A DNA stretch of 64,000 bases from Candidatus Acidiferrales bacterium (GCA_031296075.1 JARLGK010000046.1:13274-77273); one strand, 5' to 3'; shown: positions 1 to 64,000, numbered from the stretch's first letter. Notes: generated by a model from the letters alone, not told the origin. Numbers and translations are program-made.

Positions 1-26
1 AGAGAAGGAATGAACGCCGATTTTTC

Positions 27-43
27 GGTGGCTGAAAACCACC
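27..43. repeat. REP-like short hairpin GGTGG-CTGAAAA-CCACC in leading intergenic DNA
   Basis: 5-bp inverted repeat around a CTGAAAA loop, followed by CGTAGAACG. Same design as the hairpins at 7775, 15951 and 16038. Confidence 0.35.
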
Positions 44-230
44 ACGCCCGCTTCAAATCCACCAACGTAGAACGACGCCTTCGCATCAGTGTCCCGCGCA
101 CCATCCACTGCAAGCCTCTGTTTCTAATGGTGTTACGCCAACATCCCAAGAATTCGTGACTTTGGCACCGGCCCTGCAATACACGGGTTGGATTCGTAGA
201 TTTTTGGGCCATGATCCCGGGAGGTGCAGA

Positions 231-2405
231 ATGAAAAAGTATCTGGCAAGTTTGGCGGCGCTGAGTCTTCTGACCCTGGGGCTGATGCCCGCGAGCGCGC
301 TGGCCCAGGCACCTCCACCGCCTTCCGGCTCCTCGAACCAGCAAGATGATTCCTATGCGGGCGCTGGCGGCGGGACGAACGCGCTGCCGCAGGAAGAGGC
401 TGGACCGGGTGTCGCCCGCCTGAGCTACATCCACGGAGACGTCTCCTCCCAGCGCGGCGACAACGGCGACTGGGTCGCGGTCACGCAAAATTCTCCCATC
501 TCTCAAGGTGATCGCGTGGCGACTGGACCGAATTCCCGTGCGGAACTCCAACTCGACTACGCCGATATTCTGCGCATGTCAGCCAGCGCAACCGCAAATA
601 TTACAAATCTTTCGCGCACCGGCATTCAGGTCCAGATCGGTCAGGGTCTCGTCACCTATTCCGTACGGAATGGCAGCGAAGCGAATTCCGAGATCGATAC
701 GCCGAACGCATCGATCCACCCGTCGGGCCCGGGTCAGTATCGAATTCTGGTGAATTCCGACGCCGAGACCCAGGTGATCGTTCGCCAGGGTTCCGCCGAC
801 ATCTCAACCTCCGAGGGCAGCACTCACGTGGATCAGGGGCAGATGATTACCGTGGCGGGAACAGACAGCCCGCAATACAAGACCGAGTCCGCATTGGGCA
901 GGGATGATTGGGACACATGGAACAACGATCGCGATCACAGAATCAACAACGCCTCGAGTTGGGGCAAGACCGACCGGTATTACACGGGTTCGGAAGATCT
1001 CGACACCTACGGCACTTGGAGCGAAGTTCCCGACTACGGTCCGGTGTGGATGCCCGCGCAGACTGGTCCCGACTGGGCTCCGTATCGGGATGGCCGCTGG
1101 GTTTATGAACCGTATTATGGCTGGACGTGGGTTTCCTACGAGCCGTGGGGCTGGGCGCCCTATCACTACGGCCGCTGGTTCGTTTACGGCGATCGCTGGG
1201 CATGGTGGCCCGGACCCGTCGTGGGTTACCCCGGCTACTATCCGATCTGGTCGCCGGCGTATGTCTCCTTCTTCGGTTTTGGCGGAGGCGGCTTTGGCGT
1301 CGGTTTCGGTTTCGGATTCGGTCGGTTTGGCTGGCTGCCGTGCGGCCCCGGCGACTGGTACCACCCGTGGTTCGGCCGGTATGGCGGCCGCTACAACACG
1401 GTCAACATTAGAAACTACAATAATTTCCACGACGGTTTCCGGCCGCTTGGCGGTGGTCGAGGGCGACAGTTCTCAAACATCAGTCTGGCGATGTCGAACT
1501 CGCGCGCGCGCGGCGGCGTCTCTTCGATGGCCGGAAATGAATTCGGACGCGGCGCCGTGTCCCGGCATCAGGCGGGCATCAGTGAAGCGTCGTTCCGTCA
1601 GGGCAGCGTGATGACCGGCAAGATGCCCGTCACGCCGTCGCGGGAAAGCTTTAGCCCGTCCGGCCGCGCGGCAAATCCGTCGGCGATCCGCGGCGCAAGC
1701 CCGAGTTCGCAGCACTTCTTCAACGGCGGTTCCAGAGCGAACATCACAGCCGGTTCACGTTCGTTTGGAAATTCCAACGCGAGCGCGGGTGCGCAATCCG
1801 GGTTTGGCGGCAATCGCTCGAACGGCTCGGTGAATTCTCAGTCGCCGCGGTCGTTCGGCAACGCCGGCGGCAGCGGCTCCGCAGCGCAATCCAGCCGGCA
1901 GGGATGGCAACATTTCACGCCTCCGCAGTCCGGCACATCGAACCGTTCAGGGCAGGGCTTCGGTGCAAATAATCGCGGGGCGGTGAACAACTCCTCTCGC
2001 GGATCATTTTCGTCGCCTTCGCACGAATCAACGCAAGGAAGCCAAGCCGGAAATCGGGGTTCGTGGCAACATTTTACCCCGCCCACGCAGACGTCACGAG
2101 GGGGCTCCTCTAATTCATACAATTCATACTCTCGTCCTCCTCTTAATATGAGGCAGCCCATCGTGACGCCCCGTGGCGGATCGCGAGGATATAGTTCGAA
2201 TCCGAGCGGAAACAGCCCCTATGGATCGAACGCGCCGCGAGGCTCGTATAGTGCGCCGCGTGGCTCGTATAGTGCGCCGCGTGGCGGGTACAGCGCTCCC
2301 CGTGGAAGCAACAGCGCTCCGCGCGGCGGCGGCAGTGCTGGCGGAGGCCATTCCGGTGGCGGTGGCGGCCACTCCGGTGGCGGGCATGGCGGAGACCACC
2401 ACTAA
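231..2405 (+). CDS. Secreted FecR-like / aromatic-Gly (DUF6600-like) domain protein with long Ser/Gly/Asn/Arg low-complexity tail
   Basis: ATG at 231 is preceded by GGGAGG. Signal peptide MKKYLASLAALSLLTLGLMPASALAQ. FecR-like block ARLSYIHGDVSSQRGDNGDWVAV..GDRVATGPNSRAELQLD. Trp/Tyr/Gly block YGPVWMP..GWTWVSYEPWGWAPYHYGRW. GFG-rich stretch. About 330-aa tail ending GGHSGGGGGHSGGGHGGDHH. The ORF-track start at 156 is rejected in favour of the signal-peptide Met. Confidence 0.85.
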   Translation: MKKYLASLAALSLLTLGLMPASALAQAPPPPSGSSNQQDDSYAGAGGGTNALPQEEAGPGVARLSYIHGDVSSQRGDNGDWVAVTQNSPISQGDRVATGPNSRAELQLDYADILRMSASATANITNLSRTGIQVQIGQGLVTYSVRNGSEANSEIDTPNASIHPSGPGQYRILVNSDAETQVIVRQGSADISTSEGSTHVDQGQMITVAGTDSPQYKTESALGRDDWDTWNNDRDHRINNASSWGKTDRYYTGSEDLDTYGTWSEVPDYGPVWMPAQTGPDWAPYRDGRWVYEPYYGWTWVSYEPWGWAPYHYGRWFVYGDRWAWWPGPVVGYPGYYPIWSPAYVSFFGFGGGGFGVGFGFGFGRFGWLPCGPGDWYHPWFGRYGGRYNTVNIRNYNNFHDGFRPLGGGRGRQFSNISLAMSNSRARGGVSSMAGNEFGRGAVSRHQAGISEASFRQGSVMTGKMPVTPSRESFSPSGRAANPSAIRGASPSSQHFFNGGSRANITAGSRSFGNSNASAGAQSGFGGNRSNGSVNSQSPRSFGNAGGSGSAAQSSRQGWQHFTPPQSGTSNRSGQGFGANNRGAVNNSSRGSFSSPSHESTQGSQAGNRGSWQHFTPPTQTSRGGSSNSYNSYSRPPLNMRQPIVTPRGGSRGYSSNPSGNSPYGSNAPRGSYSAPRGSYSAPRGGYSAPRGSNSAPRGGGSAGGGHSGGGGGHSGGGHGGDHH
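2232..2336 (+). repeat. Five tandem 21-bp units inside the CDS, encoding APRGSYS-type heptads
   Basis: Units are gcgccgcgaggctcgtatagt / gcgccgcgtggctcgtatagt / gcgccgcgtggcgggtacagc / gctccccgtggaagcaacagc / gctccgcgcggcggcggcagt. They translate to APRGSYSAPRGSYSAPRGGYSAPRGSNSAPRGGGS. Confidence 0.9.
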
Positions 2406-2437
2406 ACGAAACCTCTCCCGAGTGATTTGGCAACGCA

Positions 2438-2459
2438 CGGCCCCGAGAAATCGGGGCCG
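2438..2459 (+). terminator. Stem-loop CGGCCCCG-AGAAAT-CGGGGCCG downstream of the first FecR-like gene (no T-tract)
   Basis: 8-bp perfect stem with a 6-nt loop, 33 nt after the stop. It shares the CCGAGAAATCGG core with the terminator at 4722. No U-run follows, so terminator function is uncertain. Confidence 0.35.
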
Positions 2460-2674
2460 TGGCACATCAGGAACACGCGGGATGCGAGGATTCAGTAGAT
2501 TCCGTCGTTGGGACGTTGCGAAACAAGTCGGTCGCAGTGTTTTCGAGAGTGAGAGCTAGGAAACGTTATGTCGAACTTACGCGTGGTCGCATGGCTTGCG
2601 TGGCTGACGGCATGGGCATGGCTCGCGCGGGACAACATGCCGTCAAGGGAACGGCCACGATAGGAGGCAATCTC

Positions 2675-4693
2675 ATGAGGAAGATTAGCTCGCTCTTCAC
2701 ACTCGCGCTGTTTGTTGCAGGATTTGTTGCAATACTTCCGAAACCCGCCGCGGCGCAGGACGAAGACCCTCCCGGCCGCGTTGCGCGGCTCAACTATATT
2801 CAAGGCTCCGTTTCCTATCAGATATCGGGTGACCAGGACTGGGTGCAGGCCGATCCGAATCGCCCGCTCACGACGGGCGACAGCCTTTGGGCGGACAGGA
2901 ACTCGCGAGGCGAAGTCCACATCGGCAGCACGGCGATTCGCCTGTCGAACGAAACCGGTATTTCATTTCTGACGCTGGACGACCGTACGGTTCAGATCCA
3001 GCTCGCGCAAGGAGCCATCGAAGTTCACTTGCGAAATGTCGAATCCGGCGATGCGTTCGAGATTGATACGCCGAACCTCGCCTTCACGATCGACCGCGGA
3101 GGCGAATACCGCATCCAGACCGATCCCAACGGAGATTCCACCGTGATCGTGGTCCGCGAAGGCGCGGGCGAAGTGACCGGCGGAGGAGATTCCTGGGATC
3201 TGCCCGCCGGACAGATGTACACATTCACCGGCACGGACCAGCTTTCCTACGACGCTTCCGGCGCTCCCGGCTATGACGATTTCGAAGACTGGTGCGAGTC
3301 GCGCGATCAACGTGAAAACAGTTCCGTCTCGGCCAGATACGTCTCCCGCGATGTGGATGGATATTACGACCTCGACGAATACGGCGACTGGCACACCGAT
3401 CCCGACTACGGCGCCGTATGGGTGCCGCGAGGAGTTGATGCCGGATGGGCGCCCTATCAAACGGGCCACTGGATCTTTGTAGCACCGTGGGGCTGGACGT
3501 GGGTGGACGCGGAGCCGTGGGGCTTTGCGCCGTTCCACTACGGCCGCTGGGCATTCGTGGGCGGTTACTGGGGATGGGTCCCCGGCCCGATCGTCGTGCG
3601 GCCGATGTATGCGCCCGCGCTGGTCGCGTTCGTGGGAGGCGGCGGATTCGGCGTCTCCGTCTCTTTCGGCGGAGGAATGTCAGGCGTAGGTTGGTTCCCG
3701 CTCGGCCCGCGTGACGTGTTCATTCCCGGCTATCGCTGCAGCCCGCGCTACGTCCAGAACGTCAACATCACCAACACTCGCGTCATCAGCGTGACGCAGG
3801 TTACCAACGTGTACAACAATCACAACGTGACGGTCATCAACAACTATATCTACGCGCGCAACCAGAGAGCCGTCACCGCTGTTTCGCGGGAGACCTTCGT
3901 GAATGCGCGGCCCGTTTCCGGCGCTACGGTTCGCGTATCTGCCGATCAGATTCGGGGCGCGCGAATCGTCGAGACTTCGCCGATCGCCCCGACGCGGACA
4001 AGCTACATCTCATCCACCGCAAGAGTTTCAACCAACCGGCCCGCGGTTCCATTCACGCAGCGAGCCGTGGTTGCGCGGCTGAATCCGGCGGTCTCGCGCC
4101 CGGTCGTCCAGCCATCGGCCAATGGCAATCGCAATGACAACGGCAAGTTCGGCCGGGATCAGGGCAATCCGCAATACAATCCCCGCGGCGCCAACAGCAA
4201 CCTCAACAACGGTCAACAGCCTGCACGCGGAAACAATCCGCCACCAGCCGCAGTGAACAATAACAGCAACAACGCCCAGCAGTCCTCGCGTGGAAACAAT
4301 GCCCCGCCAGCCGCCGTGCACAACAACAGTAATCCGCCGCAAAACCAGCCGCAGTCGCGAGATGGCTACCGTCCGTTCCAGCGACCCGCCGGTGACACCA
4401 GTTCGCAGCCAGCTGGAGCGAACAACAACCAGAACAACAACGTCAATACGAACGGCACCAACAGCCAGAACAATCGTGGCCCGAATCGCAACGACCAAAC
4501 GACGCAAGGCGATCAGCGGCCGGCGGTAAAGTTCGCTCCTCCGGCGAAGGCGCGCGACGAGAATTATGACGTGCATCCGCCGCTGAACCAAAAGCAGGCG
4601 CAAACGCCGGCAAAACTAGAACAAAAGCAGGAACAGAAGCCAAACAAGGAAAACAACAAAGAAGACGATAAGAAGAAAGATGACAAGCACTAA
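2675..4693 (+). CDS. Secreted FecR-like / aromatic-Gly (DUF6600-like) domain protein, paralogue of 231..2405, with Asn/Gln/Pro tail and Lys/Asp/Glu terminus
   Basis: ATG at 2675 lies 8 nt after TAGGAGG. Signal/anchor MRKISSLFTLALFVAGFVAILPKPAAAQ. Blocks RVARLNYIQGSVSYQISGDQDWVQA, YGAVWVPRGVDAGWAPYQTGHW..WGWTWVDAEPWGFAPFHYGRW and GGGGFGVSVSFGGGMSGVGW. Tail has RGNN(P/A)PPAAV(N/H)NNSN duplicates and ends KENNKEDDKKKDDKH. Confidence 0.85.
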   Translation: MRKISSLFTLALFVAGFVAILPKPAAAQDEDPPGRVARLNYIQGSVSYQISGDQDWVQADPNRPLTTGDSLWADRNSRGEVHIGSTAIRLSNETGISFLTLDDRTVQIQLAQGAIEVHLRNVESGDAFEIDTPNLAFTIDRGGEYRIQTDPNGDSTVIVVREGAGEVTGGGDSWDLPAGQMYTFTGTDQLSYDASGAPGYDDFEDWCESRDQRENSSVSARYVSRDVDGYYDLDEYGDWHTDPDYGAVWVPRGVDAGWAPYQTGHWIFVAPWGWTWVDAEPWGFAPFHYGRWAFVGGYWGWVPGPIVVRPMYAPALVAFVGGGGFGVSVSFGGGMSGVGWFPLGPRDVFIPGYRCSPRYVQNVNITNTRVISVTQVTNVYNNHNVTVINNYIYARNQRAVTAVSRETFVNARPVSGATVRVSADQIRGARIVETSPIAPTRTSYISSTARVSTNRPAVPFTQRAVVARLNPAVSRPVVQPSANGNRNDNGKFGRDQGNPQYNPRGANSNLNNGQQPARGNNPPPAAVNNNSNNAQQSSRGNNAPPAAVHNNSNPPQNQPQSRDGYRPFQRPAGDTSSQPAGANNNQNNNVNTNGTNSQNNRGPNRNDQTTQGDQRPAVKFAPPAKARDENYDVHPPLNQKQAQTPAKLEQKQEQKPNKENNKEDDKKKDDKH

Positions 4694-4721
4694 GCCCAAG
4701 CAATTTGGTCAGGTGCGTCGC

Positions 4722-4755
4722 GGCGGCTCCGAGAAATCGGAGCCGCCTTTTTTTT
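4722..4755 (+). terminator. Rho-independent terminator
   Basis: GGCGGCTCCG-AGAAAT-CGGAGCCGCC (10-bp perfect stem) followed directly by TTTTTTTT, 29 nt after the stop at 4693. Confidence 0.8.
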
Positions 4756-4797
4756 CGCAACCGTAGTGTCTCGCAGTGGACGCGCTTCAGTTTCGAA

Positions 4798-7125
4798 CTA
4801 CGGCGACGCAGGGGACGCTGGCGGGGGCGCATTGGGCGCGGCCGGCGGCGCGGCGATGGGATTCGGCGACGTAGGCGCCTGCTCGAGCGCGAGGTAAGCG
4901 CGGCCAAAAGCGGATTGCTGCGTGCCAGCGCCGATCGCGACGGCCTGCACGGTATAGCGTCCCGAAGGCAATTTAGCGAGCGGCAGGCTGATGCGGTAGG
5001 AAGCCGTGCGCGTCTTCGCGTCAACGGCAGTAGACGCCAGCAGAGGCGTGGCGTTCACCTGCACGCCGCCGCGAAAGAACACCAGCCCGGCGCGGAGCGT
5101 GTTGGGATCGAATGCGTCGGCTTTGTCCGTCTTTTCCGGATAATACGCCTGAAAGAAAACGTAGAGTGTCTGCTGCTGGGTGAAAAAGCGCGTGACGCTC
5201 GGGACGATCTTCTCGCCTTCCATCTCGAGCGGCGACGCGGCGATTTGCGCGCGCGTTCCCTGCCCCCGCGTCTGAACCTCCGATGATTTCGCGACCGGCA
5301 CAAGCTGGCTCGATAGCAGCACGGAGCTGAGGCTCATGCGGGCGGCCGAGCGCTGGGGCACGTTGAGCGCCTGCTCGAATGTGCCGATTTTTCCGGATTC
5401 ATTTTCGCGCGCGAGGAATTTCAGCCGGTACGAGCCGGGCGCGAGCACCACGCCGCCCTGATACACTAGGTTGTTGCGACTCACTTCCTGAAACCGCTGC
5501 TCGTCGAGATGAACCGTGATTGTGTCGCGCAACTGAGCGACACTTTGTCCCGAGGGCACGGCGAGAATTTCGGCGGCAAAATCGAAGGCGGCTTCACGGC
5601 GGTCGTGCTTCTGCGCCCAGTCGAGCGCACTTGAAGAAAGCTTCGCGGAAATGGGAACGTACACCTGCTGGTCGTTCAGGCGGAACATCGAAGTTTCGAC
5701 CGCGATCGGCAGATCCACTTCCGGGCTCTCCGAACGCATGGCGTCCGCAAGCTGCTTTTCGCGGTCTTCTTTTTCAAGATGCTGAAAATCGCGCGGCGCG
5801 TAGTAGCCGCTGCGATAGCGGACGTGCGTTCCGGGCGCGTTGACCTTCACGCGGATAGCGTGCCAGCTGCCGTCGCGTTTCACTCCGGCAGGGAGATCGT
5901 AGCCGACCAGGTAGTATCCGCTGTTGTCCTGCTGGATCTTCGGGAAGGCGTCGCTCAGGTCGCCGAGGTCGAAAAATGCCTTGCCGCCCGTATCGGTCGA
6001 GAGCGTGGCAAGAGTGTCGCGCGAATTCTCGCGCTGATCGGTCTGGTGGTAAACGGATGCGCCGCTGAACATCGAAGTTCCGGTCGCGGCGTTGGTCGTG
6101 ACGTCACCGCCGGGAGGAGTGGCGAACATGCCGCGCGCGTCAATCGAGTAGATGGAGACGTCAGCGCGATTGGCGGCATCGGTGACGGCGCGCAACTCGG
6201 CGCGATTTTCCTCGCCCGTCTGCGTGATCCCGCCCGTGAATTCAACCAGCGCCTTTCGTCCGGGAATTCCCGCAAGCACATTCGCGAGGCCTTCGACTGC
6301 CGCAAGCTTCTGGTCGGTGTTGAACACGTTGAATTCGGTTTCGTCGGGCGTGTACGCCGCGCCGGTATATTCCTGAACGTCGTACTCGCCGTTTTGGGCG
6401 GCGGCGTAGAGCGGGTTCGCGATTTGCGATGCCGCACCGGGAACCAGCTGAGCGATGGCCTTGTCGAGCGTGGCGCGATTGTTTGTGAAATTCGCGAGCA
6501 CCGCAAGGCGCGTGCTGAACACCACGACGGAGACGAGATCGGCGGGCGTCATCTGCTGCTTTAGAAATTTTTGCGCTGCGGCGTGCGCGCGGAGAATGTC
6601 GTCCGTCTCCATCGAGGTCATGTCGAAGAACAGGACGATCATGCGGCGATCGCGGACCGTGTCCGTGACGGTGTCGGCGCCGGGCCCCGCGTTGTCCACG
6701 GGCACAACGATCGGCTTGGTGTCGCTCTCGGCGGCGGTCTCGATCTTTTCGATGTCCGAATAGGAGAAGCTGGAAATCTTCTGCTGCTTGCCGTCGTCGG
6801 TGACTTCGAACTGATCGGCGCGCAGTCCCTTGATCGGCTTCCCGGAACCGTCGGTGACTTCGACATCGATGCGGACAACATTGGACTGCGCGCGCAGAAC
6901 GAACGTGGGGTTTGTCGGCGGAGCCTGCCGCTGCGCCGGCGCTGGCGACGATTGCTCCTGCGCGATTGCGGAAAAGGGAGCGAAAAAGAGGCCCAGAGCG
7001 ACCAAATTAGCCACAAAAGGACGAAATACCCCACCATTGATTTTTTCTCGATTAGAACCGTGTCGAACGCCCTGTTTACAAGGGTTTTCGAGGGATTCTA
7101 ATAATTGGATTTCTCGATTAGACAT
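4798..7125 (-). CDS. VWA domain protein of the Acidobacteria-type (TIGR03436-like) family, secreted, Pro/Ala-rich C-terminus
   Basis: N-terminal hydrophobic segment VANLVALGLFFAPFSAIAQEQ. VVRIDVEVTDGSGKPIKGLRADQFEVTDDGKQQKISSFSY followed by MIVLFFDMTSM (MIDAS-region-like) and ALVEFTGG. C-terminus APPAAPNAPPPASPASP. Start chosen at Met83 of the ORF (7125) and is uncertain, since there is no clear RBS. Confidence 0.8.
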   Translation of the reverse strand: MSNREIQLLESLENPCKQGVRHGSNREKINGGVFRPFVANLVALGLFFAPFSAIAQEQSSPAPAQRQAPPTNPTFVLRAQSNVVRIDVEVTDGSGKPIKGLRADQFEVTDDGKQQKISSFSYSDIEKIETAAESDTKPIVVPVDNAGPGADTVTDTVRDRRMIVLFFDMTSMETDDILRAHAAAQKFLKQQMTPADLVSVVVFSTRLAVLANFTNNRATLDKAIAQLVPGAASQIANPLYAAAQNGEYDVQEYTGAAYTPDETEFNVFNTDQKLAAVEGLANVLAGIPGRKALVEFTGGITQTGEENRAELRAVTDAANRADVSIYSIDARGMFATPPGGDVTTNAATGTSMFSGASVYHQTDQRENSRDTLATLSTDTGGKAFFDLGDLSDAFPKIQQDNSGYYLVGYDLPAGVKRDGSWHAIRVKVNAPGTHVRYRSGYYAPRDFQHLEKEDREKQLADAMRSESPEVDLPIAVETSMFRLNDQQVYVPISAKLSSSALDWAQKHDRREAAFDFAAEILAVPSGQSVAQLRDTITVHLDEQRFQEVSRNNLVYQGGVVLAPGSYRLKFLARENESGKIGTFEQALNVPQRSAARMSLSSVLLSSQLVPVAKSSEVQTRGQGTRAQIAASPLEMEGEKIVPSVTRFFTQQQTLYVFFQAYYPEKTDKADAFDPNTLRAGLVFFRGGVQVNATPLLASTAVDAKTRTASYRISLPLAKLPSGRYTVQAVAIGAGTQQSAFGRAYLALEQAPTSPNPIAAPPAAPNAPPPASPASP

Positions 7126-7486
7126 CGCAAAATCGGATGCGAATGCGGACACGGTTAGACAGTTTGCGGAAAAAGGCAGTGAAGAGTGTCCCCAGGCGCT
7201 AAAGCGCGTTGAACACCAGGTCTTTATGTCGGAGCTAAAGCTCCGCCCCCCTAAAATACGCCTTTTTCCCGCAGGCTGTATAGACAAGAGTCTCCGCATG
7301 CTCCGCGGCGATTTCGGCCGCGGCACCTGCGACTGCTCCGAGTCTTGCGGCAACTTATACATCGTATCCATGTTAGCCCTCGCGCTAGCGAGCGCAAGGA
7401 CCTTGTTGGTGTAAAGAATTCTTCGCGGCTTCAGCTTCAGTCAATCGTCCCTCCGGGACACCCGGGGGTTTTCGCTTTTCGTTCTT

Positions 7487-7515
7487 CCCGGCACTGTGCT
7501 GCGCTTCGTGCCGGG
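7487..7515. repeat. Intergenic hairpin CCCGGCAC-(13 nt)-GTGCCGGG
   Basis: 8-bp perfect inverted repeat, followed by GCTAAT as in the GGGCTAAAGCCC elements. Confidence 0.4.
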
Positions 7516-7661
7516 CTAATTACGGTCGCCGCTCCGCGGCTCAAAGGCTCAAAGACGGCGTCGAGTCGAGCAAACGTGTCGCACCTACGGCGCTTGGAAC
7601 ACCGTGCTGACAGGCCGCAAGAAATACTGCCGGCCTCCCTCGGCCGAGCTCTGGACAAGTT

Positions 7662-7680
7662 CCGGCCGGCGCTATGAAGT
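7662..7680. repeat. REP-like element, degenerate copy (CCGGCCGG + CGCTATGAAG)
   Basis: ccggccggcgctatgaagt matches the element at 7775 except that it lacks the TGAA loop and has one C/T change in the tail. Confidence 0.4.
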
Positions 7681-7774
7681 CGACGGCGAAAGCAAAAGCA
7701 AACACAACGGCGGGCGCAGCTGAGCAGCGCCCCCACGACCCCAACCCCAACCGCAACTGCGACGGCAAATTCTG

Positions 7775-7801
7775 CCGGCCTGAAGGCCGGCGCTACGAAG
7801 G
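7775..7801. repeat. REP-like element: hairpin CCGGCC-TGAA-GGCCGG + CGCTACGAAGG tail
   Basis: 6-bp stem with tetraloop, then GCTACGAAG. The same tail follows the hairpin at 16038. Confidence 0.45.
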
Positions 7802-7826
7802 CACCCCATCGTTCCCGATGCCATCG

Positions 7827-10800
7827 TCAAAAGTTAAAGCGGGCCTGCATGGCCATGGTGCGCATCGAGGCCGCGCTGGTCACGCGGCCAAAGAGCGAAA
7901 AGCCGGAGCCTGCTCCGCTGCCGGCGCCGCAAACGATTCCGGCGGCGTTGCCGGTCCCCGCCCCGGTTCCCGTCGTGCCGAAGCAAGGAAGGACGGTGCC
8001 GATGCCGTTGAAGTTCGCGGTGTTGGTGAGATTCTGGATCTGCCAACTCAGGTTCAGCGTGTGACGCCGATCCGGGCCAAACCGAAACGTCTTTGCCAAC
8101 GACATATTCCAATTGAAACTGCACGGCCCCTCCACGGCCCCGCGCGGCTCGTCGCCATAAGCCAGATTTCCGTTTGCGTCCGTAGGCAGGGCGAAGACGC
8201 CGGTATTGAAGTAGGCGGCCGGCGAGCCACCACAAATTCCCGTGTTCGGATTGCCGGTGATATTGGGGCGCAGGGAGAAATTGGCGCCGGTACCGTTGTC
8301 GGACGCAACGCCGCCCAGCAGGACGGTGAAAGGCGTGCCCGTCTGCCAGGTAAAAATATTCTGCAAACGCCAATCGCCGAACGCGCGCTCTTTCCAACCG
8401 CGATTGGCCCAGCGGCTCCTCTGGCCAAAGGGAAGCTCCCACATCGAAACGGCGCGGAATTGGTGGCGCACGTCGAACGTGGAAAGCCCGTATTCGCCGT
8501 GCAGATTGCCGTCTTGCTGCTCGACGGTGGCCGATCCGCCGCCGATGGAACTGGCGTCGTCGAGCGATTTCCCGTACGTGTAAATTCCCTGCAACATCAC
8601 TCCGTGAGTCAAGCGATGGACCACGCGCACCTGCAGCGCGTTGTAGATGGAGTTGGCGCCGGACTGATCGAACGTGAAGCCGGTGGCATTCTTATCGATG
8701 CGATGCGCCTGAATCTCGTCCGAAGGCGTTCCGAGCGGCGCGCGATTGGGCGCGCGCAGGATATCGAGATCGGTTCCCTTGGTGCCTGTATACGTGAGAT
8801 CCAAAATCCAACTGGGCGACAGGGTGGTTTCCGTGCCGAGGTTCCAGATCTGGGCATAGCCGTTCTTATAGAAGGGATCGACCGCCTGGGTATTCGAGAT
8901 GAAGCCGCTGCCCTGCTCGTTCTGAAATCCGTTCTTGAAAGTTAGAGGCGCGGTCGAAGTGGTGGTCAGGGTTTGAACGGTCGAAACCGGCGATTGATAG
9001 CCAAGCTCCCGCGCGAGCGTGTTGTAAATCGCCTCATTGTAGAAGATGGAATAGCCGGCGCGGAGGACGGTTTTGGGCTTGATGAACTTGGGCTGCCAGG
9101 CGAGACCGATGCGCGGCTCGAGATTCCCATAATTGCCGTGAACCAGAGCGCGCGGGAGGCCCGGAGCAGAAAGATTGGTCTGGCCGTGCGCAACGCGGAT
9201 CACATCCGAGAGGTTTGTAATGTCGAGATTCACGAGGTTGTCGTTCAGCTCGATCGGCGGAGTGACCGCCTCATAGCGCAGGCCATATTGAAGCGTGAAG
9301 GTTTTGCTGACGCGAAAATCGTCCTGCGCGAAGGCGGCCACGCCCCAACTGCGGAGGTAGAGGTTCGGGTTGCCGAATTGTTCCGTGGTGTTGAACGGAA
9401 GTCCGAGAAGGAAATCGGCAAAATCGTTGCCGGTGGCAAGACCCGTGAAAACGAAGCCGCCGCGCGGATTGGGATCGGACTGGGTATTCAATTGAATGCG
9501 GCGAAGCTCGCCGCCGAACGTCATGGTGTGCTTGACGTGCGTCCAAGTGAGACTGTCGGAAAAACGCAGGGTCTGATTGCGCACGAGCGACGGAATAGGA
9601 TCGTTCACGCCCGAGAAATTCGTGAAGCTGATCTGCGGTATGCCGAAGTCAATCGGCGAGACGGACACGCCGGTGATGCCGAGAATTCCCGCGATGTTCG
9701 TGCCGAATGAATTGTCGCTGAGCAGCTCGTTGCGGCTGCGGCTCCAATTCAGGTGGAGACTCTCGACCAGGCGCGGCGACCAATTGTGAGACAGCCCGAG
9801 GTCCACACTCTGGCTGCGCGTGGACTGGCGGCCGCCGATGTCCGCGAAGTTGCTGAGCGTGCGGGAGCGCTGCGAATTGAAGCTGTAGCCGCCGTTCACG
9901 TTGAATTTCGCGTTGATGGTGTGCAGGACGCGCGTACTGAAGATGTCGCTATTGAGCGGCGTGGTGGATTGCAGGAGATAGTTTTGTCCCGTGGCGCTCG
10001 GCAAGTTTGGCGGGGGAATGAAGGCGAGCAGCCCCTGCACCGCGGCGTTGTTTGCAAAGTCGCTCGCGGGGATCTGCTGGCATTCGGTACCGGCGGAGGG
10101 AAACGGAGTGGTCGTAAACGCCTCGAAAATCGTCGGGCCGCAAAACAGGCCGCCCCGCTCCGCGAGCGTGGGCACCGTAGAAAACGTGTTGACCGGATTC
10201 TTGGCGGTATCGTGCTGATAGTTGACGAAGAAATAGGTTTTGTCGCTGCCGTTGTAGATGTGCGGAATATTCAGCGGGCCGCCGACGGTGCCGCCAACGC
10301 GTTCGTCGTAGCTGCCGATCTTTGGAGAATTCGCCCCGGTGATCGAAAACGGTTTCGCGTCGAACGCGGAGTTCGTGTAGCGGTCGAATACCGTGAACCG
10401 GACGCGATTGACTTGCTGGCGAAGCAATCTGCCTACGGCTGCGCCGTTGGGGGCGCCGCGACCACCACCACCGAATCCACCTCCACCTCCGCCGCCGAAT
10501 AGCCCTCCCTGCTGGCCGAATCCACCAACACCACCGCCGGGACCTCCTGGACCTCCCGGACCTTGGCCGCCTGGGCCGAATCCGCCCGCAGATTGTGCCA
10601 AGCCGGCAAATCCGCCTGGCCCGCCGAAACCACCTGCCGAGAGGCCCTGGCCAACCGTTCCTTGCAGCAAGAACGAATCGGAGGAGCCACCGCCGGATGA
10701 AGCTGCAAGATTCGGCTGCGCCCCCGCATTTGGCCCTACCGTGGCTTCCTCGCCTTGTCCGCTCGCTGCCTCGGCAGTCAGATCGGTCTGCTGGAATCCG

Positions 10801-11471
10801 CCTGTCGCCAGGCCTTCGCGAACTGCGTTCAGAAGGCCGGGAGGAAGCTGCTGACCTCGCCCGCCGTTTCTGCCGCGGCTGCCTGGTGCGCCGCCCGACC
10901 CTGGCGCATTCGTGGCGTTGGGCTGGCCACCTCCCGGAGGTGCGCCGGGACCTTGACCGGAACCCTGACCCGAACCAGGACCGGCGCCGGGGCCAAAACG
11001 ACGGCCCGCTGGTCGGGAAGGCGCGGAAGATTCCGGCGGCGCGGCGAGTTCGGCGAGAGTGGCCACACGGAGCACCAGTTGAAGCGGTGGCGGCGCCGGG
11101 CCTCCGCCGAGCTGCAGATCGAGCGACGCGGGCACGAATCCAAGCTGGGATGCTTCGACCCTGTAGTGACCCGCCGGGAGAGCGGGAAATTCGAACTTGC
11201 CGGACTCGTCGGTCCAGCTGACGAAAACTTTCCTGGTGTCAGTATTCACGAGGCGCAGCGTGGCTCCCGGAACCGGAGAGCCATCGGCGGTGTGCACGGC
11301 CCCGGCTGCTGCGGCGGCGGGCGCGGAAGCCTGAGTGGATGCTTCGGCGGACGCCTGCGGTTGCGCCTGTTGCGCCGGCGCGGAAACAGCCGCGGGAATT
11401 GCGACAAAGAGCGCGGAGAGGCACGCGATTGTCAGGCGGATAATTTTCGGGCAGATCAGGTAGCGCAACAC
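7827..11471 (-). CDS. TonB-dependent-receptor-like outer-membrane barrel with N-terminal carboxypeptidase-regulatory-like domain and about 200-aa Gly-rich spacer
   Basis: Signal peptide ..LSALFVAIPAAVSAPAQQ. CarboxypepD_reg-like GAVHTADGSPVPGATLRLVNTDTRKVFVSWTDESGKFEFPALPAGHYRVEASQLGF. About 850 aa of long beta-barrel-type sequence ending with aromatic terminus ARFNF. GTG start at 11471. Confidence 0.85.
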   Translation of the reverse strand: MLRYLICPKIIRLTIACLSALFVAIPAAVSAPAQQAQPQASAEASTQASAPAAAAAGAVHTADGSPVPGATLRLVNTDTRKVFVSWTDESGKFEFPALPAGHYRVEASQLGFVPASLDLQLGGGPAPPPLQLVLRVATLAELAAPPESSAPSRPAGRRFGPGAGPGSGQGSGQGPGAPPGGGQPNATNAPGSGGAPGSRGRNGGRGQQLPPGLLNAVREGLATGGFQQTDLTAEAASGQGEEATVGPNAGAQPNLAASSGGGSSDSFLLQGTVGQGLSAGGFGGPGGFAGLAQSAGGFGPGGQGPGGPGGPGGGVGGFGQQGGLFGGGGGGGFGGGGRGAPNGAAVGRLLRQQVNRVRFTVFDRYTNSAFDAKPFSITGANSPKIGSYDERVGGTVGGPLNIPHIYNGSDKTYFFVNYQHDTAKNPVNTFSTVPTLAERGGLFCGPTIFEAFTTTPFPSAGTECQQIPASDFANNAAVQGLLAFIPPPNLPSATGQNYLLQSTTPLNSDIFSTRVLHTINAKFNVNGGYSFNSQRSRTLSNFADIGGRQSTRSQSVDLGLSHNWSPRLVESLHLNWSRSRNELLSDNSFGTNIAGILGITGVSVSPIDFGIPQISFTNFSGVNDPIPSLVRNQTLRFSDSLTWTHVKHTMTFGGELRRIQLNTQSDPNPRGGFVFTGLATGNDFADFLLGLPFNTTEQFGNPNLYLRSWGVAAFAQDDFRVSKTFTLQYGLRYEAVTPPIELNDNLVNLDITNLSDVIRVAHGQTNLSAPGLPRALVHGNYGNLEPRIGLAWQPKFIKPKTVLRAGYSIFYNEAIYNTLARELGYQSPVSTVQTLTTTSTAPLTFKNGFQNEQGSGFISNTQAVDPFYKNGYAQIWNLGTETTLSPSWILDLTYTGTKGTDLDILRAPNRAPLGTPSDEIQAHRIDKNATGFTFDQSGANSIYNALQVRVVHRLTHGVMLQGIYTYGKSLDDASSIGGGSATVEQQDGNLHGEYGLSTFDVRHQFRAVSMWELPFGQRSRWANRGWKERAFGDWRLQNIFTWQTGTPFTVLLGGVASDNGTGANFSLRPNITGNPNTGICGGSPAAYFNTGVFALPTDANGNLAYGDEPRGAVEGPCSFNWNMSLAKTFRFGPDRRHTLNLSWQIQNLTNTANFNGIGTVLPCFGTTGTGAGTGNAAGIVCGAGSGAGSGFSLFGRVTSAASMRTMAMQARFNF

Positions 11472-11541
11472 CGTTCTCTCAGCTTAGGGAATCCGCGCGC
11501 GACTGCAATAATTCTGTTGGACGGTGTCGCGCACGCGCAGG

Positions 11542-12432
11542 TTACCCGCCCGACGGCGCAGGATCGTATACGAGGCGGAAGGTCACCGGCTTCTTGAGCC
11601 GCGGACTCTCCATTTTCGTCGTCACGAAAAGCTGCTTCCCGTCAGGAGACAACTCATACGTGCGCGTGGTGCTGCTGCCTTCGCGCCTGCCCGGCGTAAC
11701 CGCGACGAGCTGGGTACCTTGCCACCGCGCGGCCGGAGGAGCGCTCGCGCTGTCGCTGTCGGTGTGAGCGCTCGATCCACTCGATCCGCTACCGGCAGGA
11801 GCTGTCGATGAGCTGTTCGACGGGCTCGACGACGATCCGGTGGATGGATTTGCGTGGGAGGAATCGGTGGCTGAATAGAGCGCGAGTACGGCGCCGGATT
11901 CGCCTGTCACTTTCGCGGACGAAGCGGTCTGCTCGATGGTGATCTGCGAGAGATCGTTCATGGCGTTGCCCGAGCCTTCTTGGCCGCCGCGCCTGCCGCC
12001 GCCTGCGCCTTGACCACCGCCTCCCCTGCCACCCCAGCCGCCGCCACCGCCCATGCCTCCGCCACCACCCATGCCGCCACCCATGCCGACGTGGACACGG
12101 CTACCTCCGCCACCTTGCCCACCTTGGCCTCTGGAGTTGCCGGACTGCTGCATCATCTCGCGAGGATCGTCGCTTTCGTCCTTGTTCAGCGCCCAGGTGC
12201 CGGAAAGGTTGGGCTTGCTGCCGATCTCAGCGGGCGCCGCGGCTCGCGGCGATGGCGGGGGCTGGTCCGAAGGTGCAGCTGCGGGAAGCGGTCCTGCTGA
12301 CGCGCCCTGAGCGCGGGCGCGGCTTGCCGGAAACAGAAGCGCGGCCGCCGCGAAGATGGCGAGGATGATCCACCACAAGAACAACTCTCTCAGATTTTTC
12401 GGCTTCTCGTTATTGAGCGCTGTCGTGGCCAT
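11542..12432 (-). CDS. Secreted hypothetical protein with internal Gly/Met-rich and Ser-rich inserts
   Basis: ATG at 12432 is preceded by AGGAGG. TM/signal LFLWWIILAIFAAAALLFPASRARAQ. GGQGGGGSRVHVGMGGGMGGGGGMGGGGGWGGRGGGG tract. Structured-looking C-terminus WQGTQLVAVTPGRREGSSTTRTYELSPDGKQLFVTTKMESPRLKKPVTFRLVYD. Confidence 0.7.
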   Translation of the reverse strand: MATTALNNEKPKNLRELFLWWIILAIFAAAALLFPASRARAQGASAGPLPAAAPSDQPPPSPRAAAPAEIGSKPNLSGTWALNKDESDDPREMMQQSGNSRGQGGQGGGGSRVHVGMGGGMGGGGGMGGGGGWGGRGGGGQGAGGGRRGGQEGSGNAMNDLSQITIEQTASSAKVTGESGAVLALYSATDSSHANPSTGSSSSPSNSSSTAPAGSGSSGSSAHTDSDSASAPPAARWQGTQLVAVTPGRREGSSTTRTYELSPDGKQLFVTTKMESPRLKKPVTFRLVYDPAPSGG

Positions 12433-12641
12433 TGAGGACCTCCTGCGAAGTGGCATGTGCAAGGTTCCGATTCGCGCGGCTTAGTTTGGCGCGCCCCCAC
12501 ACGGTGATGATTCCTTTCACGGCACGCGATAGTTCCAAAAGCTGAGGGAATGCTTTCCAGCCCGCCGCGTCCTCTTGTATGATGCCACTCATCATGCTTC
12601 CGTTCACACGACGACCGTGCAAGCCGCGTCCGCATCACCCG

Positions 12642-12655
12642 CGGGGTTAACCCCG
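12642..12655. repeat. Perfect 14-bp palindrome CGGGGTTAACCCCG (REP-like)
   Basis: Intergenic, upstream of proC. Resembles GCGGGGTTGAAACCCCGC at 15951. Confidence 0.35.
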
Positions 12656-12751
12656 GCGCGCCCGCGCGGGCGCGAGCAGCAGGCCGATGGAATGCGGAAA
12701 TCTTCCCAACGAAGTGACCCGATTCAAAAGCGCGAAAGGGGAACAAATCAA

Positions 12752-13588
12752 ATGGCACACTCGGGAACCCAAATGCGACTGGCCGTGCTGGGCGCGGGGA
12801 AAATGGGCGGCATCCTGATTGAGGCGTTCGTGAAGCAGGGGCTCGTCGCGCCCCAAAACATTTTCGCGACCGTGCAGCATGCCGCGGCCGAGCGCAAGAA
12901 CGCTTCCAAGCTGCCTGTGACCCTGAGCAACAACAATCGCGCGGCGGCGAAAAAAGCGGACGTAATTTTCCTGTGCGTGAAGCCGCAGACCGTGGGCCAG
13001 GTGGTGGACGAAATTCGCGGGGAGCTGAACGACAAGAAGCTGGTGATTTCGATTGCGGCGTCGGTGCCCACCGACTACATCGAGCGGCGGCTGCGCGGGA
13101 AAGTTCCCGTGATTCGCGCCATGCCCAACACTCCGTCGGTGGTCGGCGCGGGGATCACCGCGATCGCAACCGGGAAATTCGCGGGGCCAAAGGACGTGGA
13201 AACGGCGCGAAAACTTTTCGACGCGGTCGGCAGGACCGTGGTCGTGGACGAAAAACACATGGACGCGGTGACGGGATTGTCGGCGAGCGGGCCGGCGTTC
13301 ATCTACATCATTCTGGAATCGCTGGCGGAGGGCGGCGTGAAAGTGGGGCTTTCGAGGGAACTCGCGACGCTGCTCGCCGCGCAGATGACGCTGGGCGCGG
13401 CGAAAATGGTGATCGAGACCGGGCACCATCCGGCGCTGCTGAAAGATACGGTGACGACTCCTGCGGGCTGCACGATTGACGGCATCCTCGAACTCGAGGA
13501 GGGCGGATTGCGCGTCACGCTGATCAAGGCGGTGGTCAAGGCGGCACAGCGCGCCAAGGAATTGCTAGTAACGGACGAAAAGGCCTAG
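12752..13588 (+). CDS. proC: Pyrroline-5-carboxylate reductase
   Basis: MRLAVLGAGKMGG Rossmann motif. ..VIRAMPNTPSVVGAGITAI.., ..SASGPAFIYIILESLAEGGVKVGLSRE.. and TPAGCTIDGILELEEGGLR are all typical ProC blocks. Start at ATG 12752 (MAHSGTQMRLAVLG). Confidence 0.92.
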   Translation: MAHSGTQMRLAVLGAGKMGGILIEAFVKQGLVAPQNIFATVQHAAAERKNASKLPVTLSNNNRAAAKKADVIFLCVKPQTVGQVVDEIRGELNDKKLVISIAASVPTDYIERRLRGKVPVIRAMPNTPSVVGAGITAIATGKFAGPKDVETARKLFDAVGRTVVVDEKHMDAVTGLSASGPAFIYIILESLAEGGVKVGLSRELATLLAAQMTLGAAKMVIETGHHPALLKDTVTTPAGCTIDGILELEEGGLRVTLIKAVVKAAQRAKELLVTDEKA

Positions 13589-13794
13589 CTCTTCATCAAG
13601 AGCACGTTCACCGCCTTGACGATCACCTCGACCTTGTCGCCCTTCTTGATTCCGAGTTCCTTCAGTGATTCGAGCGTCATCACCGAGGCCATCGCGGATG
13701 ATGCGGGAATATTGAGCTTCACCAGGCACATTACGCTGCCCTTCTTGATCTCCGTCACTTTGCCGACGATGCGGTTGCGCGCTCCCACTTTCAT
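13585..13794 (-). CDS. TOBE-domain molybdate/tungstate-binding (Mop-like) small protein
   Basis: 69 aa: MKVGARNRIVGKVTEIKKGSVMCLVKLNI..GDKVEVIVKAVNVLLMK. ARN.L.G.V motif and single TOBE fold length. GGGAG upstream of the ATG at 13794. Confidence 0.75.
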   Translation of the reverse strand: MKVGARNRIVGKVTEIKKGSVMCLVKLNIPASSAMASVMTLESLKELGIKKGDKVEVIVKAVNVLLMKS

Positions 13795-13882
13795 GTTTTG
13801 CTCCCGTGGACTATAGTCCCGTTTCCGACCCGGCATTCCGAGCCGGTCCAGACAGGTTACTACGAGCCGAGGAGATTACGAC

Positions 13883-14857
13883 ATGAAAGCGATTCGAGTC
13901 ACGCAGAACGGCGACCCAAGCGTTCTGCAGCTTCAGGAAATTCCGCAACCCACGGCTGGACCCGGCGAGGCGCTGGTTTGCGTTCACGCGGCGGGCGTGA
14001 ATTATGCGGATGTGTACTTTCGAAATGGCTCCGCGCGCATACCGATTCCCTTCCCCTTCACACTGGGCATCGAGGGATCGGGAACCGTCGAGGCGGTGGG
14101 TGACGGCGTGAGCGAAGTGAAGGTGGGCGACCGCGTGGCATACGCGACCATGGGCGTGGGATCCTACGCCGAATACCAGGTGGTGAAGGCCGCAGTGCTG
14201 GCGCCGCTTCCGAAAGAGGTCAGCTTCGACGACGGCGCGGCCGCGATCCTGCAAGGATTGACCGCTCACTATCTCCTGTTTGAGTTTTATCCCATCAAGC
14301 GCGGTTCCACGGTTCTGGTGCACGCCGCCGCGGGAGGCGTGGGACTCTTGCTCGTCCAATGGCTGAAACATTTGGGAGCCGTGGCCATCGGGACGGTCTC
14401 GACCGAAGAAAAGGCCAAGGTCGCGCGAGAGGCGGGCGCGGATCACGTGATCGTCTACACGAAGCAGGATTTCGCCGAGGAAGCGAAGAAAATCACCAAT
14501 GGTAAAGGCGTGGATTACATTATCGACGGCGTGGGCAAGACGACGTTTACGAAGAATCTGGACGCAGTTCGGAACCGTGGCTGGGCGACGGTCTTCGGCA
14601 TGGCCAGCGGTCCGGCGGATCCTCTGAGCCCGAACGCGCTGATGACCAAGTCCATCACCATTTCCGGTGGCGCGCTGTTCAATTACATCGTGACGCGTGA
14701 GGAGCTTCTCGGCCGCGCGAACGATTTGTTCCGGGCGATCCGCGAAGGCTGGCTCAAGCTGCGAATTGACCACGCCTTCCCTCTCGCGCAAGCGGCGGAA
14801 GCGCATCGCCTGCTCGAGGGCCGCAAAACGATGGGAAAGTTAATTCTGGCCGTCTAG
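13883..14857 (+). CDS. NADPH:quinone oxidoreductase (zinc-type alcohol dehydrogenase superfamily, Qor-like)
   Basis: MKAIRVTQNGDPSVLQLQEIPQPTAGPGEALVCVHAAGVNYADVYFRNG.., VLVHAAAGGVGLLLVQWLK nucleotide-binding motif, ..AHRLLEGRKTMGKLIL end. Confidence 0.88.
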   Translation: MKAIRVTQNGDPSVLQLQEIPQPTAGPGEALVCVHAAGVNYADVYFRNGSARIPIPFPFTLGIEGSGTVEAVGDGVSEVKVGDRVAYATMGVGSYAEYQVVKAAVLAPLPKEVSFDDGAAAILQGLTAHYLLFEFYPIKRGSTVLVHAAAGGVGLLLVQWLKHLGAVAIGTVSTEEKAKVAREAGADHVIVYTKQDFAEEAKKITNGKGVDYIIDGVGKTTFTKNLDAVRNRGWATVFGMASGPADPLSPNALMTKSITISGGALFNYIVTREELLGRANDLFRAIREGWLKLRIDHAFPLAQAAEAHRLLEGRKTMGKLILAV

Positions 14858-14890
14858 TTCGCAATCGTCGGCTGACGCGCCGCAACGTTT

Positions 14891-14907
14891 CCAGGGCTAA
14901 AGCCCGT
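14891..14907. repeat. 17-nt REP-like element CCAGGGCTAAAGCCCGT (copy 1)
   Basis: Contains hairpin GGGCT-AA-AGCCC. An identical 17-mer recurs at 15914..15930. Confidence 0.6.
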
Positions 14908-15039
14908 GGCATGTTTGGATGGCTATTCGTGGGCCTGCCCTTCTGCTTCGCTCAGGGTAAAAAAGGCCCACGCTTTCACCTTTCCGTCATCGGAGCGGGA
15001 TTTCTGGCAAGATTTCGCGCTTATCGGTAGGATAAAGAT

Positions 15040-15849
15040 ATGGAGATTGATCGCAAGGCGTTTCTCGACAGCCTGGGAGGCGCAGAGGGCGTGAAGCGCA
15101 TGGACGCCGAGGCGCGCGCCGACGCGCTCGAGAATCGCATGATGTCTGAATTGAACTCAGCGGTGACTGCGAAAAAATATCCTACGGCGGCGGAAGTCGA
15201 GGCGCAGATCGAGACGCGTCCCTATCGCGCAGGGGCGGGCTTTTTGATCGTGCCGCGCGCCGGTGGCAATGTGAAAAAGCTTCCGCCCATGCCGGCCAAT
15301 CCCACGCTGCAGGATTACTTCAGGCTTCGATTTAACGACACCGCCAATCACGTGTTGCAGAGCGCGAACCTGGCGATGAAGAACGGCATGTCGGAAGAGA
15401 TCGTCCTCGCGTGCCTGCTTCACGACGTGGTGCAGGAAATCATGCGAACGGATCATGGATGGTGGGGCGCGCAACTATTCGAGCCGTACGTCTCGGAGAA
15501 AGTCGCGTTCGCGATTCGCTATCACCAGGCGCTGCGATACTACGCCGATCCCTCGGTGGGATACGAATACCCCGATCTCTACCGGGAATTGTTCGGCGCG
15601 GATTACGTCCCGCCGCCGTATATCGAAGCGACTTACCAGATGGTCCGCAAACACAAGTGGTACATGGAGCCGCGCATGGTCGCGGTGAACGACTTGTATG
15701 CGTTCGATCCGAATGTGGTGGTCACAATCGAGCCCTTCCTCGACATCATCGGGCGCCATTTCAAGCAGCCGAAAGAGGGATTGGGGAATGACGGCAGCCC
15801 GGTCGCTCACATGTGGCGCACGATTTCGCGACCCGATCAGCCTCTGTAG
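15040..15849 (+). CDS. HD-domain protein, myo-inositol-oxygenase-like (MIOX/PhnZ-type diiron HD family) candidate
   Basis: LACLLHDVVQEIMRTDHGWWGAQL and AIRYHQALRYY resemble the LLHD..G and (V/I)R(F/Y)HSFYP blocks of MIOX-type HD proteins. The CDS itself is well supported by length and codon bias. The family assignment is tentative. Confidence 0.6.
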   Translation: MEIDRKAFLDSLGGAEGVKRMDAEARADALENRMMSELNSAVTAKKYPTAAEVEAQIETRPYRAGAGFLIVPRAGGNVKKLPPMPANPTLQDYFRLRFNDTANHVLQSANLAMKNGMSEEIVLACLLHDVVQEIMRTDHGWWGAQLFEPYVSEKVAFAIRYHQALRYYADPSVGYEYPDLYRELFGADYVPPPYIEATYQMVRKHKWYMEPRMVAVNDLYAFDPNVVVTIEPFLDIIGRHFKQPKEGLGNDGSPVAHMWRTISRPDQPL

Positions 15850-15913
15850 GAAGAATCAGCGAGACATGAACGGCGTGCAGAGCGCGCCTTGCGGCGGCAA
15901 TGCGAAGAGAGTC

Positions 15914-15930
15914 CCAGGGCTAAAGCCCGT
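15914..15930. repeat. 17-nt REP-like element CCAGGGCTAAAGCCCGT (copy 2)
   Basis: Exact repeat of 14891..14907, 1,023 bp away. The two copies bracket the HD-domain gene. Confidence 0.6.
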
Positions 15931-15950
15931 TTCAGACTGCCGCATTTTTC

Positions 15951-15968
15951 GCGGGGTTGAAACCCCGC
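15951..15968. repeat. REP-like hairpin GCGGGGT-TGAA-ACCCCGC
   Basis: 7-bp perfect stem with TGAA loop, in the same intergenic spacer as 15914 and 16038. Confidence 0.45.
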
Positions 15969-16037
15969 ACTTCCACCCAGCGGTGCCGCGCGTGTCCTGC
16001 GGGCGATTTCGCCTTGATCCTTACTGCGGAAAAAACG

Positions 16038-16066
16038 CCAGCAGGATGCTGGTGCTACGAAGAGCC
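16038..16066. repeat. REP-like element: hairpin CCAGCA-GGA-TGCTGG + TGCTACGAAGAGCC tail
   Basis: The tail GCTACGAAG is identical to that of the element at 7775. It abuts the stop codon of the YceI gene. Confidence 0.45.
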
Positions 16067-16716
16067 TACTGTGCAGGAGAGATTCGCGCGGAGGCGTGGA
16101 TCTCGACGTTCACCGTGTCGCTGACGTGAAGGAGAAACGTGCTCGGATTCTTGAGTCCCCATTTCACATAGGGGACGCCGAACTGCGTCGAAGCCTGCAG
16201 TGACCCGCCCGCGCCCGGCAGCACCGAAAACGTGAGCGTTACTGGATCGTCCTGGCCGTGGAGGCGGATGACGCCGGACACCTCGACCTGAGAGGATCCT
16301 GTTTTTGGAATCGCGCCCTTGATTTGCGCCGGGGTGAAGACAATCTCCGGAAATTTGGCGCTTTCGAGAATTTGCGTGTGCATGTTCTTGTCGCGCGAAG
16401 TGTTGTCGGTGTTTCCGCTGGTCGCATCAATCACGATAGCGCCGCTGACATGCCCCGTCGCGGGGTCCCAGTGAATCTCCCCGTTCTTCAATTTAAACGT
16501 CCCGTGAACCGTATGCATCGTGGCTGCCAGCGTGAATTCGATTTTCGTGGCGGCCGGATCGAGGGTAATCACCGATTCCTGCGCGTGAAGCGCCGGAGCG
16601 AAAATGACGAGGCAAGCAACTACTAGAAGAGAACGGCTCCACCGCAGAGACGCAGGGAACGCAGGGGGGACAAAACCATCGTCGCGCGCGTGCCAAAAAT
16701 TAGGGTGAGGACTCAT
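16066..16716 (-). CDS. YceI-family (lipid/polyisoprenoid-binding, lipocalin-like) secreted protein
   Basis: Signal LLVVACLVIFAPALHAQ. TKIEFTLAATMHTVHGTFKLKNGEIHWDPATGHVSGAIVIDATSGNTDNTSRDKNMHTQILESAKFPEIVF matches the YceI core pattern. 3-nt gap to the upstream gene. Confidence 0.82.
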   Translation of the reverse strand: MSPHPNFWHARDDGFVPPAFPASLRWSRSLLVVACLVIFAPALHAQESVITLDPAATKIEFTLAATMHTVHGTFKLKNGEIHWDPATGHVSGAIVIDATSGNTDNTSRDKNMHTQILESAKFPEIVFTPAQIKGAIPKTGSSQVEVSGVIRLHGQDDPVTLTFSVLPGAGGSLQASTQFGVPYVKWGLKNPSTFLLHVSDTVNVEIHASARISPAQ

Positions 16717-16719
16717 CTG

Positions 16720-17823
16720 TTAGGCCCAGAGCACGCGCCAGCCAAGGTTGAAAATCGCGGAGGCCCCGAGCGCGTCCGACGCGGAGTCGCCGGTGTGAAC
16801 CGAGGTCAATTTCGCGAAAAGACCGGGATTCGCAGCGAAGAGCCGCAGCACCCTGCGACGCAGCGCCACGCTCGAGTTCATCCAAAGCAGGAGTTGCGTC
16901 ATGCGCACGGCCGGGCCGGTGATGCGACGGTGAGCGACTTCGTACTCGCGCAGATCGCCCGCGGCGAGCGCCTCGGCAAGTTCAATGGCCTGCTGGAACG
17001 CGAGGCTCAGCCCCTGCCCCGAGATGGAATCCACCGTACAGCTCGAATCTCCCACCAGCGCCACCGATCCGCGAACGACGGCGCGCGCCCTGCCAAACGA
17101 CGCAACCGCTCCGGCCTCGGATGAAAGCGGCTGGGCGCCGCGAAGGCGCCGGGCAATCGCGGGAAATTGATCGAAGGCGCGATCCATTCGCAAGCGCGAA
17201 TCGTCCACGAAGAGCGAAACACATATCTCACCCGCGCCGGTGGGAGTCACAACCATCTGCGATCTCTTGCCCCAATGCACCTCGACGAAATTGGTCCAGG
17301 GCGCGACCGCATAGTGACGGCGAAAACCGAAACGAGACCGATCCGGACGCCGCGAAACCAGTTCCGCGAACTGGCGGACGCTCGAATGTTGGCCATCGGC
17401 GCCGATGAGCCATTTGCACGGAAAGAATCGGCCGTTGACGCAAGCACCGTGCGAATCAAAACGCGAAATCCGCGCGCCCCACTCAAGGGAAACTCCCGTT
17501 TCGATCGCGCGGTCAATCAAGAGCTGGTGCAACGCGGTGCGACGCAGGCCCAAGGCGTGTCCATTGGGAATCCTTGCGCTGACCGAAGAAGTTTCATCTG
17601 TGAAGCGGAAGCCCTCAAAGGGAAAACCGGGGCCGGAATCAAGATCGATTCCGAGCTGGCGCAAAGCCGCCACCGCCTGAGGAAGCAAACCCTCACCACA
17701 AGGTTTGTTGATGGGAGGCTTTCTGGAATCAACGACCGTTACCCGGAAGTTCTTCAGGCTGGCCGCAATCGCCGCGGCCAGTCCGGCCGGCCCTCCACCG
17801 ACGACCAGAACATCAGGCCGCAA
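16720..17823 (-). CDS. FAD-dependent oxidoreductase, geranylgeranyl-reductase-like family
   Basis: DVLVVGGGPAGLAAAIAA dinucleotide-binding motif followed by KPCGEGL. ..LIGADGQHSSVR.. and ..ALVGDSSCTVDSISGQGLSLA.. (GD motif). Confidence 0.82.
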   Translation of the reverse strand: MRPDVLVVGGGPAGLAAAIAASLKNFRVTVVDSRKPPINKPCGEGLLPQAVAALRQLGIDLDSGPGFPFEGFRFTDETSSVSARIPNGHALGLRRTALHQLLIDRAIETGVSLEWGARISRFDSHGACVNGRFFPCKWLIGADGQHSSVRQFAELVSRRPDRSRFGFRRHYAVAPWTNFVEVHWGKRSQMVVTPTGAGEICVSLFVDDSRLRMDRAFDQFPAIARRLRGAQPLSSEAGAVASFGRARAVVRGSVALVGDSSCTVDSISGQGLSLAFQQAIELAEALAAGDLREYEVAHRRITGPAVRMTQLLLWMNSSVALRRRVLRLFAANPGLFAKLTSVHTGDSASDALGASAIFNLGWRVLWA

Positions 17824-17844
17824 TGTGGGACCCTCCGATGCTTT

Positions 17845-18897
17845 CTACCAGCGCAAGAGAAGCATCTCCGAGCAGAATCCGGGGCCCATGGCGGCGAGAA
17901 TACTCAGCGATCCAGGCTCCGGACGCCGATGCCGGTAAACATCCTCGAGAACGAGAAGGACGGACGTGGATGAAATGTTGCCCACCTTGCGTAAACATTC
18001 CCACGACGCCTCCAGATCCTTTTCCGTAAGGTCCAGCGCCGTAGCGGTGGCTTCGAGCACCTTCGGGCCACCGGTGTGCATGATCCAGCTCTGGATATCG
18101 CTTCGACGGTAACCTTGCTCCGCGAGAAACTCGTCCACATCCTGGCCCAGATGCTTCACCACCGTATCCGGAACTTCCGGTGACAGTACGATGTGAAAAC
18201 CCTTCTCGGAGATGTCCCAGCCCATCACGCGCTCGGTATTCGGGTAGAAGACGGACTTGGTGGCCAGGATTTCCGGCCCGTCCGATTCCACTTCATCTCC
18301 AACTACGACGGCCGCGGCGGCGCCGTCGCCAAAGAGCATCGCCGAGATCAGGTGCGCCATCGAAATGTCGTCCCGCTGGAGCGTGAGAGAACACAGCTCG
18401 ACGGACAACAGCGCGGCCGATTGATCCGGATAGGCGCGAACATAGTCGGCGGCCCGGGAAATTCCCGCGGCGCCGGCCACACAGCCAAGCCCGAAGATCG
18501 GGATACGCCTGATATTCGGCGACAGGCCCATGCGATTGATGAGCCGCGCGTCCAGCGACGGTGCCGCTATTCCAGTTACCGATGTAACGAAAATCGCGCC
18601 CAGGTCCCGCGGCTCGACTCCCGCGCCGACTAGCGCGTGGCACAGTGCTTTCTCGCCCAGCTCCAGCCCCATCTCGATCCAGACGTTGTTGGCCTCGCCC
18701 CACGTCTGCATCTGATTGTGGTAAAAATCGAGCGGGCGCACGGTGAACCGCCCATCCACCTTCATGCTCTCATCCAGGCGGTCGAGAATTCCCGGCTGAA
18801 CCAGACGATCCTTCCAATAGGCCTTGAGTGCGCCGACGAGAACTTCCTGTTTGTGGTAATACTTGGGAAAAGCGCTAGCGACTCCGGCGATTCTCAT
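17845..18897 (-). CDS. Type III polyketide synthase (chalcone/stilbene synthase superfamily)
   Basis: Catalytic-triad contexts FGLGCVAGAAG (Cys), IMHTGGPKVL (His) and VGNISSTSVL (Asn). ATG at 18897 (MRIAGVASAFPK) has GAGGAG 8 nt upstream. The longer ORF to 18945 lacks an RBS. Confidence 0.88.
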   Translation of the reverse strand: MRIAGVASAFPKYYHKQEVLVGALKAYWKDRLVQPGILDRLDESMKVDGRFTVRPLDFYHNQMQTWGEANNVWIEMGLELGEKALCHALVGAGVEPRDLGAIFVTSVTGIAAPSLDARLINRMGLSPNIRRIPIFGLGCVAGAAGISRAADYVRAYPDQSAALLSVELCSLTLQRDDISMAHLISAMLFGDGAAAAVVVGDEVESDGPEILATKSVFYPNTERVMGWDISEKGFHIVLSPEVPDTVVKHLGQDVDEFLAEQGYRRSDIQSWIMHTGGPKVLEATATALDLTEKDLEASWECLRKVGNISSTSVLLVLEDVYRHRRPEPGSLSILAAMGPGFCSEMLLLRW

Positions 18898-19142
18898 GAA
18901 TGCAGCTCCTCGGGCATCCGCCCGTGCGGAGGGCATCAAACTCATAAACGCAGATCGAGTGCATTTTCATCCCGATCGGTTGAATTTGGCCCCTTATTTG
19001 AATCTGAAGAACCCTTGCAACGTTCGAGCGCCCTTCTCAAGCGAGTCGGCGACGAGCGCCTCGTTCGACCCCGGCTCAAGCGATTCCTACATTAGCCGAT
19101 AACATCCGGCGGCCGTCCTGTGGCGTTGACGGGAATGCTCAT

Positions 19143-20960
19143 CTAATACCTACGTCCGACACTGGGTTGTGAGTCCGCCGTTGGCGGGATGCGAGAGAGG
19201 CCACGGTAAAGATACGCTGCGCAACCCAAAGAACTGCCGAGAAGCAGAACTCCAAACCGACCCGAAAGCAAGCAAATCTTTCCCACGCCGAACAGTGCGC
19301 AATATACCATGGCGCAGCCCACAATCCAGTCCCGAAGATTGCGCCCAAGGTCGTGAACCGGCACCACTTCGGGGGCGAATTGAGCGATGGGTCCCCACCC
19401 CAACACGTCCGGGCGGACGCGCCCGTAGAACCGCACGAGCGTGTCGCGAGGTTCAGCGGGCGTCAGCAACGTGACGAGCACCCACGCGTCCGTCGTGACC
19501 AACGTGGTGACCAGCATCTGCTTCGCGAAGACGGCGGGTTCGGAGCCGTGAAAAGGAGCCACCCAACGAATCGAAAGGGAAACGATGAGAGCCGTGGTCA
19601 TCGCAGCGATTTCACTCCAGGCATTCACACGCCACCAATACCAGCGCAGCAGATAGACGCTGCCGGTTCCTGCGCCGACCTCAAGCAGCACTTCCCAGCC
19701 AGAACGGATCGTGGCGAGCTCCCAGGAGACGCACGCGGCGAGAACCACGAGCAGGATCGTCACCCAGCGCGAAACCACGACGTAGTGGCGCTCGGGCGCG
19801 GCGCGTCGCACGAATCGCCGGTAGAAATCCGAGACCAGATACGAGCTTCCCCAATTGAGGTGCGTGGCGATTGTGGACATGAAAGCCGCGAGAAATCCGG
19901 CGACGAGGAGCCCGCGTGTGGCGCGGGGCAAATGGTCCACGGCAAGCAGGATGTAACCCGCTTCAGGGTGCGCGAGCTGCGGATAAAGAACCACGACCGC
20001 CATCGCCGCCAGGATCCATGGCCAGGTGCGTAGCGCGTAGTGCGCGAAGTTGAACCAGAGAACGGAAAGCAATCCATCGCGCTCGTTGCGCGCGCTGAGG
20101 ATTCGCTGCGCGACGTATCCCCCGCCTCCGGGCTCCGATCCCGGATACCAGAACGCCCACCACTGCACGCCGAGATAGACGCAAAACGTGATGACGGGAA
20201 TGGTCCACAGAGATTCGCTCGCGAACCCGCGCGAGAAATCCGGGAAAAATGAAGTGACGTTGGACGAGCTCGGTCCGGCCGCCGCGTGAAGAGCGTCAAG
20301 TTTCGCGAGAAGCGCGTGCATTCCGCCGGCGGCGGACACGCCGTACCACGCCACCGCGATGACGACGCCCATTTTGAGAACAAACTGAAACAGATCGGTC
20401 CAGAGAACTCCCCAGAGCCCTCCCAGCGCGACATAAATTCCCGTGAATGGGATCAGGAACAAAACGCACAGGGCCAGCGCCGCGCGGTCGCTGATGCCGA
20501 GAACAACGGAGGCGATTGTGGTCATCGCTTTCGTCACCCAGCCGAGGATTACGCAGTTAACCAGGAGGCCAAGGTAGAGCGCCCGAAATCCGCGAAGAAA
20601 AGCGCCAGGTTTGCCGGCGTAGCGCATCTCCGCGAATTCGACGTCCGTCAGGAGACCGGCGCGCACCCATAATCGCGCGAACAAGAAGACGGTCATCATG
20701 CCCGCGGGCAGCATGCTCCACCAAATCCAGTTCCCGGCGATGCCGTTGCGGTAGACGAGGCCCGTGACGACAAGAGGAGTGTCGGCCGCGAAGGTGGTGG
20801 CGACCATAGACGTGCCGATCAGCCACCAGGGGGCGCTCCGCCCGGAAACGAAATAATCCGCGGTGCTGCCGCTCGAGCGGCGCCGAAAATAGAGACCCTG
20901 GATGAGCGTGAACAAAAGATAGGACGCGACGACAACCCAATCGGTGAGAGCTAGTTTCAT
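19143..20960 (-). CDS. Sodium:solute symporter (SSS) family transporter
   Basis: 605 aa, polytopic. N-terminal YFVSGRSAPWWLIGTSMVATTFAADTPLVVTG is the SSS signature region. Substrate unknown. Confidence 0.85.
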   Translation of the reverse strand: MKLALTDWVVVASYLLFTLIQGLYFRRRSSGSTADYFVSGRSAPWWLIGTSMVATTFAADTPLVVTGLVYRNGIAGNWIWWSMLPAGMMTVFLFARLWVRAGLLTDVEFAEMRYAGKPGAFLRGFRALYLGLLVNCVILGWVTKAMTTIASVVLGISDRAALALCVLFLIPFTGIYVALGGLWGVLWTDLFQFVLKMGVVIAVAWYGVSAAGGMHALLAKLDALHAAAGPSSSNVTSFFPDFSRGFASESLWTIPVITFCVYLGVQWWAFWYPGSEPGGGGYVAQRILSARNERDGLLSVLWFNFAHYALRTWPWILAAMAVVVLYPQLAHPEAGYILLAVDHLPRATRGLLVAGFLAAFMSTIATHLNWGSSYLVSDFYRRFVRRAAPERHYVVVSRWVTILLVVLAACVSWELATIRSGWEVLLEVGAGTGSVYLLRWYWWRVNAWSEIAAMTTALIVSLSIRWVAPFHGSEPAVFAKQMLVTTLVTTDAWVLVTLLTPAEPRDTLVRFYGRVRPDVLGWGPIAQFAPEVVPVHDLGRNLRDWIVGCAMVYCALFGVGKICLLSGRFGVLLLGSSLGCAAYLYRGLSRIPPTADSQPSVGRRY

Positions 20961-21146
20961 ACTCCGCGCAGGGCGCGGCCTAGTGTGTTCGAGGATGCAG
21001 CAAGAGTCAAAGAGAATGCTGAACGGAAATTACGGATGTCCAAAAGAAAAACCCCGGATCTGAGGGGAGCAGATCCGGGGGTCGGGGCACTGAGAGAGAC
21101 AACTGGGCCGACAAACTTTTTGAGGGCTGACTTCCCGCGAATGGCG

Positions 21147-21335
21147 CTAGTAGTTCAGGTGCCGCAGGAACATCGTCAGCCGGAACACCAACTGCATGCT
21201 AAGAACGATGAGCGTGTCGCGAATCGCCGCCACTTTCTCTGCGATCGAGATGTTCTCGAATCCGCCAGTGCTAGCCATCTCGGCGACTGTGTCGCCGCGA
21301 TCCGCGTTCCAATCGTTGCCGGTGAGTGCGCTCAC
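21147..21335 (-). CDS. Small hypothetical protein (62 aa) with C-terminal hydrophobic helix
   Basis: GTG start at 21335 lies 5-6 nt after AGAGGA, which overlaps the TAG of the upstream small ORF. C-terminus IRDTLIVLSMQLVFRLTMFL looks like a TM helix. No recognisable family. Confidence 0.4.
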   Translation of the reverse strand: MSALTGNDWNADRGDTVAEMASTGGFENISIAEKVAAIRDTLIVLSMQLVFRLTMFLRHLNY

Positions 21336-21344
21336 GACATTCCT

Positions 21345-21551
21345 CTAGTTGAGAACATAAACGGGGTTGTCGTGCTCGACGCCAACCACCATGGTCTTGA
21401 AAATGTCCACATCCCAGCTGTCGGCGATGCGCAATCGGACGACTTCGCTGGTCTCGGACAGCAACCGCCCGCGGAGCGGTACGCGAAGAGTTCCTGCAAC
21501 CACTCGAAGAATCACCGGCTGCCCCATCCAGACTTCATATCCACCTTGCAT
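21345..21551 (-). CDS. Small hypothetical protein (68 aa), beta-rich
   Basis: ATG at 21551 lies 8 nt after a strong GAGGAGG. Sequence MQGGYEVWMGQPVILRVVAGTLRVPLRGRLLSETSEVVRLRIADSWDVDIFKTMVVGVEHDNPVYVLN has a non-random alternating pattern. No family recognised. Confidence 0.5.
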   Translation of the reverse strand: MQGGYEVWMGQPVILRVVAGTLRVPLRGRLLSETSEVVRLRIADSWDVDIFKTMVVGVEHDNPVYVLN

Positions 21552-21761
21552 CGTCGTGGCCTCCTCAGATTGTGTGCCTCGAACAATTGGATTCTCGAAC
21601 GGGGGGACAACCTGACCAATGGTACAGGGGGCTAAGAATGGTAGGATCGAAGTACTATAACGAAGCAGGTCGGCCGATACAGAGGCCGATGGCGTTTTTG
21701 CTATTGTAAATGCTGGAGTTAGGGGCGGAGAGTCGAACCACTAGGACGAGAATTCAAGCTC

Positions 21762-22418
21762 ATGATCGAAATCCTTCGTCATTTGCTGTCTCAACTATAC
21801 GACGTCCGCGGGCTCATCGAATGGGGCGGAACGGTCCTGGTATGCGCGATCGTTTTCATCGAAACGGGAATGTTCGTGGGGTTTTTTCTGCCCGGCGATT
21901 CCCTGCTGGTGACGGCAGGCGTGTTTGCAGGGGCAGGACACATGAAGCTGGCCCCGCTACTTTCGCTCGTGACCTTATGCTCGATTGCCGGCGACCAGTT
22001 GGGCTACCTGATCGGCCGGAAAGCAGGCGCGAACCTTTATCGACGCGAAGACTCGCGGTTCTTCAAGAAGAAGCACCTCGAGCGTGCGCACGAGTTCTAC
22101 GAAAAGTTCGGCGGGAAGACGATTGTCATTGCGCGGTTCATTCCAATCATCCGAACGTTCTGTCCGCCGGTCGCCGGAGCGGCGAAAATGAGCTACGCGC
22201 GCTATCTGGCATACGACGTTGTCGGCGGGTTCCTCTGGGTATGGAGCATGGTGCTGGTGGGATATACGCTTGGGCGAACGGTTCCGAACGTTGACAAGCG
22301 AATTCACTACATCATCGGCGTGGTAATCGTAGTCTCGTTGATGCCCGCGGCGTATCACGCCTGGAAGGCGCGCCGCTCCAACGCGACGACCTCTGTGAAG
22401 AGCACCCTAGCGGAATAG
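21762..22418 (+). CDS. DedA-family inner-membrane protein
   Basis: FLPGDSLLVTAGVFAG.., GDQLGYLIGRKAG, FFKKKHLERAHEFYEKFGGKTIVIARFIPIIRTFCPPVAGAAKMSY are classic DedA/SNARE-associated blocks. Confidence 0.88.
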   Translation: MIEILRHLLSQLYDVRGLIEWGGTVLVCAIVFIETGMFVGFFLPGDSLLVTAGVFAGAGHMKLAPLLSLVTLCSIAGDQLGYLIGRKAGANLYRREDSRFFKKKHLERAHEFYEKFGGKTIVIARFIPIIRTFCPPVAGAAKMSYARYLAYDVVGGFLWVWSMVLVGYTLGRTVPNVDKRIHYIIGVVIVVSLMPAAYHAWKARRSNATTSVKSTLAE

Positions 22419-22721
22419 GGATCCAAGACCGCTGTTAATGCAAGACGGGGAACCTGGCAGCTCCCCGCCTTGTTCACTCGCTAGGCCGCAGCGGAGCTGA
22501 AAGCCTCGCCAACGGTTCGCGTCGCAGGAGCGATGTGACCAACGGAGTCGAGGAAAAATGCCCGGCGGAGTCGTGCCTCCCCGTGCATTGGCTCCCACGA
22601 AGGCACTCATACGCCCGTCACAGGTCCTGCGCAAGCAGAAAATCTCGCAGCGAAGGTCGACTCAGATGCGTCCCCGAAACCGTCGTCCGCGGTCCAATCT
22701 GACGCCAACCTGGCTTGCTTA

Positions 22722-24971
22722 TCAGAACTGCCGCGCGAGGATGCCGGTCGCTATCGGAGTCGCGTCCTGATCGAACAGCAGCGCCGTATTGTCGTCGATC
22801 AGATAATAAATTAGCTTGAAGGTCGATGCCGGATTCGACGTGGCCAGGGTCGCGGTGCCTCGGCCATTTGCGGCAGGCGCACCGACCGAACTGCCCGTAG
22901 CGGTAATCGGATCCGAAAGCGAGACCGCGCTGAAAATGTTGATGTCGAGATTTCCGCCGGTGATCGCCGTTGTGCTCAGCGTGACTTGTCCGGATGCATC
23001 CGGTTGGTACAAAGAGGCGTCATTGTGGAATATGCCTTGGCCGGTTAATCCGATCGCGAAACTTCCGCCCAGCAGCGAGACGGCCGCGGAACACGCTGCC
23101 GCTGGCGGCACACACTGCTGGTAGGCCGTGCCTGTGGACAGCGCATTGGAATCGATTTCGAGCATCAAAGCCGTTCCTTGCGATGTCTGGTAGACCGCGA
23201 ATTCGTTGGTGCTGGAATTCGGCAACGACGGGCAAGCGCCCGTGCCGGTAAACATCTTGAGATCGATTCGGCCGGTGGTCGCGTCCGTGGTGTACGACGA
23301 ACATGAGTTGATCGTCGGACCACTATTGTACGAGCCGCCGCTATTGCCGTCGAAAATGCCCGCGGAAATGCCGCCATTCCCGCCTGAAGTGAAGACTCCT
23401 CCCGCAGCGTAGGCCCCGAGGACCGAAGGCTTCCCGGAGACGGGAACCATGGTGTTCCCGCCGCCGGTGAAAACGTAATTGCCGGCTGTCAGCGCCGCAG
23501 GTCCGGCCGGCGCGCTGAACATGTCTCCCGCGACGTACGCTTTCCTATCGATCTCGATCAGATGCAGCCGCGTGACGAAGTCAGGGCCGTTCGGATTGGC
23601 GGGAGCATCCACGCCGTAAAACGCGTACAGGCGCGAACCCGTGGTGTTGCTTATGAGCGTAATTGTCCCGCGCCCGGTTCCGCTGAATACCGGATCGAAC
23701 TGATACGTGCCGTGAAGCGACGTGTCGCTGGTCGTCACCGTGCCGCTGGAGATGCCATTATCGTTGACGTCGAGAATCGTATTCGTCTCCGCGATTCCCC
23801 CGGCGCCATCCGCCGCGAATTTTCCCGCCATTCCCAAAGCGTTGAAACCGGCGTCGGCGCCCAACAGGCTGAATACGTAGTGCCCCGTAATCACCGATGC
23901 GGAATTCGAGACGGCATCCAGGCTCTGCTGGTCAATCGTTCCGCCGCCAGTGGTATTCGCGTCGAACAGAGTCATCTGACCGTGCTGGCTGGTCGTCAGC
24001 GCAAATTGCCATGTATCGGGTCCTTGCCCGGTGCTGATCTTCGCGTTGACGCGCCCATCGGGCCCCACCACGTAAGTGCCACTGAGGGAAACCTGGGTCG
24101 CGACTCCCGTCAGAAAGCTGTCCACGTCTTCGACGCCGCTGAGAATCTTGCCATTGCCGTCCGCGACAAAACTTCCCGCCACAGCCAGGAAACCAGACTG
24201 GTCATTCCCAGTGTAGGAAAACGCGTAGGGTCCGTTAAGAGAATGATCGGAATAAACAATCGTCACGGTGGACGTCGCCGGAGCGGTGGCGGCAGGGTCC
24301 GTGGCCGTGACGGTGATCGTGGCGCCCGGCGGAGGACTCAGCGGCGCCGTGTAGACGCCGCTGGAATCGATCGAGCCATAAATCGCTGTGTCGGTTGACG
24401 GCGTAACTGTCCAAGTCGCATTGTTGTCCGTCAAGCCGTTCAGCAACGCGGAAAACTGATGAATGCCACCCGCCGGAACCGTCACGGAGGTCGGAGTCAC
24501 TGTGAGACCCGAGCCGGCTCCTACGGTGACGATGGCGGTGTTGGACGTAACCGTGGGAGACGTCGTAGTCGTGCTGGTGGTCTGCGTGGCCACGGCGGTG
24601 ATACTCACTTGACCCACCTGCGTGACTCCAGGAGTGGCGGTGGTCGGCACCGACCCCGGCGCCGTATACACGCCCAGCAACTGATTGTCGGTCGAGGGCA
24701 CAATCGAACCCACGGTCGCCAGGTTTCCGTTCGCGATACCGTTTACTTCCCACGTGACGGTGGTGGTCGTCGAAGTTGACGTGTCGGACAGATTAACGAC
24801 AGCGGTGAATTGAGTGGTGGTATTCAGCGGGACCGTGATCGTTGTGGGCGTGATCGCCACCGACGTCACGGTGGTCGTACCGCTGCCACTACCGCCGCAG
24901 CCCTGCAGGCTCCAGACGCCAACCAGCATCAGCGCAATCAGGGCGAGAGCACGAGTTCCCGCCGACGGCAT
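22722..24971 (-). CDS. Large lipoprotein with N-terminal Ig-like (Big_2-type) domains and repeated Gly-rich C-terminal modules
   Basis: Lipobox MPSAGTRALALIALMLVGVWSLQGC at Met95 of the ORF. VTSVAITPTTITVPLNTTTQFTAVV, VTWEVNG and LTVTPTSVTVPAGGIHQFSALL are Ig-like. Later recurring G.Y.F...G......AG.F..DG.GGI motifs. Confidence 0.75.
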   Translation of the reverse strand: MPSAGTRALALIALMLVGVWSLQGCGGSGSGTTTVTSVAITPTTITVPLNTTTQFTAVVNLSDTSTSTTTTVTWEVNGIANGNLATVGSIVPSTDNQLLGVYTAPGSVPTTATPGVTQVGQVSITAVATQTTSTTTTSPTVTSNTAIVTVGAGSGLTVTPTSVTVPAGGIHQFSALLNGLTDNNATWTVTPSTDTAIYGSIDSSGVYTAPLSPPPGATITVTATDPAATAPATSTVTIVYSDHSLNGPYAFSYTGNDQSGFLAVAGSFVADGNGKILSGVEDVDSFLTGVATQVSLSGTYVVGPDGRVNAKISTGQGPDTWQFALTTSQHGQMTLFDANTTGGGTIDQQSLDAVSNSASVITGHYVFSLLGADAGFNALGMAGKFAADGAGGIAETNTILDVNDNGISSGTVTTSDTSLHGTYQFDPVFSGTGRGTITLISNTTGSRLYAFYGVDAPANPNGPDFVTRLHLIEIDRKAYVAGDMFSAPAGPAALTAGNYVFTGGGNTMVPVSGKPSVLGAYAAGGVFTSGGNGGISAGIFDGNSGGSYNSGPTINSCSSYTTDATTGRIDLKMFTGTGACPSLPNSSTNEFAVYQTSQGTALMLEIDSNALSTGTAYQQCVPPAAACSAAVSLLGGSFAIGLTGQGIFHNDASLYQPDASGQVTLSTTAITGGNLDINIFSAVSLSDPITATGSSVGAPAANGRGTATLATSNPASTFKLIYYLIDDNTALLFDQDATPIATGILARQF

Positions 24972-25294
24972 ATGCCGCCCGTCGCACGGACGGCGAACGC
25001 TCCTTGCCGAATTGCTCTTTCCGATCGCGCTCGCCATCTGCATAGCCTTCAGGCTGTTCATCGAGAAGTCGTCTCCCAGGGGGATGAAAGGGTGTAGGAT
25101 CATTCCGCATCGACGGAAAAAAGTTCCATTTTCTTCAGGAACGGCTGTGGCGGGCAAGCTCCGCACGGATCTGATGACATACAGGCCAGCCCACCCCCGA
25201 TTGCTGCAAACACCCGGATAGGAAGATGTAAATGCAGGAGATTTGGTTGTCACGCACCCCCCGGCGTTTCTTGGGCCGACCCGGAGGGAAATTC

Positions 25295-25996
25295 CTACTT
25301 GAGGAAGAGGCCTTCGCGAACCTGATCGCGGCCGACGAAGGTCTTCGAGGAACGAAACTCGCCAAATAGGCCCAGGATTTCGCGATTCTGAAATACGTGG
25401 GAATGCACGGCCAGGGTGGGCGCAGCAATAAGTTCCAGGGTCTGGCTATCAACCACGCGATAACGATGAAAACGCTCTGTGGGGCGGCTGTGAAACAACG
25501 CCAGCATCGCTCCGCCGGGATGTAGCAAAAGCGACAGGCGCTCCATCAAGCGGGGCGCCACCTCCGGGTCGAAGTAATCCAGCAGGTCCCAAGCCAGCAC
25601 GCCGTGAAAGCTTCGTTCCGGGTATTGGAGCGCAGTCTCGAGAAACTTATCCGCGAGCACAGCCGGCGATACCCTCTGCGTGTCAGCGCCCACGGGAGCC
25701 GCTCGAAATCCTTCTTCCTCGTCGGTGAGAAAATCTTTCCACACCCGGAGCAGGTCCTCCGTCGAAACGCGATAGCCCTTCTCCACAAAGAAGCTGACCG
25801 TGGATTGCCATACCGGTCCGAGATCGAGGATGCGCCCATGGGGCACGTCGCTAATAAGCCAGAGAAATTCTTTCAGGCCGTTGGAAATACGGAGATTGGC
25901 GGACGGACCGATGGAGACAGCGGGGCCTGGCTTTATCGGCGCCGCGCCGGTCGCCGCACCTGCGGCACCCGGACGGTTTTTTGCCATCCAGTTCAT
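25295..25996 (-). CDS. Class I SAM-methyltransferase-fold protein with degenerate motif I
   Basis: GRILDLGPVWQSTVSFFVEKGYRVSTEDL (motif I position, but not the canonical G.G.G) and FHGVLAWDLLDYFDPEVAPRLMERLSLLLHPGGAMLALF (motifs II/III-like). Confidence 0.6.
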   Translation of the reverse strand: MNWMAKNRPGAAGAATGAAPIKPGPAVSIGPSANLRISNGLKEFLWLISDVPHGRILDLGPVWQSTVSFFVEKGYRVSTEDLLRVWKDFLTDEEEGFRAAPVGADTQRVSPAVLADKFLETALQYPERSFHGVLAWDLLDYFDPEVAPRLMERLSLLLHPGGAMLALFHSRPTERFHRYRVVDSQTLELIAAPTLAVHSHVFQNREILGLFGEFRSSKTFVGRDQVREGLFLK

Positions 25997-26004
25997 GAAT
26001 TACC

Positions 26005-26526
26005 TTACTCGACCTTTACGCTGGCCGCCACCGGCTGAAGAACCTCGGAATCCTGCTCATTCGCGGGAGCCGCGGACTCGCGGGCAGGGCTCGTGCGAAC
26101 GGTTTCCACTTTGCCGCGGAGTCGCGCTCCGTCGTCAATCCCGATGCGCGGCGTGAGAACGCTTCCCGTCACGCGACTGGTAGCGCCGAAATGCGCTCTT
26201 TCTCCGGCCTTCAGGTTTCCCTGCACGGTGCCGTCCACAAAGATTTCGCGGGCCTCAATGTCGGCCTGGACCTTACCATTGGGACCTACAGTCACACGCG
26301 CATTTCCCAGGCGAATCTTACCCAGCACTTCGCCGTCAATGTATAGATCGGAATTCCCCGAGAATTCTCCATTAATTTTCAAGCCCGAGCTGATTTTGGA
26401 CGTAGCCCCACCCGCCGGCGTGGCTGCGGATTCCCTGGCAGGCGCGGACGGAGATACGAGCGGCGCTGACGCAGGCTGGTTATAGGACTGTGAAGACGGC
26501 TTGACCTCTGGCGTTTTACTCCACAT
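26005..26526 (-). CDS. Bactofilin (polymer-forming cytoskeletal protein)
   Basis: KINGEFSGNSDLYIDGEVLGKIRLGNARVTVGPNGKVQADIEAREIFVDGTVQGNLKAGERAHFGATSRVTGSVLTPRIGIDDGARLRGKVE is a beta-helical bactofilin repeat pattern. ATG at 26526 (MWSKTPE) has GGAGG upstream. Pro/Ser-rich N-tail. Confidence 0.85.
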   Translation of the reverse strand: MWSKTPEVKPSSQSYNQPASAPLVSPSAPARESAATPAGGATSKISSGLKINGEFSGNSDLYIDGEVLGKIRLGNARVTVGPNGKVQADIEAREIFVDGTVQGNLKAGERAHFGATSRVTGSVLTPRIGIDDGARLRGKVETVRTSPARESAAPANEQDSEVLQPVAASVKVE

Positions 26527-26608
26527 GAAAACCTCCCCGGTATTTTTAGGGATGCTGCGCCGGGTGGCAGCCATCCTCGACGATGGGAAAACTATAGTAC
26601 AGCCGCAA

Positions 26609-27355
26609 CTACCTGTAAACAAGCACTGTACCGGAAACGTCCAAACCGGCAACCATCGGCTGATGGTGCTCCAGAGCGGCGGAACTCGACGTCTGCACAT
26701 CACTGTGACGCATTTGCCACATTGCCACTAACATCCCCACCAATTCGTGCGCGAAGATTTTGACTCCCAATCTGGAACGCCACCAATTGCCGGGATCGAA
26801 GTCGGAGTCGCGTGCGGCCACCACGCGAAGGACGGTCCCGGGCGGGAACGTTCTCTCGCAGATGTATCGCGACCGGCGCGTGTGAAAGTTCGATGTGACC
26901 AGAATAATTCGCTTCCAGCCACGGGAGGATATGAGCTGGCTGATTGCGACGGCCTCTTCGCGCGTGTCTTCCGCGCGATGGTCGAGCCGGACGATTGCGG
27001 TTGCGGGAACGCCATGGTCGGTGAGATCGCGCGCCTCAAGTTCGGCAATGCTCGCGTATGGGCGCAGGTACCGACCGCTCGCCACAACTCGTGGCGCCCA
27101 CCCGGCCTTGAGGAGATCGGCGGCGCGCGCAGCGCGGTCGCCGCCGTAGTTGTCGTCGCCCAGTATCACGATGGCGTCGGAGGCCATCGGGCCTTCGTCC
27201 ACGGTCCAGAAACTCCCAGCCATCCGCATCAGCGGATGGCGCGCGAGATAGACAAGAAAAATCAGGAATAGAAAGCCCAGCAAGAACAAAAGACGAAAGA
27301 AAATTCCGCCGCGCTGCGATGCCCGAGGACGGTAGGTGCGTGGAAGGGCCGGCAT
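26609..27355 (-). CDS. DUF218 / YdcF-ElyC-SanA family envelope protein
   Basis: N-terminal TM FFRLLFLLGFLFLIFLVYL. AIVILGDDNYGGDRAARAADLLKAGWAPRVVASG.. and ILVTSNFHTRRS blocks. The ATG shares one nt with the TAA of the upstream gene (TAATG). Confidence 0.75.
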   Translation of the reverse strand: MPALPRTYRPRASQRGGIFFRLLFLLGFLFLIFLVYLARHPLMRMAGSFWTVDEGPMASDAIVILGDDNYGGDRAARAADLLKAGWAPRVVASGRYLRPYASIAELEARDLTDHGVPATAIVRLDHRAEDTREEAVAISQLISSRGWKRIILVTSNFHTRRSRYICERTFPPGTVLRVVAARDSDFDPGNWWRSRLGVKIFAHELVGMLVAMWQMRHSDVQTSSSAALEHHQPMVAGLDVSGTVLVYR

Positions 27356-28335
27356 TACTTCCCAGGGTCAAGCTGACGCAGGCGTTCGGCGGCCTGCTCC
27401 GGCAGCGTGCCATTGAAATAGACTTCCTTGATGCTGTAGGACTTGCTGCGAGTCTCGACGATTGGCAGGATTTCGATGTGCCAATGATAGTCGCCCGCAA
27501 TGGTCGCCCAGTAGTCGCTCAGCTCGCCCTTGGTCTGCAGGGTATTCGGCGCGGTGTGCAGGACCATATGGTAGCTGCCGCTGATCTGCAACAGGCGGCG
27601 CAGAGTGCGGCCGAGCAGGGTCGCCAGGTCCCGGCGCTTTTCACCGGGCGAAGCAACCTCGAACTGGTGGGAATGAGTCCGCGGGATCAGCCAGGTCTCG
27701 TAGGGAACGCGGGAAGCGTAGGGACAAACCGCGTAGTAATCGCCCACGCTATCCACAATGCGCTTCTTCTGGCGAATTTCCTGCCTGAGGATGTCGCAGA
27801 AAACACAACGGTCGCGGTCGCGGTACCATTCGCGCGCGGAACGAAGCTCGTAAAGAATGCGGCGCGGCACGAATGTAGTAGCGGAAAGCTGCGAGTGCGA
27901 ATGCGGCCACTCCTCCCCGGCCGCCGGCCCTTGATTCTTGAAGACGGCCACGTACTTGAAGCGGGCGTCGCGCTTCAAGTCCTCGATCCGCAACGCATAG
28001 GCCTCCAGCACGCGTTCGATCTCTTCGTCCGTTAGCTGTGTCAAGGTGCGCGAGTGGACCGGCGTCTCGACGATGATTTCATGCGCCCCGATCGCGGCCA
28101 TGCGATCGAAGATTCCGTCGGCGTTGCGCGCGGGGTCGCCCTCGATGCGGTACAGCGGACGAAAATGCGGATACGCGCGAACCTGCCAATTTCCACGAGC
28201 CGGCAATTCCAGCAGCACGCGCGCATTGAGGCGGTTTTCGGGACACAAGGGGCAGGGCTCGGCCCGCTCCTTTTCCCGCTCCGGATGTCCGACCACAACC
28301 CAGCTGCGCGTGATGGGGTCTTTGCGAAGTTCCAT
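27355..28335 (-). CDS. Galactose-1-phosphate uridylyltransferase-family (HIT superfamily) nucleotidyltransferase
   Basis: CPLCPEN zinc motif, WPHSHSQL (H-x-H-x-Q active-site motif), second half-domain YHWHIEILP. Exact substrate (UDP-hexose vs ADP-glucose phosphorylase type) not assignable. Confidence 0.82.
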   Translation of the reverse strand: MELRKDPITRSWVVVGHPEREKERAEPCPLCPENRLNARVLLELPARGNWQVRAYPHFRPLYRIEGDPARNADGIFDRMAAIGAHEIIVETPVHSRTLTQLTDEEIERVLEAYALRIEDLKRDARFKYVAVFKNQGPAAGEEWPHSHSQLSATTFVPRRILYELRSAREWYRDRDRCVFCDILRQEIRQKKRIVDSVGDYYAVCPYASRVPYETWLIPRTHSHQFEVASPGEKRRDLATLLGRTLRRLLQISGSYHMVLHTAPNTLQTKGELSDYWATIAGDYHWHIEILPIVETRSKSYSIKEVYFNGTLPEQAAERLRQLDPGK

Positions 28336-28528
28336 TGGTCCCTATGCGGACAACGTGGAAGTCATCTTATAACGAAGCCTCGCCGGACGACAAAGACAAC
28401 CGCGCGGCCGCAGTGGGCCGGATTGAAAAACCCAGCCGTAATCAGCGAGCGCTGGTCCGGTTCGCGCGTCTATCAGGCATGCGGATTGAAGCGTCCGAAA
28501 GTACGGTCTGATCGCGTCGAGTTCCGAA

Positions 28529-29254
28529 CTACTCGTTCAGGATTACGCTGCGGAGGCCACTGTGGACTGTCATTTCTCTGCTGTTGTAATCGATAAAGCC
28601 AAGCTTCCTGAACTTATTCATGAAGAGATTAATCCGCGACCGGGTTGTGCCGACCATTTGTGCCAAGTTTTCATGATTGATCCCGGGAACTACAGTTTCG
28701 GTCTTGCTCTCCTTGTTAAAATGGGACAGCAACAGGAGAATCCGAGCCAGGCGCTTCTCGGTAGAGTTGAAAAGCTGGTCGACGAGATCCGCTTCGTATC
28801 GGATGTTGCGGGAAAGCAGATGAGTGACAAATAATTCCGCGAGCCCCTGCTCTTCGTGGAGCATTCGTGCCATGATGGGCTTCTCAACCCTGATAAGAGT
28901 GCAATCTCCCACTGAAATAGCCGTTGCCATGCGCAACGGCTGACCTGCCAGGCATCCTTCACCGAAAAATTCACCGGAGCCCAGAGTGCCGACAATCGCT
29001 TCCTTGCCTTCGAAGGATGTAACCGCGAGCTTCACCTTGCCCCGTAGGAGAAAGAGCACGGAATCCGCAGGCGCTCCTTGCACGAAGATGCTGTCCTCCG
29101 CACCGTATTCTAAAACGGTTTTCCCCTTGGAGATTCCTGTCAGGAGGGTTTCCCAATCGGCAGTCGGGCGTTTCTTGTCCGCTGCAACGGGCGCGTTCTT
29201 CTTATCCACGGGCAAGCTCTTCCTCCGAGCCATAACGACCGTATTTCCCATCAC
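28529..29254 (-). CDS. Crp/Fnr-family transcriptional regulator (cNMP-binding domain + HTH)
   Basis: IFVQGAPADSVLFLLRGKVKLAV..GKEAIVGTLGSGEFFGEGCL cNMP-binding barrel. C-terminal ENLAQMVGTTRSRINLFMNKFRKLGFI HTH. Start is GTG 29254 or ATG 29251, and both overlap the kaiB stop (GTGATG). Confidence 0.88.
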   Translation of the reverse strand: MMGNTVVMARRKSLPVDKKNAPVAADKKRPTADWETLLTGISKGKTVLEYGAEDSIFVQGAPADSVLFLLRGKVKLAVTSFEGKEAIVGTLGSGEFFGEGCLAGQPLRMATAISVGDCTLIRVEKPIMARMLHEEQGLAELFVTHLLSRNIRYEADLVDQLFNSTEKRLARILLLLSHFNKESKTETVVPGINHENLAQMVGTTRSRINLFMNKFRKLGFIDYNSREMTVHSGLRSVILNE

Positions 29255-29619
29255 TCCCGTATTTTCAGGTCCAGTCCGAAGAGCACTTTGTTTTGGTCCG
29301 ACAGGTCCCCAATGAGCCTTCGCAGCGGGCGCGGGAGCCGTTTAATGAGCGTGGGCACCGCCACAATCTGCTCGTCTCTGGCCAGATTCGCCTGCAGACA
29401 AATGTCGATGATTTCCAGGTCATACCGACCATTCAAGTGCTGCTCACAAACCTGCTTGATATTCTCTACAGCCAGCGTTGATTTCAACGTGGATCCGTTT
29501 ATGTACAAACGCAAGACGTACTTTACCTCGAGAGAATGGGAGCCAGGCCGCTCCATTTCTCCGGGTGATATGGGTTTTCGCTTTCCCGCCGAGCGGGTCT
29601 TTTTCGTGGACTTTTTCAC
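29251..29619 (-). CDS. kaiB: KaiB-family protein (copy 2 in operon order) with 30-aa basic N-terminal extension
   Basis: [84 protein letters not shown] aligns by eye along its length with cyanobacterial KaiB (LKLYVAG.TP.S..A..L..I.., ATPTLAK.LP.PVRRIIGDLSD.EKVLIGLDL). Confidence 0.9.
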   Translation of the reverse strand: MKKSTKKTRSAGKRKPISPGEMERPGSHSLEVKYVLRLYINGSTLKSTLAVENIKQVCEQHLNGRYDLEIIDICLQANLARDEQIVAVPTLIKRLPRPLRRLIGDLSDQNKVLFGLDLKIRE

Positions 29620-29639
29620 GTGGACCTTTCTGAGCTTGG

Positions 29640-29975
29640 TCAGACTACCGGTTGCAGCGCCAAGCCAATCAACGTCCGCTCGGTATTGGACAGGTCTCCA
29701 ATGATCTTTCGGACAGGCCCCGGAAGATCTCTTACCAGGGTCGGAACTGCTACGATCTGGTCGCCGCGCGCCATATCGGGATTCTCCAAAATATCTATCA
29801 CTTCGATCCGGTAGCAGCCCTTCAAGTGTTTTTCACACAGCACCTTGAGGTTGGCAAAGGCGCGAATCGATTTGGGAGTCTGGCCCGCGACGTAGAGCCG
29901 CAGCTTCCAAAATTCCGGTTTCGGGGGCGTCGATTTGCGAGGCCGCGCCGGAGTTTTTGTCTTGGTTTTCGACAT
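29640..29975 (-). CDS. kaiB: KaiB-family protein (copy 1 in operon order) with 20-aa basic N-terminal extension
   Basis: [85 protein letters not shown]. The ATG directly abuts the kaiC TAA (TAAATG). Confidence 0.92.
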
Positions 29976-31733
29976 TTAGCGTTTCCGCGCGGCTGGCGTG
30001 CCCCCCACCTTCTTGTAGGCGGAGGTGTCCGCTTCCCGGCTCCGCACCATCTGCCCGCGGTCCTGCAACACTTCCTCGGCGAGCAATTTCGATTCGGAGA
30101 TGCTCTGTTGAATTGTTTCTTCCTCCACTTCAAACTCTGCCCTGAGCATGGTCATGCGGGCCTCAAAAATCTGGCGCTTGCGCTCGAGTTCGCGTCGGCG
30201 GGTCTCCTGTTCTTGCTGGCGGAACGTGACCACTGCTTTCTCGCGCATTTCCTGCGACACCCGGGCGGAACCGGTCAGCACGCCCTCCGGTCCGAGGTAT
30301 ACATCCAGCATTCGGAGGCCGTCGTTGGTGAGCACGAATTCGCGAATCTGGTTGGAATGCTCCATGCCTCGCGATTTCAGCACGTAGAGTGCGCGGTTCC
30401 GCTCTCCTCCGACCTCGATGGCTTTCAGCAGGAGCCAGGTGTCCATCAGGGAGGAGACGTCCGCCTCGCTGGCTTCCAGGGAGCCGCCTGCCGCGGTCAA
30501 ACTGGTGAAAATCGCGGTGATCTCCTTGGTCTTCAGAAAATCGACCAGCCGCGTGAGCATGGACCGCACTTCGTTCAGCGTGCTGACCATGAGCAGATTG
30601 GTAATCGGGTCCACCACCACGATGCTGGGCTGGAAGCTGGAGATGTGTTTGTGGGTCACGAGCAGGACTTCTTCGATCCCCCCGTAGGTGGGACGCGCCG
30701 CATGAAATTGCAGGAGCCCTTTGCGGACCCATGGCTCGAGATCGATGCCGATCGAACGCATATTGCGGACGACCTGCCGGGGTGATTCCTCGAACGCGAA
30801 ATACAAACAGCGCTCGCCGCGGCGGCAGGCCGCATCCACGAAATGTGCCGCCACGCTGGTTTTACCGGTTCCGGAGGTGCCAGAGAGCAGAATGCTGCTG
30901 CCCTGATAAAAGCCCTTGCCGCCCATCATGCCATCCAACCGGTCAATGCCAGTCGAGACTCGTATGGCGGACGCCGCATGGTCCAGGCCCAGCGAGGAGA
31001 TCGGCAGGACTGAAATGCCGTGTTCGTCGATGAGGAACGGATACTCGTTCGTACCGTGGGTCGATCCCCGATACTTAACGACGCGCAGGCGACGGGTCGA
31101 GATCTCCTCCCGGATACGATGGTCCAGGACGATCACGCAGTCTGAGACGAACTCCTCGATGCCGTGCCGGGTCAGCTTGTCCGGCCGGTCCCGCTCGGCG
31201 GTAATGACCGTGGTCAATTTTTTTTGCTTCAGCCAGTCGAACAGGCGGCGGATTTCGGCGCGCAGGATACCTGGGTTTGGCATCTCGCCGAAGAGCGCTT
31301 CAATGGTGTCCAGGACGATTCGCCGCGCCCCGACTCTCTGGACAGCGTCGGCAATTCGAATGAAGAGGCCATCGAGGTCATACTCCCCGGTTTCCGCAAT
31401 CTCACTTCGCGAGATGTGCACGTGGTCCAGGAAGAGCTTCTTCTCTGCCACCAGGCGGTCCAGGTCGAAACCCAGTGAAGCGGCGTTTTGGGTCAGGTCC
31501 GGGATCGTTTCCTCGAACGACATGAACACGCCGGGTTCGTTGTATTGCGTGGCACCGCGAACCAGGAATTCCAGTCCGAACAGTGTCTTTCCGGAACCGG
31601 CACCTCCACTGACAAGAGTGGGACGCCCGTTTGGCAACCCTCCCCCCGTGATTTCGTCCAACCCCTGGATTCCGGTAGACGCTTTCGGCAGCGTTTTGGA
31701 AGATGGTTGCCTTGCTTTCTGCTTTTGTGTCAT
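29976..31733 (-). CDS. kaiC: KaiC (double RecA-like domain circadian-clock-family ATPase/autokinase) with extended charged C-terminus
   Basis: GIQGLDEITGGGLPNGRPTLVSGGAGSGKT (CI Walker A), VFMSFEET. GIDRLDGMMGGKGFYQGSSILLSGTSGTGKT (CII Walker A), LYFAFEES. EADVSSLMDTWLLLKAIEVGGERNRALYVLKSRGMEHSNQIREF matches the phosphosite/CII region. 585 aa versus about 520 aa for cyanobacterial KaiC. Confidence 0.93.
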   Translation of the reverse strand: MTQKQKARQPSSKTLPKASTGIQGLDEITGGGLPNGRPTLVSGGAGSGKTLFGLEFLVRGATQYNEPGVFMSFEETIPDLTQNAASLGFDLDRLVAEKKLFLDHVHISRSEIAETGEYDLDGLFIRIADAVQRVGARRIVLDTIEALFGEMPNPGILRAEIRRLFDWLKQKKLTTVITAERDRPDKLTRHGIEEFVSDCVIVLDHRIREEISTRRLRVVKYRGSTHGTNEYPFLIDEHGISVLPISSLGLDHAASAIRVSTGIDRLDGMMGGKGFYQGSSILLSGTSGTGKTSVAAHFVDAACRRGERCLYFAFEESPRQVVRNMRSIGIDLEPWVRKGLLQFHAARPTYGGIEEVLLVTHKHISSFQPSIVVVDPITNLLMVSTLNEVRSMLTRLVDFLKTKEITAIFTSLTAAGGSLEASEADVSSLMDTWLLLKAIEVGGERNRALYVLKSRGMEHSNQIREFVLTNDGLRMLDVYLGPEGVLTGSARVSQEMREKAVVTFRQQEQETRRRELERKRQIFEARMTMLRAEFEVEEETIQQSISESKLLAEEVLQDRGQMVRSREADTSAYKKVGGTPAARKR

Positions 31734-31846
31734 TTGTTTTGTCCTGGCCCGGGCGATCTACGGCGGGTTGGCAATGGCGTCATGGCCCCTCCTCGCGGGT
31801 CGCCCTTATCGAAGGCGGTCCAAAGGGGCCACTCGGTCCCTTCATA

Positions 31847-31870
31847 GACTGCTTTTCTAGAAAAGCAGTC
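31847..31870. promoter_or_regulatory. Perfect 24-bp palindrome GACTGCTTTTCTAGAAAAGCAGTC upstream of kaiC (candidate operator or hairpin)
   Basis: Read directly. 12+12 nt with no mismatches, centred about 125 bp upstream of the kaiC ATG (31733). Function not demonstrated. Confidence 0.4.
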
Positions 31871-32295
31871 GTAGATTATGCAAGACTTTACCAGGATACG
31901 CTAGCGCCTTACCATGCACGCCGCTGAAGAGGAAGCGGACGCAACAGCAGTTTGGCGGTTCTTCGCTTAACCGGTACCAATCGCCCAACGGCTAGATTTA
32001 TTTCTTCTTCGCGTGCGGACATTGCTATGCGCGGCTTCGCCATTTCCTTCTTGACGCTGGCAAGTGTCGCGTTGCCGGGTTCTTTCTTCACTTTATTATG
32101 TAACATTGGGCCATCGTGACATCGAGATGCAATCAATGCAGTCCCATTTCGCACAGTTCCGAAACATACGGGCTGCTGCAATGACGTACTAACTCCTGGT
32201 AAGTCGGATTATCAGAGAAATAAAATCCAGTCGCGGTCCTACGTCCATGTGCCCGCCGATAGCTCACCGATTCTGCATCCGAGGCCCTTTCAGGA

Positions 32296-33066
32296 TTACT
32301 TGGGGGGATCTAGCTTGAGCGCAATTTCCAAGTTGGCGCTGGAAGAAAGTTCGCCCATTTGATATTTCACGTCCTGCCAAATCATGGTGGATCGACCGAT
32401 GACTCGAACCTTGGCTGTAGCTTCTGAGGAGGTTTGCAGCCACATGGGGCCGACATAGCCATACAGCAGGACGATGCGCGCGTCCGTTACCCACCAGGAG
32501 GGGTTCTGTGTAGGCTCACCCTCGATGCGCAGTGGTAGGTAACTGTGGGCATCCACCCAAATGGACCCGCGGAGTAGGTTCCTGGATTTTCGCTTGGGTA
32601 CCAGGTCGAGCATATAGCAGCGTTGGCCGTTAATCTCATCTTCGCGCACGAACCGGAAATCATAGTTTTCGCGAGTAATGTCGCTCGGGCGGGAGTCTTT
32701 TGCAAACGCCACCTCAGCGTCCAGTATTTTGCGGACGATTTTCTCTTCCAAGAGAGCTCTGTTAGGATTTTCAATCGTGTATTTCTTAGAGTCCGGAGTC
32801 GCGACGGACATCTCGGCGATCAAGCGGGACCTTACCTGATCTTGATTATTGCCCCTAAAGAGCTTGTAGTCGCGCGTCACTCTATACGGGCGAAAGTGAG
32901 TGCGATTTTCACCCTCGGCCTGCGTCATTTGAGCAATGATTTCTGCGTTTGTCGGAATCTGCCTCTGCGTCTGAGCCGAGACGCATGTCACAGCCATGCA
33001 ATAGACGAAAATCGAGCACGCTAATTGCGCCCTGGAAGTCACTTTGAAACTCCGCTTAGCACTCAC
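32296..33066 (-). CDS. LolA-like outer-membrane lipoprotein-sorting-protein family protein (secreted)
   Basis: Signal CSIFVYCMAVTCVSAQ. ENYDFRFVREDEINGQRCYMLDLVPKRKSRNLLRGSIWVDAHSYLPLRIEG fits the LolA_like pattern (Y.F.L.GEE.V.G..CY.L.L.PK....L..G.IW.D..TYLP). Lower GC than surroundings. Confidence 0.55.
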   Translation of the reverse strand: MSAKRSFKVTSRAQLACSIFVYCMAVTCVSAQTQRQIPTNAEIIAQMTQAEGENRTHFRPYRVTRDYKLFRGNNQDQVRSRLIAEMSVATPDSKKYTIENPNRALLEEKIVRKILDAEVAFAKDSRPSDITRENYDFRFVREDEINGQRCYMLDLVPKRKSRNLLRGSIWVDAHSYLPLRIEGEPTQNPSWWVTDARIVLLYGYVGPMWLQTSSEATAKVRVIGRSTMIWQDVKYQMGELSSSANLEIALKLDPPK

Positions 33067-33653
33067 GAAAGGTCGATCTTACTCGGACTAGTTGGGTCCG
33101 TCTGTTCTGTTTGATGCACCCAGGCATTCGACGCAGGCTAACTCCTGATAAGCCCTGCGAGCTCAATGGGGCAATGCAACACCATCCAACCAGTTGATCC
33201 GACAAGACTTCCCTTAGAGAACCGATCTGTCCGGCTGTACTCAATCAGAACTAAACAGGGTCGTGTTCCGTTTGAATCAACGCTCGCGAACAACTTTAGA
33301 CTTTGAGAGTCCTGCAAGTAGACTTCGAGCTAGTGTTGCGTCGACCCATTGAGACCGCCGCTTTAATCGGAGATTGAGGCGCAATTCTGCGGCAAAACAA
33401 CAATCATACGAGAGCTCATCTCATTTCTTTTGGGCGGGGGGAATTGTCACATTCACTTTTCGAGATATAAGAAGCCGTGACCGAGGTTTTGGCGCCTCGG
33501 TTCGGCCGATCCTCCGGCGTCGCGGGTCGAGACAAACCCGCACCTGCCCAGCGCCGCCCACGCTTTCTCTGTTCGTCGCAACGCCAGGAATATCTAAGAC
33601 GTCACGCGGCCGAGATTCCCCGGACGGAGCGAACCCAAGTGTGAAACGGTTTG

Positions 33654-34088
33654 CTACTTTGCCTGCAACGACTCCAAATACTTATTCATGTTCGAGATCC
33701 GCAAAGTAACGATGTCTTCATGTCCTCCGCTCATGGCGTGGAACACGGGGCCCCAGACAGGCATTTCCTGATCGCCATGTGCCGCGAGTGTCTCCTGACC
33801 TCGTAGGATACTTGCCACCCTCGGGCCAGGATATTTCCCATTGTTCCGCTTGGCGAGAGTCGTCAGGTCGGATGGAGCTGACTTCAACGCGGTGGCAGCT
33901 GGGCCGTCACCTTTGCCGTCCTTACCGTGGCACGCAGCGCAGTAGCTCTTGTACATTTCGCTGCCCGAAGCCGCCGATGTTGCCGGAGCCGCTTCGTGCT
34001 TGATTTCTGTGCTCGATTGTTGCGCGATGGAACAGAGCGCGACTGCTGCAAGGAGCCCAGGTACGCAAAGTTTGTGAAACGTGTTCAT
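33654..34088 (-). CDS. Class I c-type cytochrome (monohaem), secreted
   Basis: Signal MNTFHKLCVPGLLAAVALCSIAQ. Haem motif CAACHG followed by KDGKGDGPAA. A distal Met (EMPVWG) is a plausible sixth ligand. Confidence 0.82.
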   Translation of the reverse strand: MNTFHKLCVPGLLAAVALCSIAQQSSTEIKHEAAPATSAASGSEMYKSYCAACHGKDGKGDGPAATALKSAPSDLTTLAKRNNGKYPGPRVASILRGQETLAAHGDQEMPVWGPVFHAMSGGHEDIVTLRISNMNKYLESLQAK

Positions 34089-34614
34089 GATTTTCTCCTT
34101 TCATTGCAACCATTCTCCGGGGTCAAATCATGTCAATCGCCCTGCGATAATGGTCTTCGCCAACGAGTAACGCAGTAAATAAGTATCACATTTCTGCAAA
34201 CAACCGCAGAACAATGCTGCGACAGGTCATGCTCGGCTCCTTCCTCCCGAGCCTTTGGTCGTCAAGCAACCACAGTCTATTCGGGCCGAGGGAGCCGACA
34301 TTGTTATGAAATCAAGTGCTCCATCAACGTCCAGACAAAGAAACAGGGCCTGACAAGCGGCGCTTCCTCTGCGCGCCTCGCAAATTTACCCACTGGCCCG
34401 CGCAGGCGCCGGGCGGCAACATGAAAAAAACTTGCGTTCGCTAGCGAAACGGATAAGTTTCTAGCTTACACTGCGCACGAACCGCCGTCGGGCGGTGTGC
34501 CACGGGGGCATCGAAACTGGGTGGCGACATCGATCGGGAGAGTTTTTGAGCACGCTTTCTGCCCGCGCTTCCACAACTGCGACTGACGGCATAGGAATTC
34601 CCCGCGTACGGAAG

Positions 34615-35904
34615 ATGACCGTCGTGCCGATGATCGCGGCCACCTATTTCATGGTGGCGGGCGGCCCGTACGGCCTGGAAGACATCGTTCAGAAAACAGG
34701 CTATCAGGCCACGCTGCTGATCCTGCTGATTACCCCCCTACTATGGAGCATCCCCACGGCGATGATGGTCAGCGAGCTCGCGACCTCCATTCCCGAAGAA
34801 GGGGGCTTTTATATCTGGGTGCGGCGCGGCATGGGGCGCTTCATGGGCTATCAGGAGACGTGGCTCACGATGGCCGGCAGCGTCTTCGAGATGGCGCTGT
34901 ACCCGAATTTGTTCGTGGCGTACATCGCGCGGTTCGCGCCAGAAATGGTGGCCGGCTACCGCGGGCTGGCGATCGGCTTCGCGATGATCGCCATGTGCGC
35001 CGCGTGGAACATCTTCGGCTCGCGCGCGGTGGCCGATGGCTCCGTCGTGTTGAACGTGGCTCTACTCGCACCGTTCGCGCTGTTGGTTGTCATCGCCATA
35101 TTCCACAGCCACTCGTACGCAGCCGGCGCCGTCCCGCTGCGTCACGCCGATCTTCTGGGCGGCATCCTGATCGCCATGTGGAATTACATGGGCTGGGACA
35201 ATCTCTCCACGATCGCGGGCGAAGTGGAGGCGCCGCAGCGTACCTATACGCGCGCGATGCTGGGCGCGGTCGTGCTGGTCGTTGTGGGCTACCTGCTGCC
35301 CGTGGCGGCGGTGGCTCACATCGGACTCGATCCGAATAGTTGGGCTACGGGAGGGTGGGTGGATGTTGGCCGCATCGTCGGCGGCCAGGCGCTGGCGTTC
35401 GCGATCACGCTCGCGGGAGTGCTGGGGGCGGTCGGATCGTTCGGAGCGCTGATGATGTCGTTCACGCGGCTACCCGTGGTGATGGCCGAGGACGGCTATC
35501 TTCCAAAAATTTTCGCCCGCAGGCACGCTCGCACAGGTGCACCGTGGGTGGCCGTGATCGCTTGCGCGCTATTCTGGGCGCTGTGCTACCCGCTCGGATT
35601 CGAGCGGAGCCTCATCCTCGATGTGTTGCTCACCGGGCTGAGTATTCTGCTGGAGTTCTGGGCGCTGGTCGCGCTGCGGATCCGCGAGCCGAATCTTGCG
35701 CGGCCGTACCGCGTACCGGGCGGCACGCTCGGGGCGATTCTAATCGGCCTGCCTCCCCTCGCGCTCATCGTTACCGCGCTAGTGCGCAATAGCAAGGAGT
35801 CCGTCGGCAGCACGAACGAACTCGTGATTGGCACCGCGGTAGTGGCCGCCGGCATCGCCATGTATTTTCTCACCCGCATCTTTCAGCGCAAGAAGGCAGC
35901 CTAA
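34615..35904 (+). CDS. APC-superfamily amino acid/polyamine permease
   Basis: MTVVPMIAATYFMVAGGPYGLEDIV.., 12-TM-type hydrophobic profile, ..RIREPNLARPYRVPGG.. cytoplasmic loop typical of APC permeases. The start could lie upstream (non-ATG), because the ORF is open from 34495. Confidence 0.8.
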   Translation: MTVVPMIAATYFMVAGGPYGLEDIVQKTGYQATLLILLITPLLWSIPTAMMVSELATSIPEEGGFYIWVRRGMGRFMGYQETWLTMAGSVFEMALYPNLFVAYIARFAPEMVAGYRGLAIGFAMIAMCAAWNIFGSRAVADGSVVLNVALLAPFALLVVIAIFHSHSYAAGAVPLRHADLLGGILIAMWNYMGWDNLSTIAGEVEAPQRTYTRAMLGAVVLVVVGYLLPVAAVAHIGLDPNSWATGGWVDVGRIVGGQALAFAITLAGVLGAVGSFGALMMSFTRLPVVMAEDGYLPKIFARRHARTGAPWVAVIACALFWALCYPLGFERSLILDVLLTGLSILLEFWALVALRIREPNLARPYRVPGGTLGAILIGLPPLALIVTALVRNSKESVGSTNELVIGTAVVAAGIAMYFLTRIFQRKKAA

Positions 35905-35920
35905 TCTCAAGGCACGCGGA

Positions 35921-36382
35921 ATGACCGAAGCCCGCCAAGCGGACGAAGTTTTCATGCTCGCGGCGCTCGAAGAGGCGCGAGCGGCGGCGGCGCGCGGCGA
36001 AGTGCCCGTGGGAGCCGTACTTGTGGCCGAAGACCGTGTCGTCGCTCGCGCCGGAAATCGCACCATCGCTGATTGCGATCCGACGGCGCACGCCGAAATC
36101 GTCACGCTGCGCGAGGCCGCGAAATCCATCGGAAACTATCGCTTGCTGGGCGCGACGCTCTACGTGACGATCGAGCCGTGCGCGATGTGCGCGGGAGCCA
36201 TGGTGCAGGCGCGGATCGGCCGGCTGGTTTACGGTGCGGATGACGCGAAGGGCGGCGCGGTGCGCTCCTGCTTCTCCATCCTCGATCACCCGCAGATTAA
36301 TCATCGCGTCGAGGTCACCAGCGGAATGTTGGCGGAGGAGGCCGCGGCGTTGCTTCAGAGTTTTTTTGCGGCAAGACGCTAA
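35921..36382 (+). CDS. tadA: tRNA adenosine(34) deaminase
   Basis: DEVFMLAALEEARAAAARGEVPVGAVLV.., HAEIVTLREA (H-A-E), TLYVTIEPCAMCAGAM (PC..C) zinc-deaminase motifs. 153 aa. Confidence 0.92.
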   Translation: MTEARQADEVFMLAALEEARAAAARGEVPVGAVLVAEDRVVARAGNRTIADCDPTAHAEIVTLREAAKSIGNYRLLGATLYVTIEPCAMCAGAMVQARIGRLVYGADDAKGGAVRSCFSILDHPQINHRVEVTSGMLAEEAAALLQSFFAARR

Positions 36383-36396
36383 GAAAGCCCGAATTC

Positions 36397-39300
36397 TCAC
36401 GTTGCACCATCATCGGAGGTTTCATCCTTGGGTGGCAGCCAGTAACTGGCGAGGATGGGTATCAGGAACAGGATGGCCAGCGGCGAAGTAATCATTCCGC
36501 CAACGACCACGCGGGCAAGCGGTTGCTGAGCCTGGACGCCTATGCCCGTCGAAACTGCCGCAGGAAGCAAGCCGAAGCACGCCGCGGCACACGCCATCAC
36601 GACTGGCCTCATCTCGGCCAGGGAGGCGAGTTCAATAGTCGCGCGCAGTGAATGGGAGCCGCTCTCCTTCCGGCGAATGCCGGAAACAAACACGACGCCG
36701 CCGAGCGTGCACACTCCAATCACCGACGCAAACCCAACCGCGGCAGAGATGCTGAAGGGCGTGTGAGTCAACAACAGCGACAGGATTCCTCCCAGCAGGC
36801 CGAATGGGAGAATCGCGAGAACCAGAAGAGCATGGCGAAGTGAGTTAAAAGCGGTGAATAGCAGGGCAAGAATGATCAGCAGTGTGATCGGGATGATGAC
36901 TGCGAGACGCCGCTGCTCCTTCTGTAGGCTATCGTACTCACCCGCCCATTCGAGGTGATAGCCTTCGGGAAGGTGGACCTTCTGGGCCAGACGGCTCTGC
37001 ACGTCCTGAATCGTTCCCGCAAGGTCGCGTCCACGAACGCTGAATTTTACCGGAATGTAGCGGCGTCCGTTTTCCCGAAAGATCATGAACGCCCCTTGTC
37101 GTAGTGAAACATCAGCCACCTGGCCAAGGGGAATGTTGTTACCCGCCGGCGTCGGAAGAAGAATGTTGCGGATGGCTTCTGCGGAAGTGCGGAATTGAGG
37201 CTGGTAGCGTATGACGAAATCAAAACGGCGATCGCCCTGCAGAATCTGGGTTGCCGGAAGGCCTCCGATGGCCGCCTGAACTGCCGCGTTGACGTCCGCG
37301 GACATCACACCGTATCGGGCACTCGCGCGGCGGTCGATGGAAACAATGAGTTCCGGCTGTCCCGACTCCTGAAAGACGCCCAAATCGGCCACGCCGGGAA
37401 CCGATGCCATAACATCCCGAATTTCACCGGCCTTTGCGACCAGGGTGTCAATATCGTCGCCAAACAGCTTCAGCGAATTCTCGCCTTTAACGCCCGACAT
37501 CGCTTCCTCGACGTTGTCCTGAATATTCTGCGAAAAATTGAAATCAATGCCGGGATACTTTTCGAGCTGCTGGTCCATCTGGTTGATGAGCTCGTCCTTG
37601 GTCAAGCCGCTTGGCCACTGATTCGGCGGCTTGAGCGACACCATGAATTCGACATTGTTGAAGGTCGTGACGTCCGTCCCATCGTCGGGCCGGCCCATTT
37701 GCGAGACTACTTGTGTGACGGCGGGAAAGCCGAGGAGAATTTCGCGTATTTCGTGGGCCATCTTGGCGCCCATTTCGTAGGAGGCATCTTGAGGCAGTGT
37801 CGCGCGGACCCACAGGTTCCCTTCCTCAAGCTTGGGCATGAACTCACCGCCCAGAAAGAGAAAGGCCACGATCAGGGTCGCCACGAGCGCGGATCCCGCA
37901 ATGGCGAGCACGGTCTTTCGATTCGACATGGTCCATCGGATGGCGCCCGCGTAGCGTTTGCTAAGCCAGCTAACCAGATGAGTATGGCGGCTGCGTATCT
38001 TTTCCGGGTTTATCCAGGAGGCGAGCACCGGCGCAAATAATACTGCGAACAGAAATGCGCCCACGAGCGCGAAACCGTAGGTTTCAGACATCGGCGCGAA
38101 AACTTTTCCGGGCACGCCTTCCATCGTGAAAAGGGGAATGAGCGCAACGATGATTACGAGCACCGAGAACGCGACCGGGCGGACGGCTTCCGCAGTCGCA
38201 TCGGCGATCAAATCGAATGTCTGGGCGCTGGAATAGGCCGATTGAAAGCGGCGGAAGATATTCTCGAGAACGATTACTGCTGCGTCAACGAGAATCCCGA
38301 AATCAATCGCCCCAATGGAAATCAGGTTCGCGGACCGGCGCGAGAACACCATCAGCGAGAACGCGAATAACAGCGAACACGGAATCGTGAGCGCGGCAAT
38401 CAGGGAAATGGGAATGTCGCCAAGAAAGACAATGAGAACCAGCGTCACCAGGATAAGACCAACGATCACGATGTCTCGAACCGTTGACGTCGTCACGTTG
38501 ATGAGGTCCCTGCGATTGTAGAGGGTTTCCAGCTTCATTCCGCGCGGCAGCAAACCGCCGTTCAGCTGGCTCACTTTCACATTCAGCTGGCGGAGCGCGG
38601 GAAGCGACTGCTCGCCCCGCTGAAGAAGGACGATTCCCTCGACGGCATCGTCATCGTGATTGACGCCCACCTGACCCAGCCGCGGCTGAGAACCCTCGTG
38701 GACGTCCGCGACGTCTCGCAAATAGACCGGCACTCCATTGCGCGTCGCGATGAGGACGTTCTGCATGTCCTCGACCGACTGCAACAGGCCCACCCCGCGA
38801 ATGTTGACACTCTGACTGCCCATGGTCAGGTAGTTGCCGCCCGCATTGGCATTGCTGGCGGCGACGGCGGCGATCACCTCCGGGAGCGTGACGTTGAGTT
38901 GCAACAGCTTGCGCGCATCCACGTCCGCAACATATTGGCGCGTGCTGCCGCCGAATCCGGCGACGTCAACGATGCCGGAAACTTGTTTGATCTCGCGCGT
39001 GACGAGCCAATCCTGGGTGGCTTTTAGCTCGTTGAGATTGTACGCGGGTCCGTAGAGACGATAGCGGTAGATCTCCCCAACGGGTGATTCCGGCGAGAGC
39101 TGCGGGCTCAAATTCGCGGGTAGCGAGACCAACTGCAGGCGGTTCAAGACTTCCTGGCGGTCCCAGAAGTATTCGCTGTCGTAGTCGAAATAGAGTTTCA
39201 CGTCACTCAGTCCGAAAATCGCGGCCGACCGCACGTACTCCAAGTGGGGAATGCCGAAGAGGACCGTCTCGATGGGGACCGTAACCTGACGCTCCATTTC

Positions 39301-39474
39301 CTCCGCCGACCAGGAAGGATTCTGGGTGATCACCTCGACAAGAGGCGGCGACGGGTCGGGATACGCCTCGATGTCGAGGCGCAGGAACATATAGATTCCG
39401 CCGGCGATCCAGGCGACCAGCAGGATAACCATCAGGGGACGATAACGGAGCAACGAAGCAATCAGGTTGCGCAT
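36397..39474 (-). CDS. Heavy-metal efflux RND transporter, CusA/CzcA family
   Basis: 1,025 aa. IEAYPDPSPPLVEVITQNPSWSAEEMERQVTVPIE N-terminus, AIDFGILVDAAVIVLENIFRR and LEWAGEYDSLQKEQRRL blocks are typical of the HME-RND family. Confidence 0.9.
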   Translation of the reverse strand: MRNLIASLLRYRPLMVILLVAWIAGGIYMFLRLDIEAYPDPSPPLVEVITQNPSWSAEEMERQVTVPIETVLFGIPHLEYVRSAAIFGLSDVKLYFDYDSEYFWDRQEVLNRLQLVSLPANLSPQLSPESPVGEIYRYRLYGPAYNLNELKATQDWLVTREIKQVSGIVDVAGFGGSTRQYVADVDARKLLQLNVTLPEVIAAVAASNANAGGNYLTMGSQSVNIRGVGLLQSVEDMQNVLIATRNGVPVYLRDVADVHEGSQPRLGQVGVNHDDDAVEGIVLLQRGEQSLPALRQLNVKVSQLNGGLLPRGMKLETLYNRRDLINVTTSTVRDIVIVGLILVTLVLIVFLGDIPISLIAALTIPCSLLFAFSLMVFSRRSANLISIGAIDFGILVDAAVIVLENIFRRFQSAYSSAQTFDLIADATAEAVRPVAFSVLVIIVALIPLFTMEGVPGKVFAPMSETYGFALVGAFLFAVLFAPVLASWINPEKIRSRHTHLVSWLSKRYAGAIRWTMSNRKTVLAIAGSALVATLIVAFLFLGGEFMPKLEEGNLWVRATLPQDASYEMGAKMAHEIREILLGFPAVTQVVSQMGRPDDGTDVTTFNNVEFMVSLKPPNQWPSGLTKDELINQMDQQLEKYPGIDFNFSQNIQDNVEEAMSGVKGENSLKLFGDDIDTLVAKAGEIRDVMASVPGVADLGVFQESGQPELIVSIDRRASARYGVMSADVNAAVQAAIGGLPATQILQGDRRFDFVIRYQPQFRTSAEAIRNILLPTPAGNNIPLGQVADVSLRQGAFMIFRENGRRYIPVKFSVRGRDLAGTIQDVQSRLAQKVHLPEGYHLEWAGEYDSLQKEQRRLAVIIPITLLIILALLFTAFNSLRHALLVLAILPFGLLGGILSLLLTHTPFSISAAVGFASVIGVCTLGGVVFVSGIRRKESGSHSLRATIELASLAEMRPVVMACAAACFGLLPAAVSTGIGVQAQQPLARVVVGGMITSPLAILFLIPILASYWLPPKDETSDDGAT

Positions 39475-39480
39475 CGCGGA

Positions 39481-40593
39481 TCAGTCCTGGCCTGCTGAAC
39501 GCAGGAGCAACGTGCCTTCCGAGACGATCGTTTCGCCTGCGTTCACACCGGAAAGAATTTCGATCGATCCATCGAGAGCGCGGCCGATCTTGACTGCGCG
39601 ACGTTCGAAACGGCCGTTTCCCTTCCCGACAAACACGTAGGCGTCGTTGCCTTCGCGAGTCACAGCGGGCGCGGGTACAAGAATTCCTTGCGCCGAAGAT
39701 CGCAAAATGCGGATCGCCCCAAACATGCCAGGTTTGATACGAGCGCTGTCGTTCGGCAGGACGACGCGGACTCGGAGAGTGCGCGTGGCCGGATCAACAG
39801 CGCCCGAAACCACGCTGACGCGACCGGCCCAGTGCTGGTTGGGATAAGCGTTGAGAGTGACCTGAGCTTCCTCGCCCGACTTCGCGGCGGAGAGATCTTG
39901 CTCGTAGATATCGCCGACGGCCCAGACGCTGGTGAGGTCCGCGATGGTCGCAAGCGGGGCCGGCGCGGAAAGCGCTTGCGAAAATTCTCCAGGCGCCGCC
40001 CCGATATCCAGGATGACTCCCGCGCGCGGCGCCTTCACCAGAAGCTGCGTCGAGGCGTGGTCGGGGTCCATGCCGAACACCTGCACTTGTTCGCGGGCGG
40101 CTTCGACCTCGGCCTGGGATTGCTGTGCGTCGCCCTGAGCCTGCTCATAGTCTCGTTCGGAAATCGCGTTATGCTCCAACAAGTCTTGAGCACGGACGAG
40201 CGCCTTCTGCTTCACCTGATGGTCGGCGAGGGCCCTGTGATAATCGGCGACGGCACGAGCGAGGTCGCTGCTCTCCAGCGTGGCCAGCGTCTGACTCTTT
40301 TCCACGCGGTCCCAGGGACGAACCTCCATCTCCACGATCCGGCCGCCGGCAGGGGCGAAGACGTGCACGACGCGTGTGGGGTCGGCTTCGATGTGCGCCG
40401 GCAGATCAATATATTCGGGAATCGTGCACGTGCGCGCAGCCTGCGTCTGAATACCCTTTGAGTCCGGAGCGACGAATTCGGCGCCGGGCGAAGCGGGATT
40501 TTGAGAATTCGAGGGCGTGTCATCCCTGGATTTGCCGGTACCGCATCCCACCAACGCTGCGGTCAGGCCCAAAACCAAAAGAACAGATTTCAT
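39481..40593 (-). CDS. RND efflux periplasmic adaptor (membrane fusion protein, CzcB/CusB-like) lipoprotein
   Basis: Lipobox MKSVLLVLGLTAALVGCG at ATG 40593. Hairpin/lipoyl/beta-barrel pattern ..VHVFAPAGGRIVEMEVRPWDRVEKSQTLATLES.. and ..VFVGKGNGRFERRAVKIGRALDGSIEILSGVNAGETIVSEG. Confidence 0.88.
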   Translation of the reverse strand: MKSVLLVLGLTAALVGCGTGKSRDDTPSNSQNPASPGAEFVAPDSKGIQTQAARTCTIPEYIDLPAHIEADPTRVVHVFAPAGGRIVEMEVRPWDRVEKSQTLATLESSDLARAVADYHRALADHQVKQKALVRAQDLLEHNAISERDYEQAQGDAQQSQAEVEAAREQVQVFGMDPDHASTQLLVKAPRAGVILDIGAAPGEFSQALSAPAPLATIADLTSVWAVGDIYEQDLSAAKSGEEAQVTLNAYPNQHWAGRVSVVSGAVDPATRTLRVRVVLPNDSARIKPGMFGAIRILRSSAQGILVPAPAVTREGNDAYVFVGKGNGRFERRAVKIGRALDGSIEILSGVNAGETIVSEGTLLLRSAGQD

Positions 40594-40723
40594 ACGACGA
40601 CTCCCTTGCGGCGCCATCCTACCCAGCGGAACCCAGCCGGAGATGGTTGAAACGGCCTCACGCGCGCAGATACGCGTCAAGATCGATCAACTCTCAAAAA
40701 ATTGGAATGGAGAACGTCTGGCG

Positions 40724-41149
40724 CTACAGGAATGAAACGGGCGGGGCTCGACTGGACGCGCGGTCACTTGGAAGGAATGATGCGCGGACTTGCGTGGCCA
40801 GGTCTAATTTACGCAGCGAACTCGAAGGGACGAAGAACGGAATGGGCGGCACGATTGCCCAGGACGATGCGTGCAATACCGTACCCAGCTGCGGCAGGGC
40901 GTGCGCGCTGACCGGGCAAATCGAATCGCGCTTGCTCGTCGAGCACTCCTCCAAAGCCACAATCTCGGAGTGCAGGTCGTCCGTCATGGAGACGGCGAAA
41001 AAAAGCAACACGAGCGCGAGGCTGACTGCGCTCCATTCTCGGAGAGAATGCCGGTGGGAGCGCCGGCGCTGGTGAACCCAACGTGTGCGCCAAGCCCACA
41101 GGACGCCGACGGCAATCAGCGCCCACAAAATATTGAGAAGCAATTCCAT
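40724..41149 (-). CDS. Hypothetical two-TM membrane protein upstream of the RND pair
   Basis: MELLLNILWALIAVGVLWAW..SAVSLALVLLFFAVSMTDDLH. Only a hydrophobicity and position argument. The C-terminal half looks low-complexity. Confidence 0.35.
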   Translation of the reverse strand: MELLLNILWALIAVGVLWAWRTRWVHQRRRSHRHSLREWSAVSLALVLLFFAVSMTDDLHSEIVALEECSTSKRDSICPVSAHALPQLGTVLHASSWAIVPPIPFFVPSSSLRKLDLATQVRASFLPSDRASSRAPPVSFL

Positions 41150-41340
41150 AGCGACCTATTACGACCACTGACCAAAATAAGGTACCACCGGTCATGACTT
41201 GCGACAACAGTTCAGCGCGCCACAGCGCGCCAGTTCCTTCGATGTGGAGGCAATTGGAGCCCCTTTTCGGGATCGTTACGAGCCCTTACGGGCTATCACC
41301 TGGCGGGGTTCGGCGCTCTCCCGGAATTCGAAAGAAAAAA

Positions 41341-41430
<90 letters not shown>

Positions 41431-41542
41431 GCGTCGTAGCTTAGCAAACGACCCGAGAGGTCACAACTCGCTTCGGATGACCGGTGATGGAGCGGCGGTC
41501 GCCGGGCGCGAGCGGTACCCCATTAGTGGTGTCCAGATTCTA

Positions 41543-41571
41543 TTGACACCGCAAGATCGGGCGCGTAAATT
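41543..41571 (+). promoter_or_regulatory. Sigma70-type promoter candidate (TTGACA-17 nt-TAAATT)
   Basis: TTGACA at 41543-41548, 17-nt spacer, TAAATT at 41566-41571. This lies 27 nt upstream of the GTG at 41598, which has GAGGAGG as RBS. Confidence 0.5.
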
Positions 41572-41597
41572 GGCGTTGTAGTTCTGAGGAGGCAACC

Positions 41598-42302
41598 GTG
41601 CGTTTCAATATTCTCGCTGGTGCCCGCTCCTGCCTGATCGCATTACTTGTCGTAGGCCTGCTCAACCTTCCCGTGCCCGTGATGGCTGCGAGTTCGAAAC
41701 CGCTGGGGATGGTGGTGGCCACAGAACATGCTCGCCTCGACAACGCCACTGCCGCGATCGGCGCCGATGTCTATTCCGGCGACGCTCTGGCGACCGATAT
41801 AGGCGGCTCGTTGCGCATGAAAGTGGGCCCGAGCCAGGTTTATCTTCTCTCCGCCAGCTCCGCGACGCTCGTAACTCGAGAGAATAGAGTCCAGGCGAAA
41901 GTCGAGCATGGAACGGTTGGCTTTTCGACGACGTATCCGGAACAGCTGGAGATCGGCACCCCGCTCGGCGTCATTCGCGGAGCAAATAGCCAGCGCGTTT
42001 TCGGTCAGGTGGCTGTTCTGAGCGCGACGAAGATGCAAATCAGCGCGTACGAAGGGACTCTTCTTGTCGTCGCCGCCAACGGCGAACAAAAGACCATCGA
42101 GCAAGGCCAGACATATGAAGCTACGCTCGCGGCTGATCCCGAGCCCGGTGGCGGTCAGAATCAGGCCGGCGTTGGCGGAACCGGTATCAACTGGAAGCAT
42201 GTTGCCTTCGTGGCGGGCGTTGCCGGGGCCCTGGGAGGGACAGCTCTCGCACTCTGGCTTGAGCAGTCCGAAAGCTGCTCCAATCCGCCTTGCAGTGACT
42301 AA
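41598..42302 (+). CDS. FecR-like domain protein with signal peptide and C-terminal membrane anchor
   Basis: GTG start. LIALLVVGLLNLPVPVMAAS signal. ATEHARLDNATAAIGADVYSGDALATDIGGSLRMKVGPSQVYLLSASSATL resembles a FecR sensor fold. C-terminal WKHVAFVAGVAGALGGTALALWL helix then CSNPPCSD. Confidence 0.65.
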   Translation: MRFNILAGARSCLIALLVVGLLNLPVPVMAASSKPLGMVVATEHARLDNATAAIGADVYSGDALATDIGGSLRMKVGPSQVYLLSASSATLVTRENRVQAKVEHGTVGFSTTYPEQLEIGTPLGVIRGANSQRVFGQVAVLSATKMQISAYEGTLLVVAANGEQKTIEQGQTYEATLAADPEPGGGQNQAGVGGTGINWKHVAFVAGVAGALGGTALALWLEQSESCSNPPCSD

Positions 42303-42376
42303 AGTTGGTACTCACGTAATCTTCTGAACCCGCGTCCTAACCTGTGTATCTTAGATTGTTGCTTTGGATGTGTCCT

Positions 42377-42961
42377 CTATTCGCGTGGTAATTTTCCGAC
42401 AAGGGGTAGAAATCTCGGGACCCGTTTGCAGTAGTCCACATACTCCGCCCCGAAACGAGCGCCCATCTCTTGCTCCTCAAAGGAAATAGCCACTAGCATC
42501 AGTACGAGCCACGCGGCGGCCACCATCCACATTGCGGGAGTCCCCGCGAGGAAACACGCGCCAAGAATTGCCAGGAACGACGCCGTATAGCGCGGATGGC
42601 GGATGCGCGAGTAAATTCCGCCGCGCTCGATCTCTCCGCCGCCGGAAAGCTCGGTCTTCCCCACCAGTCGCGCCGTCCCCAGGTCGCGATGGACGCGCCA
42701 GAAAATCCAGCCTTCAAAAACAATCAGCGCCAGCCCGATGGCCAGCGCGCCTGCGGGAGGCCAGTCGGAACGAAACAGCTTCCGGTGATACACGATCATC
42801 GCGACGGTCACCGGCAACCAGGAACACGAGAGGCCCACGACGTAAACAAGACGCGCATGGCGCCGCCAGAAATTCACCTGCGGATGCACGACGAACCAGT
42901 AGAGCGGGATCGGCAATTGCAGGAACAAAACAACCGCGGCGAGCCAGCCCGGCAGAGTCAC
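42377..42961 (-). CDS. Isoprenylcysteine carboxyl methyltransferase (ICMT)-family membrane methyltransferase
   Basis: Polytopic. GGIYSRIRHPRYTASFLAILGACFLAG and EEQEMGARFGAEYVDYCKRVPRF are the ICMT/PEMT-family signature region. GTG start. Confidence 0.78.
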   Translation of the reverse strand: MTLPGWLAAVVLFLQLPIPLYWFVVHPQVNFWRRHARLVYVVGLSCSWLPVTVAMIVYHRKLFRSDWPPAGALAIGLALIVFEGWIFWRVHRDLGTARLVGKTELSGGGEIERGGIYSRIRHPRYTASFLAILGACFLAGTPAMWMVAAAWLVLMLVAISFEEQEMGARFGAEYVDYCKRVPRFLPLVGKLPRE

Positions 42962-43077
42962 ACGCGCATTTTAGTTGAACCGGCGCGAGCACCACAATCT
43001 CTTTCGAGCCCGCGCACTTCTTTGCGTGCGACATCTCCCGCGAAAGGCGCGATGCAGCGCGCGCAAATTCCCTTCCC

Positions 43078-45591
43078 ATGGATATAATGAGGGGCTTACC
43101 AAAGTTGATTCCACTCGTCGGAGAAGGAATGACTCAGCCGTCCCAACATCAAGGACACGCATCCGCGGCCATTTGGTGCGCACTGCTTCTGGCGGCAGCT
43201 TTGGCGATTCCATCCGCCGGCCGCGCGGACGAGCCTTACGCTCGCACCCGCGATTACGATCTGCAAGACATCCGCACGCATTTGTGGTTCGACATCGAGC
43301 AGCGCCAGGTGCGGGGCGAGGTGACCGAGAGCGTCGCGGCGCTGCGTGACAACGTCGCTGAACTCAAGTTGGATTCGGTGGGTCTGACGATTGAGAGCGT
43401 GATGGTGGACGGCCGGACGGCCAAGTTCTCAGTGACACCGAACAAACTCGTGGTGACCCTCGACCGTCCCGCGACGCGCGGGGAGCGGCACGAAATCTTC
43501 ATTCATTACCGGGGCCAGCCGAAAAAGGGCCTCTATTTTGTCCTCCCCGACAAGAATTATCCGGAGCAACCCACGGAAATCTGGACGCAAGGCGAAGCCG
43601 AGGACACGCGCTACTACATCCCGCTCTACGATTACCCGAACGACCGCACCACGTCGGAGATGCTATTGACCGTCCCCGCCGCGTGGATCACCGTGTCAAA
43701 CGGCCGGCTTGTGGGAGTCAAGGACGAGCCCGACGGCGCGAAAACGTGGGACTGGAAGCAGTCAGAACCGCTCTCCACGTATCTGATTTCCATGGTCGCG
43801 GGTGAATTTGTGGAACGCGACGACTCCTGGCACGGGATTCAACTGCGCTATGTGGTGCCTCGCGGCCAGGAATCAACCATCGAGCCAACTTTCAACCGCA
43901 CGAAGGAAATGCTCGATTATTTTTCCGGCAAGCTCGGCGTGCCTTATCCCTGGGCGCAGTATGCGCAGACGTCGGTGGACAACTTCGTCGAGACGGGAAT
44001 GGAGAACACGAGCGCGACAACACTGACCACCCACTCACTGGTGAACCCGAAACTCGCGCCGGAGGAACGCACCGGACCCGACGTAGTGAATTCGCACGAG
44101 TTGGCGCATCAATGGTTCGGTGATCTGATCACCTGCAAGGACTGGGCAAATCTTTGGCTGAACGAAGGTTTTGCCGACTACTTCCAATTCGTCTGGACCG
44201 AGCGGCGCTATGGCGCGGATGACGCCGATTTTGAATTCTGGCGCGACCAAAACCAATGGGTCCGGCAGACGCGGAACTATGCGATGCCGATCGTCAGCCG
44301 CGAATTCCAGGACTCGACCGAATATGAAGGCAACGTTTACGACAAGGCCGGCTGGGTCCTGCGGATGCTGCGGGAGAAGCTCGGAGATGATGATTTCTTT
44401 CGCGCCCTCCACCACTACCTGGAGGTGAACCGCGGGCAAAACGTGGTTACTGCCGATCTGCAGAAGGCGATCGAGCAGGCCACGTCGGTGAACGTGGACA
44501 AATTTTTCGATCAATGGGTGTATGGAGCAGGAGCCCCGAAATTCAGAGTGAGTTACACCTACGATCCGGCCGCGCGCGAGCTGAAATTCACCGTGGAGCA
44601 GACGCAGAAGATCGAAGGGCATGTCAGCCTATTCGATGTGCCGGTCGAAGTGGAAATCGCCACCGCGAATGGCCGCGAGACACATTCGATCGAAGTCAGC
44701 GAAGCCAGCCAGACGTTTACTTTCCCGGCTGATAGCGCCCCGCAGATGGTGATTTTCGACAAAGGCGACAGAATTCTGAAAACCGTCGATTTCAAGAAAG
44801 ATGCGACGCTGCTGAGCTATCAACTAAAGAACGCAGAGACAACTCCGGACCGCGCGGAAGCCGCGGTGGCTCTGGGCAACGTGCACGACGATCCGAACGC
44901 CGTCGCCGCTCTCGGCAATGCGGCACAGCACGATCCCTTCTGGGGAGTGCGCGTGGAGGCCCTGCAGGGGCTGGGCAGGATCGGCGGCGCGGAGGCGGAA
45001 AAATATGTGCTCGCCGAGGCGAGCGACCCGACGCCGTGGGTGCGCGACGAGGCCGTGCGCGAGTTGGGGACTTTCAAGAATGACGTGACGCTGCCTGCCA
45101 GGCTTTCGAATATTGCCGCCACCGACCCGGCCTATCGCGTGCGAACGGCGGCGCTCGGCGCCCTCGCGACAATCAAGTCACCGAACGCTTTCGACATACT
45201 TTCCGCCGCAGCCAAATCGGATTCCCCCGACGACACGATTCGCGAGGCATCGCTCCGCGCGCTCGGCAGGCTCGGCGATGTCCGCGCCGTCCCCCTATTG
45301 ACGGGTTGGAGCGTGGTTGGCAAACCGATGAGTACGCGACAGGCGGCGATCGGTGCGCTCGCGGGGCTCGATAAGACCAACAAGGACATTACGCGCCTGC
45401 TGATCTCCTATCTCAGCGAGCCATATTTTGAGGCGAGGCTTTCGGCGATCTTTGCTCTCGGCGAGCGCGGCGACGCGGACGCCATCGCCCCGCTGGAAGA
45501 AATGCTGAAAAACAGCGAGCTCACGCAGGCGATCGGACCCTACATCGAATTGTCTCTACGCTTATTGAAAGCGCAGCCAGCCGCAAAGTAA
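43078..45591 (+). CDS. M1-family zinc aminopeptidase (aminopeptidase N-like), secreted, with C-terminal HEAT-repeat region
   Basis: GMENTSA exopeptidase motif. HELAHQWFGDLITCKDWANLWLNEGFADY (HExxH-18-E). C-terminal repeats PWVRDEAVRELG / YRVRTAALGALA / DTIREASLRALG. The start could be Met18 (43129). Confidence 0.88.
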   Translation: MDIMRGLPKLIPLVGEGMTQPSQHQGHASAAIWCALLLAAALAIPSAGRADEPYARTRDYDLQDIRTHLWFDIEQRQVRGEVTESVAALRDNVAELKLDSVGLTIESVMVDGRTAKFSVTPNKLVVTLDRPATRGERHEIFIHYRGQPKKGLYFVLPDKNYPEQPTEIWTQGEAEDTRYYIPLYDYPNDRTTSEMLLTVPAAWITVSNGRLVGVKDEPDGAKTWDWKQSEPLSTYLISMVAGEFVERDDSWHGIQLRYVVPRGQESTIEPTFNRTKEMLDYFSGKLGVPYPWAQYAQTSVDNFVETGMENTSATTLTTHSLVNPKLAPEERTGPDVVNSHELAHQWFGDLITCKDWANLWLNEGFADYFQFVWTERRYGADDADFEFWRDQNQWVRQTRNYAMPIVSREFQDSTEYEGNVYDKAGWVLRMLREKLGDDDFFRALHHYLEVNRGQNVVTADLQKAIEQATSVNVDKFFDQWVYGAGAPKFRVSYTYDPAARELKFTVEQTQKIEGHVSLFDVPVEVEIATANGRETHSIEVSEASQTFTFPADSAPQMVIFDKGDRILKTVDFKKDATLLSYQLKNAETTPDRAEAAVALGNVHDDPNAVAALGNAAQHDPFWGVRVEALQGLGRIGGAEAEKYVLAEASDPTPWVRDEAVRELGTFKNDVTLPARLSNIAATDPAYRVRTAALGALATIKSPNAFDILSAAAKSDSPDDTIREASLRALGRLGDVRAVPLLTGWSVVGKPMSTRQAAIGALAGLDKTNKDITRLLISYLSEPYFEARLSAIFALGERGDADAIAPLEEMLKNSELTQAIGPYIELSLRLLKAQPAAK

Positions 45592-46908
45592 CTACGATGG
45601 CGCGCCCGGCTCCACCAGAAGTATTCGCAAATCGCGCAGATTGTTGCCGGTCGGTCCGGTAACAATGGCATCGCCCAGCCGGTCAAAGAAACTCGCGGAG
45701 TCGCTGCGCCGCAAAAAGTCGCCCGGGTCAAGGCCCGCGGCCCGGGATCGCTCGAGAGTCTCGCCATCCGCCACCGCGCCCGCCGCGATGCTGTTTCCGT
45801 CGATTCCGTCGGTCCCGGCACTCAGCACCACAATCCCTCTTCCAGCGATCTTTGCGACGCAGGTGAGAACGAAGGCCGAGTTGCGTCCACCAATTCCATT
45901 GCCGACGACGGGACTGCTCAGTTCGCCATCGCACAGAACCGCCACGTGCCGATTCGGATTTGCTTTCGCATGAGCCGCGAGCTGCTCGAGCAGATAGTCC
46001 ACAGCTTTCTCAACCGGCCAGTTGTCCGTCGAATCGTCGCAGACGCACAGGTAGCCCTCCGCCTCGCACGCGTGATGCGCGGCGTGGAGCAGCTCATGCG
46101 CGCCCAGCAGAAGGGCGAAATGGGAACGCGCAAAGGCGGAATCGCCGGCCTTCGGCGTCTCGCCGAGCGTGTGATTCTCGAACGCAGCGCGGAGCGACGC
46201 GGGAAGCTTTTCGATGAGCTTGTACTCGCGGGCGATACGCTCGGCGTCGCGAATGGTGGTCGGGTCCGGAAGTGTTGGTCCCGACGCCAGCGCGGATTCC
46301 TGCCCTTGCGGCACGTCGCTGATGGCCAACGTGAGTTTCATGGAACGCGGCGCGGCGGCGGCCAGGCGCCCGCCTTTCGTGGCAGACAGATGCTTGCGGA
46401 TGGCGCTGATTTCGTCGATCGGCGCGCCGCAAGTGACCAGCGCCGCATGTAGCCGATCGAAATCCGCCAGCGTCACGGAAGGATCGAGCGGCTGTTCGAC
46501 CAGCGAAGAACCACCGCCGGAAATCAAAAAGAAGATCAGGGTGCGCTCGTCGCAGCGTTTCAGGCGGTCAAGAATTGCCCGGCCCGCCGCAAAGCTGCTC
46601 TCGTTGGGCACGGGATGACCGCCCCGGAAGACTTGCCATCCAGGCAGCTGGACCGACACAGCCGCGGGAACCACGAGAATTCCTCCGGGCGCGAATTCCG
46701 GACCGAGGACGCGGACCAGACCCTGGGCCATGGCATACGAGGCTTTTCCGTACGCGATGGCCACGATGGATTTGAACTCGCGGAGGTCGATTGAATTAGT
46801 GCCGGCGCGAATGGACGAAGCGCTGCGAGCGAGCTTTCGTTCGATCGTCGCGGGAATGTCAATCGCCGCGAGAGTCTCTCGAAAAATGCGCTGGGCCGCC
46901 TGCTTCAC
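45592..46908 (-). CDS. Glycerate 2-kinase / hydroxypyruvate-reductase-like MOFRL-family protein (DUF4147 + MOFRL)
   Basis: ..IVAIAYGKASYAMAQG.., LIFFLISGGGSSL, ..VLSAGTDGIDGNSIAAGAV.. are characteristic of the TtuD/GckA-type glycerate kinase family. Confidence 0.8.
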   Translation of the reverse strand: MKQAAQRIFRETLAAIDIPATIERKLARSASSIRAGTNSIDLREFKSIVAIAYGKASYAMAQGLVRVLGPEFAPGGILVVPAAVSVQLPGWQVFRGGHPVPNESSFAAGRAILDRLKRCDERTLIFFLISGGGSSLVEQPLDPSVTLADFDRLHAALVTCGAPIDEISAIRKHLSATKGGRLAAAAPRSMKLTLAISDVPQGQESALASGPTLPDPTTIRDAERIAREYKLIEKLPASLRAAFENHTLGETPKAGDSAFARSHFALLLGAHELLHAAHHACEAEGYLCVCDDSTDNWPVEKAVDYLLEQLAAHAKANPNRHVAVLCDGELSSPVVGNGIGGRNSAFVLTCVAKIAGRGIVVLSAGTDGIDGNSIAAGAVADGETLERSRAAGLDPGDFLRRSDSASFFDRLGDAIVTGPTGNNLRDLRILLVEPGAPS

Positions 46909-47339
46909 GCCTTCTCAATCGCGTTGGCGCCCGCGCGCGCCACGTCGACGTCTTGATCTTCCGTTCCCGCGCTTGCGCCGACCGCTCCGATTACTTGGCC
47001 ATCCACGACCAGCGGCACTCCGCCACGAATTGGCGTCACACCAGACGGACTCGCAATCGCCAGGCCCAATGCGAGCGGCAGATTCACTTGGTCGCCCGCC
47101 ATCGGGGGACCCGTGGGCCCGCGCCGCAATGCAGCGGCCTGCGCCTTGACCATTGAAATCGCGATGGACGATGGTCTCGCACCGTCCATCCGTTCAAAGA
47201 CGAGCAGATGGCCTCCGTCATCTACGACGGCGACGTCCATCGGCACGCGAATTTCCTCGGCGCGCCGCTGGGCTGCGGCAAGCACGGCGCGTGCACCTTC
47301 GAGCGTTAGTTTCGGATGATTGCGGGTGACAAGTGCCAT
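46905..47339 (-). CDS. GlcG/HbpS-like (DUF336) haem-degrading-domain protein
   Basis: LTLEGARAVLAAAQRRAEEIRVPMDVAVVDDGGHLLVFERMDGARPSSIAISMVKAQAAA.. and ..PIRGGVPLVVDGQVIGAVGASAGTEDQD. ATG at 47339 lies 7 nt after GGAGGG. Confidence 0.8.
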   Translation of the reverse strand: MALVTRNHPKLTLEGARAVLAAAQRRAEEIRVPMDVAVVDDGGHLLVFERMDGARPSSIAISMVKAQAAALRRGPTGPPMAGDQVNLPLALGLAIASPSGVTPIRGGVPLVVDGQVIGAVGASAGTEDQDVDVARAGANAIEKA

Positions 47340-47357
47340 TTCGGATCCCTCCATGAG

Positions 47358-48338
47358 TCAGAGGCCTAGCGCGTCCGCATTCAGAGCGTTCGGCGGACGG
47401 CGGCCTTCGAATACTGCAGCGGCGTTGGTTGCCGCCACCACAGCCATATTGGTGCGGGTATCAATCGTGGCGCTGGCGATGTGCGGCGCGAGGATCACAT
47501 CCTTGCGCGCGATTAGCGCCGGGTTGACCTTCGGCTCATGTTCGTAAACGTCGAGTGCCGCGCCGGCGATTTTCTTTTCCTCGAGTGCAGCGGCAAGCGC
47601 CGCTTCATCCACCACCGGCCCGCGCGAGGTGTTGATGAGATACGCGGTGCGCTTCATTTTATCGAACGCCGCGGCTGAAAGCAGGTGGCGCGTCTCGGGA
47701 AGCAGCGGGACGTGCAGCGAGACGAAGTCGGATTCGCCGAGCAGCTGGTCGAGGCCGGCAAACTCGGCGCGCAATTCCCTTTCGACCTCGAGCGCCGCGC
47801 GATTCGCATCGTGGTAGAGCACGCGCATCTGAAAACCCTGCGCGCGGCGGGCCAGGCCGCGGCCGATCCGGCCGAATCCGACAATGCCGAGGGTCTTGCC
47901 CCAAACGTCGCCGCCGAGAAGCTGATCGAGATCCCATCCCGGCCAGGTGCCTGAGCGCATCCACGCATCACCCTCGACGAGCCGCCGCGCGACCGCCATC
48001 AGCAGCGTCCACGCGAAATCGGCGGTCGTCTCATCGAGCACGCCCGGAGTGTTCGCGGCCACGACTTTGTGGCGCGTGCAGGCCGGGACATCGATATTGT
48101 CGTAGCCAACCGAGACCGTGGCGGCTACGCGAAGCTTCGGCGAGGCTGCGAGCAGTTCTTCATCCACTTTTTCGGTGAGCAAGCAGACCAGCGCGTCCTT
48201 CTCCGCGACGCGCTTCAGCAGCTCCGCGCGCGGGATGCGCTCAGGCGGCATCCAATATTCGGCGTCGAAATGATGGTCGAGGATCGCACGCGCCGCGGGG
48301 AACAGCGGCCGCGTCACAAGGGCTTTTGGCTTGCTCAC
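47358..48338 (-). CDS. D-isomer-specific 2-hydroxyacid dehydrogenase (glyoxylate/hydroxypyruvate reductase type)
   Basis: KALVTRPLFP.., GKTLGIVGFGRIGRGLARRA NAD motif, ..LINTSRGPVVDE.., ..ILAPHIASAT. GTG at 48338 with GAGAGG RBS. The long upstream ORF extension has no homology-like features. Confidence 0.85.
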   Translation of the reverse strand: MSKPKALVTRPLFPAARAILDHHFDAEYWMPPERIPRAELLKRVAEKDALVCLLTEKVDEELLAASPKLRVAATVSVGYDNIDVPACTRHKVVAANTPGVLDETTADFAWTLLMAVARRLVEGDAWMRSGTWPGWDLDQLLGGDVWGKTLGIVGFGRIGRGLARRAQGFQMRVLYHDANRAALEVERELRAEFAGLDQLLGESDFVSLHVPLLPETRHLLSAAAFDKMKRTAYLINTSRGPVVDEAALAAALEEKKIAGAALDVYEHEPKVNPALIARKDVILAPHIASATIDTRTNMAVVAATNAAAVFEGRRPPNALNADALGL

Positions 48339-48526
48339 CAAGTACCTCTCATAAGAAATGATTCTTTCCGGCCCAGTAGAATACACCAGTGGGCGCGGGT
48401 TCAAGCAGAGTGCGCCGAAGTCTCGACGCGGCCTCGATGCAGATGGCTGATGCGAGGCTCGTTGACGCTTGCCGCCGCGGGCGACTATAGTGGCCGCAGG
48501 CGCGAGTGACGCAGAGTTCCCGCGCG

Positions 48527-49966
48527 ATGCCAATGGATTCGCGACTCCTCCATGACCTCAAGAAGCTTCTGGGCCCGCGCGGCGTCCTGCACGAACCCGA
48601 GGACTTGATGTTGTATGAGTACGACGGCTCTGTCGAGGTAGCGCGGCCTGATTGTGTGGTCTTCCCTCGCGCGACCGCGGAGGTCGTCGAAATCGTCCGG
48701 CTCGCGAGTCGTCACAAAGTTCCGCTGGTTGGGCGCGGCACGGGAACCGGCCTATCAGGCGGCGCGATTGCCCGCCACGGCGGTATCATCACGTCCTTTG
48801 CGCGGATGAACCGCATCGTCGAGATCGACGCCGAAAACCAGCGCGCGACGGTCCAACCCGGCGTGGTGAATTCCGACCTGAGCGTGGCGGTCGAGCATCT
48901 CGGCCTTCATTTTGCGCCGGATCCCTCGAGCCAGAAGGCCTGCACGATCGGCGGGAATGTTTCCGAAAACTCCGGCGGGCCGCACACGCTTGCCTACGGC
49001 GTGACGGTGAATCATGTCCTCTCGCTTGAAATCGTGTTGCCGAGCGGCGAGCTGATGCGTCTCGGCAGCCCGGCGCTGGACCCGCCCGGCTACGATCTCA
49101 CGGGCCTTTTCGTCGGCTCCGAGGGAACGTTCGGCCTGGTCACGGAAATCACCGTGAAGCTCACGCGGAATCCGGAAGCGGTCAAGACTTTGCTCGCCGT
49201 CTTTGACTCCGTTGACGACGCCACCGAAACGGTCGCCGAGATTACCGCGCGCGGAATCACGCCGGCGGCGTGCGAAATGCTCGATGGCTGGACCATTCGC
49301 GCGGTCGAGGATTACGTTCACGCGGGATTCCCGCTCGATTGCGCGGCGATATTGCTGATCGAAGTGGACGGGCTGCGCGAAGTGGCCGAAGCGGAGGCGA
49401 AGGACGTCGCGGACGTTTGCGCATTGCATCACGCGCGGGAAGTGCGCGTGGCCCGCGACGCGCGCGAACGCGACCTGCTGTGGAAGGGCCGCAAGAACGC
49501 GTTTGGCGCGGCGGGCCGGCTGGCGCCGAGCTACTACACACAGGACGGCGTGATTCCGCGAACGAAACTTCCGGCCACGCTGCGGGGCATCGGCGAGATC
49601 AGCAAGAAATATGGGCTGCAGATCGGCAACGTGTTCCACGCGGGCGACGGCAACCTACACCCCATCATTCTTTTCGACGAGCGCAACGAACAGCAATTCC
49701 GCGACACGATTCGCGCGGGCGATGAAATCATCGAATTCTGCATCCAGATGGGCGGCTCGATCACCGGCGAGCACGGAGTCGGAATGGAAAAAGACCGGCT
49801 GATGCCGCTGCTCTTCAGCGAAGCCGATCTCGACCTGATGCGGCGCGTCCGCGACGTTTTCAATCCGACGGGCATGCTCAATCCGGGCAAGATTCTCCCT
49901 ATCTCCAAAGGCTGCGGCGAAATTTACGTGCGCCCACGCCCGGCATTGGCCCCGCCCTCCGCATGA
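48527..49966 (+). CDS. glcD: Glycolate oxidase subunit GlcD (FAD-linked oxidase)
   Basis: VVFPRATAEVVEIVRLASRHKVPLVGRGTGTGLSGGA FAD-binding PCMH domain. C-terminal ..ITGEHGVGMEKDRLM..FNPTGMLNPGKI. Followed by glcE and glcF with ATGA overlap. Confidence 0.9.
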   Translation: MPMDSRLLHDLKKLLGPRGVLHEPEDLMLYEYDGSVEVARPDCVVFPRATAEVVEIVRLASRHKVPLVGRGTGTGLSGGAIARHGGIITSFARMNRIVEIDAENQRATVQPGVVNSDLSVAVEHLGLHFAPDPSSQKACTIGGNVSENSGGPHTLAYGVTVNHVLSLEIVLPSGELMRLGSPALDPPGYDLTGLFVGSEGTFGLVTEITVKLTRNPEAVKTLLAVFDSVDDATETVAEITARGITPAACEMLDGWTIRAVEDYVHAGFPLDCAAILLIEVDGLREVAEAEAKDVADVCALHHAREVRVARDARERDLLWKGRKNAFGAAGRLAPSYYTQDGVIPRTKLPATLRGIGEISKKYGLQIGNVFHAGDGNLHPIILFDERNEQQFRDTIRAGDEIIEFCIQMGGSITGEHGVGMEKDRLMPLLFSEADLDLMRRVRDVFNPTGMLNPGKILPISKGCGEIYVRPRPALAPPSA

Positions 49967-51336
49967 ACGTCAGTAACGCCATGGTTCTTTCGCGACTGGC
50001 AGAGCTTGCCGGCCCTTCCCACGTGACGAACGATCCGGCGGAAATCGCCACGTATCAAATTGACGGCAAGTCGCCTGCGGCGGTGGTGCGTCCTGCCTCC
50101 AGCGAAGAAGTCGCGGAGATCGTGAAATTCGCGGCGGCCGAAAAGCTCGCGATTGTTCCCACGGGTGCACGGACGAAACTCGGGATCGGAATGCCGCCCC
50201 GACAATTCGATCTCGCGCTCGATATGACGCGCATGGATCGCATCGTCGCCTACGATCCGGGCGATCTCACACTCAGCGTCGAGCCGGGAATCCCGCTGCA
50301 CAAGATTGCCGGCACGCTCGCGGAACACCGGCAATTTCTGCCGCTCGCCGTTCCGTTCATGGATCGCGCGACCGCGGGCGGCACAATTGCGTCCGGCGTG
50401 GATTCCCCGCTGCGGCAAATCTACGGCACGGCGCGAGACTTCGTCCTGGGAATGGAGTTCATCACCGGCGAAGGAATCGCGGCGAAGAGCGGCGGGCGCG
50501 TGGTGAAGAATGTCGCGGGATACGACATGCACAAACTGATGATCGGGGCGCTCGGTACGCTCGGGGTCATCACCAAGGTCAATTTTCGGACGTTTCCGCT
50601 ACCGCGAGCGGCTCGGACATGCGTGGCAACGTTTCGCGGGCCAACCGCGGCGTGTGAGTTCAGGCACGGCATCGCTCGATCGGCGCTTCGTCCGCAGAGC
50701 GTCGAGATCCTCGCGGCGGGCGCGGGATGCGATCCTTTGCTCGGCCGGCGCGCGGCGGTTTCGTTCGAGGATGATCGCTGGTCGGTCGTGGTTTCATTCG
50801 CGGGCGACGAGCCGGTTCTCGACCGCACCCGGCGCGAATTGCAGGGGCTCGCGCGGGGCATGAATCAGAACTCGCTCGAATCGTTTACGGAGCTGCGCGC
50901 GAACCTGGCGGAAAATGTGAACCGCTATATCGCCGACTTGCCCGCCGCGATCCTCGAGTACTCGCCGGCTGCGGCGATCTTCAAAGTGAGCGCGCTGCCG
51001 ATGGACATGGCGGGGCTTGCAGCCGACATTCATGGCATCGAGGTTCCGTGGCTGGTCATGATGCGCGGCCTCGGCGTGACGTATCTTGCCTTGCTGCCTC
51101 CCGACCGCAGCGAGGGATCGCTCCGCGTGTTGAAACAGGAGTGCGCGCGAATCTTCAGCCTTTCGGAGAGAGCGCCGTGGGGACGCAGCGTCCTGCTGTG
51201 GTGCCCGTCCGAATTGAAACGCGAAATCAACGTTTGGGGCGCGCCCTCGGGCGATTTCGCGCAGATGCAAAAGCTGAAAAGCGTGTTCGACCCGAGCGGC
51301 ATTCTGAGCCCCGGCCGATTCATGGGAGGGCTCTGA
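49963..51336 (+). CDS. glcE: Glycolate oxidase FAD-binding subunit GlcE
   Basis: AAVVRPASSEEVAEIVKFAAAEKLAIVPTGARTKLGIG.., GGRVVKNVAGYDMHKLMIGALGTLGVIT.., C-terminal KSVFDPSGILSPGRF. Confidence 0.85.
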   Translation: MNVSNAMVLSRLAELAGPSHVTNDPAEIATYQIDGKSPAAVVRPASSEEVAEIVKFAAAEKLAIVPTGARTKLGIGMPPRQFDLALDMTRMDRIVAYDPGDLTLSVEPGIPLHKIAGTLAEHRQFLPLAVPFMDRATAGGTIASGVDSPLRQIYGTARDFVLGMEFITGEGIAAKSGGRVVKNVAGYDMHKLMIGALGTLGVITKVNFRTFPLPRAARTCVATFRGPTAACEFRHGIARSALRPQSVEILAAGAGCDPLLGRRAAVSFEDDRWSVVVSFAGDEPVLDRTRRELQGLARGMNQNSLESFTELRANLAENVNRYIADLPAAILEYSPAAAIFKVSALPMDMAGLAADIHGIEVPWLVMMRGLGVTYLALLPPDRSEGSLRVLKQECARIFSLSERAPWGRSVLLWCPSELKREINVWGAPSGDFAQMQKLKSVFDPSGILSPGRFMGGL

Positions 51337-51339
51337 GGA

Positions 51340-52641
51340 ATGGCGGCCACCGGCCCAGTCAGCGGGTTCAGCGGCGCGGATAAGCCCGAATACGCGGACT
51401 ATTCGCGCTGCGTTCACTGCGGGCTTTGCCTGAATCATTGCCCCACGTATCGCCTGTGGGGCCAGGAAGCCGATTCACCGCGTGGGCGCATTCGCCAGAT
51501 GCAGCTGGTGGACGAGGGGCGGCTGGAGCTGGGCGAGGGGTTCGTCACGCACATCGATCGATGTCTCGACTGCCGCGCGTGCGAGACGGCGTGCCCGTCG
51601 GGCGTCGAATACGGCAAGCTGGTCGAAGTGGCGCGCGCGCAGATCGAGCAGCATTACCAGCGTTCGCTGGCTTCACGCGTCGCGCGCGATTTCGTATATC
51701 GCTGGCTGCTCCCGCATCCGCGACGAATTGCCGCGGCGGCGCGGGTGCTGCGCGTGTATCAGCGCACGGGGCTCGCCGCGTTCGCTCGCGGCACGGGTAT
51801 TCTGAAATTGCTCGGCTTGCAAGACCGCGAGCGCTTGCTTCCGAAAATCGATACCGACTTTTTCTTCGGCGACCTCGGAAGGACATTTCCTGCGAGAGGA
51901 CCGCGCCGCGCGCGAGTGGCATTCTTCGCGGGCTGCGTCGCACAGGTCACGTTCAGCGAACTCAATCGCGCCACAATTCGCGTCCTGCAGGCCAATGGCG
52001 GCGAAGTGGTTGTGCCAGCCGGGCAAACTTGCTGCGGAGCGCTGCCGGCACATGCGGGCGTGCGGGATGTGGCGCGCGATCTGGCGCGAGCGAATTTCGA
52101 AGCGTTCCCGGCAATCGATTTCGACGCGATCGTCACAAACGCTGCCGGCTGTGGGTCGACGCTCAAGGAGTATATGCACTTGTTCCCTGCCGCCGATCCC
52201 GCGCACGAGCAAGCCGCCCAGTTCACGATTAAGATACGCGACGTCAGCGAATTCCTGGCGGATCTGGGGCTGACGGCACCTCTGCGGGAGGTCCCGCTCC
52301 GCGTCACGTACCAGGATTCCTGCCATCTGGCCCACGGCCAGAAAATTCGCGAAGCCCCGCGAAAATTGATACGCGCCGTTCCGGGGGTGGAGTTGATTGA
52401 GATGAAACTGGCGGACCAGTGCTGCGGGTCGGCTGGCGTTTACAACGTGACGGAGACGGAAGCCTCGCTCGAACTGCTCGCCTTGAAGATGGATTCCGCG
52501 CGCGGAACGAAGGCACAGGCCATTGTGACGGCGAACCCGGGATGCATCCTGCAACTTCGAGCAGGCGCCGCGATTCACGACACGGGGCAGGAAGTGCTGC
52601 ATGTAGTCGAGTTGCTCGACCGCGCCCTTCAACGCGCCTAG
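51340..52641 (+). CDS. glcF: Glycolate oxidase iron-sulfur subunit GlcF
   Basis: Two ferredoxin-type clusters CVHCGLCLNHCP and CLDCRACETACP, then CCG-domain repeats (..CCGAL.., ..CCGSAGVYN..). Confidence 0.9.
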   Translation: MAATGPVSGFSGADKPEYADYSRCVHCGLCLNHCPTYRLWGQEADSPRGRIRQMQLVDEGRLELGEGFVTHIDRCLDCRACETACPSGVEYGKLVEVARAQIEQHYQRSLASRVARDFVYRWLLPHPRRIAAAARVLRVYQRTGLAAFARGTGILKLLGLQDRERLLPKIDTDFFFGDLGRTFPARGPRRARVAFFAGCVAQVTFSELNRATIRVLQANGGEVVVPAGQTCCGALPAHAGVRDVARDLARANFEAFPAIDFDAIVTNAAGCGSTLKEYMHLFPAADPAHEQAAQFTIKIRDVSEFLADLGLTAPLREVPLRVTYQDSCHLAHGQKIREAPRKLIRAVPGVELIEMKLADQCCGSAGVYNVTETEASLELLALKMDSARGTKAQAIVTANPGCILQLRAGAAIHDTGQEVLHVVELLDRALQRA

Positions 52642-53021
52642 CGAGAAGGACGCGCGCGGGGTTGGCCGAGCGGGGGAACCCACAGCTTCAGATCATCCGG
52701 TCGAGGATAAGATAGCGGGCGCTTGTCTTCGTAATCGACTATCTCGATTGAGCAAAGCAGGCCGTCGCGCACAAACAGCATAACGTCTAGCGCGGACCTG
52801 TATGCCTCGGCAGGTATTGGCTCACGGCAAACTGCGCGGACGGCCAATTCCTTGATGGCTAGATCCACCGTGCCGCAGCCACACTCGCACACCCCGACAA
52901 CTTCGGCGGACTCCAATTGCGACTTGAGTTCATCGCGGCCGGGAAATTCGGCCGACAGCAGAAATTCCGCAAGTACACGCTCTTCCTGGCTGAGTGGTCG
53001 GGGTTCAACGGCTCTCGGCAT
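52638..53021 (-). CDS. Hypothetical protein (127 aa), Cys-cluster CECGCG
   Basis: RPLSQEERVLAEFLLSAEFPGRDELKSQLESAEVVGVCECGCGTVDL..LLCSIEIVDYEDKRPLSYP. Looks like a conserved small domain, but I cannot name the family. Confidence 0.5.
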   Translation of the reverse strand: MPRAVEPRPLSQEERVLAEFLLSAEFPGRDELKSQLESAEVVGVCECGCGTVDLAIKELAVRAVCREPIPAEAYRSALDVMLFVRDGLLCSIEIVDYEDKRPLSYPRPDDLKLWVPPLGQPRARPSR

Positions 53022-53042
53022 AGGCGTTCTAACCTCACACTA

Positions 53043-53315
53043 CTATTCTCCGACGAGATAGCGGCAGCCCTTCGGCCCCATTTGCGCCGAGTGAACTGCT
53101 CCGGCGGGAACGTCGCAGCGGTCTCCCACTCGAAATGTTCGCGACTGGCCTTCCATCGTGAGGGTCATCTCCCCATCGAGGATGATGTGCGCCGTCTTGC
53201 CGTTGTGCGTGTGATCGGAGTAGAACGCCTGGGGACCATCCTGCCAAACGAACGTGTCCGCGAATCCCTCGGATACGAGCTGCCGCCGCAATTCGTTTTC
53301 GTTCGGTGGCGCCAT
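53043..53315 (-). CDS. Cupin-domain small protein
   Basis: 90 aa. YSDHTHNGKTAHIILDGEMTLTMEGQSRTFRVGDRCDVPAGAVHSAQMG follows the two-motif cupin pattern (H.H...... / G....P....H). Confidence 0.7.
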   Translation of the reverse strand: MAPPNENELRRQLVSEGFADTFVWQDGPQAFYSDHTHNGKTAHIILDGEMTLTMEGQSRTFRVGDRCDVPAGAVHSAQMGPKGCRYLVGE

Positions 53316-53431
53316 TTCGGTGACGGATTATAACAGGAGCGATTACGGCCAGTGCAGGAGGAGGGGCGCTTGCGGGCGGGGCGTGTTGGGATCTTCTGCC
53401 CGCAAGCACAACTCTACGTCGTGGGGTGAAC

Positions 53432-54352
53432 TCAATCCTGCGGCGCAGGTGGCGGCGGAGGCGGCGGTGGTTGTCCCGCTCCGTGCCGGAAGTGTCTACG
53501 CCCGCCCGGCCCGCCCTGTTTCACGGTGTAGTCGGACGGCACCTGGAAGAGCGTCGCGTCGGGCTCCCTCTTCTGGATATTCGTCAGCTGGAACGTGGTC
53601 TCACCCATGCGTGGGTCGCTGCGCTTAGTCATGACGATGATTTGCAGCTCGGACGAATACCAACGCTCGTTGGTGATTACGATGGGATTGGCATTGCCGA
53701 TCGCGCCCGCTGGAATCGTGCGCGTGACGCGCGTGCCCTCGGCTTGGACGCCGTTAATCGTTTGCGTGCCCAGCGAAGTCGTGGTCAGGTTGCTCTGGGT
53801 GTTCGCAGTTCCGGCTCCGGCGGGCGGCCCGGCCGGCCTCGTCCAGTTGCCGTGCTTGCCGCCGTGCGGGCGCTGCATCTTTCGCGCGATCTTTCGATCC
53901 GGCTGAAGGATGTACTGGGCACCAGCGACGCTGTCGTTGATGAAAACCACGTGTGGAGCAGCCTGCCCCGATGTTCCCCAGGCGCCGATCGCCGGCAAAG
54001 TCATGTCGCGGCGCGTGCGGCCCTGGCCATCGCGGGCGACCGTGCCACTGGCGGTGCGCTCGATGCGATTGCCATCTGCGAGGACTTGCGTAGTCTGCGT
54101 GGTGACCGTAGCGCTGAACGGCGCGGCGGTTACTGTCTTGGCGCCAAGGTCTCCTTCGAAGCTGACGAAGACGAAACTGTCATCCGGCGGCATCGGACCC
54201 GATCCGTTCCGCTGATAATAAAAAACGTTCTGGCCCGGCCCCGGCGGCGGAAGCTGCACCTCGGTTTGCGCCAGCGCGCTCCCTGGAGCCATCATCAATC
54301 CCAATAGCAGCATCGCAAGTCCAAACACGCTGGATACCCGTACGCGCTTCAT
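53432..54352 (-). CDS. Secreted hypothetical protein downstream of anti-sigma factor, poly-Pro C-terminus
   Basis: ATG at 54352 lies 5 nt after GGGAGG. Signal MKRVRVSSVFGLAMLLLGLMMAPGSALAQ. Ends GAGQPPPPPPPPAPQD. Confidence 0.7.
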   Translation of the reverse strand: MKRVRVSSVFGLAMLLLGLMMAPGSALAQTEVQLPPPGPGQNVFYYQRNGSGPMPPDDSFVFVSFEGDLGAKTVTAAPFSATVTTQTTQVLADGNRIERTASGTVARDGQGRTRRDMTLPAIGAWGTSGQAAPHVVFINDSVAGAQYILQPDRKIARKMQRPHGGKHGNWTRPAGPPAGAGTANTQSNLTTTSLGTQTINGVQAEGTRVTRTIPAGAIGNANPIVITNERWYSSELQIIVMTKRSDPRMGETTFQLTNIQKREPDATLFQVPSDYTVKQGGPGGRRHFRHGAGQPPPPPPPPAPQD

Positions 54353-54387
54353 TGGTTCCTCCCTGCCAAGCACAGAATCTCTTCCGA

Positions 54388-55134
54388 TCAAAACGACCGA
54401 CTCGAGTTGTCCTGCGAAACGAGGCGGATGGCCTGCGGCGTTCCATCCGCGCTCACGATCAGGTCCGCGCGCACCGTGCCATCGCTTTCCATCGCCGCCA
54501 CGGGCAATCCAAACGATGCAAGCGCCGCGCGGGGCATCTCCACGCGTACGACGGCGCCATCATCCAGCGCAGAAGGATCGTCGGCGTACGGCAGCGGAAC
54601 GAAGGTCGTCGCGTAGGCGGAATCTTCCGACTGGCTGGCCAATATCTGGTTTTGCTGCAGCGATTCCGCGGCAGCCGTGACTGGCGAAGCCTCAGGAACC
54701 ACCGTCGGCGACGCCACAGGCGGAGCCGATATTTTCTCAGTGACGTTCGTTACCGGCGCCACGCCCGGGCCGGACGTGGTCCGACGGTACAGCGAGAAAC
54801 CCAACGCCAGCAGGATTGCCGCCGCCGCGCTCAGCGCCACGATTTGGCGCTGCACCCTGCGGCGGGATGACGCGGCCCTCTGCCGCCGAAATTTCTCGAT
54901 CAGGGCAGTTCCCACGCGAGGAGGCGCTTGCTGCTCGCGATTGCTTGCGGCGAGCGCGCGCAATGCGGCATCGAGCGATTCCGCGCCGGTCATCAGCGGC
55001 GCACAGTGGCTGCACGACTCCGCATGCGCAAGCGCGTCTTCACGAAAGGCGAATCCTTCGGTTCCGGGGCGCTCCAGATCGTGAACGATTTTCTCGAATC
55101 GAACGCAGTCCATGAACTTTACCTCGTCGTTCAT
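54388..55134 (-). CDS. Anti-sigma factor (zf-HC2 type) with single TM
   Basis: HAESCSHC (H-x3-C-x2-C). TM IVALSAAAAILLALGFSLY. ATG at 55134 overlaps the sigma-factor TGA (ATGA). Confidence 0.78.
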   Translation of the reverse strand: MNDEVKFMDCVRFEKIVHDLERPGTEGFAFREDALAHAESCSHCAPLMTGAESLDAALRALAASNREQQAPPRVGTALIEKFRRQRAASSRRRVQRQIVALSAAAAILLALGFSLYRRTTSGPGVAPVTNVTEKISAPPVASPTVVPEASPVTAAAESLQQNQILASQSEDSAYATTFVPLPYADDPSALDDGAVVRVEMPRAALASFGLPVAAMESDGTVRADLIVSADGTPQAIRLVSQDNSSRSF

Positions 55135-55796
55135 TCGCTCACCGCCGAAGCGCGGCCCACCGAATGGGCTTCGCGAAGTTTTTCGACCAGCATCGCCCGC
55201 GCGCGATGTAACCGGGACCGGACGGTCCCAACGGGGCATCGCAACGCGGACGCCGCTTCCTCGTAACTCAACTCTTCGAGTTCGCAGAGGACCACGACCT
55301 CGCGGTAGTTCTCAGGCAATGTCGCCACCGCCCGGCGCACCCGTCCGATGGTCTCGACGGACGTAAATTCGTCCCAGCTTGTAGCGGTTGCGAAACTGCC
55401 GTGACCGTTTCCATTGCCATGAGCGCCGTTTCCACTGGCTCCCCGCTGGAAGCTTCCCACGACCGATGCGTTCTCGCGCAGGTCGTCCGGATCGCCGTCG
55501 AAAGCCACCAGCCGCCGGTCCTGCTCCCAGCGCTTCCGCAGGTGGTTGCGCGCGACGCCGAATAGAAACCCGCCCAGCGTTCCGCGCGCGGGATCGAATC
55601 GCTTGGGGTCGCGAATCAGAACCATGAAAACCTCTTGGGTCACGTCTTCCGCCATCGCTGGATTCCCGCTCATGTGCAAAGCGAAGCGGTAGATCGCGGG
55701 GTGCTTCTGCCGATAGACTTCGGCAAAGGCATCTTCGTCTCCGCGCGCCATCCGCCGCAGCAGAAGGGCGTCCGCAAGATCGGTCGTCTGAGTCAT
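55131..55796 (-). CDS. ECF-type RNA polymerase sigma-70 family factor
   Basis: Region 2 DAFAEVYRQKHPAIYRFALHMSGNPAMAEDVTQEVFMVLI. Region 4 LPENYREVVVLCELEELSYEEAASALRCPVGTVRSRLHRAR. Gly/Asn/His-rich linker between them. Confidence 0.88.
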   Translation of the reverse strand: MTQTTDLADALLLRRMARGDEDAFAEVYRQKHPAIYRFALHMSGNPAMAEDVTQEVFMVLIRDPKRFDPARGTLGGFLFGVARNHLRKRWEQDRRLVAFDGDPDDLRENASVVGSFQRGASGNGAHGNGNGHGSFATATSWDEFTSVETIGRVRRAVATLPENYREVVVLCELEELSYEEAASALRCPVGTVRSRLHRARAMLVEKLREAHSVGRASAVSE

Positions 55797-56050
55797 CTCT
55801 CGTATTATGGACGGCCCGTTCTGCTATTCGTTACATATTCCGGGACGCGAGCGAAAAGGTTCCCAATTTCTACAGTTGATGCCGAATGCACCCACTGGCC
55901 GGCACCAATCTGAGCAGCGGGCGAGCCAAATCCGGGTTCTTGACCAATGCGCTGCGGTCCAATAACGTAGGGACCGCCAAATCCCCGACAGGAATGCCTG
56001 CGCCGCCGCGAACGGCCCGGCATGCCACTCGGCCGCATCCAGGAGGCGCA

Positions 56051-58003
56051 ATGCTGGAGTTTGATCCGCACGTTCTCGACGAGAAGCCTGTTCCGCCGCC
56101 GGAAGAATTCAGCAAGCGCGCGCACGTGCGATCGCTCGATGAGTACCGCAAGATGTACGAGCGGGCCGAGCGCGATCCCGAAGGTTTCTGGGGTGAGCAG
56201 GCGAAACTGCTCGATTGGTTCCAAGCTCCGACGAAGGTGCTGGAGTGGGATTCCCCGCACGCGAAATGGTTCTCCGATGGGAAGCTCAACGTGGCCCACA
56301 ACTGCCTCGACCGGCATCTCGAAAAGAATCACAACAAGCCCGCGCTGATCTGGGAGGGCGAAGACGGGGCGACTCTCCAATTCACCTACGCCGAGCTTCA
56401 CGAGCGCGTTTGCCGGTTCGCGAACGCGCTTCTATCGATCGGTGTCAAACCGGGTGAATGCGTGACCGTCTATCTCCCGATGGTCCCGGAGCTCCCCATC
56501 GCCATGCTCGCCTGCGCGCGGATCGGCGCGCTGCATTCCGTGATCTTCGGCGGATTCAGCGCCACGGCGCTGGTGGACCGGATCGCCGACTCGCAATCGA
56601 AAGTGCTGATCACCGCCGACGGTGGCTACCGGCGCGGCAAAATCGTTCCGCTGAAGGACACGGCCGATGCGGCGCTGAAAAATTGCCCCACAATCGCAAA
56701 GTCCATCGTGGTCAAGCGCACCGGACATGATGTGGATTGGCACGACGGGCGCGATCGCTGGTGGCACGAAATTGAGAAGGCGGCGTCGAAGGATTGCCCG
56801 GCTGAGCCGTTCGATTCCGAGCACCCGCTCTACGTCCTCTATACCAGTGGCACGACCGGCAAACCCAAAGGCGTCCTGCACACTTCCGCCGGTTACCTGC
56901 TGCAAACCACGTGGACCACTCGGCTGGTCTTCGATCTCAGGGACGACGACGTATACTGGTGCACCGCCGACATCGGCTGGGTTACCGGGCACAGTTATAT
57001 CGTTTATGGCCCACTCTCAAATGGCGCGACGATCGTGATGTACGAAGGCGCACCGGACCAGCCGACGAAAGACCGCTTCTGGGAGATCGTCGAGCGCTAC
57101 AAGGTGACGATCTTCTACAGCTCCGCCACGGCCGTTCGCGCATTCATGTCCTGGGGCATGGAGTGGATCGACAAGCACGACATCAGCAGCCTGCGGCTTC
57201 TCGGCACGGTCGGCGAACCCATCAATCCCGCGGCCTGGAAATGGTATTTCGAAGCGATCGGGAAGAATCGCTGTCCGATCGTGGATACATGGTGGCAGAC
57301 GGAAACCGGCGCGATAATGATTTCTCCGCTCCCGGGCGCTACGCCCACCAAGCCCGGCTCCGCCACGCTGCCACTCCCCGGCATCATTGCGCGCGTGGTC
57401 AACATGAAGAACGAGCCGGTGCCTCCCGGCGAGACCGGCTACCTGACGATCCAAAAGCCTTGGCCCTCGATGCTGCGAACGATTTACGGCGACGACGAGC
57501 GTTATGCCCGCGAATACTGGCAGAAAATTCCCGGCGTCTATTTCGCGGGCGATGCGGCGCAGTGCGACAAGGACGGCTACATTTGGGTGCTGGGGCGCGT
57601 GGACGACGTCATTAAGGTCGCCGGCCACCGCCTGAGCTCCATGGAAATCGAAAGCGCGCTGGTGAGCCACCCGACGGTGGCAGAAGCGGCAGTCGTCGCG
57701 CGTCCGGATGAGATCAAGGGCGAAGTGATCGTCTGCTTCGTCACCCTGCGTTCGGGCCATTCTCCTTCGATCGAACTGCGCGGCCTCTTGATGGAGCACG
57801 TCTCGACAACCATTGGCACGATCGCGCGCCCCGCCGATGTGCGCTTCTGCGATATCCTGCCCAAGACGCGCAGCGGAAAAATCATGCGGCGCTTGCTGCG
57901 CGAACTCGCTCACAAGGGCGGCATCTCCGGCGACACGACCACGCTCGAAGATATGGGCGTGATCGAGCGCATCGCCAAAACACAGGGCAAGGAAGAGGAA
58001 TAG
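56051..58003 (+). CDS. acs: Acetyl-CoA synthetase (AMP-forming)
   Basis: ATG at 56051 immediately follows [51 protein letters not shown], ..[15 protein letters not shown].. are canonical Acs blocks. Confidence 0.95.
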
Positions 58004-58057
58004 CACCTCGCCGCTGCATTCAGGCAATATACCTCACGAAGTTGGGAGACCTAACCG

Positions 58058-59995
58058 ATGCACTTTGCGTGGATGAAAGTCTTGGCCGTTGCAGCACTGC
58101 TCGCGGCAATTCCGGCACAGCGAACGAACGCGCAATCTGGCGCCGACTGGCCGATGTATGGACACGATCTGGCCTCCACGCGCTTCTCGCCCCTTTCGCA
58201 GATCAACGCGGACAACGTCGCGAAGCTGGCTGTCGCGTGGTCCTATCCCATGCGGCCGGGCGGCGCGGGTCCTGCTGGCGGCGCGTTCAGCCAGGTGACG
58301 CCGATCGTCGTGAACGGCGTGATGTATTTGCCCGCGGGAAACCGCGTGGTCGCGCTCGAACCCGAGACGGGCAAGGAAATATGGAGCTACCGGCGGCCGA
58401 TGGGCCTGGTCTCCGCGCGCGGGGTGGCCTATTGGCCCGGCGACCGAAAAAATCCCTCCCGCATATTCTTCACCAGCGGGCACCAAATGGTGGCCCTCAA
58501 CGCCAGGACCGGACAACCGGACCCCGGCTTCGGCAAGGACGGCGAGATCACCATGGACGTCCCGTTCGCTGAGGTTCCGACGATCTACAAGAATGTCGTC
58601 ATCGTCGGAGCGAACGTCTATGGCCCGGGCGAAACCAATCTTCACCCGCAGGACGAGGTGGCTGCCGGAGTTCCCGGCGACTCGCGTGCGTATGACGCCC
58701 GCACCGGAACAAAGCTCTGGGATTTTCACGCCATCGCCCAACCCGGAGAAAAAGGCCACGACACGTGGGGCGGCGACAGCTGGAAGGGACGCGGCGGCAC
58801 CAACGTCTGGTCGATGACCGTGACCGTGGATGAAAAGCGCGGCATCGTTTACATGCCGTTCGGAGGGCCGGCCGCGAACTATTACGGAGGCGATCGCCCC
58901 GGCGACAACCTTTTCTCCAACACGCTGGTGGCCGCTGACGCGAATACGGGCAAACTGAAATGGTATTTCCAGAGCGTTCACCACGAATTGTGGGATTTCG
59001 ATTTGCCGCCCGAGCCTGTGTTGATGGACGTGATGCACGACGGCAAGAAAGTTCCCGCGCTGGTGCAGACGGGGAAGATCGGCTACGTGTTTGTGTTCGA
59101 TCGCGTGACCGGCAAGCCTGTGTTCCCAATCGAAGAGCGCCCCGTGCCGAAAGGCGATACGCCCGGCGAGCAATATTCGCCCACGCAGCCGTTTCCGGTG
59201 AAGCCACCGCCCGTGGCTCGTGTCACGATCAGCCGCGACGATATTGTCACGGCGGAAGACACCACACCCGAGCACGCCAAGGCCTGCCAGGAATTATGGG
59301 ACAAGAGCAACTTCTACAACGCGGGTCCCTACACACCGTGGGCCGTTCACAATTCGCCGGCGGACACGAAGCTGACGTTGATCTTCCCGGGCGCCACCGG
59401 CGGCGCGAATTGGGGCGGCGCGGCGTCCGATCCTCACATGGGATATCTGTTCGTCAACATGCAGAACGCCGGCTCGACCGGATACCTCGAGAAGAATCCG
59501 AAATACAATGCCGAAACCAAGGGCACTGAAGTTGAATACCACCGCGGCACCGGCGCCGGAAGCCAGTACGGCGGGTTCAGCGCGCCCGCGAAAGACGCGA
59601 CCGGCAAGGTGATCGGCAACTGGCCATGCCAGAAGCCGCCGTGGGAAAGCCTGTCCGCCGTCAACATCAACACGGGCGAGATCACCTGGACGGTGCCGCT
59701 GGGCATCACTGAAGAACTTCCCGAAGCGAAGCAGCATACCGGCCGATCCGGCGCTTTTGCTGGGCCGATCGCGACCGCGGGCGGTCTCGTTTTCATTGGC
59801 GCGACAAACGACAACCGTTTCCGCGCCTTCGATTCGAAGACCGGCAAGGAGCTGTGGTCCACCAAGCTCGAGTACACCGCGACTGCCGTACCAATCACGT
59901 ATCAGGGCAAGAACGGCAAGCAGTATGTCGCCATCATGGCCGCGAGCGGAGGTAAGGGCAGCGACCAAGCCCTAATGGTGTACGCCCTGCCGTAG
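58058..59995 (+). CDS. PQQ-dependent dehydrogenase (eight-bladed beta-propeller quinoprotein), secreted
   Basis: Signal MKVLAVAALLAAIPAQRTNAQ. ADWPMYGHDLASTRFSPLSQIN..LAVAWSY N-terminus typical of quinoproteins. Recurrent A.D..TG...W propeller motifs. I saw no vicinal Cys-Cys pair, so it is not a classical methanol/ethanol type. Confidence 0.82.
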   Translation: MHFAWMKVLAVAALLAAIPAQRTNAQSGADWPMYGHDLASTRFSPLSQINADNVAKLAVAWSYPMRPGGAGPAGGAFSQVTPIVVNGVMYLPAGNRVVALEPETGKEIWSYRRPMGLVSARGVAYWPGDRKNPSRIFFTSGHQMVALNARTGQPDPGFGKDGEITMDVPFAEVPTIYKNVVIVGANVYGPGETNLHPQDEVAAGVPGDSRAYDARTGTKLWDFHAIAQPGEKGHDTWGGDSWKGRGGTNVWSMTVTVDEKRGIVYMPFGGPAANYYGGDRPGDNLFSNTLVAADANTGKLKWYFQSVHHELWDFDLPPEPVLMDVMHDGKKVPALVQTGKIGYVFVFDRVTGKPVFPIEERPVPKGDTPGEQYSPTQPFPVKPPPVARVTISRDDIVTAEDTTPEHAKACQELWDKSNFYNAGPYTPWAVHNSPADTKLTLIFPGATGGANWGGAASDPHMGYLFVNMQNAGSTGYLEKNPKYNAETKGTEVEYHRGTGAGSQYGGFSAPAKDATGKVIGNWPCQKPPWESLSAVNINTGEITWTVPLGITEELPEAKQHTGRSGAFAGPIATAGGLVFIGATNDNRFRAFDSKTGKELWSTKLEYTATAVPITYQGKNGKQYVAIMAASGGKGSDQALMVYALP

Positions 59996-60110
59996 GCCCG
60001 CCGGCCGCCCCGATACCATTCGGGTACATCCGCGTTCCCCGTCTAATGGGCGAGCCCGAACAGCCGATGCGCTCTCTAGGGAGTCGAGGCGCCTGTGGTG
60101 TCGTGTCCCC

Positions 60111-60767
60111 TTGGTGTCAGCAGACGAAGACTCGAGGGGGGCTGTGCAGGGCAACAAGAACCGCCGGAGTCGTCATTCTCACGGAATCGAATCCCAGTTA
60201 CATCCGAAGGCATTCGTGTTCTTTGATCGCACGACCGGCACAAAGCGGTTCGAGATCAAGGCTGGCGCGGACGGAAGCCTGCCGGTCGAGGAAACGATCA
60301 GCCTGCTGGCGATGCAGTGCGTGGTGCGTGGGCAAACCCCGACGGACTTTCGCATCATGGTATCGATTGGCAATAGTCTAATGGATGGCCTGGCGCCGCG
60401 AACGAAAAGGTTGATCCGGGTTTGCATGGCCACCGTGCTGCCTATGAATGTCAGCAAACGCCAGCAAGAAGTTCTGGGAGGAGTGCTTCAACAGCTTTCC
60501 AACAAGGAAATCGCCGCAAAGTTGAACCTCGCCGAGCGCACCGTGAAATTCCACATCTCCGCCCTCCTGCAAAAGTTCCATGTCACGGGCCGTATGAGAC
60601 TGATGCAAAAGGCGGCTGATATCATGACGTCGGCCGATCGGTCGCCTGGCGAGAAAATTCTTCCGGAAATTCCCGCGATCGTTCCGGTTCGGGCAATCCC
60701 GCATCTCACCGCCCTGCTCGCGAAATTCGCTCCTCTCGTCGCCTCGGAACGAAGGGCTGGCCGCTGA
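60111..60767 (+). CDS. LuxR-family HTH transcriptional regulator with uncharacterised N-terminal domain
   Basis: C-terminal VSKRQQEVLGGVLQQLSNKEIAAKLNLAERTVKFHISALLQKF (GerE/LuxR HTH). Start uncertain (TTG at 60111, with several internal Met). Confidence 0.6.
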   Translation: MVSADEDSRGAVQGNKNRRSRHSHGIESQLHPKAFVFFDRTTGTKRFEIKAGADGSLPVEETISLLAMQCVVRGQTPTDFRIMVSIGNSLMDGLAPRTKRLIRVCMATVLPMNVSKRQQEVLGGVLQQLSNKEIAAKLNLAERTVKFHISALLQKFHVTGRMRLMQKAADIMTSADRSPGEKILPEIPAIVPVRAIPHLTALLAKFAPLVASERRAGR

Positions 60768-60817
60768 CTACGCCCTTCGACTTGTCTTGCAGCTATCACA
60801 GCCCCAGATCACGAGAT

Positions 60818-61534
60818 CTAAGGCACGCCCGCGTGCAGCTCGCGTTGACCGTCCTGAAGAATCAGCGGCAGCAAGAAGTCCTGCAATCGCCCGCTTTCCG
60901 CCATCGTCAATTGGTTCAGTTGAATGCCCATTTGATTCGCACCAAGGACTCGCGCCACGGACCCTAAACCCACGATGGGCTTCATATCGGGGGCAAGGTG
61001 CAAGTTCACCCGGACGGTGGTGCCAGCGGGCACGCTACCAGGACCTGCGACCAACATCCCGTTCAAGCTGATGTCAACCGTTTCGCCTTCCCATTCCTGA
61101 TGTTCAAATCCGAGCTGCACCCTGGAACGGAGTCCCACGCGGCGGAACCTCCGCTTCTCCTGTTCGATGGCTCCCTGAGTGGCTCCAATCAGGTGCAGCA
61201 GGCGTGACTTGTCGATCGGCTTATAAAGAAAGAAACTGGCGCCCGCCGAAAATCCTTCGGAAACAGCCGAGAGATTCTGGTCGTCGCTGACCAGTATGAT
61301 GGGCGTCATTTGGTTGATACCGGGTCCCCGCGATATTCGCGTCAGCTCCGCCCCGTCGGGCGAAGGCATCCGCAGGTCGAACAAAGCGACGGCAAACTTT
61401 TCCCGCTCCAGATATGCCACGGCTTCCGCGCTATTGGTTAAGGTCAAAACTTCCACGCCAGTCGCGCCGAGAACCCCACGGATAAATTCGCACACCGACG
61501 CGTCATCGTCCACAACCAGGGCGCGCCTCTGCAT
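60818..61534 (-). CDS. Response-regulator receiver domain fused to PilZ (c-di-GMP-binding) domain
   Basis: REC: ALVVDDDASVCEFI..AVALFDLRMPSPDG..PIILVSD. PilZ: RRFRR (RxxxR) and DISLNG (D/NxSxxG) motifs. Confidence 0.8.
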   Translation of the reverse strand: MQRRALVVDDDASVCEFIRGVLGATGVEVLTLTNSAEAVAYLEREKFAVALFDLRMPSPDGAELTRISRGPGINQMTPIILVSDDQNLSAVSEGFSAGASFFLYKPIDKSRLLHLIGATQGAIEQEKRRFRRVGLRSRVQLGFEHQEWEGETVDISLNGMLVAGPGSVPAGTTVRVNLHLAPDMKPIVGLGSVARVLGANQMGIQLNQLTMAESGRLQDFLLPLILQDGQRELHAGVP

Positions 61535-61874
61535 AGAGTCCTCCGGATGCCTACGCAGAGCTTATCGGCCCGTAAGGCTGGTTGCTGTAGTCCGGGCAGA
61601 GGATTTCAAGTGCGGTTTTGTAGAGGCAAGGCATGATTGCCGCGCCGATTTCTGGTGGGCTGTGCCCGATGTAGATGCCCGGCGAATGCGATGCGATCTG
61701 TTCGGCCGTGCGCATAGTTCCCGTCGGACGCGCGCGTGAGTCCTGGCCTGCCGGAAACTTAGGCTAAAATGCAGGCGAGTCAACGAAGTGCGAATCAGCG
61801 ATCGGGGCATAATTCTCTGTCGGTGCCTGCGAATTAGCCGGGTGCAGTCGTCGGAGAGAGATTCGCGCCACGTG

Positions 61875-62183
61875 TCAGCTGCTTGCAGTTCGGGACTGGC
61901 CGCTCGGCTTGCGCCCGTGACCAGGGATCAGCCGGGACAGAGAAACCCGGGTACGAGGTGCGCCTTCAAAATCGAGAATGTCGGCCGCGCCGTAAGGCTT
62001 TTCCCTCTCGCAGGCCCTGCATCGAAGGCTGAAGACCCGTGTGGGATGTTCCTGGTCCGCCCCTTCTTCGTTCTCCTGCAGGGTCGAATCCATTTTGAGC
62101 AGAATGGCCGGCAGCGGAATAGGTTGGCGGCAAGACAGGCAGCGGACACCACGGTATGATTGCTTGGTCGCTTCTTCGATCAT
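61875..62183 (-). CDS. Small hypothetical zinc-ribbon-like protein
   Basis: 102 aa with two CxxC pairs (CLSCRQP.. and CRACERE). No family recognised. Confidence 0.45.
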   Translation of the reverse strand: MIEEATKQSYRGVRCLSCRQPIPLPAILLKMDSTLQENEEGADQEHPTRVFSLRCRACEREKPYGAADILDFEGAPRTRVSLSRLIPGHGRKPSGQSRTASS

Positions 62184-62504
62184 TTCAGACGTCTCCTCAG
62201 GGGTAAGGTTCGCCTATCGCAGGGAACCGGATAATACACCCGGTGCCCGCATCAGTCCACACCAACTCCCGCTTGCAGAAATTCCCGGTTCGTGACAGCT
62301 TCATACTCGCATGATGATGATTCGCGACGCCGGTTTCGGAAGCCTCGCGGCGAACTTCAGGCTCGCCGCAAGAAGCCTCCAATCTGCGGTCAAATCGTGC
62401 ATCTTTACTCGACACTACCGGACGAGCAAAAATCCTCGTAACTCTCTCAAAACAAACGGCCGGGAGCAATTTTACTCGACACGGATTCGGGGGGCCGAGG
62501 AGCC

Positions 62505-63302
62505 ATGACGGACACCTCCCGCCGCAATTTTTTGAAGATTGCGTCCGCTGGAATTGCCGGCGCAACCATGAGCATTTCAGCCGGTGCGGCGAGCGATCCG
62601 ATCCTCGGCTTGATCTTTCCGCCCGCGAACGCCCCGGTTCCGCCGGAGGCGAACCTGATGTATCCGTCTGGCGTTCGATTCCTGGCGACTGGCGTGGGCC
62701 TGGAGCGAATGACACCGGAGGGTTACGACCAAGTGGTCGGGCGCATCGTGCCGGCGGCGCAAAGGCTTGCCGCCGAAGGAGCCAACGCCATCGCGGTGAT
62801 GGGGACATCCCTGACGTTCTATAAGGGTTCCGCGTTCAATCAACAATTGAAGGAAAGCATCGCCAAGGCGACCGGGCTCCCCTCGACCACCATGAGCACA
62901 GCGATCGTCGAAGGCCTAAAAGCCGTGGGTGGACGCCGCCTGGCGGTCGCGACCGCCTACAACGAAGAGGTGAGCCAGCGGCTGGGGGCGTTTCTCGAGG
63001 AGTCGGGATTTGAAGTGCTGGTGGTAAAGGGCATGGGAATCGAGAGATTCGCGGACAGGCCGCCCGTGACTTCGGAAGAGCTGCTGAATTCCAGCGCCGG
63101 GGTTTGGCAGGCCGCGCCGAAGGCCGACGCTGTGCTGATTTCGTGCGGCGCGCTGAAAACGCTCGAACTTCTTGCGCCTCTCGAGCAGCGGTGCAACGTG
63201 CCGGTCGTTTCCAGTCTACCGCACGCGCTGTGGGCTGGCGTTCGCTTGCTTGGCCTCAGCGGCCGCGCGCCGGGCTACGGTACGCTGCTCTCACGGGGAT
63301 AA
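62505..63302 (+). CDS. Asp/Glu-racemase-superfamily protein (maleate isomerase / arylmalonate decarboxylase family) with twin-arginine signal
   Basis: Tat motif SRRNFLKIASAGIAGATMSISAGAA. ..NAIAVMGTSLTF.., ..RRLAVATAYNEEV.., ..AVLISCGALKTLE.. and ..PVVSS.. fit the family layout. Only the second catalytic Cys position is a Cys. Confidence 0.7.
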   Translation: MTDTSRRNFLKIASAGIAGATMSISAGAASDPILGLIFPPANAPVPPEANLMYPSGVRFLATGVGLERMTPEGYDQVVGRIVPAAQRLAAEGANAIAVMGTSLTFYKGSAFNQQLKESIAKATGLPSTTMSTAIVEGLKAVGGRRLAVATAYNEEVSQRLGAFLEESGFEVLVVKGMGIERFADRPPVTSEELLNSSAGVWQAAPKADAVLISCGALKTLELLAPLEQRCNVPVVSSLPHALWAGVRLLGLSGRAPGYGTLLSRG

Positions 63303-63326
63303 CGCAATGAACACCCGGGGAGGGCT

Positions 63327-64000
63327 CTACGATTCCGTGGGCCGCATCATCCTTCCGGCCATCCTGGCGATGAATCGCCGCGGCGCAAGTCGCTCACTTG
63401 CCACCATAAGCCCGTTCTTCGTTCCCGAAATCACGCAGCTTTTGCCCTGCGCGAGTCCCTCGAGGCCGACGCGGGCGACTTTCTCCGCCGTCTCCGCGCT
63501 GCGAAACACGCGGTCGGGCTGCTGTGCCACCTCTTGGAACTCCGTGGTCGTCGTACCGGGGCAAAGCGCGCAGACCCGGACCCCGAATTCGCGCAGCTCC
63601 TCGGCGATGCCCTCGGCGAAAATCAGGTCGAATGCTTTCGTGGCGGCATACGCTGAATTGAACGGCACGGCCTGGAATCCGGCCACCGACGCCACGATCA
63701 ACACGTCTCCATGTCCGCGCTTGACCATGGCGGGAACGTACAGCCGCGTCAGCTGCACCACCGCGGAACAGTTCACCTGGATCATTTCAAGCATGCGCGA
63801 TTCCGAAATCTCATGGACGTACCCGAACGCGCCAAATCCGGCGTTGTTTACCAGCAGCTCGACTTCGATCCCCTTCCCGGTCGTAAAAGCCAAGATTTCA
63901 GCTGGTGCTTCCGGCCGGACCAGGTCCGCGGCGAACACCTCGACCTTGATACCGTGCTTCGCGGAGAGATCAGCCGCAAGCTTTTGCAGCCGATCCGTTC
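63327..64000 (-). CDS. Short-chain dehydrogenase/reductase (SDR), 5'-truncated by window end
   Basis: LVNNAGFGAFG (NNAG), VASVAGFQAVPFNSAYAATKAF (S..Y...K catalytic motif), ALCPGTTTTEF. The reading frame stays open to position 64000. Confidence 0.85.
   Translation of the reverse strand, partial: TDRLQKLAADLSAKHGIKVEVFAADLVRPEAPAEILAFTTGKGIEVELLVNNAGFGAFGYVHEISESRMLEMIQVNCSAVVQLTRLYVPAMVKRGHGDVLIVASVAGFQAVPFNSAYAATKAFDLIFAEGIAEELREFGVRVCALCPGTTTTEFQEVAQQPDRVFRSAETAEKVARVGLEGLAQGKSCVISGTKNGLMVASERLAPRRFIARMAGRMMRPTES

Follow-up and report, generated by a model that had tools for sequence, protein, structure and literature searches.

As shown by comparison of related loci, the PAS-HisKA_3 kinase and the NarL-type response regulator that ancestrally followed kaiB in a KaiC2 operon were replaced once by a Crp/Fnr-family regulator in an acidobacterial lineage, and the regulator has since been inherited together with kaiC and kaiB. 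The routes by which KaiBC systems reach gene expression outside cyanobacteria are largely obscure, and the sole recurrent clue so far has been a neighboring PAS histidine kinase. The locus described here, which lies in a 64-kb stretch of DNA (the window), represents a natural swap of kinase and response regulator for a single protein of a DNA-binding family, long retained and with a recognizable candidate operator in front of the operon.

The predicted kaiC-kaiBa-kaiBb-crp operon

The four minus-strand open reading frames reported in the first-pass annotation are all present exactly where it had placed them (Table 1), and their junctions read as it had described. The TAA of kaiC is followed directly by the ATG of kaiBa (0 nt), a 20-nt spacer separates kaiBa from kaiBb, and kaiBb overlaps crp in the sequence GTGATG. 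Alternative starts exist for kaiBb (ATG at 29556, giving 101 aa) and for crp (ATG at 29251, one codon after the GTG, giving 240 aa). In many relatives the N-terminal basic extension of the longer kaiBb product can be aligned from its first residue onward; shorter forms have been chosen by other gene callers.

The only terminator-like match of the operon is found 3' of crp, and a galT-like gene lies beyond this hairpin, with a 193-nt gap between. In nearly all loci where crp is linked to the kai genes, the genes are co-directional with spacers of 1-123 nt. The kaiBb-crp spacer of the relatives contains no promoter-like or terminator-like match. The four genes would form a single predicted transcript. 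The translational coupling of crp that had been proposed would be restricted to the window's genome: the GTGATG overlap results from a clean, lineage-specific deletion of a spacer of ~85 nt, which the nearest relatives keep.

Table 1. Features of the kai-crp locus, in window positions
Feature	Position	Strand	Remarks
kaiC, KaiC2 type, 585 aa	29976..31733	(-)	two KaiC domains; Ser427-Ser428; ~85-aa C-terminal extension
kaiBa, 111 aa, first-position KaiB orthologue group	29640..29975	(-)	PF07689 match
kaiBb, 122 aa from GTG, second-position KaiB orthologue group	29251..29619	(-)	PF07689 match
crp, Crp/Fnr-family regulator, 241 aa from GTG	28529..29254	(-)	cNMP_binding and HTH_Crp_2
Terminator-like hairpin with T-rich tail, probable operon end	28399..28414	(-)	~115 nt past crp stop
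Crp-type dyad box CTGTGCGAAATGGGACTG	32139..32156	(-)	423 nt 5' of kaiC ATG; weight matrix 12.4 bits
Sigma-70-like promoter match ATGTCA-16-CATAAT, tentative	32095..32122	(-)	sequence match
Conserved non-coding leader, box to kaiC	31734..32138	(-)	alignment with L002, L083, L086, L088, L091

KaiC and the two KaiB proteins

Family models recognize the 585-residue protein as KaiC and both small proteins as KaiB, in agreement with the first-pass annotation; a generic RecA/RadA ATPase is ruled out. KaiC matches PF06745 twice (E = 1e-111) and NF006799 (PRK09302) with 732.6 bits, above the cut-off of 408. The motifs that had been read from its sequence are all found in the translation: a Walker A motif and a catalytic Glu-Glu pair in each domain (GGAGSGKT with FEET, and GTSGTGKT with FEES), as well as EADVSSLMDTW. 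The cyanobacterial circadian KaiC1 model TIGR02655 scores 381.6 bits, below its cut-off of 546.25.

By sequence, the protein is a KaiC2-type relative of the 'hourglass' KaiC of Rhodobacter sphaeroides (KaiC_RS). The latter is its closest solved relative (8DBA, 617 bits, residues 16-567 aligned including the coiled-coil tail), whereas cyanobacterial KaiC structures score ~360-380 bits. In the sequence alignment, residues ~500-567 coincide with the coiled-coil tail of 8DBA, and the extension has the length of at least ~50 aa that characterizes KaiC2. S427-S428 in EADVSSLMDTW are aligned to the Ser-Ser of LSSLMDGW in KaiC_RS. Such a Ser-Ser phosphosite, initially noted as a difference from cyanobacterial KaiC, is a known hallmark of KaiC2 and the norm in this group (PMC5520375, PMC10076222).

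The kaiBa and kaiBb products match PF07689 with 89.2 and 84.8 bits, respectively (cut-off 27), and the closest solved relative of both is the KaiB of R. sphaeroides, KaiB_RS (8FWJ_M; 101 and 83 bits). Both fall below the cut-offs of the models for the cyanobacterial circadian KaiB: NF006798 gives 102.7 (KaiBa) and 88.6 (KaiBb) against 110, and TIGR02654 gives 99.9 and 83.6 against 145.3. The duplicated kaiB had been regarded as a distinctive feature of the locus, but the duplication is ancient. Two KaiB orthologue groups follow kaiC in a fixed order in 56 of 80 KaiC2 loci from many phyla of bacteria and archaea. The R. sphaeroides KaiB sits in the first-position group only, while kaiBb represents the other, equally distinct and ancient, set of paralogues. 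The survey thus finds both types of KaiB in the majority of KaiC2 operons, bacterial and archaeal alike, and biochemistry exists for the first type only.

Replacement of the kinase pair by Crp

A 'kaiC-B-PAS/HK operon' has been described in the literature (Ma et al. 2016, PMC4794148), and in Pseudomonas KaiC binds its histidine kinase (HK), most likely via the PAS domain of the kinase (Terrettaz et al., bioRxiv 10.1101/2022.01.26.477890). Among 53 related loci without crp, the gene that comes next after kaiB has a PAS domain in 48 and HATPase_c in 40, and L161, for which the gene calls are independent, has this layout too. The window departs from this canonical order, with crp following kaiBb. 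The 24 close acidobacterial loci comprise 13 with Crp and neither HK nor response regulator (RR) within 7 kb, 8 with HK and RR, and 3 that are truncated.

The search for HK and RR covered the 64-kb window and, in related genomic loci, 7 kb on either side of kaiC. As the first-pass annotation had noted for kaiA, kinase and RpaA, none of the ~49 scanned open reading frames of the window matches KaiA, HATPase_c or HisKA, and a tblastn search for the HK and RR that accompany the kai genes in sister genomes gives no match in it. The sole receiver domain among these reading frames belongs to a REC-PilZ protein (60818-61534), next to which a GerE-type HTH protein with no receiver detected is encoded (60111-60767). 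Both are ~29 kb from the kai genes, and neither is related to the RR of other kai loci.

The association of crp with kaiBC to which the annotation had drawn attention is conserved. The Crp clade consists of the window, 13 species-level genomes and 49 metagenome contigs, all of one acidobacterial lineage, and all its members are metagenome-assembled genomes (MAGs) or metagenome contigs. Judged by their MAG titles, the hosts are a non-phototrophic lineage of soil or peat. The KaiCs linked to Crp form one clade (bootstrap 86/100), which has an HK clade as its sister group (92/100) and lies within lineages of the HK type, and the 62 linked Crps are monophyletic in the Crp tree. Among 80 metagenomic relatives of Crp, 49 are encoded directly after kaiB and 23 are unlinked; the other 8 are too short for a decision. 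The unlinked copies are all paralogues at 62-70% identity, while every informative Crp of at least 70% identity follows kaiB directly. The linkage is still kept where Crp identity falls to ~58-65% and KaiC identity to 77%.

A literature search found no paper describing a kaiC-kaiB-kaiB-crp arrangement, and a Crp in the PAS-kinase slot of a KaiC2 operon is apparently an undescribed wiring. The earlier suggestion of an undescribed output architecture stands as regards the conserved crp linkage, the slot that crp occupies and the lack of a precedent in that search; its other part, Crp as the output, is retained here as a proposal.

The Crp protein

The identification of the fourth gene as a cNMP-binding/HTH regulator of the Crp family is upheld by PF00027 (65.7 bits) and PF13545 (39 bits), both above their cut-offs. 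The cAMP-CRP equivalog model NF008732 gives 41.3 against a cut-off of 266. The phosphate-binding cassette, FGE...R-M-A, keeps the Arg of the cAMP-contacting Arg-Ser/Thr pair and has Met in place of Ser/Thr, and this is conserved across the subfamily. The N-terminal cysteine cluster that holds the Fe-S center of FNR-type oxygen sensors is absent: residues 1-99 contain no Cys, and the only two in the protein are C100 (GEGC) and C117 (GDC).

The Kai-linked Crps differ from the unlinked paralogues consistently at about six positions (F68, A139, T185, V189, I208 and N209) and carry no additional domain. As these differences fall mostly in the HTH, they look more like tuning of DNA specificity than like a new docking surface. 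Paralogues of the subfamily are scattered through these genomes, and some are found near kai loci in another order: one precedes kaiC in L001, another precedes a distant-type kaiC in L131, and in L021 copies follow HK-RR.

The box upstream of kaiC

The region upstream of kaiC contains a CRP-like dyad with the consensus TGTGC-N6-GnACA; the E. coli CRP site is TGTGA-N6-TCACA. The window's box is weak (12.4 bits, compared with 15-28 elsewhere), but it is the top weight-matrix match on both strands of the whole 64 kb, and stronger boxes stand at the homologous position in L001, L002, L083, L088, L089, L091, L101 and L107. With at most one mismatch, the box occurs in 9 of 14 upstream regions of the Crp clade and in 0 of 11 of the HK clade. 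Upstream regions of distant KaiC2 genes reach 12.4 bits once in 50 and 15 bits never (0/50). Under leave-one-out scoring the box has at least 14.8 bits in 12 of the 13 loci of the Crp clade, and in 8 of the 13 it is the top match of the whole locus. An independent metagenome set gives at least 15 bits in 10 of 14 loci with full-length (~600-nt) upstream regions, or 12 of 20 when shorter regions are included. Box scores of the Crp clade differ from those of the HK clade with p = 3e-4 and from those of distant loci with p = 1e-6 (Mann-Whitney). L003 and several metagenome loci have no good box.

The motif is general to the Crp subfamily and is also found beside other genes; directly upstream of the box in L001 lies the gene of a Crp paralogue with 45% identity. 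The protein that binds the box could therefore be another paralogue. Two of the box-adjacent genes elsewhere encode radical-SAM enzymes.

With the sigma-70-like match as a tentative promoter, transcription would start ~60 nt downstream of the center of the box, in a class-I-like geometry; the match is weak because its -10 hexamer is unconserved in relatives. The leader holds an open frame of 65 codons (31909-32106), which is probably non-coding: the three codon positions have nearly equal numbers of substitutions (241/240/247), and the synonymous/non-synonymous ratio does not differ between the three frames. It also contains a perfect palindrome of 24 bp (31847-31870), which is partly conserved, and has no match in Rfam.

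A possible mechanism

The reading favored here, with somewhat more confidence than doubt, is that the locus encodes a KaiA-independent KaiC2-type KaiC-KaiB timer or energy-state module in which Crp has taken the place of the kinase pair as the DNA-binding arm, and that the operon is autoregulated. By homology with the R. sphaeroides system (PMC10076222), two KaiC hexamers would be paired via a coiled coil of the long C-terminal tails, and for this reason KaiC would autophosphorylate on Ser427/Ser428. KaiBa would then bind phosphorylated KaiC and drive the return half-cycle when ATP/ADP falls. A Crp dimer is proposed to bind the predicted box, which appeared in exactly the Crp lineage, so that the kaiC-kaiBa-kaiBb-crp operon is probably autoregulated. 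With the kinase pair gone, Crp would be the most parsimonious path from Kai state to transcription. The Kai state might reach Crp through contact with KaiB-KaiC, which would bind or sequester it directly, or only through co-expression combined with a ligand of its own.

It is also conceivable, though rather doubtful, that Crp acts on the input side only. Its own small-molecule or redox signal would then switch the operon via the box, and the Kai output would pass through partners encoded elsewhere (such as an unlinked HK or direct KaiC targets). The position of the box upstream of the operon fits such a role, and the ligand pocket and architecture of Crp are nearly identical to those of the unlinked paralogues, so that Crp probably keeps the subfamily's own signal. 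Pseudomonas KaiC homologues, moreover, can cross-interact with non-cognate kinases (bioRxiv 10.1101/2022.01.26.477890). However, Crp was gained precisely where HK-RR was lost, in a single clade; no kinase is seen within 7 kb in 13 of 13 genomes or in the window's 64 kb; and KaiC and the KaiBs remain well conserved in the Crp clade (77-96% identity), which means that an output must exist.

A narrower form of Crp as the DNA-binding arm, in which the KaiC-KaiB hourglass gates Crp directly by protein contact, through phospho-state-dependent binding or sequestration, is unlikely. If true, it would make the locus a minimal, kinase-free, two-layer timer of a non-phototrophic soil bacterium, with the KaiBC post-translational cycle inside a transcriptional feedback loop, since Crp would also bind the predicted box that precedes the operon.

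Less probable still, the module might be a stress or energy-state responder in the manner of the Legionella or Pseudomonas KaiC and not a day-night timer; Crp would then place a stress regulon under the control of nutrients, redox state or a cyclic nucleotide. The non-phototrophic soil or peat lineage of the host would suit this role, as would the radical-SAM enzymes encoded beside two of the boxes and the ties of non-cyanobacterial KaiC homologues to stress resistance (PMC5520375; bioRxiv 10.1101/2022.01.26.477890). But this KaiC is nearest to the biochemically defined hourglass KaiC_RS, the sequence gives nothing to tell a 'timer' from a 'stress' role, and the proposal concerns physiology only and is compatible with the main architecture. 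That crp is a hitch-hiking neighbor functionally unrelated to the kai genes, as the many scattered paralogues, some of them near kai loci in other positions (L001, L131, L021), might suggest, is very improbable given an identical order and strand in more than 60 loci, a linkage that outlasts sequence divergence (Crp ~58-65%, KaiC 77% identity), monophyly in both trees, the mutual exclusion of Crp and HK-RR, a box upstream of kaiC that is specific to the Crp clade, and a kaiBb-crp spacer that could be deleted to an overlap.

The favored reading, Crp as the DNA-binding arm, can be approached through handles that the locus itself provides: a small protein to be set against KaiB and KaiC, one defined DNA site, and a motif for regulon prediction.

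Comparison with known systems

With the Crp/Fnr family the window's regulator shares the cNMP_binding and HTH_Crp_2 architecture, and its box has CRP-like half-sites and spacing. The closest solved structures, Corynebacterium GlxR (4CYD) and Mycobacterium Crp (3H3U), have low similarity to it (~58 bits). It differs in the cassette (R-M-A instead of R-S/T-A), in the recognition helix (R-S-R-I-N-L instead of R-E-T-V-G-R) and in lacking the FNR cysteine cluster.

The R. sphaeroides KaiBC hourglass (8DBA, 8FWI, 8FWJ; Pitsawong et al. 2023, PMC10076222) has a KaiC whose tail and Ser-Ser align with those of the window's protein, likewise has no KaiA, and contains in KaiB_RS the nearest solved relative of both KaiBa and KaiBb. 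The window, in contrast, has two KaiB paralogues, KaiB_RS being of the first type only, and a Crp-family regulator instead of a PAS histidine kinase after kaiB. In Rhodopseudomonas palustris and further KaiC2 bearers, the kaiC-kaiB-PAS/HK operon (PMC4794148) is likewise a tightly packed co-directional unit of kaiC and then kaiB with a signaling protein in third position, but in the window a one-component cNMP-domain/HTH regulator stands where the PAS-HK would be. Neither the PAS-HK nor the NarL-type RR of the acidobacterial sister clade is encoded in the operon or elsewhere in the 64 kb.

With the cyanobacterial KaiABC system and its SasA/CikA-RpaA output the window shares KaiB and a KaiC of two domains. 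The cyanobacterial output ends at a DNA-binding regulator, for which Crp is the candidate in the window. The cyanobacterial system differs in possessing KaiA, SasA, CikA and RpaA, none of which is found in the 64 kb, and in having Ser-Thr instead of Ser-Ser; the candidate output of the window is a one-component regulator and not a phosphorelay. The KaiC-like/HK/RR modules of Pseudomonas (bioRxiv 10.1101/2022.01.26.477890) resemble the window in having a KaiC homologue in a non-phototroph, thought to act on transcription via neighboring signaling proteins. They use a KaiC-bound HK and single-domain RRs, whereas the window has no kinase nearby, and the neighbor of its kai genes, Crp, is itself a protein of a DNA-binding family.

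The kai operon

Four open reading frames on the minus strand, joined by three tight junctions, lie where the first-pass annotation had placed them, and its assignment of these genes to kaiC, two kaiB (kaiBa and kaiBb, in order after kaiC) and the Crp family is borne out by the Pfam and NCBIfam scores. The TAA of kaiC directly abuts the ATG of kaiBa (0 nt), 20 nt separate kaiBa from kaiBb, and kaiBb and crp overlap in GTGATG. KaiC is matched twice by the Pfam KaiC model (E = 1e-111) and reaches 732.6 bits against NCBIfam PRK09302 (cut-off 408). KaiBa and KaiBb score 89 and 85 bits against the KaiB domain model (cut-off 27), and Crp consists of cNMP_binding and HTH_Crp_2 domains. By exact database look-up, the 240-aa ATG form of Crp is on record and the 241-aa GTG form is not. 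The next gene beyond crp begins after a gap of 193 nt.

Features of the kai operon in the window
Feature	Position	Strand	Remarks
kaiC	29976-31733	minus	ORF of 585 aa
kaiBa, first kaiB	29640-29975	minus	ORF of 111 aa
kaiBb, second kaiB	29251-29619	minus	122 aa from GTG start; alternative ATG at 29556
crp	28529-29254	minus	241 aa from GTG; ATG one codon downstream
Terminator-like hairpin	28399-28414		after crp

The overlap of kaiBb and crp is local to the window. The nearest relatives (loci L001, L002, L083 and L088) keep a conserved spacer of ~85 nt between the two genes, which has been cleanly deleted here, fusing GGGAGTGA to TGGGAAAT. Translational coupling, proposed earlier as a property of the system, is therefore not conserved; the deletion means that crp in the window is able to rely on expression from upstream. 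The spacer of the relatives was also considered as the site of a separate crp promoter; this was set aside, as neither a sigma-70-like promoter nor a terminator was matched there, with the reservation that acidobacterial promoters may not fit the sigma-70 consensus.

Essentially all of the 48 plausible genes called in the window were scanned against Pfam, and none has a KaiA or a histidine-kinase domain. A tblastn search with the kinase and regulator that are linked to the kai genes in sister genomes gave no match anywhere in the window. For these 64 kb, the earlier statement that kaiA, a partner kinase and an RpaA-type regulator are missing is thus correct. The sole receiver domain among the scanned genes belongs to a REC-PilZ protein (60818-61534), whose gene converges with a plus-strand neighbor (60111-60767) encoding a GerE/LuxR-type HTH protein in which no receiver was detected.

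The genes flanking the operon look unrelated to it. On one side they encode a LolA-like protein, a cytochrome c and an amino-acid permease; the other side has genes for a GalT-like protein, a DUF218 protein and a bactofilin. The LolA/RseB-like lipoprotein gene (32296-33066) lies just 5' of the operon, and some homologs of it, 45-52% identical, are found at most 1-2 kb from unlinked paralogs of the Crp subfamily (L122, L127, L146 and L150), which hints at an older association of crp with LolA-like genes. Elsewhere in the window, a type III polyketide synthase (chalcone/stilbene synthase-like), an FAD-dependent monooxygenase/halogenase-like enzyme and a YceI-like protein are encoded consecutively on the minus strand (16066-18945), in what looks like a small secondary-metabolite or alkylresorcinol-type cluster. 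An 843-aa ORF with no Pfam match (22722-25253) has an unusual codon-position GC content (GC1 0.53, GC2 0.57), and two adjoining paralogs of ~745 aa each (156-4693) both contain DUF6600, the first also a FecR domain.

The KaiC2-type core and its two KaiB paralogs

Several comparisons show that the core of the locus is of a known kind, a genuine KaiC2-type kaiC-kaiBa-kaiBb unit. Among solved structures, KaiC is closest to the hourglass KaiC of Rhodobacter sphaeroides, KaiC_RS (8DBA, 617 bits), and the alignment spans residues 16-567, the long C-terminal tail included. Cyanobacterial KaiC structures give about 360-380 bits, and the cyanobacterial KaiC equivalog model 381.6 bits, short of its cut-off of 546.25. 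S427 and S428 are aligned with the Ser-Ser pair of KaiC_RS, and the R. sphaeroides KaiB, KaiB_RS, is the closest relative of both KaiBa and KaiBb. In published work, the Ser-Ser pair and a C-terminal extension of ~50 aa are given as hallmarks of KaiC2, and the tail is shown to form a coiled coil that joins two hexamers and leads to KaiA-independent autophosphorylation, the hourglass cycle then being driven by KaiB and the ATP/ADP ratio (PMC10076222, PMC5520375, PMC11372060). The Ser-Ser pair, remarked on earlier, is the norm of the subgroup.

A search with KaiC among species-representative genomes found 80 loci: 24 close acidobacterial orthologs (77-95% KaiC identity) and 56 loci at 58-65% identity from Planctomycetota, Desulfobacterota, Chloroflexota, Bacteroidota, Myxococcota, Methanoperedens and others. 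In 56 of the 80 loci, kaiC is followed by two kaiB genes, and in two loci by three. Across phyla, the nearest neighbor of a first-position KaiB is also a first-position protein in 48 of 57 cases, and the same holds for second-position KaiBs in 49 of 53; mean distances are 0.31 and 0.38 within the groups and 0.48 between them. This separation by position shows that the duplication is ancient and widespread, with two distinct paralogs in fixed order in most KaiC2-type operons, and is not special to the window locus. The second kaiB, taken earlier as one sign of an unusual output architecture, is thus no distinctive feature. Eight Crp-linked loci have a single kaiB, so that KaiBb is dispensable for the association with crp. 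A limited literature search found no discussion of the KaiC2 kaiB duplication. KaiB_RS, which has been studied biochemically, groups with the first-position proteins and thus represents the first type only.

Crp in the position of the PAS kinase

Among the 53 crp-less loci whose next gene was callable, 48 encode a PAS domain in the first gene after the last kaiB, and 40 encode a kinase ATPase domain there. This is the layout of the published "kaiC-B-PAS/HK operon" (PMC4794148). In Pseudomonas, contact between KaiC and the kinase has been demonstrated, most likely through the PAS domain of the kinase (bioRxiv 10.1101/2022.01.26.477890).

The close acidobacterial loci are of two types. A Crp ortholog (58-84% identical) directly follows kaiB in 13 of the 24, with no kinase or regulator within 7 kb. 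In eight others, the same slot is occupied by a PAS-HisKA_3 kinase of ~400 aa, and the gene after it encodes a NarL/GerE-type response regulator; the remaining three loci are truncated. The kinase version, equally tightly packed, is also present on an independently annotated contig. In a homolog search for the Kai-linked kinase, the matches listed, at least 120, were all at least 91% identical. In the KaiC tree, the window and the other Crp-linked loci group together in one clade (bootstrap 86/100), the sister of which is a kinase-linked clade (92/100), with more kinase-linked lineages below. Gene order and phylogeny together show the replacement of an ancestral PAS kinase and NarL regulator by Crp in one acidobacterial clade. 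As the single Crp-linked clade is nested among kinase-linked lineages, the simplest history is one replacement of the pair.

A metagenome scan with Crp gave 80 relatives at 62-100% identity, of which 49 are kaiB-linked, 23 are unlinked and eight lie on contigs too short to judge. Where the upstream sequence suffices, kaiB immediately precedes every relative that is more than about 70% identical, and the unlinked copies are all paralogs at 62-70% identity. The 62 linked proteins are monophyletic in the Crp tree; besides them, their clade contains just two proteins from too-short contigs. The linkage persists down to about 60% Crp and 77% KaiC identity with constant order and strand, and the spacers are mostly 1-123 nt. 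These data, from 13 genome loci and 49 metagenome loci, show that the linkage is conserved and has been kept over a long period. No paper describing a kaiBC-crp arrangement was found.

One locus, L021, has kaiC-kaiB-kaiB, a kinase and a response regulator followed by two crp genes. It was considered as an evolutionary intermediate and rejected, as its Crps sit among the unlinked paralogs and not beside the Kai-linked clade. In locus L131 (11-3139), a Crp paralog (68% identical) lies directly upstream of a distant-type kaiC-kaiB-kaiB (59% identity), a second, independent juxtaposition in a different order. In locus L024 (9502-10104), the Kai-linked crp of the MAG appears split over three frames, as a pseudogene or through an assembly error.

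The region upstream of kaiC

When 5-mer dyads in the 350 nt before kaiC were counted without prior choice of a motif, only one pattern emerged, TGTGC-N6-GCACA, present with at most one mismatch in 9 of 14 Crp-clade loci versus none of 11 kinase-clade loci. The consensus of this box is CTGTGCAATTnnG(A/C)ACAG, and it precedes kaiC by 85-360 nt. Scored with leave-one-out matrices, sites upstream of kaiC reach 14.8-26 bits in 12 of 13 Crp-clade loci; in eight of the 13 the site is the top match of the whole ~15-kb locus, whereas kinase-clade loci mostly stay below 11 bits. In an independent metagenome set, at least 15 bits are reached in 10 of 14 loci with full-length (~600-nt) upstream sequence (12 of 20 when shorter ones are included), compared with about 3% of random 600-nt windows and none of 50 distant KaiC2 loci. 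Mann-Whitney tests give p = 3e-4 for the comparison with the kinase clade and p = 1e-6 for that with the distant loci, values somewhat inflated by shared ancestry. The comparison shows a predicted CRP-like operator upstream of kaiC that is specific to the Crp clade.

The box of the window, CTGTGCGAAATGGGACTG (32139-32156, in kaiC orientation), lies 423 nt upstream of the ATG. It is the best matrix match on both strands of the 64 kb and is aligned with stronger boxes of the nearest relatives at about -410 to -445. If the sigma-70-like match at 32095-32122 is a promoter, the box would lie about 60 nt upstream of a transcription start; its -10 hexamer is not conserved, and we therefore give this promoter little weight. 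Around the kai operon of locus L008 (15.7 kb), about ten boxes of the TGTGC-N6-GCACA type and two Crp-family genes form a local hot-spot of the regulator-and-operator pair.

Between the box and kaiC lies a leader of ~400 nt (31734-32138), the nucleotide sequence of which is conserved in the nearest relatives. A 65-codon frame within it (31909-32106) is open in six relatives. It was rejected as a fifth gene, since substitutions fall evenly on the codon positions, all frames show the same synonymous/non-synonymous ratio, and Pfam gives no match. An open frame with no codon periodicity suggests that the leader may be a structured 5' UTR. Rfam gave no match to a riboswitch or other known RNA in the leader or the operon at E <= 1.

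The leader contains a perfect 24-bp palindrome, GACTGCTTTTCTAGAAAAGCAGTC (31847-31870), 114 nt upstream of kaiC. It was dismissed as an operator, being absent from L001 and imperfect in five other relatives (L002, L003, L083, L086 and L088). Only its outer arms, ACTG...CAGT, persist in the relatives, with the compensatory ATTG...CAAT in L002. The palindrome is followed by no T-run and is thus not a typical terminator. In the sub-lineage of L001 (~6728-6907), L101 and L107, the window-type leader is replaced by a small conserved CPxCG frame directly upstream of kaiC (...SVPCPSCGV...LYSGGLRLEPHVLRKL.AIE...), the product of which could be a small zinc-ribbon-like protein.

Possible role of Crp

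The box is also found beside other genes, and in L001 a Crp paralog (45% identical) lies just upstream of the box. It is therefore solely from co-occurrence that we infer Crp to be the protein that binds the box and autoregulates the operon. The box-adjacent genes elsewhere (two radical SAM proteins, a DUF1003 protein, a glycosyltransferase and unknowns) were uninformative as a Crp regulon. Autoregulation of the unlinked paralogs was also rejected, as the box is rarely in front of their genes and more often just downstream.

The ligand-pocket motif GEFFGEGCLAGQPLRMATA and the recognition-helix core GTTRSR are common to the Kai-linked Crps and the unlinked paralogs. Consistent differences between the two groups are limited to about six positions (F68, A139, T185, V189, I208 and N209), four of them in or beside the HTH. 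Tuning of DNA specificity fits this pattern better than does a new docking surface. The pocket has no Ser/Thr after the conserved Arg, the FNR cysteine cluster is absent from the sequence, and the score against the CRP equivalog model is far below its cut-off.

By combining these observations, we lean slightly towards Crp being a functional partner of the Kai proteins and the DNA-binding arm that lets the module act on transcription. That Crp has an input role only, binding the box to set expression of the operon, is rather unlikely. The strongest reading, in which KaiB and KaiC gate Crp directly and a transcriptional feedback loop results, seems improbable. All members with kaiBC-crp come from uncultured organisms. 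The kaiBC-crp variant is real and conserved and can be tested directly in vitro, and the core on which it is built is that of a known system.
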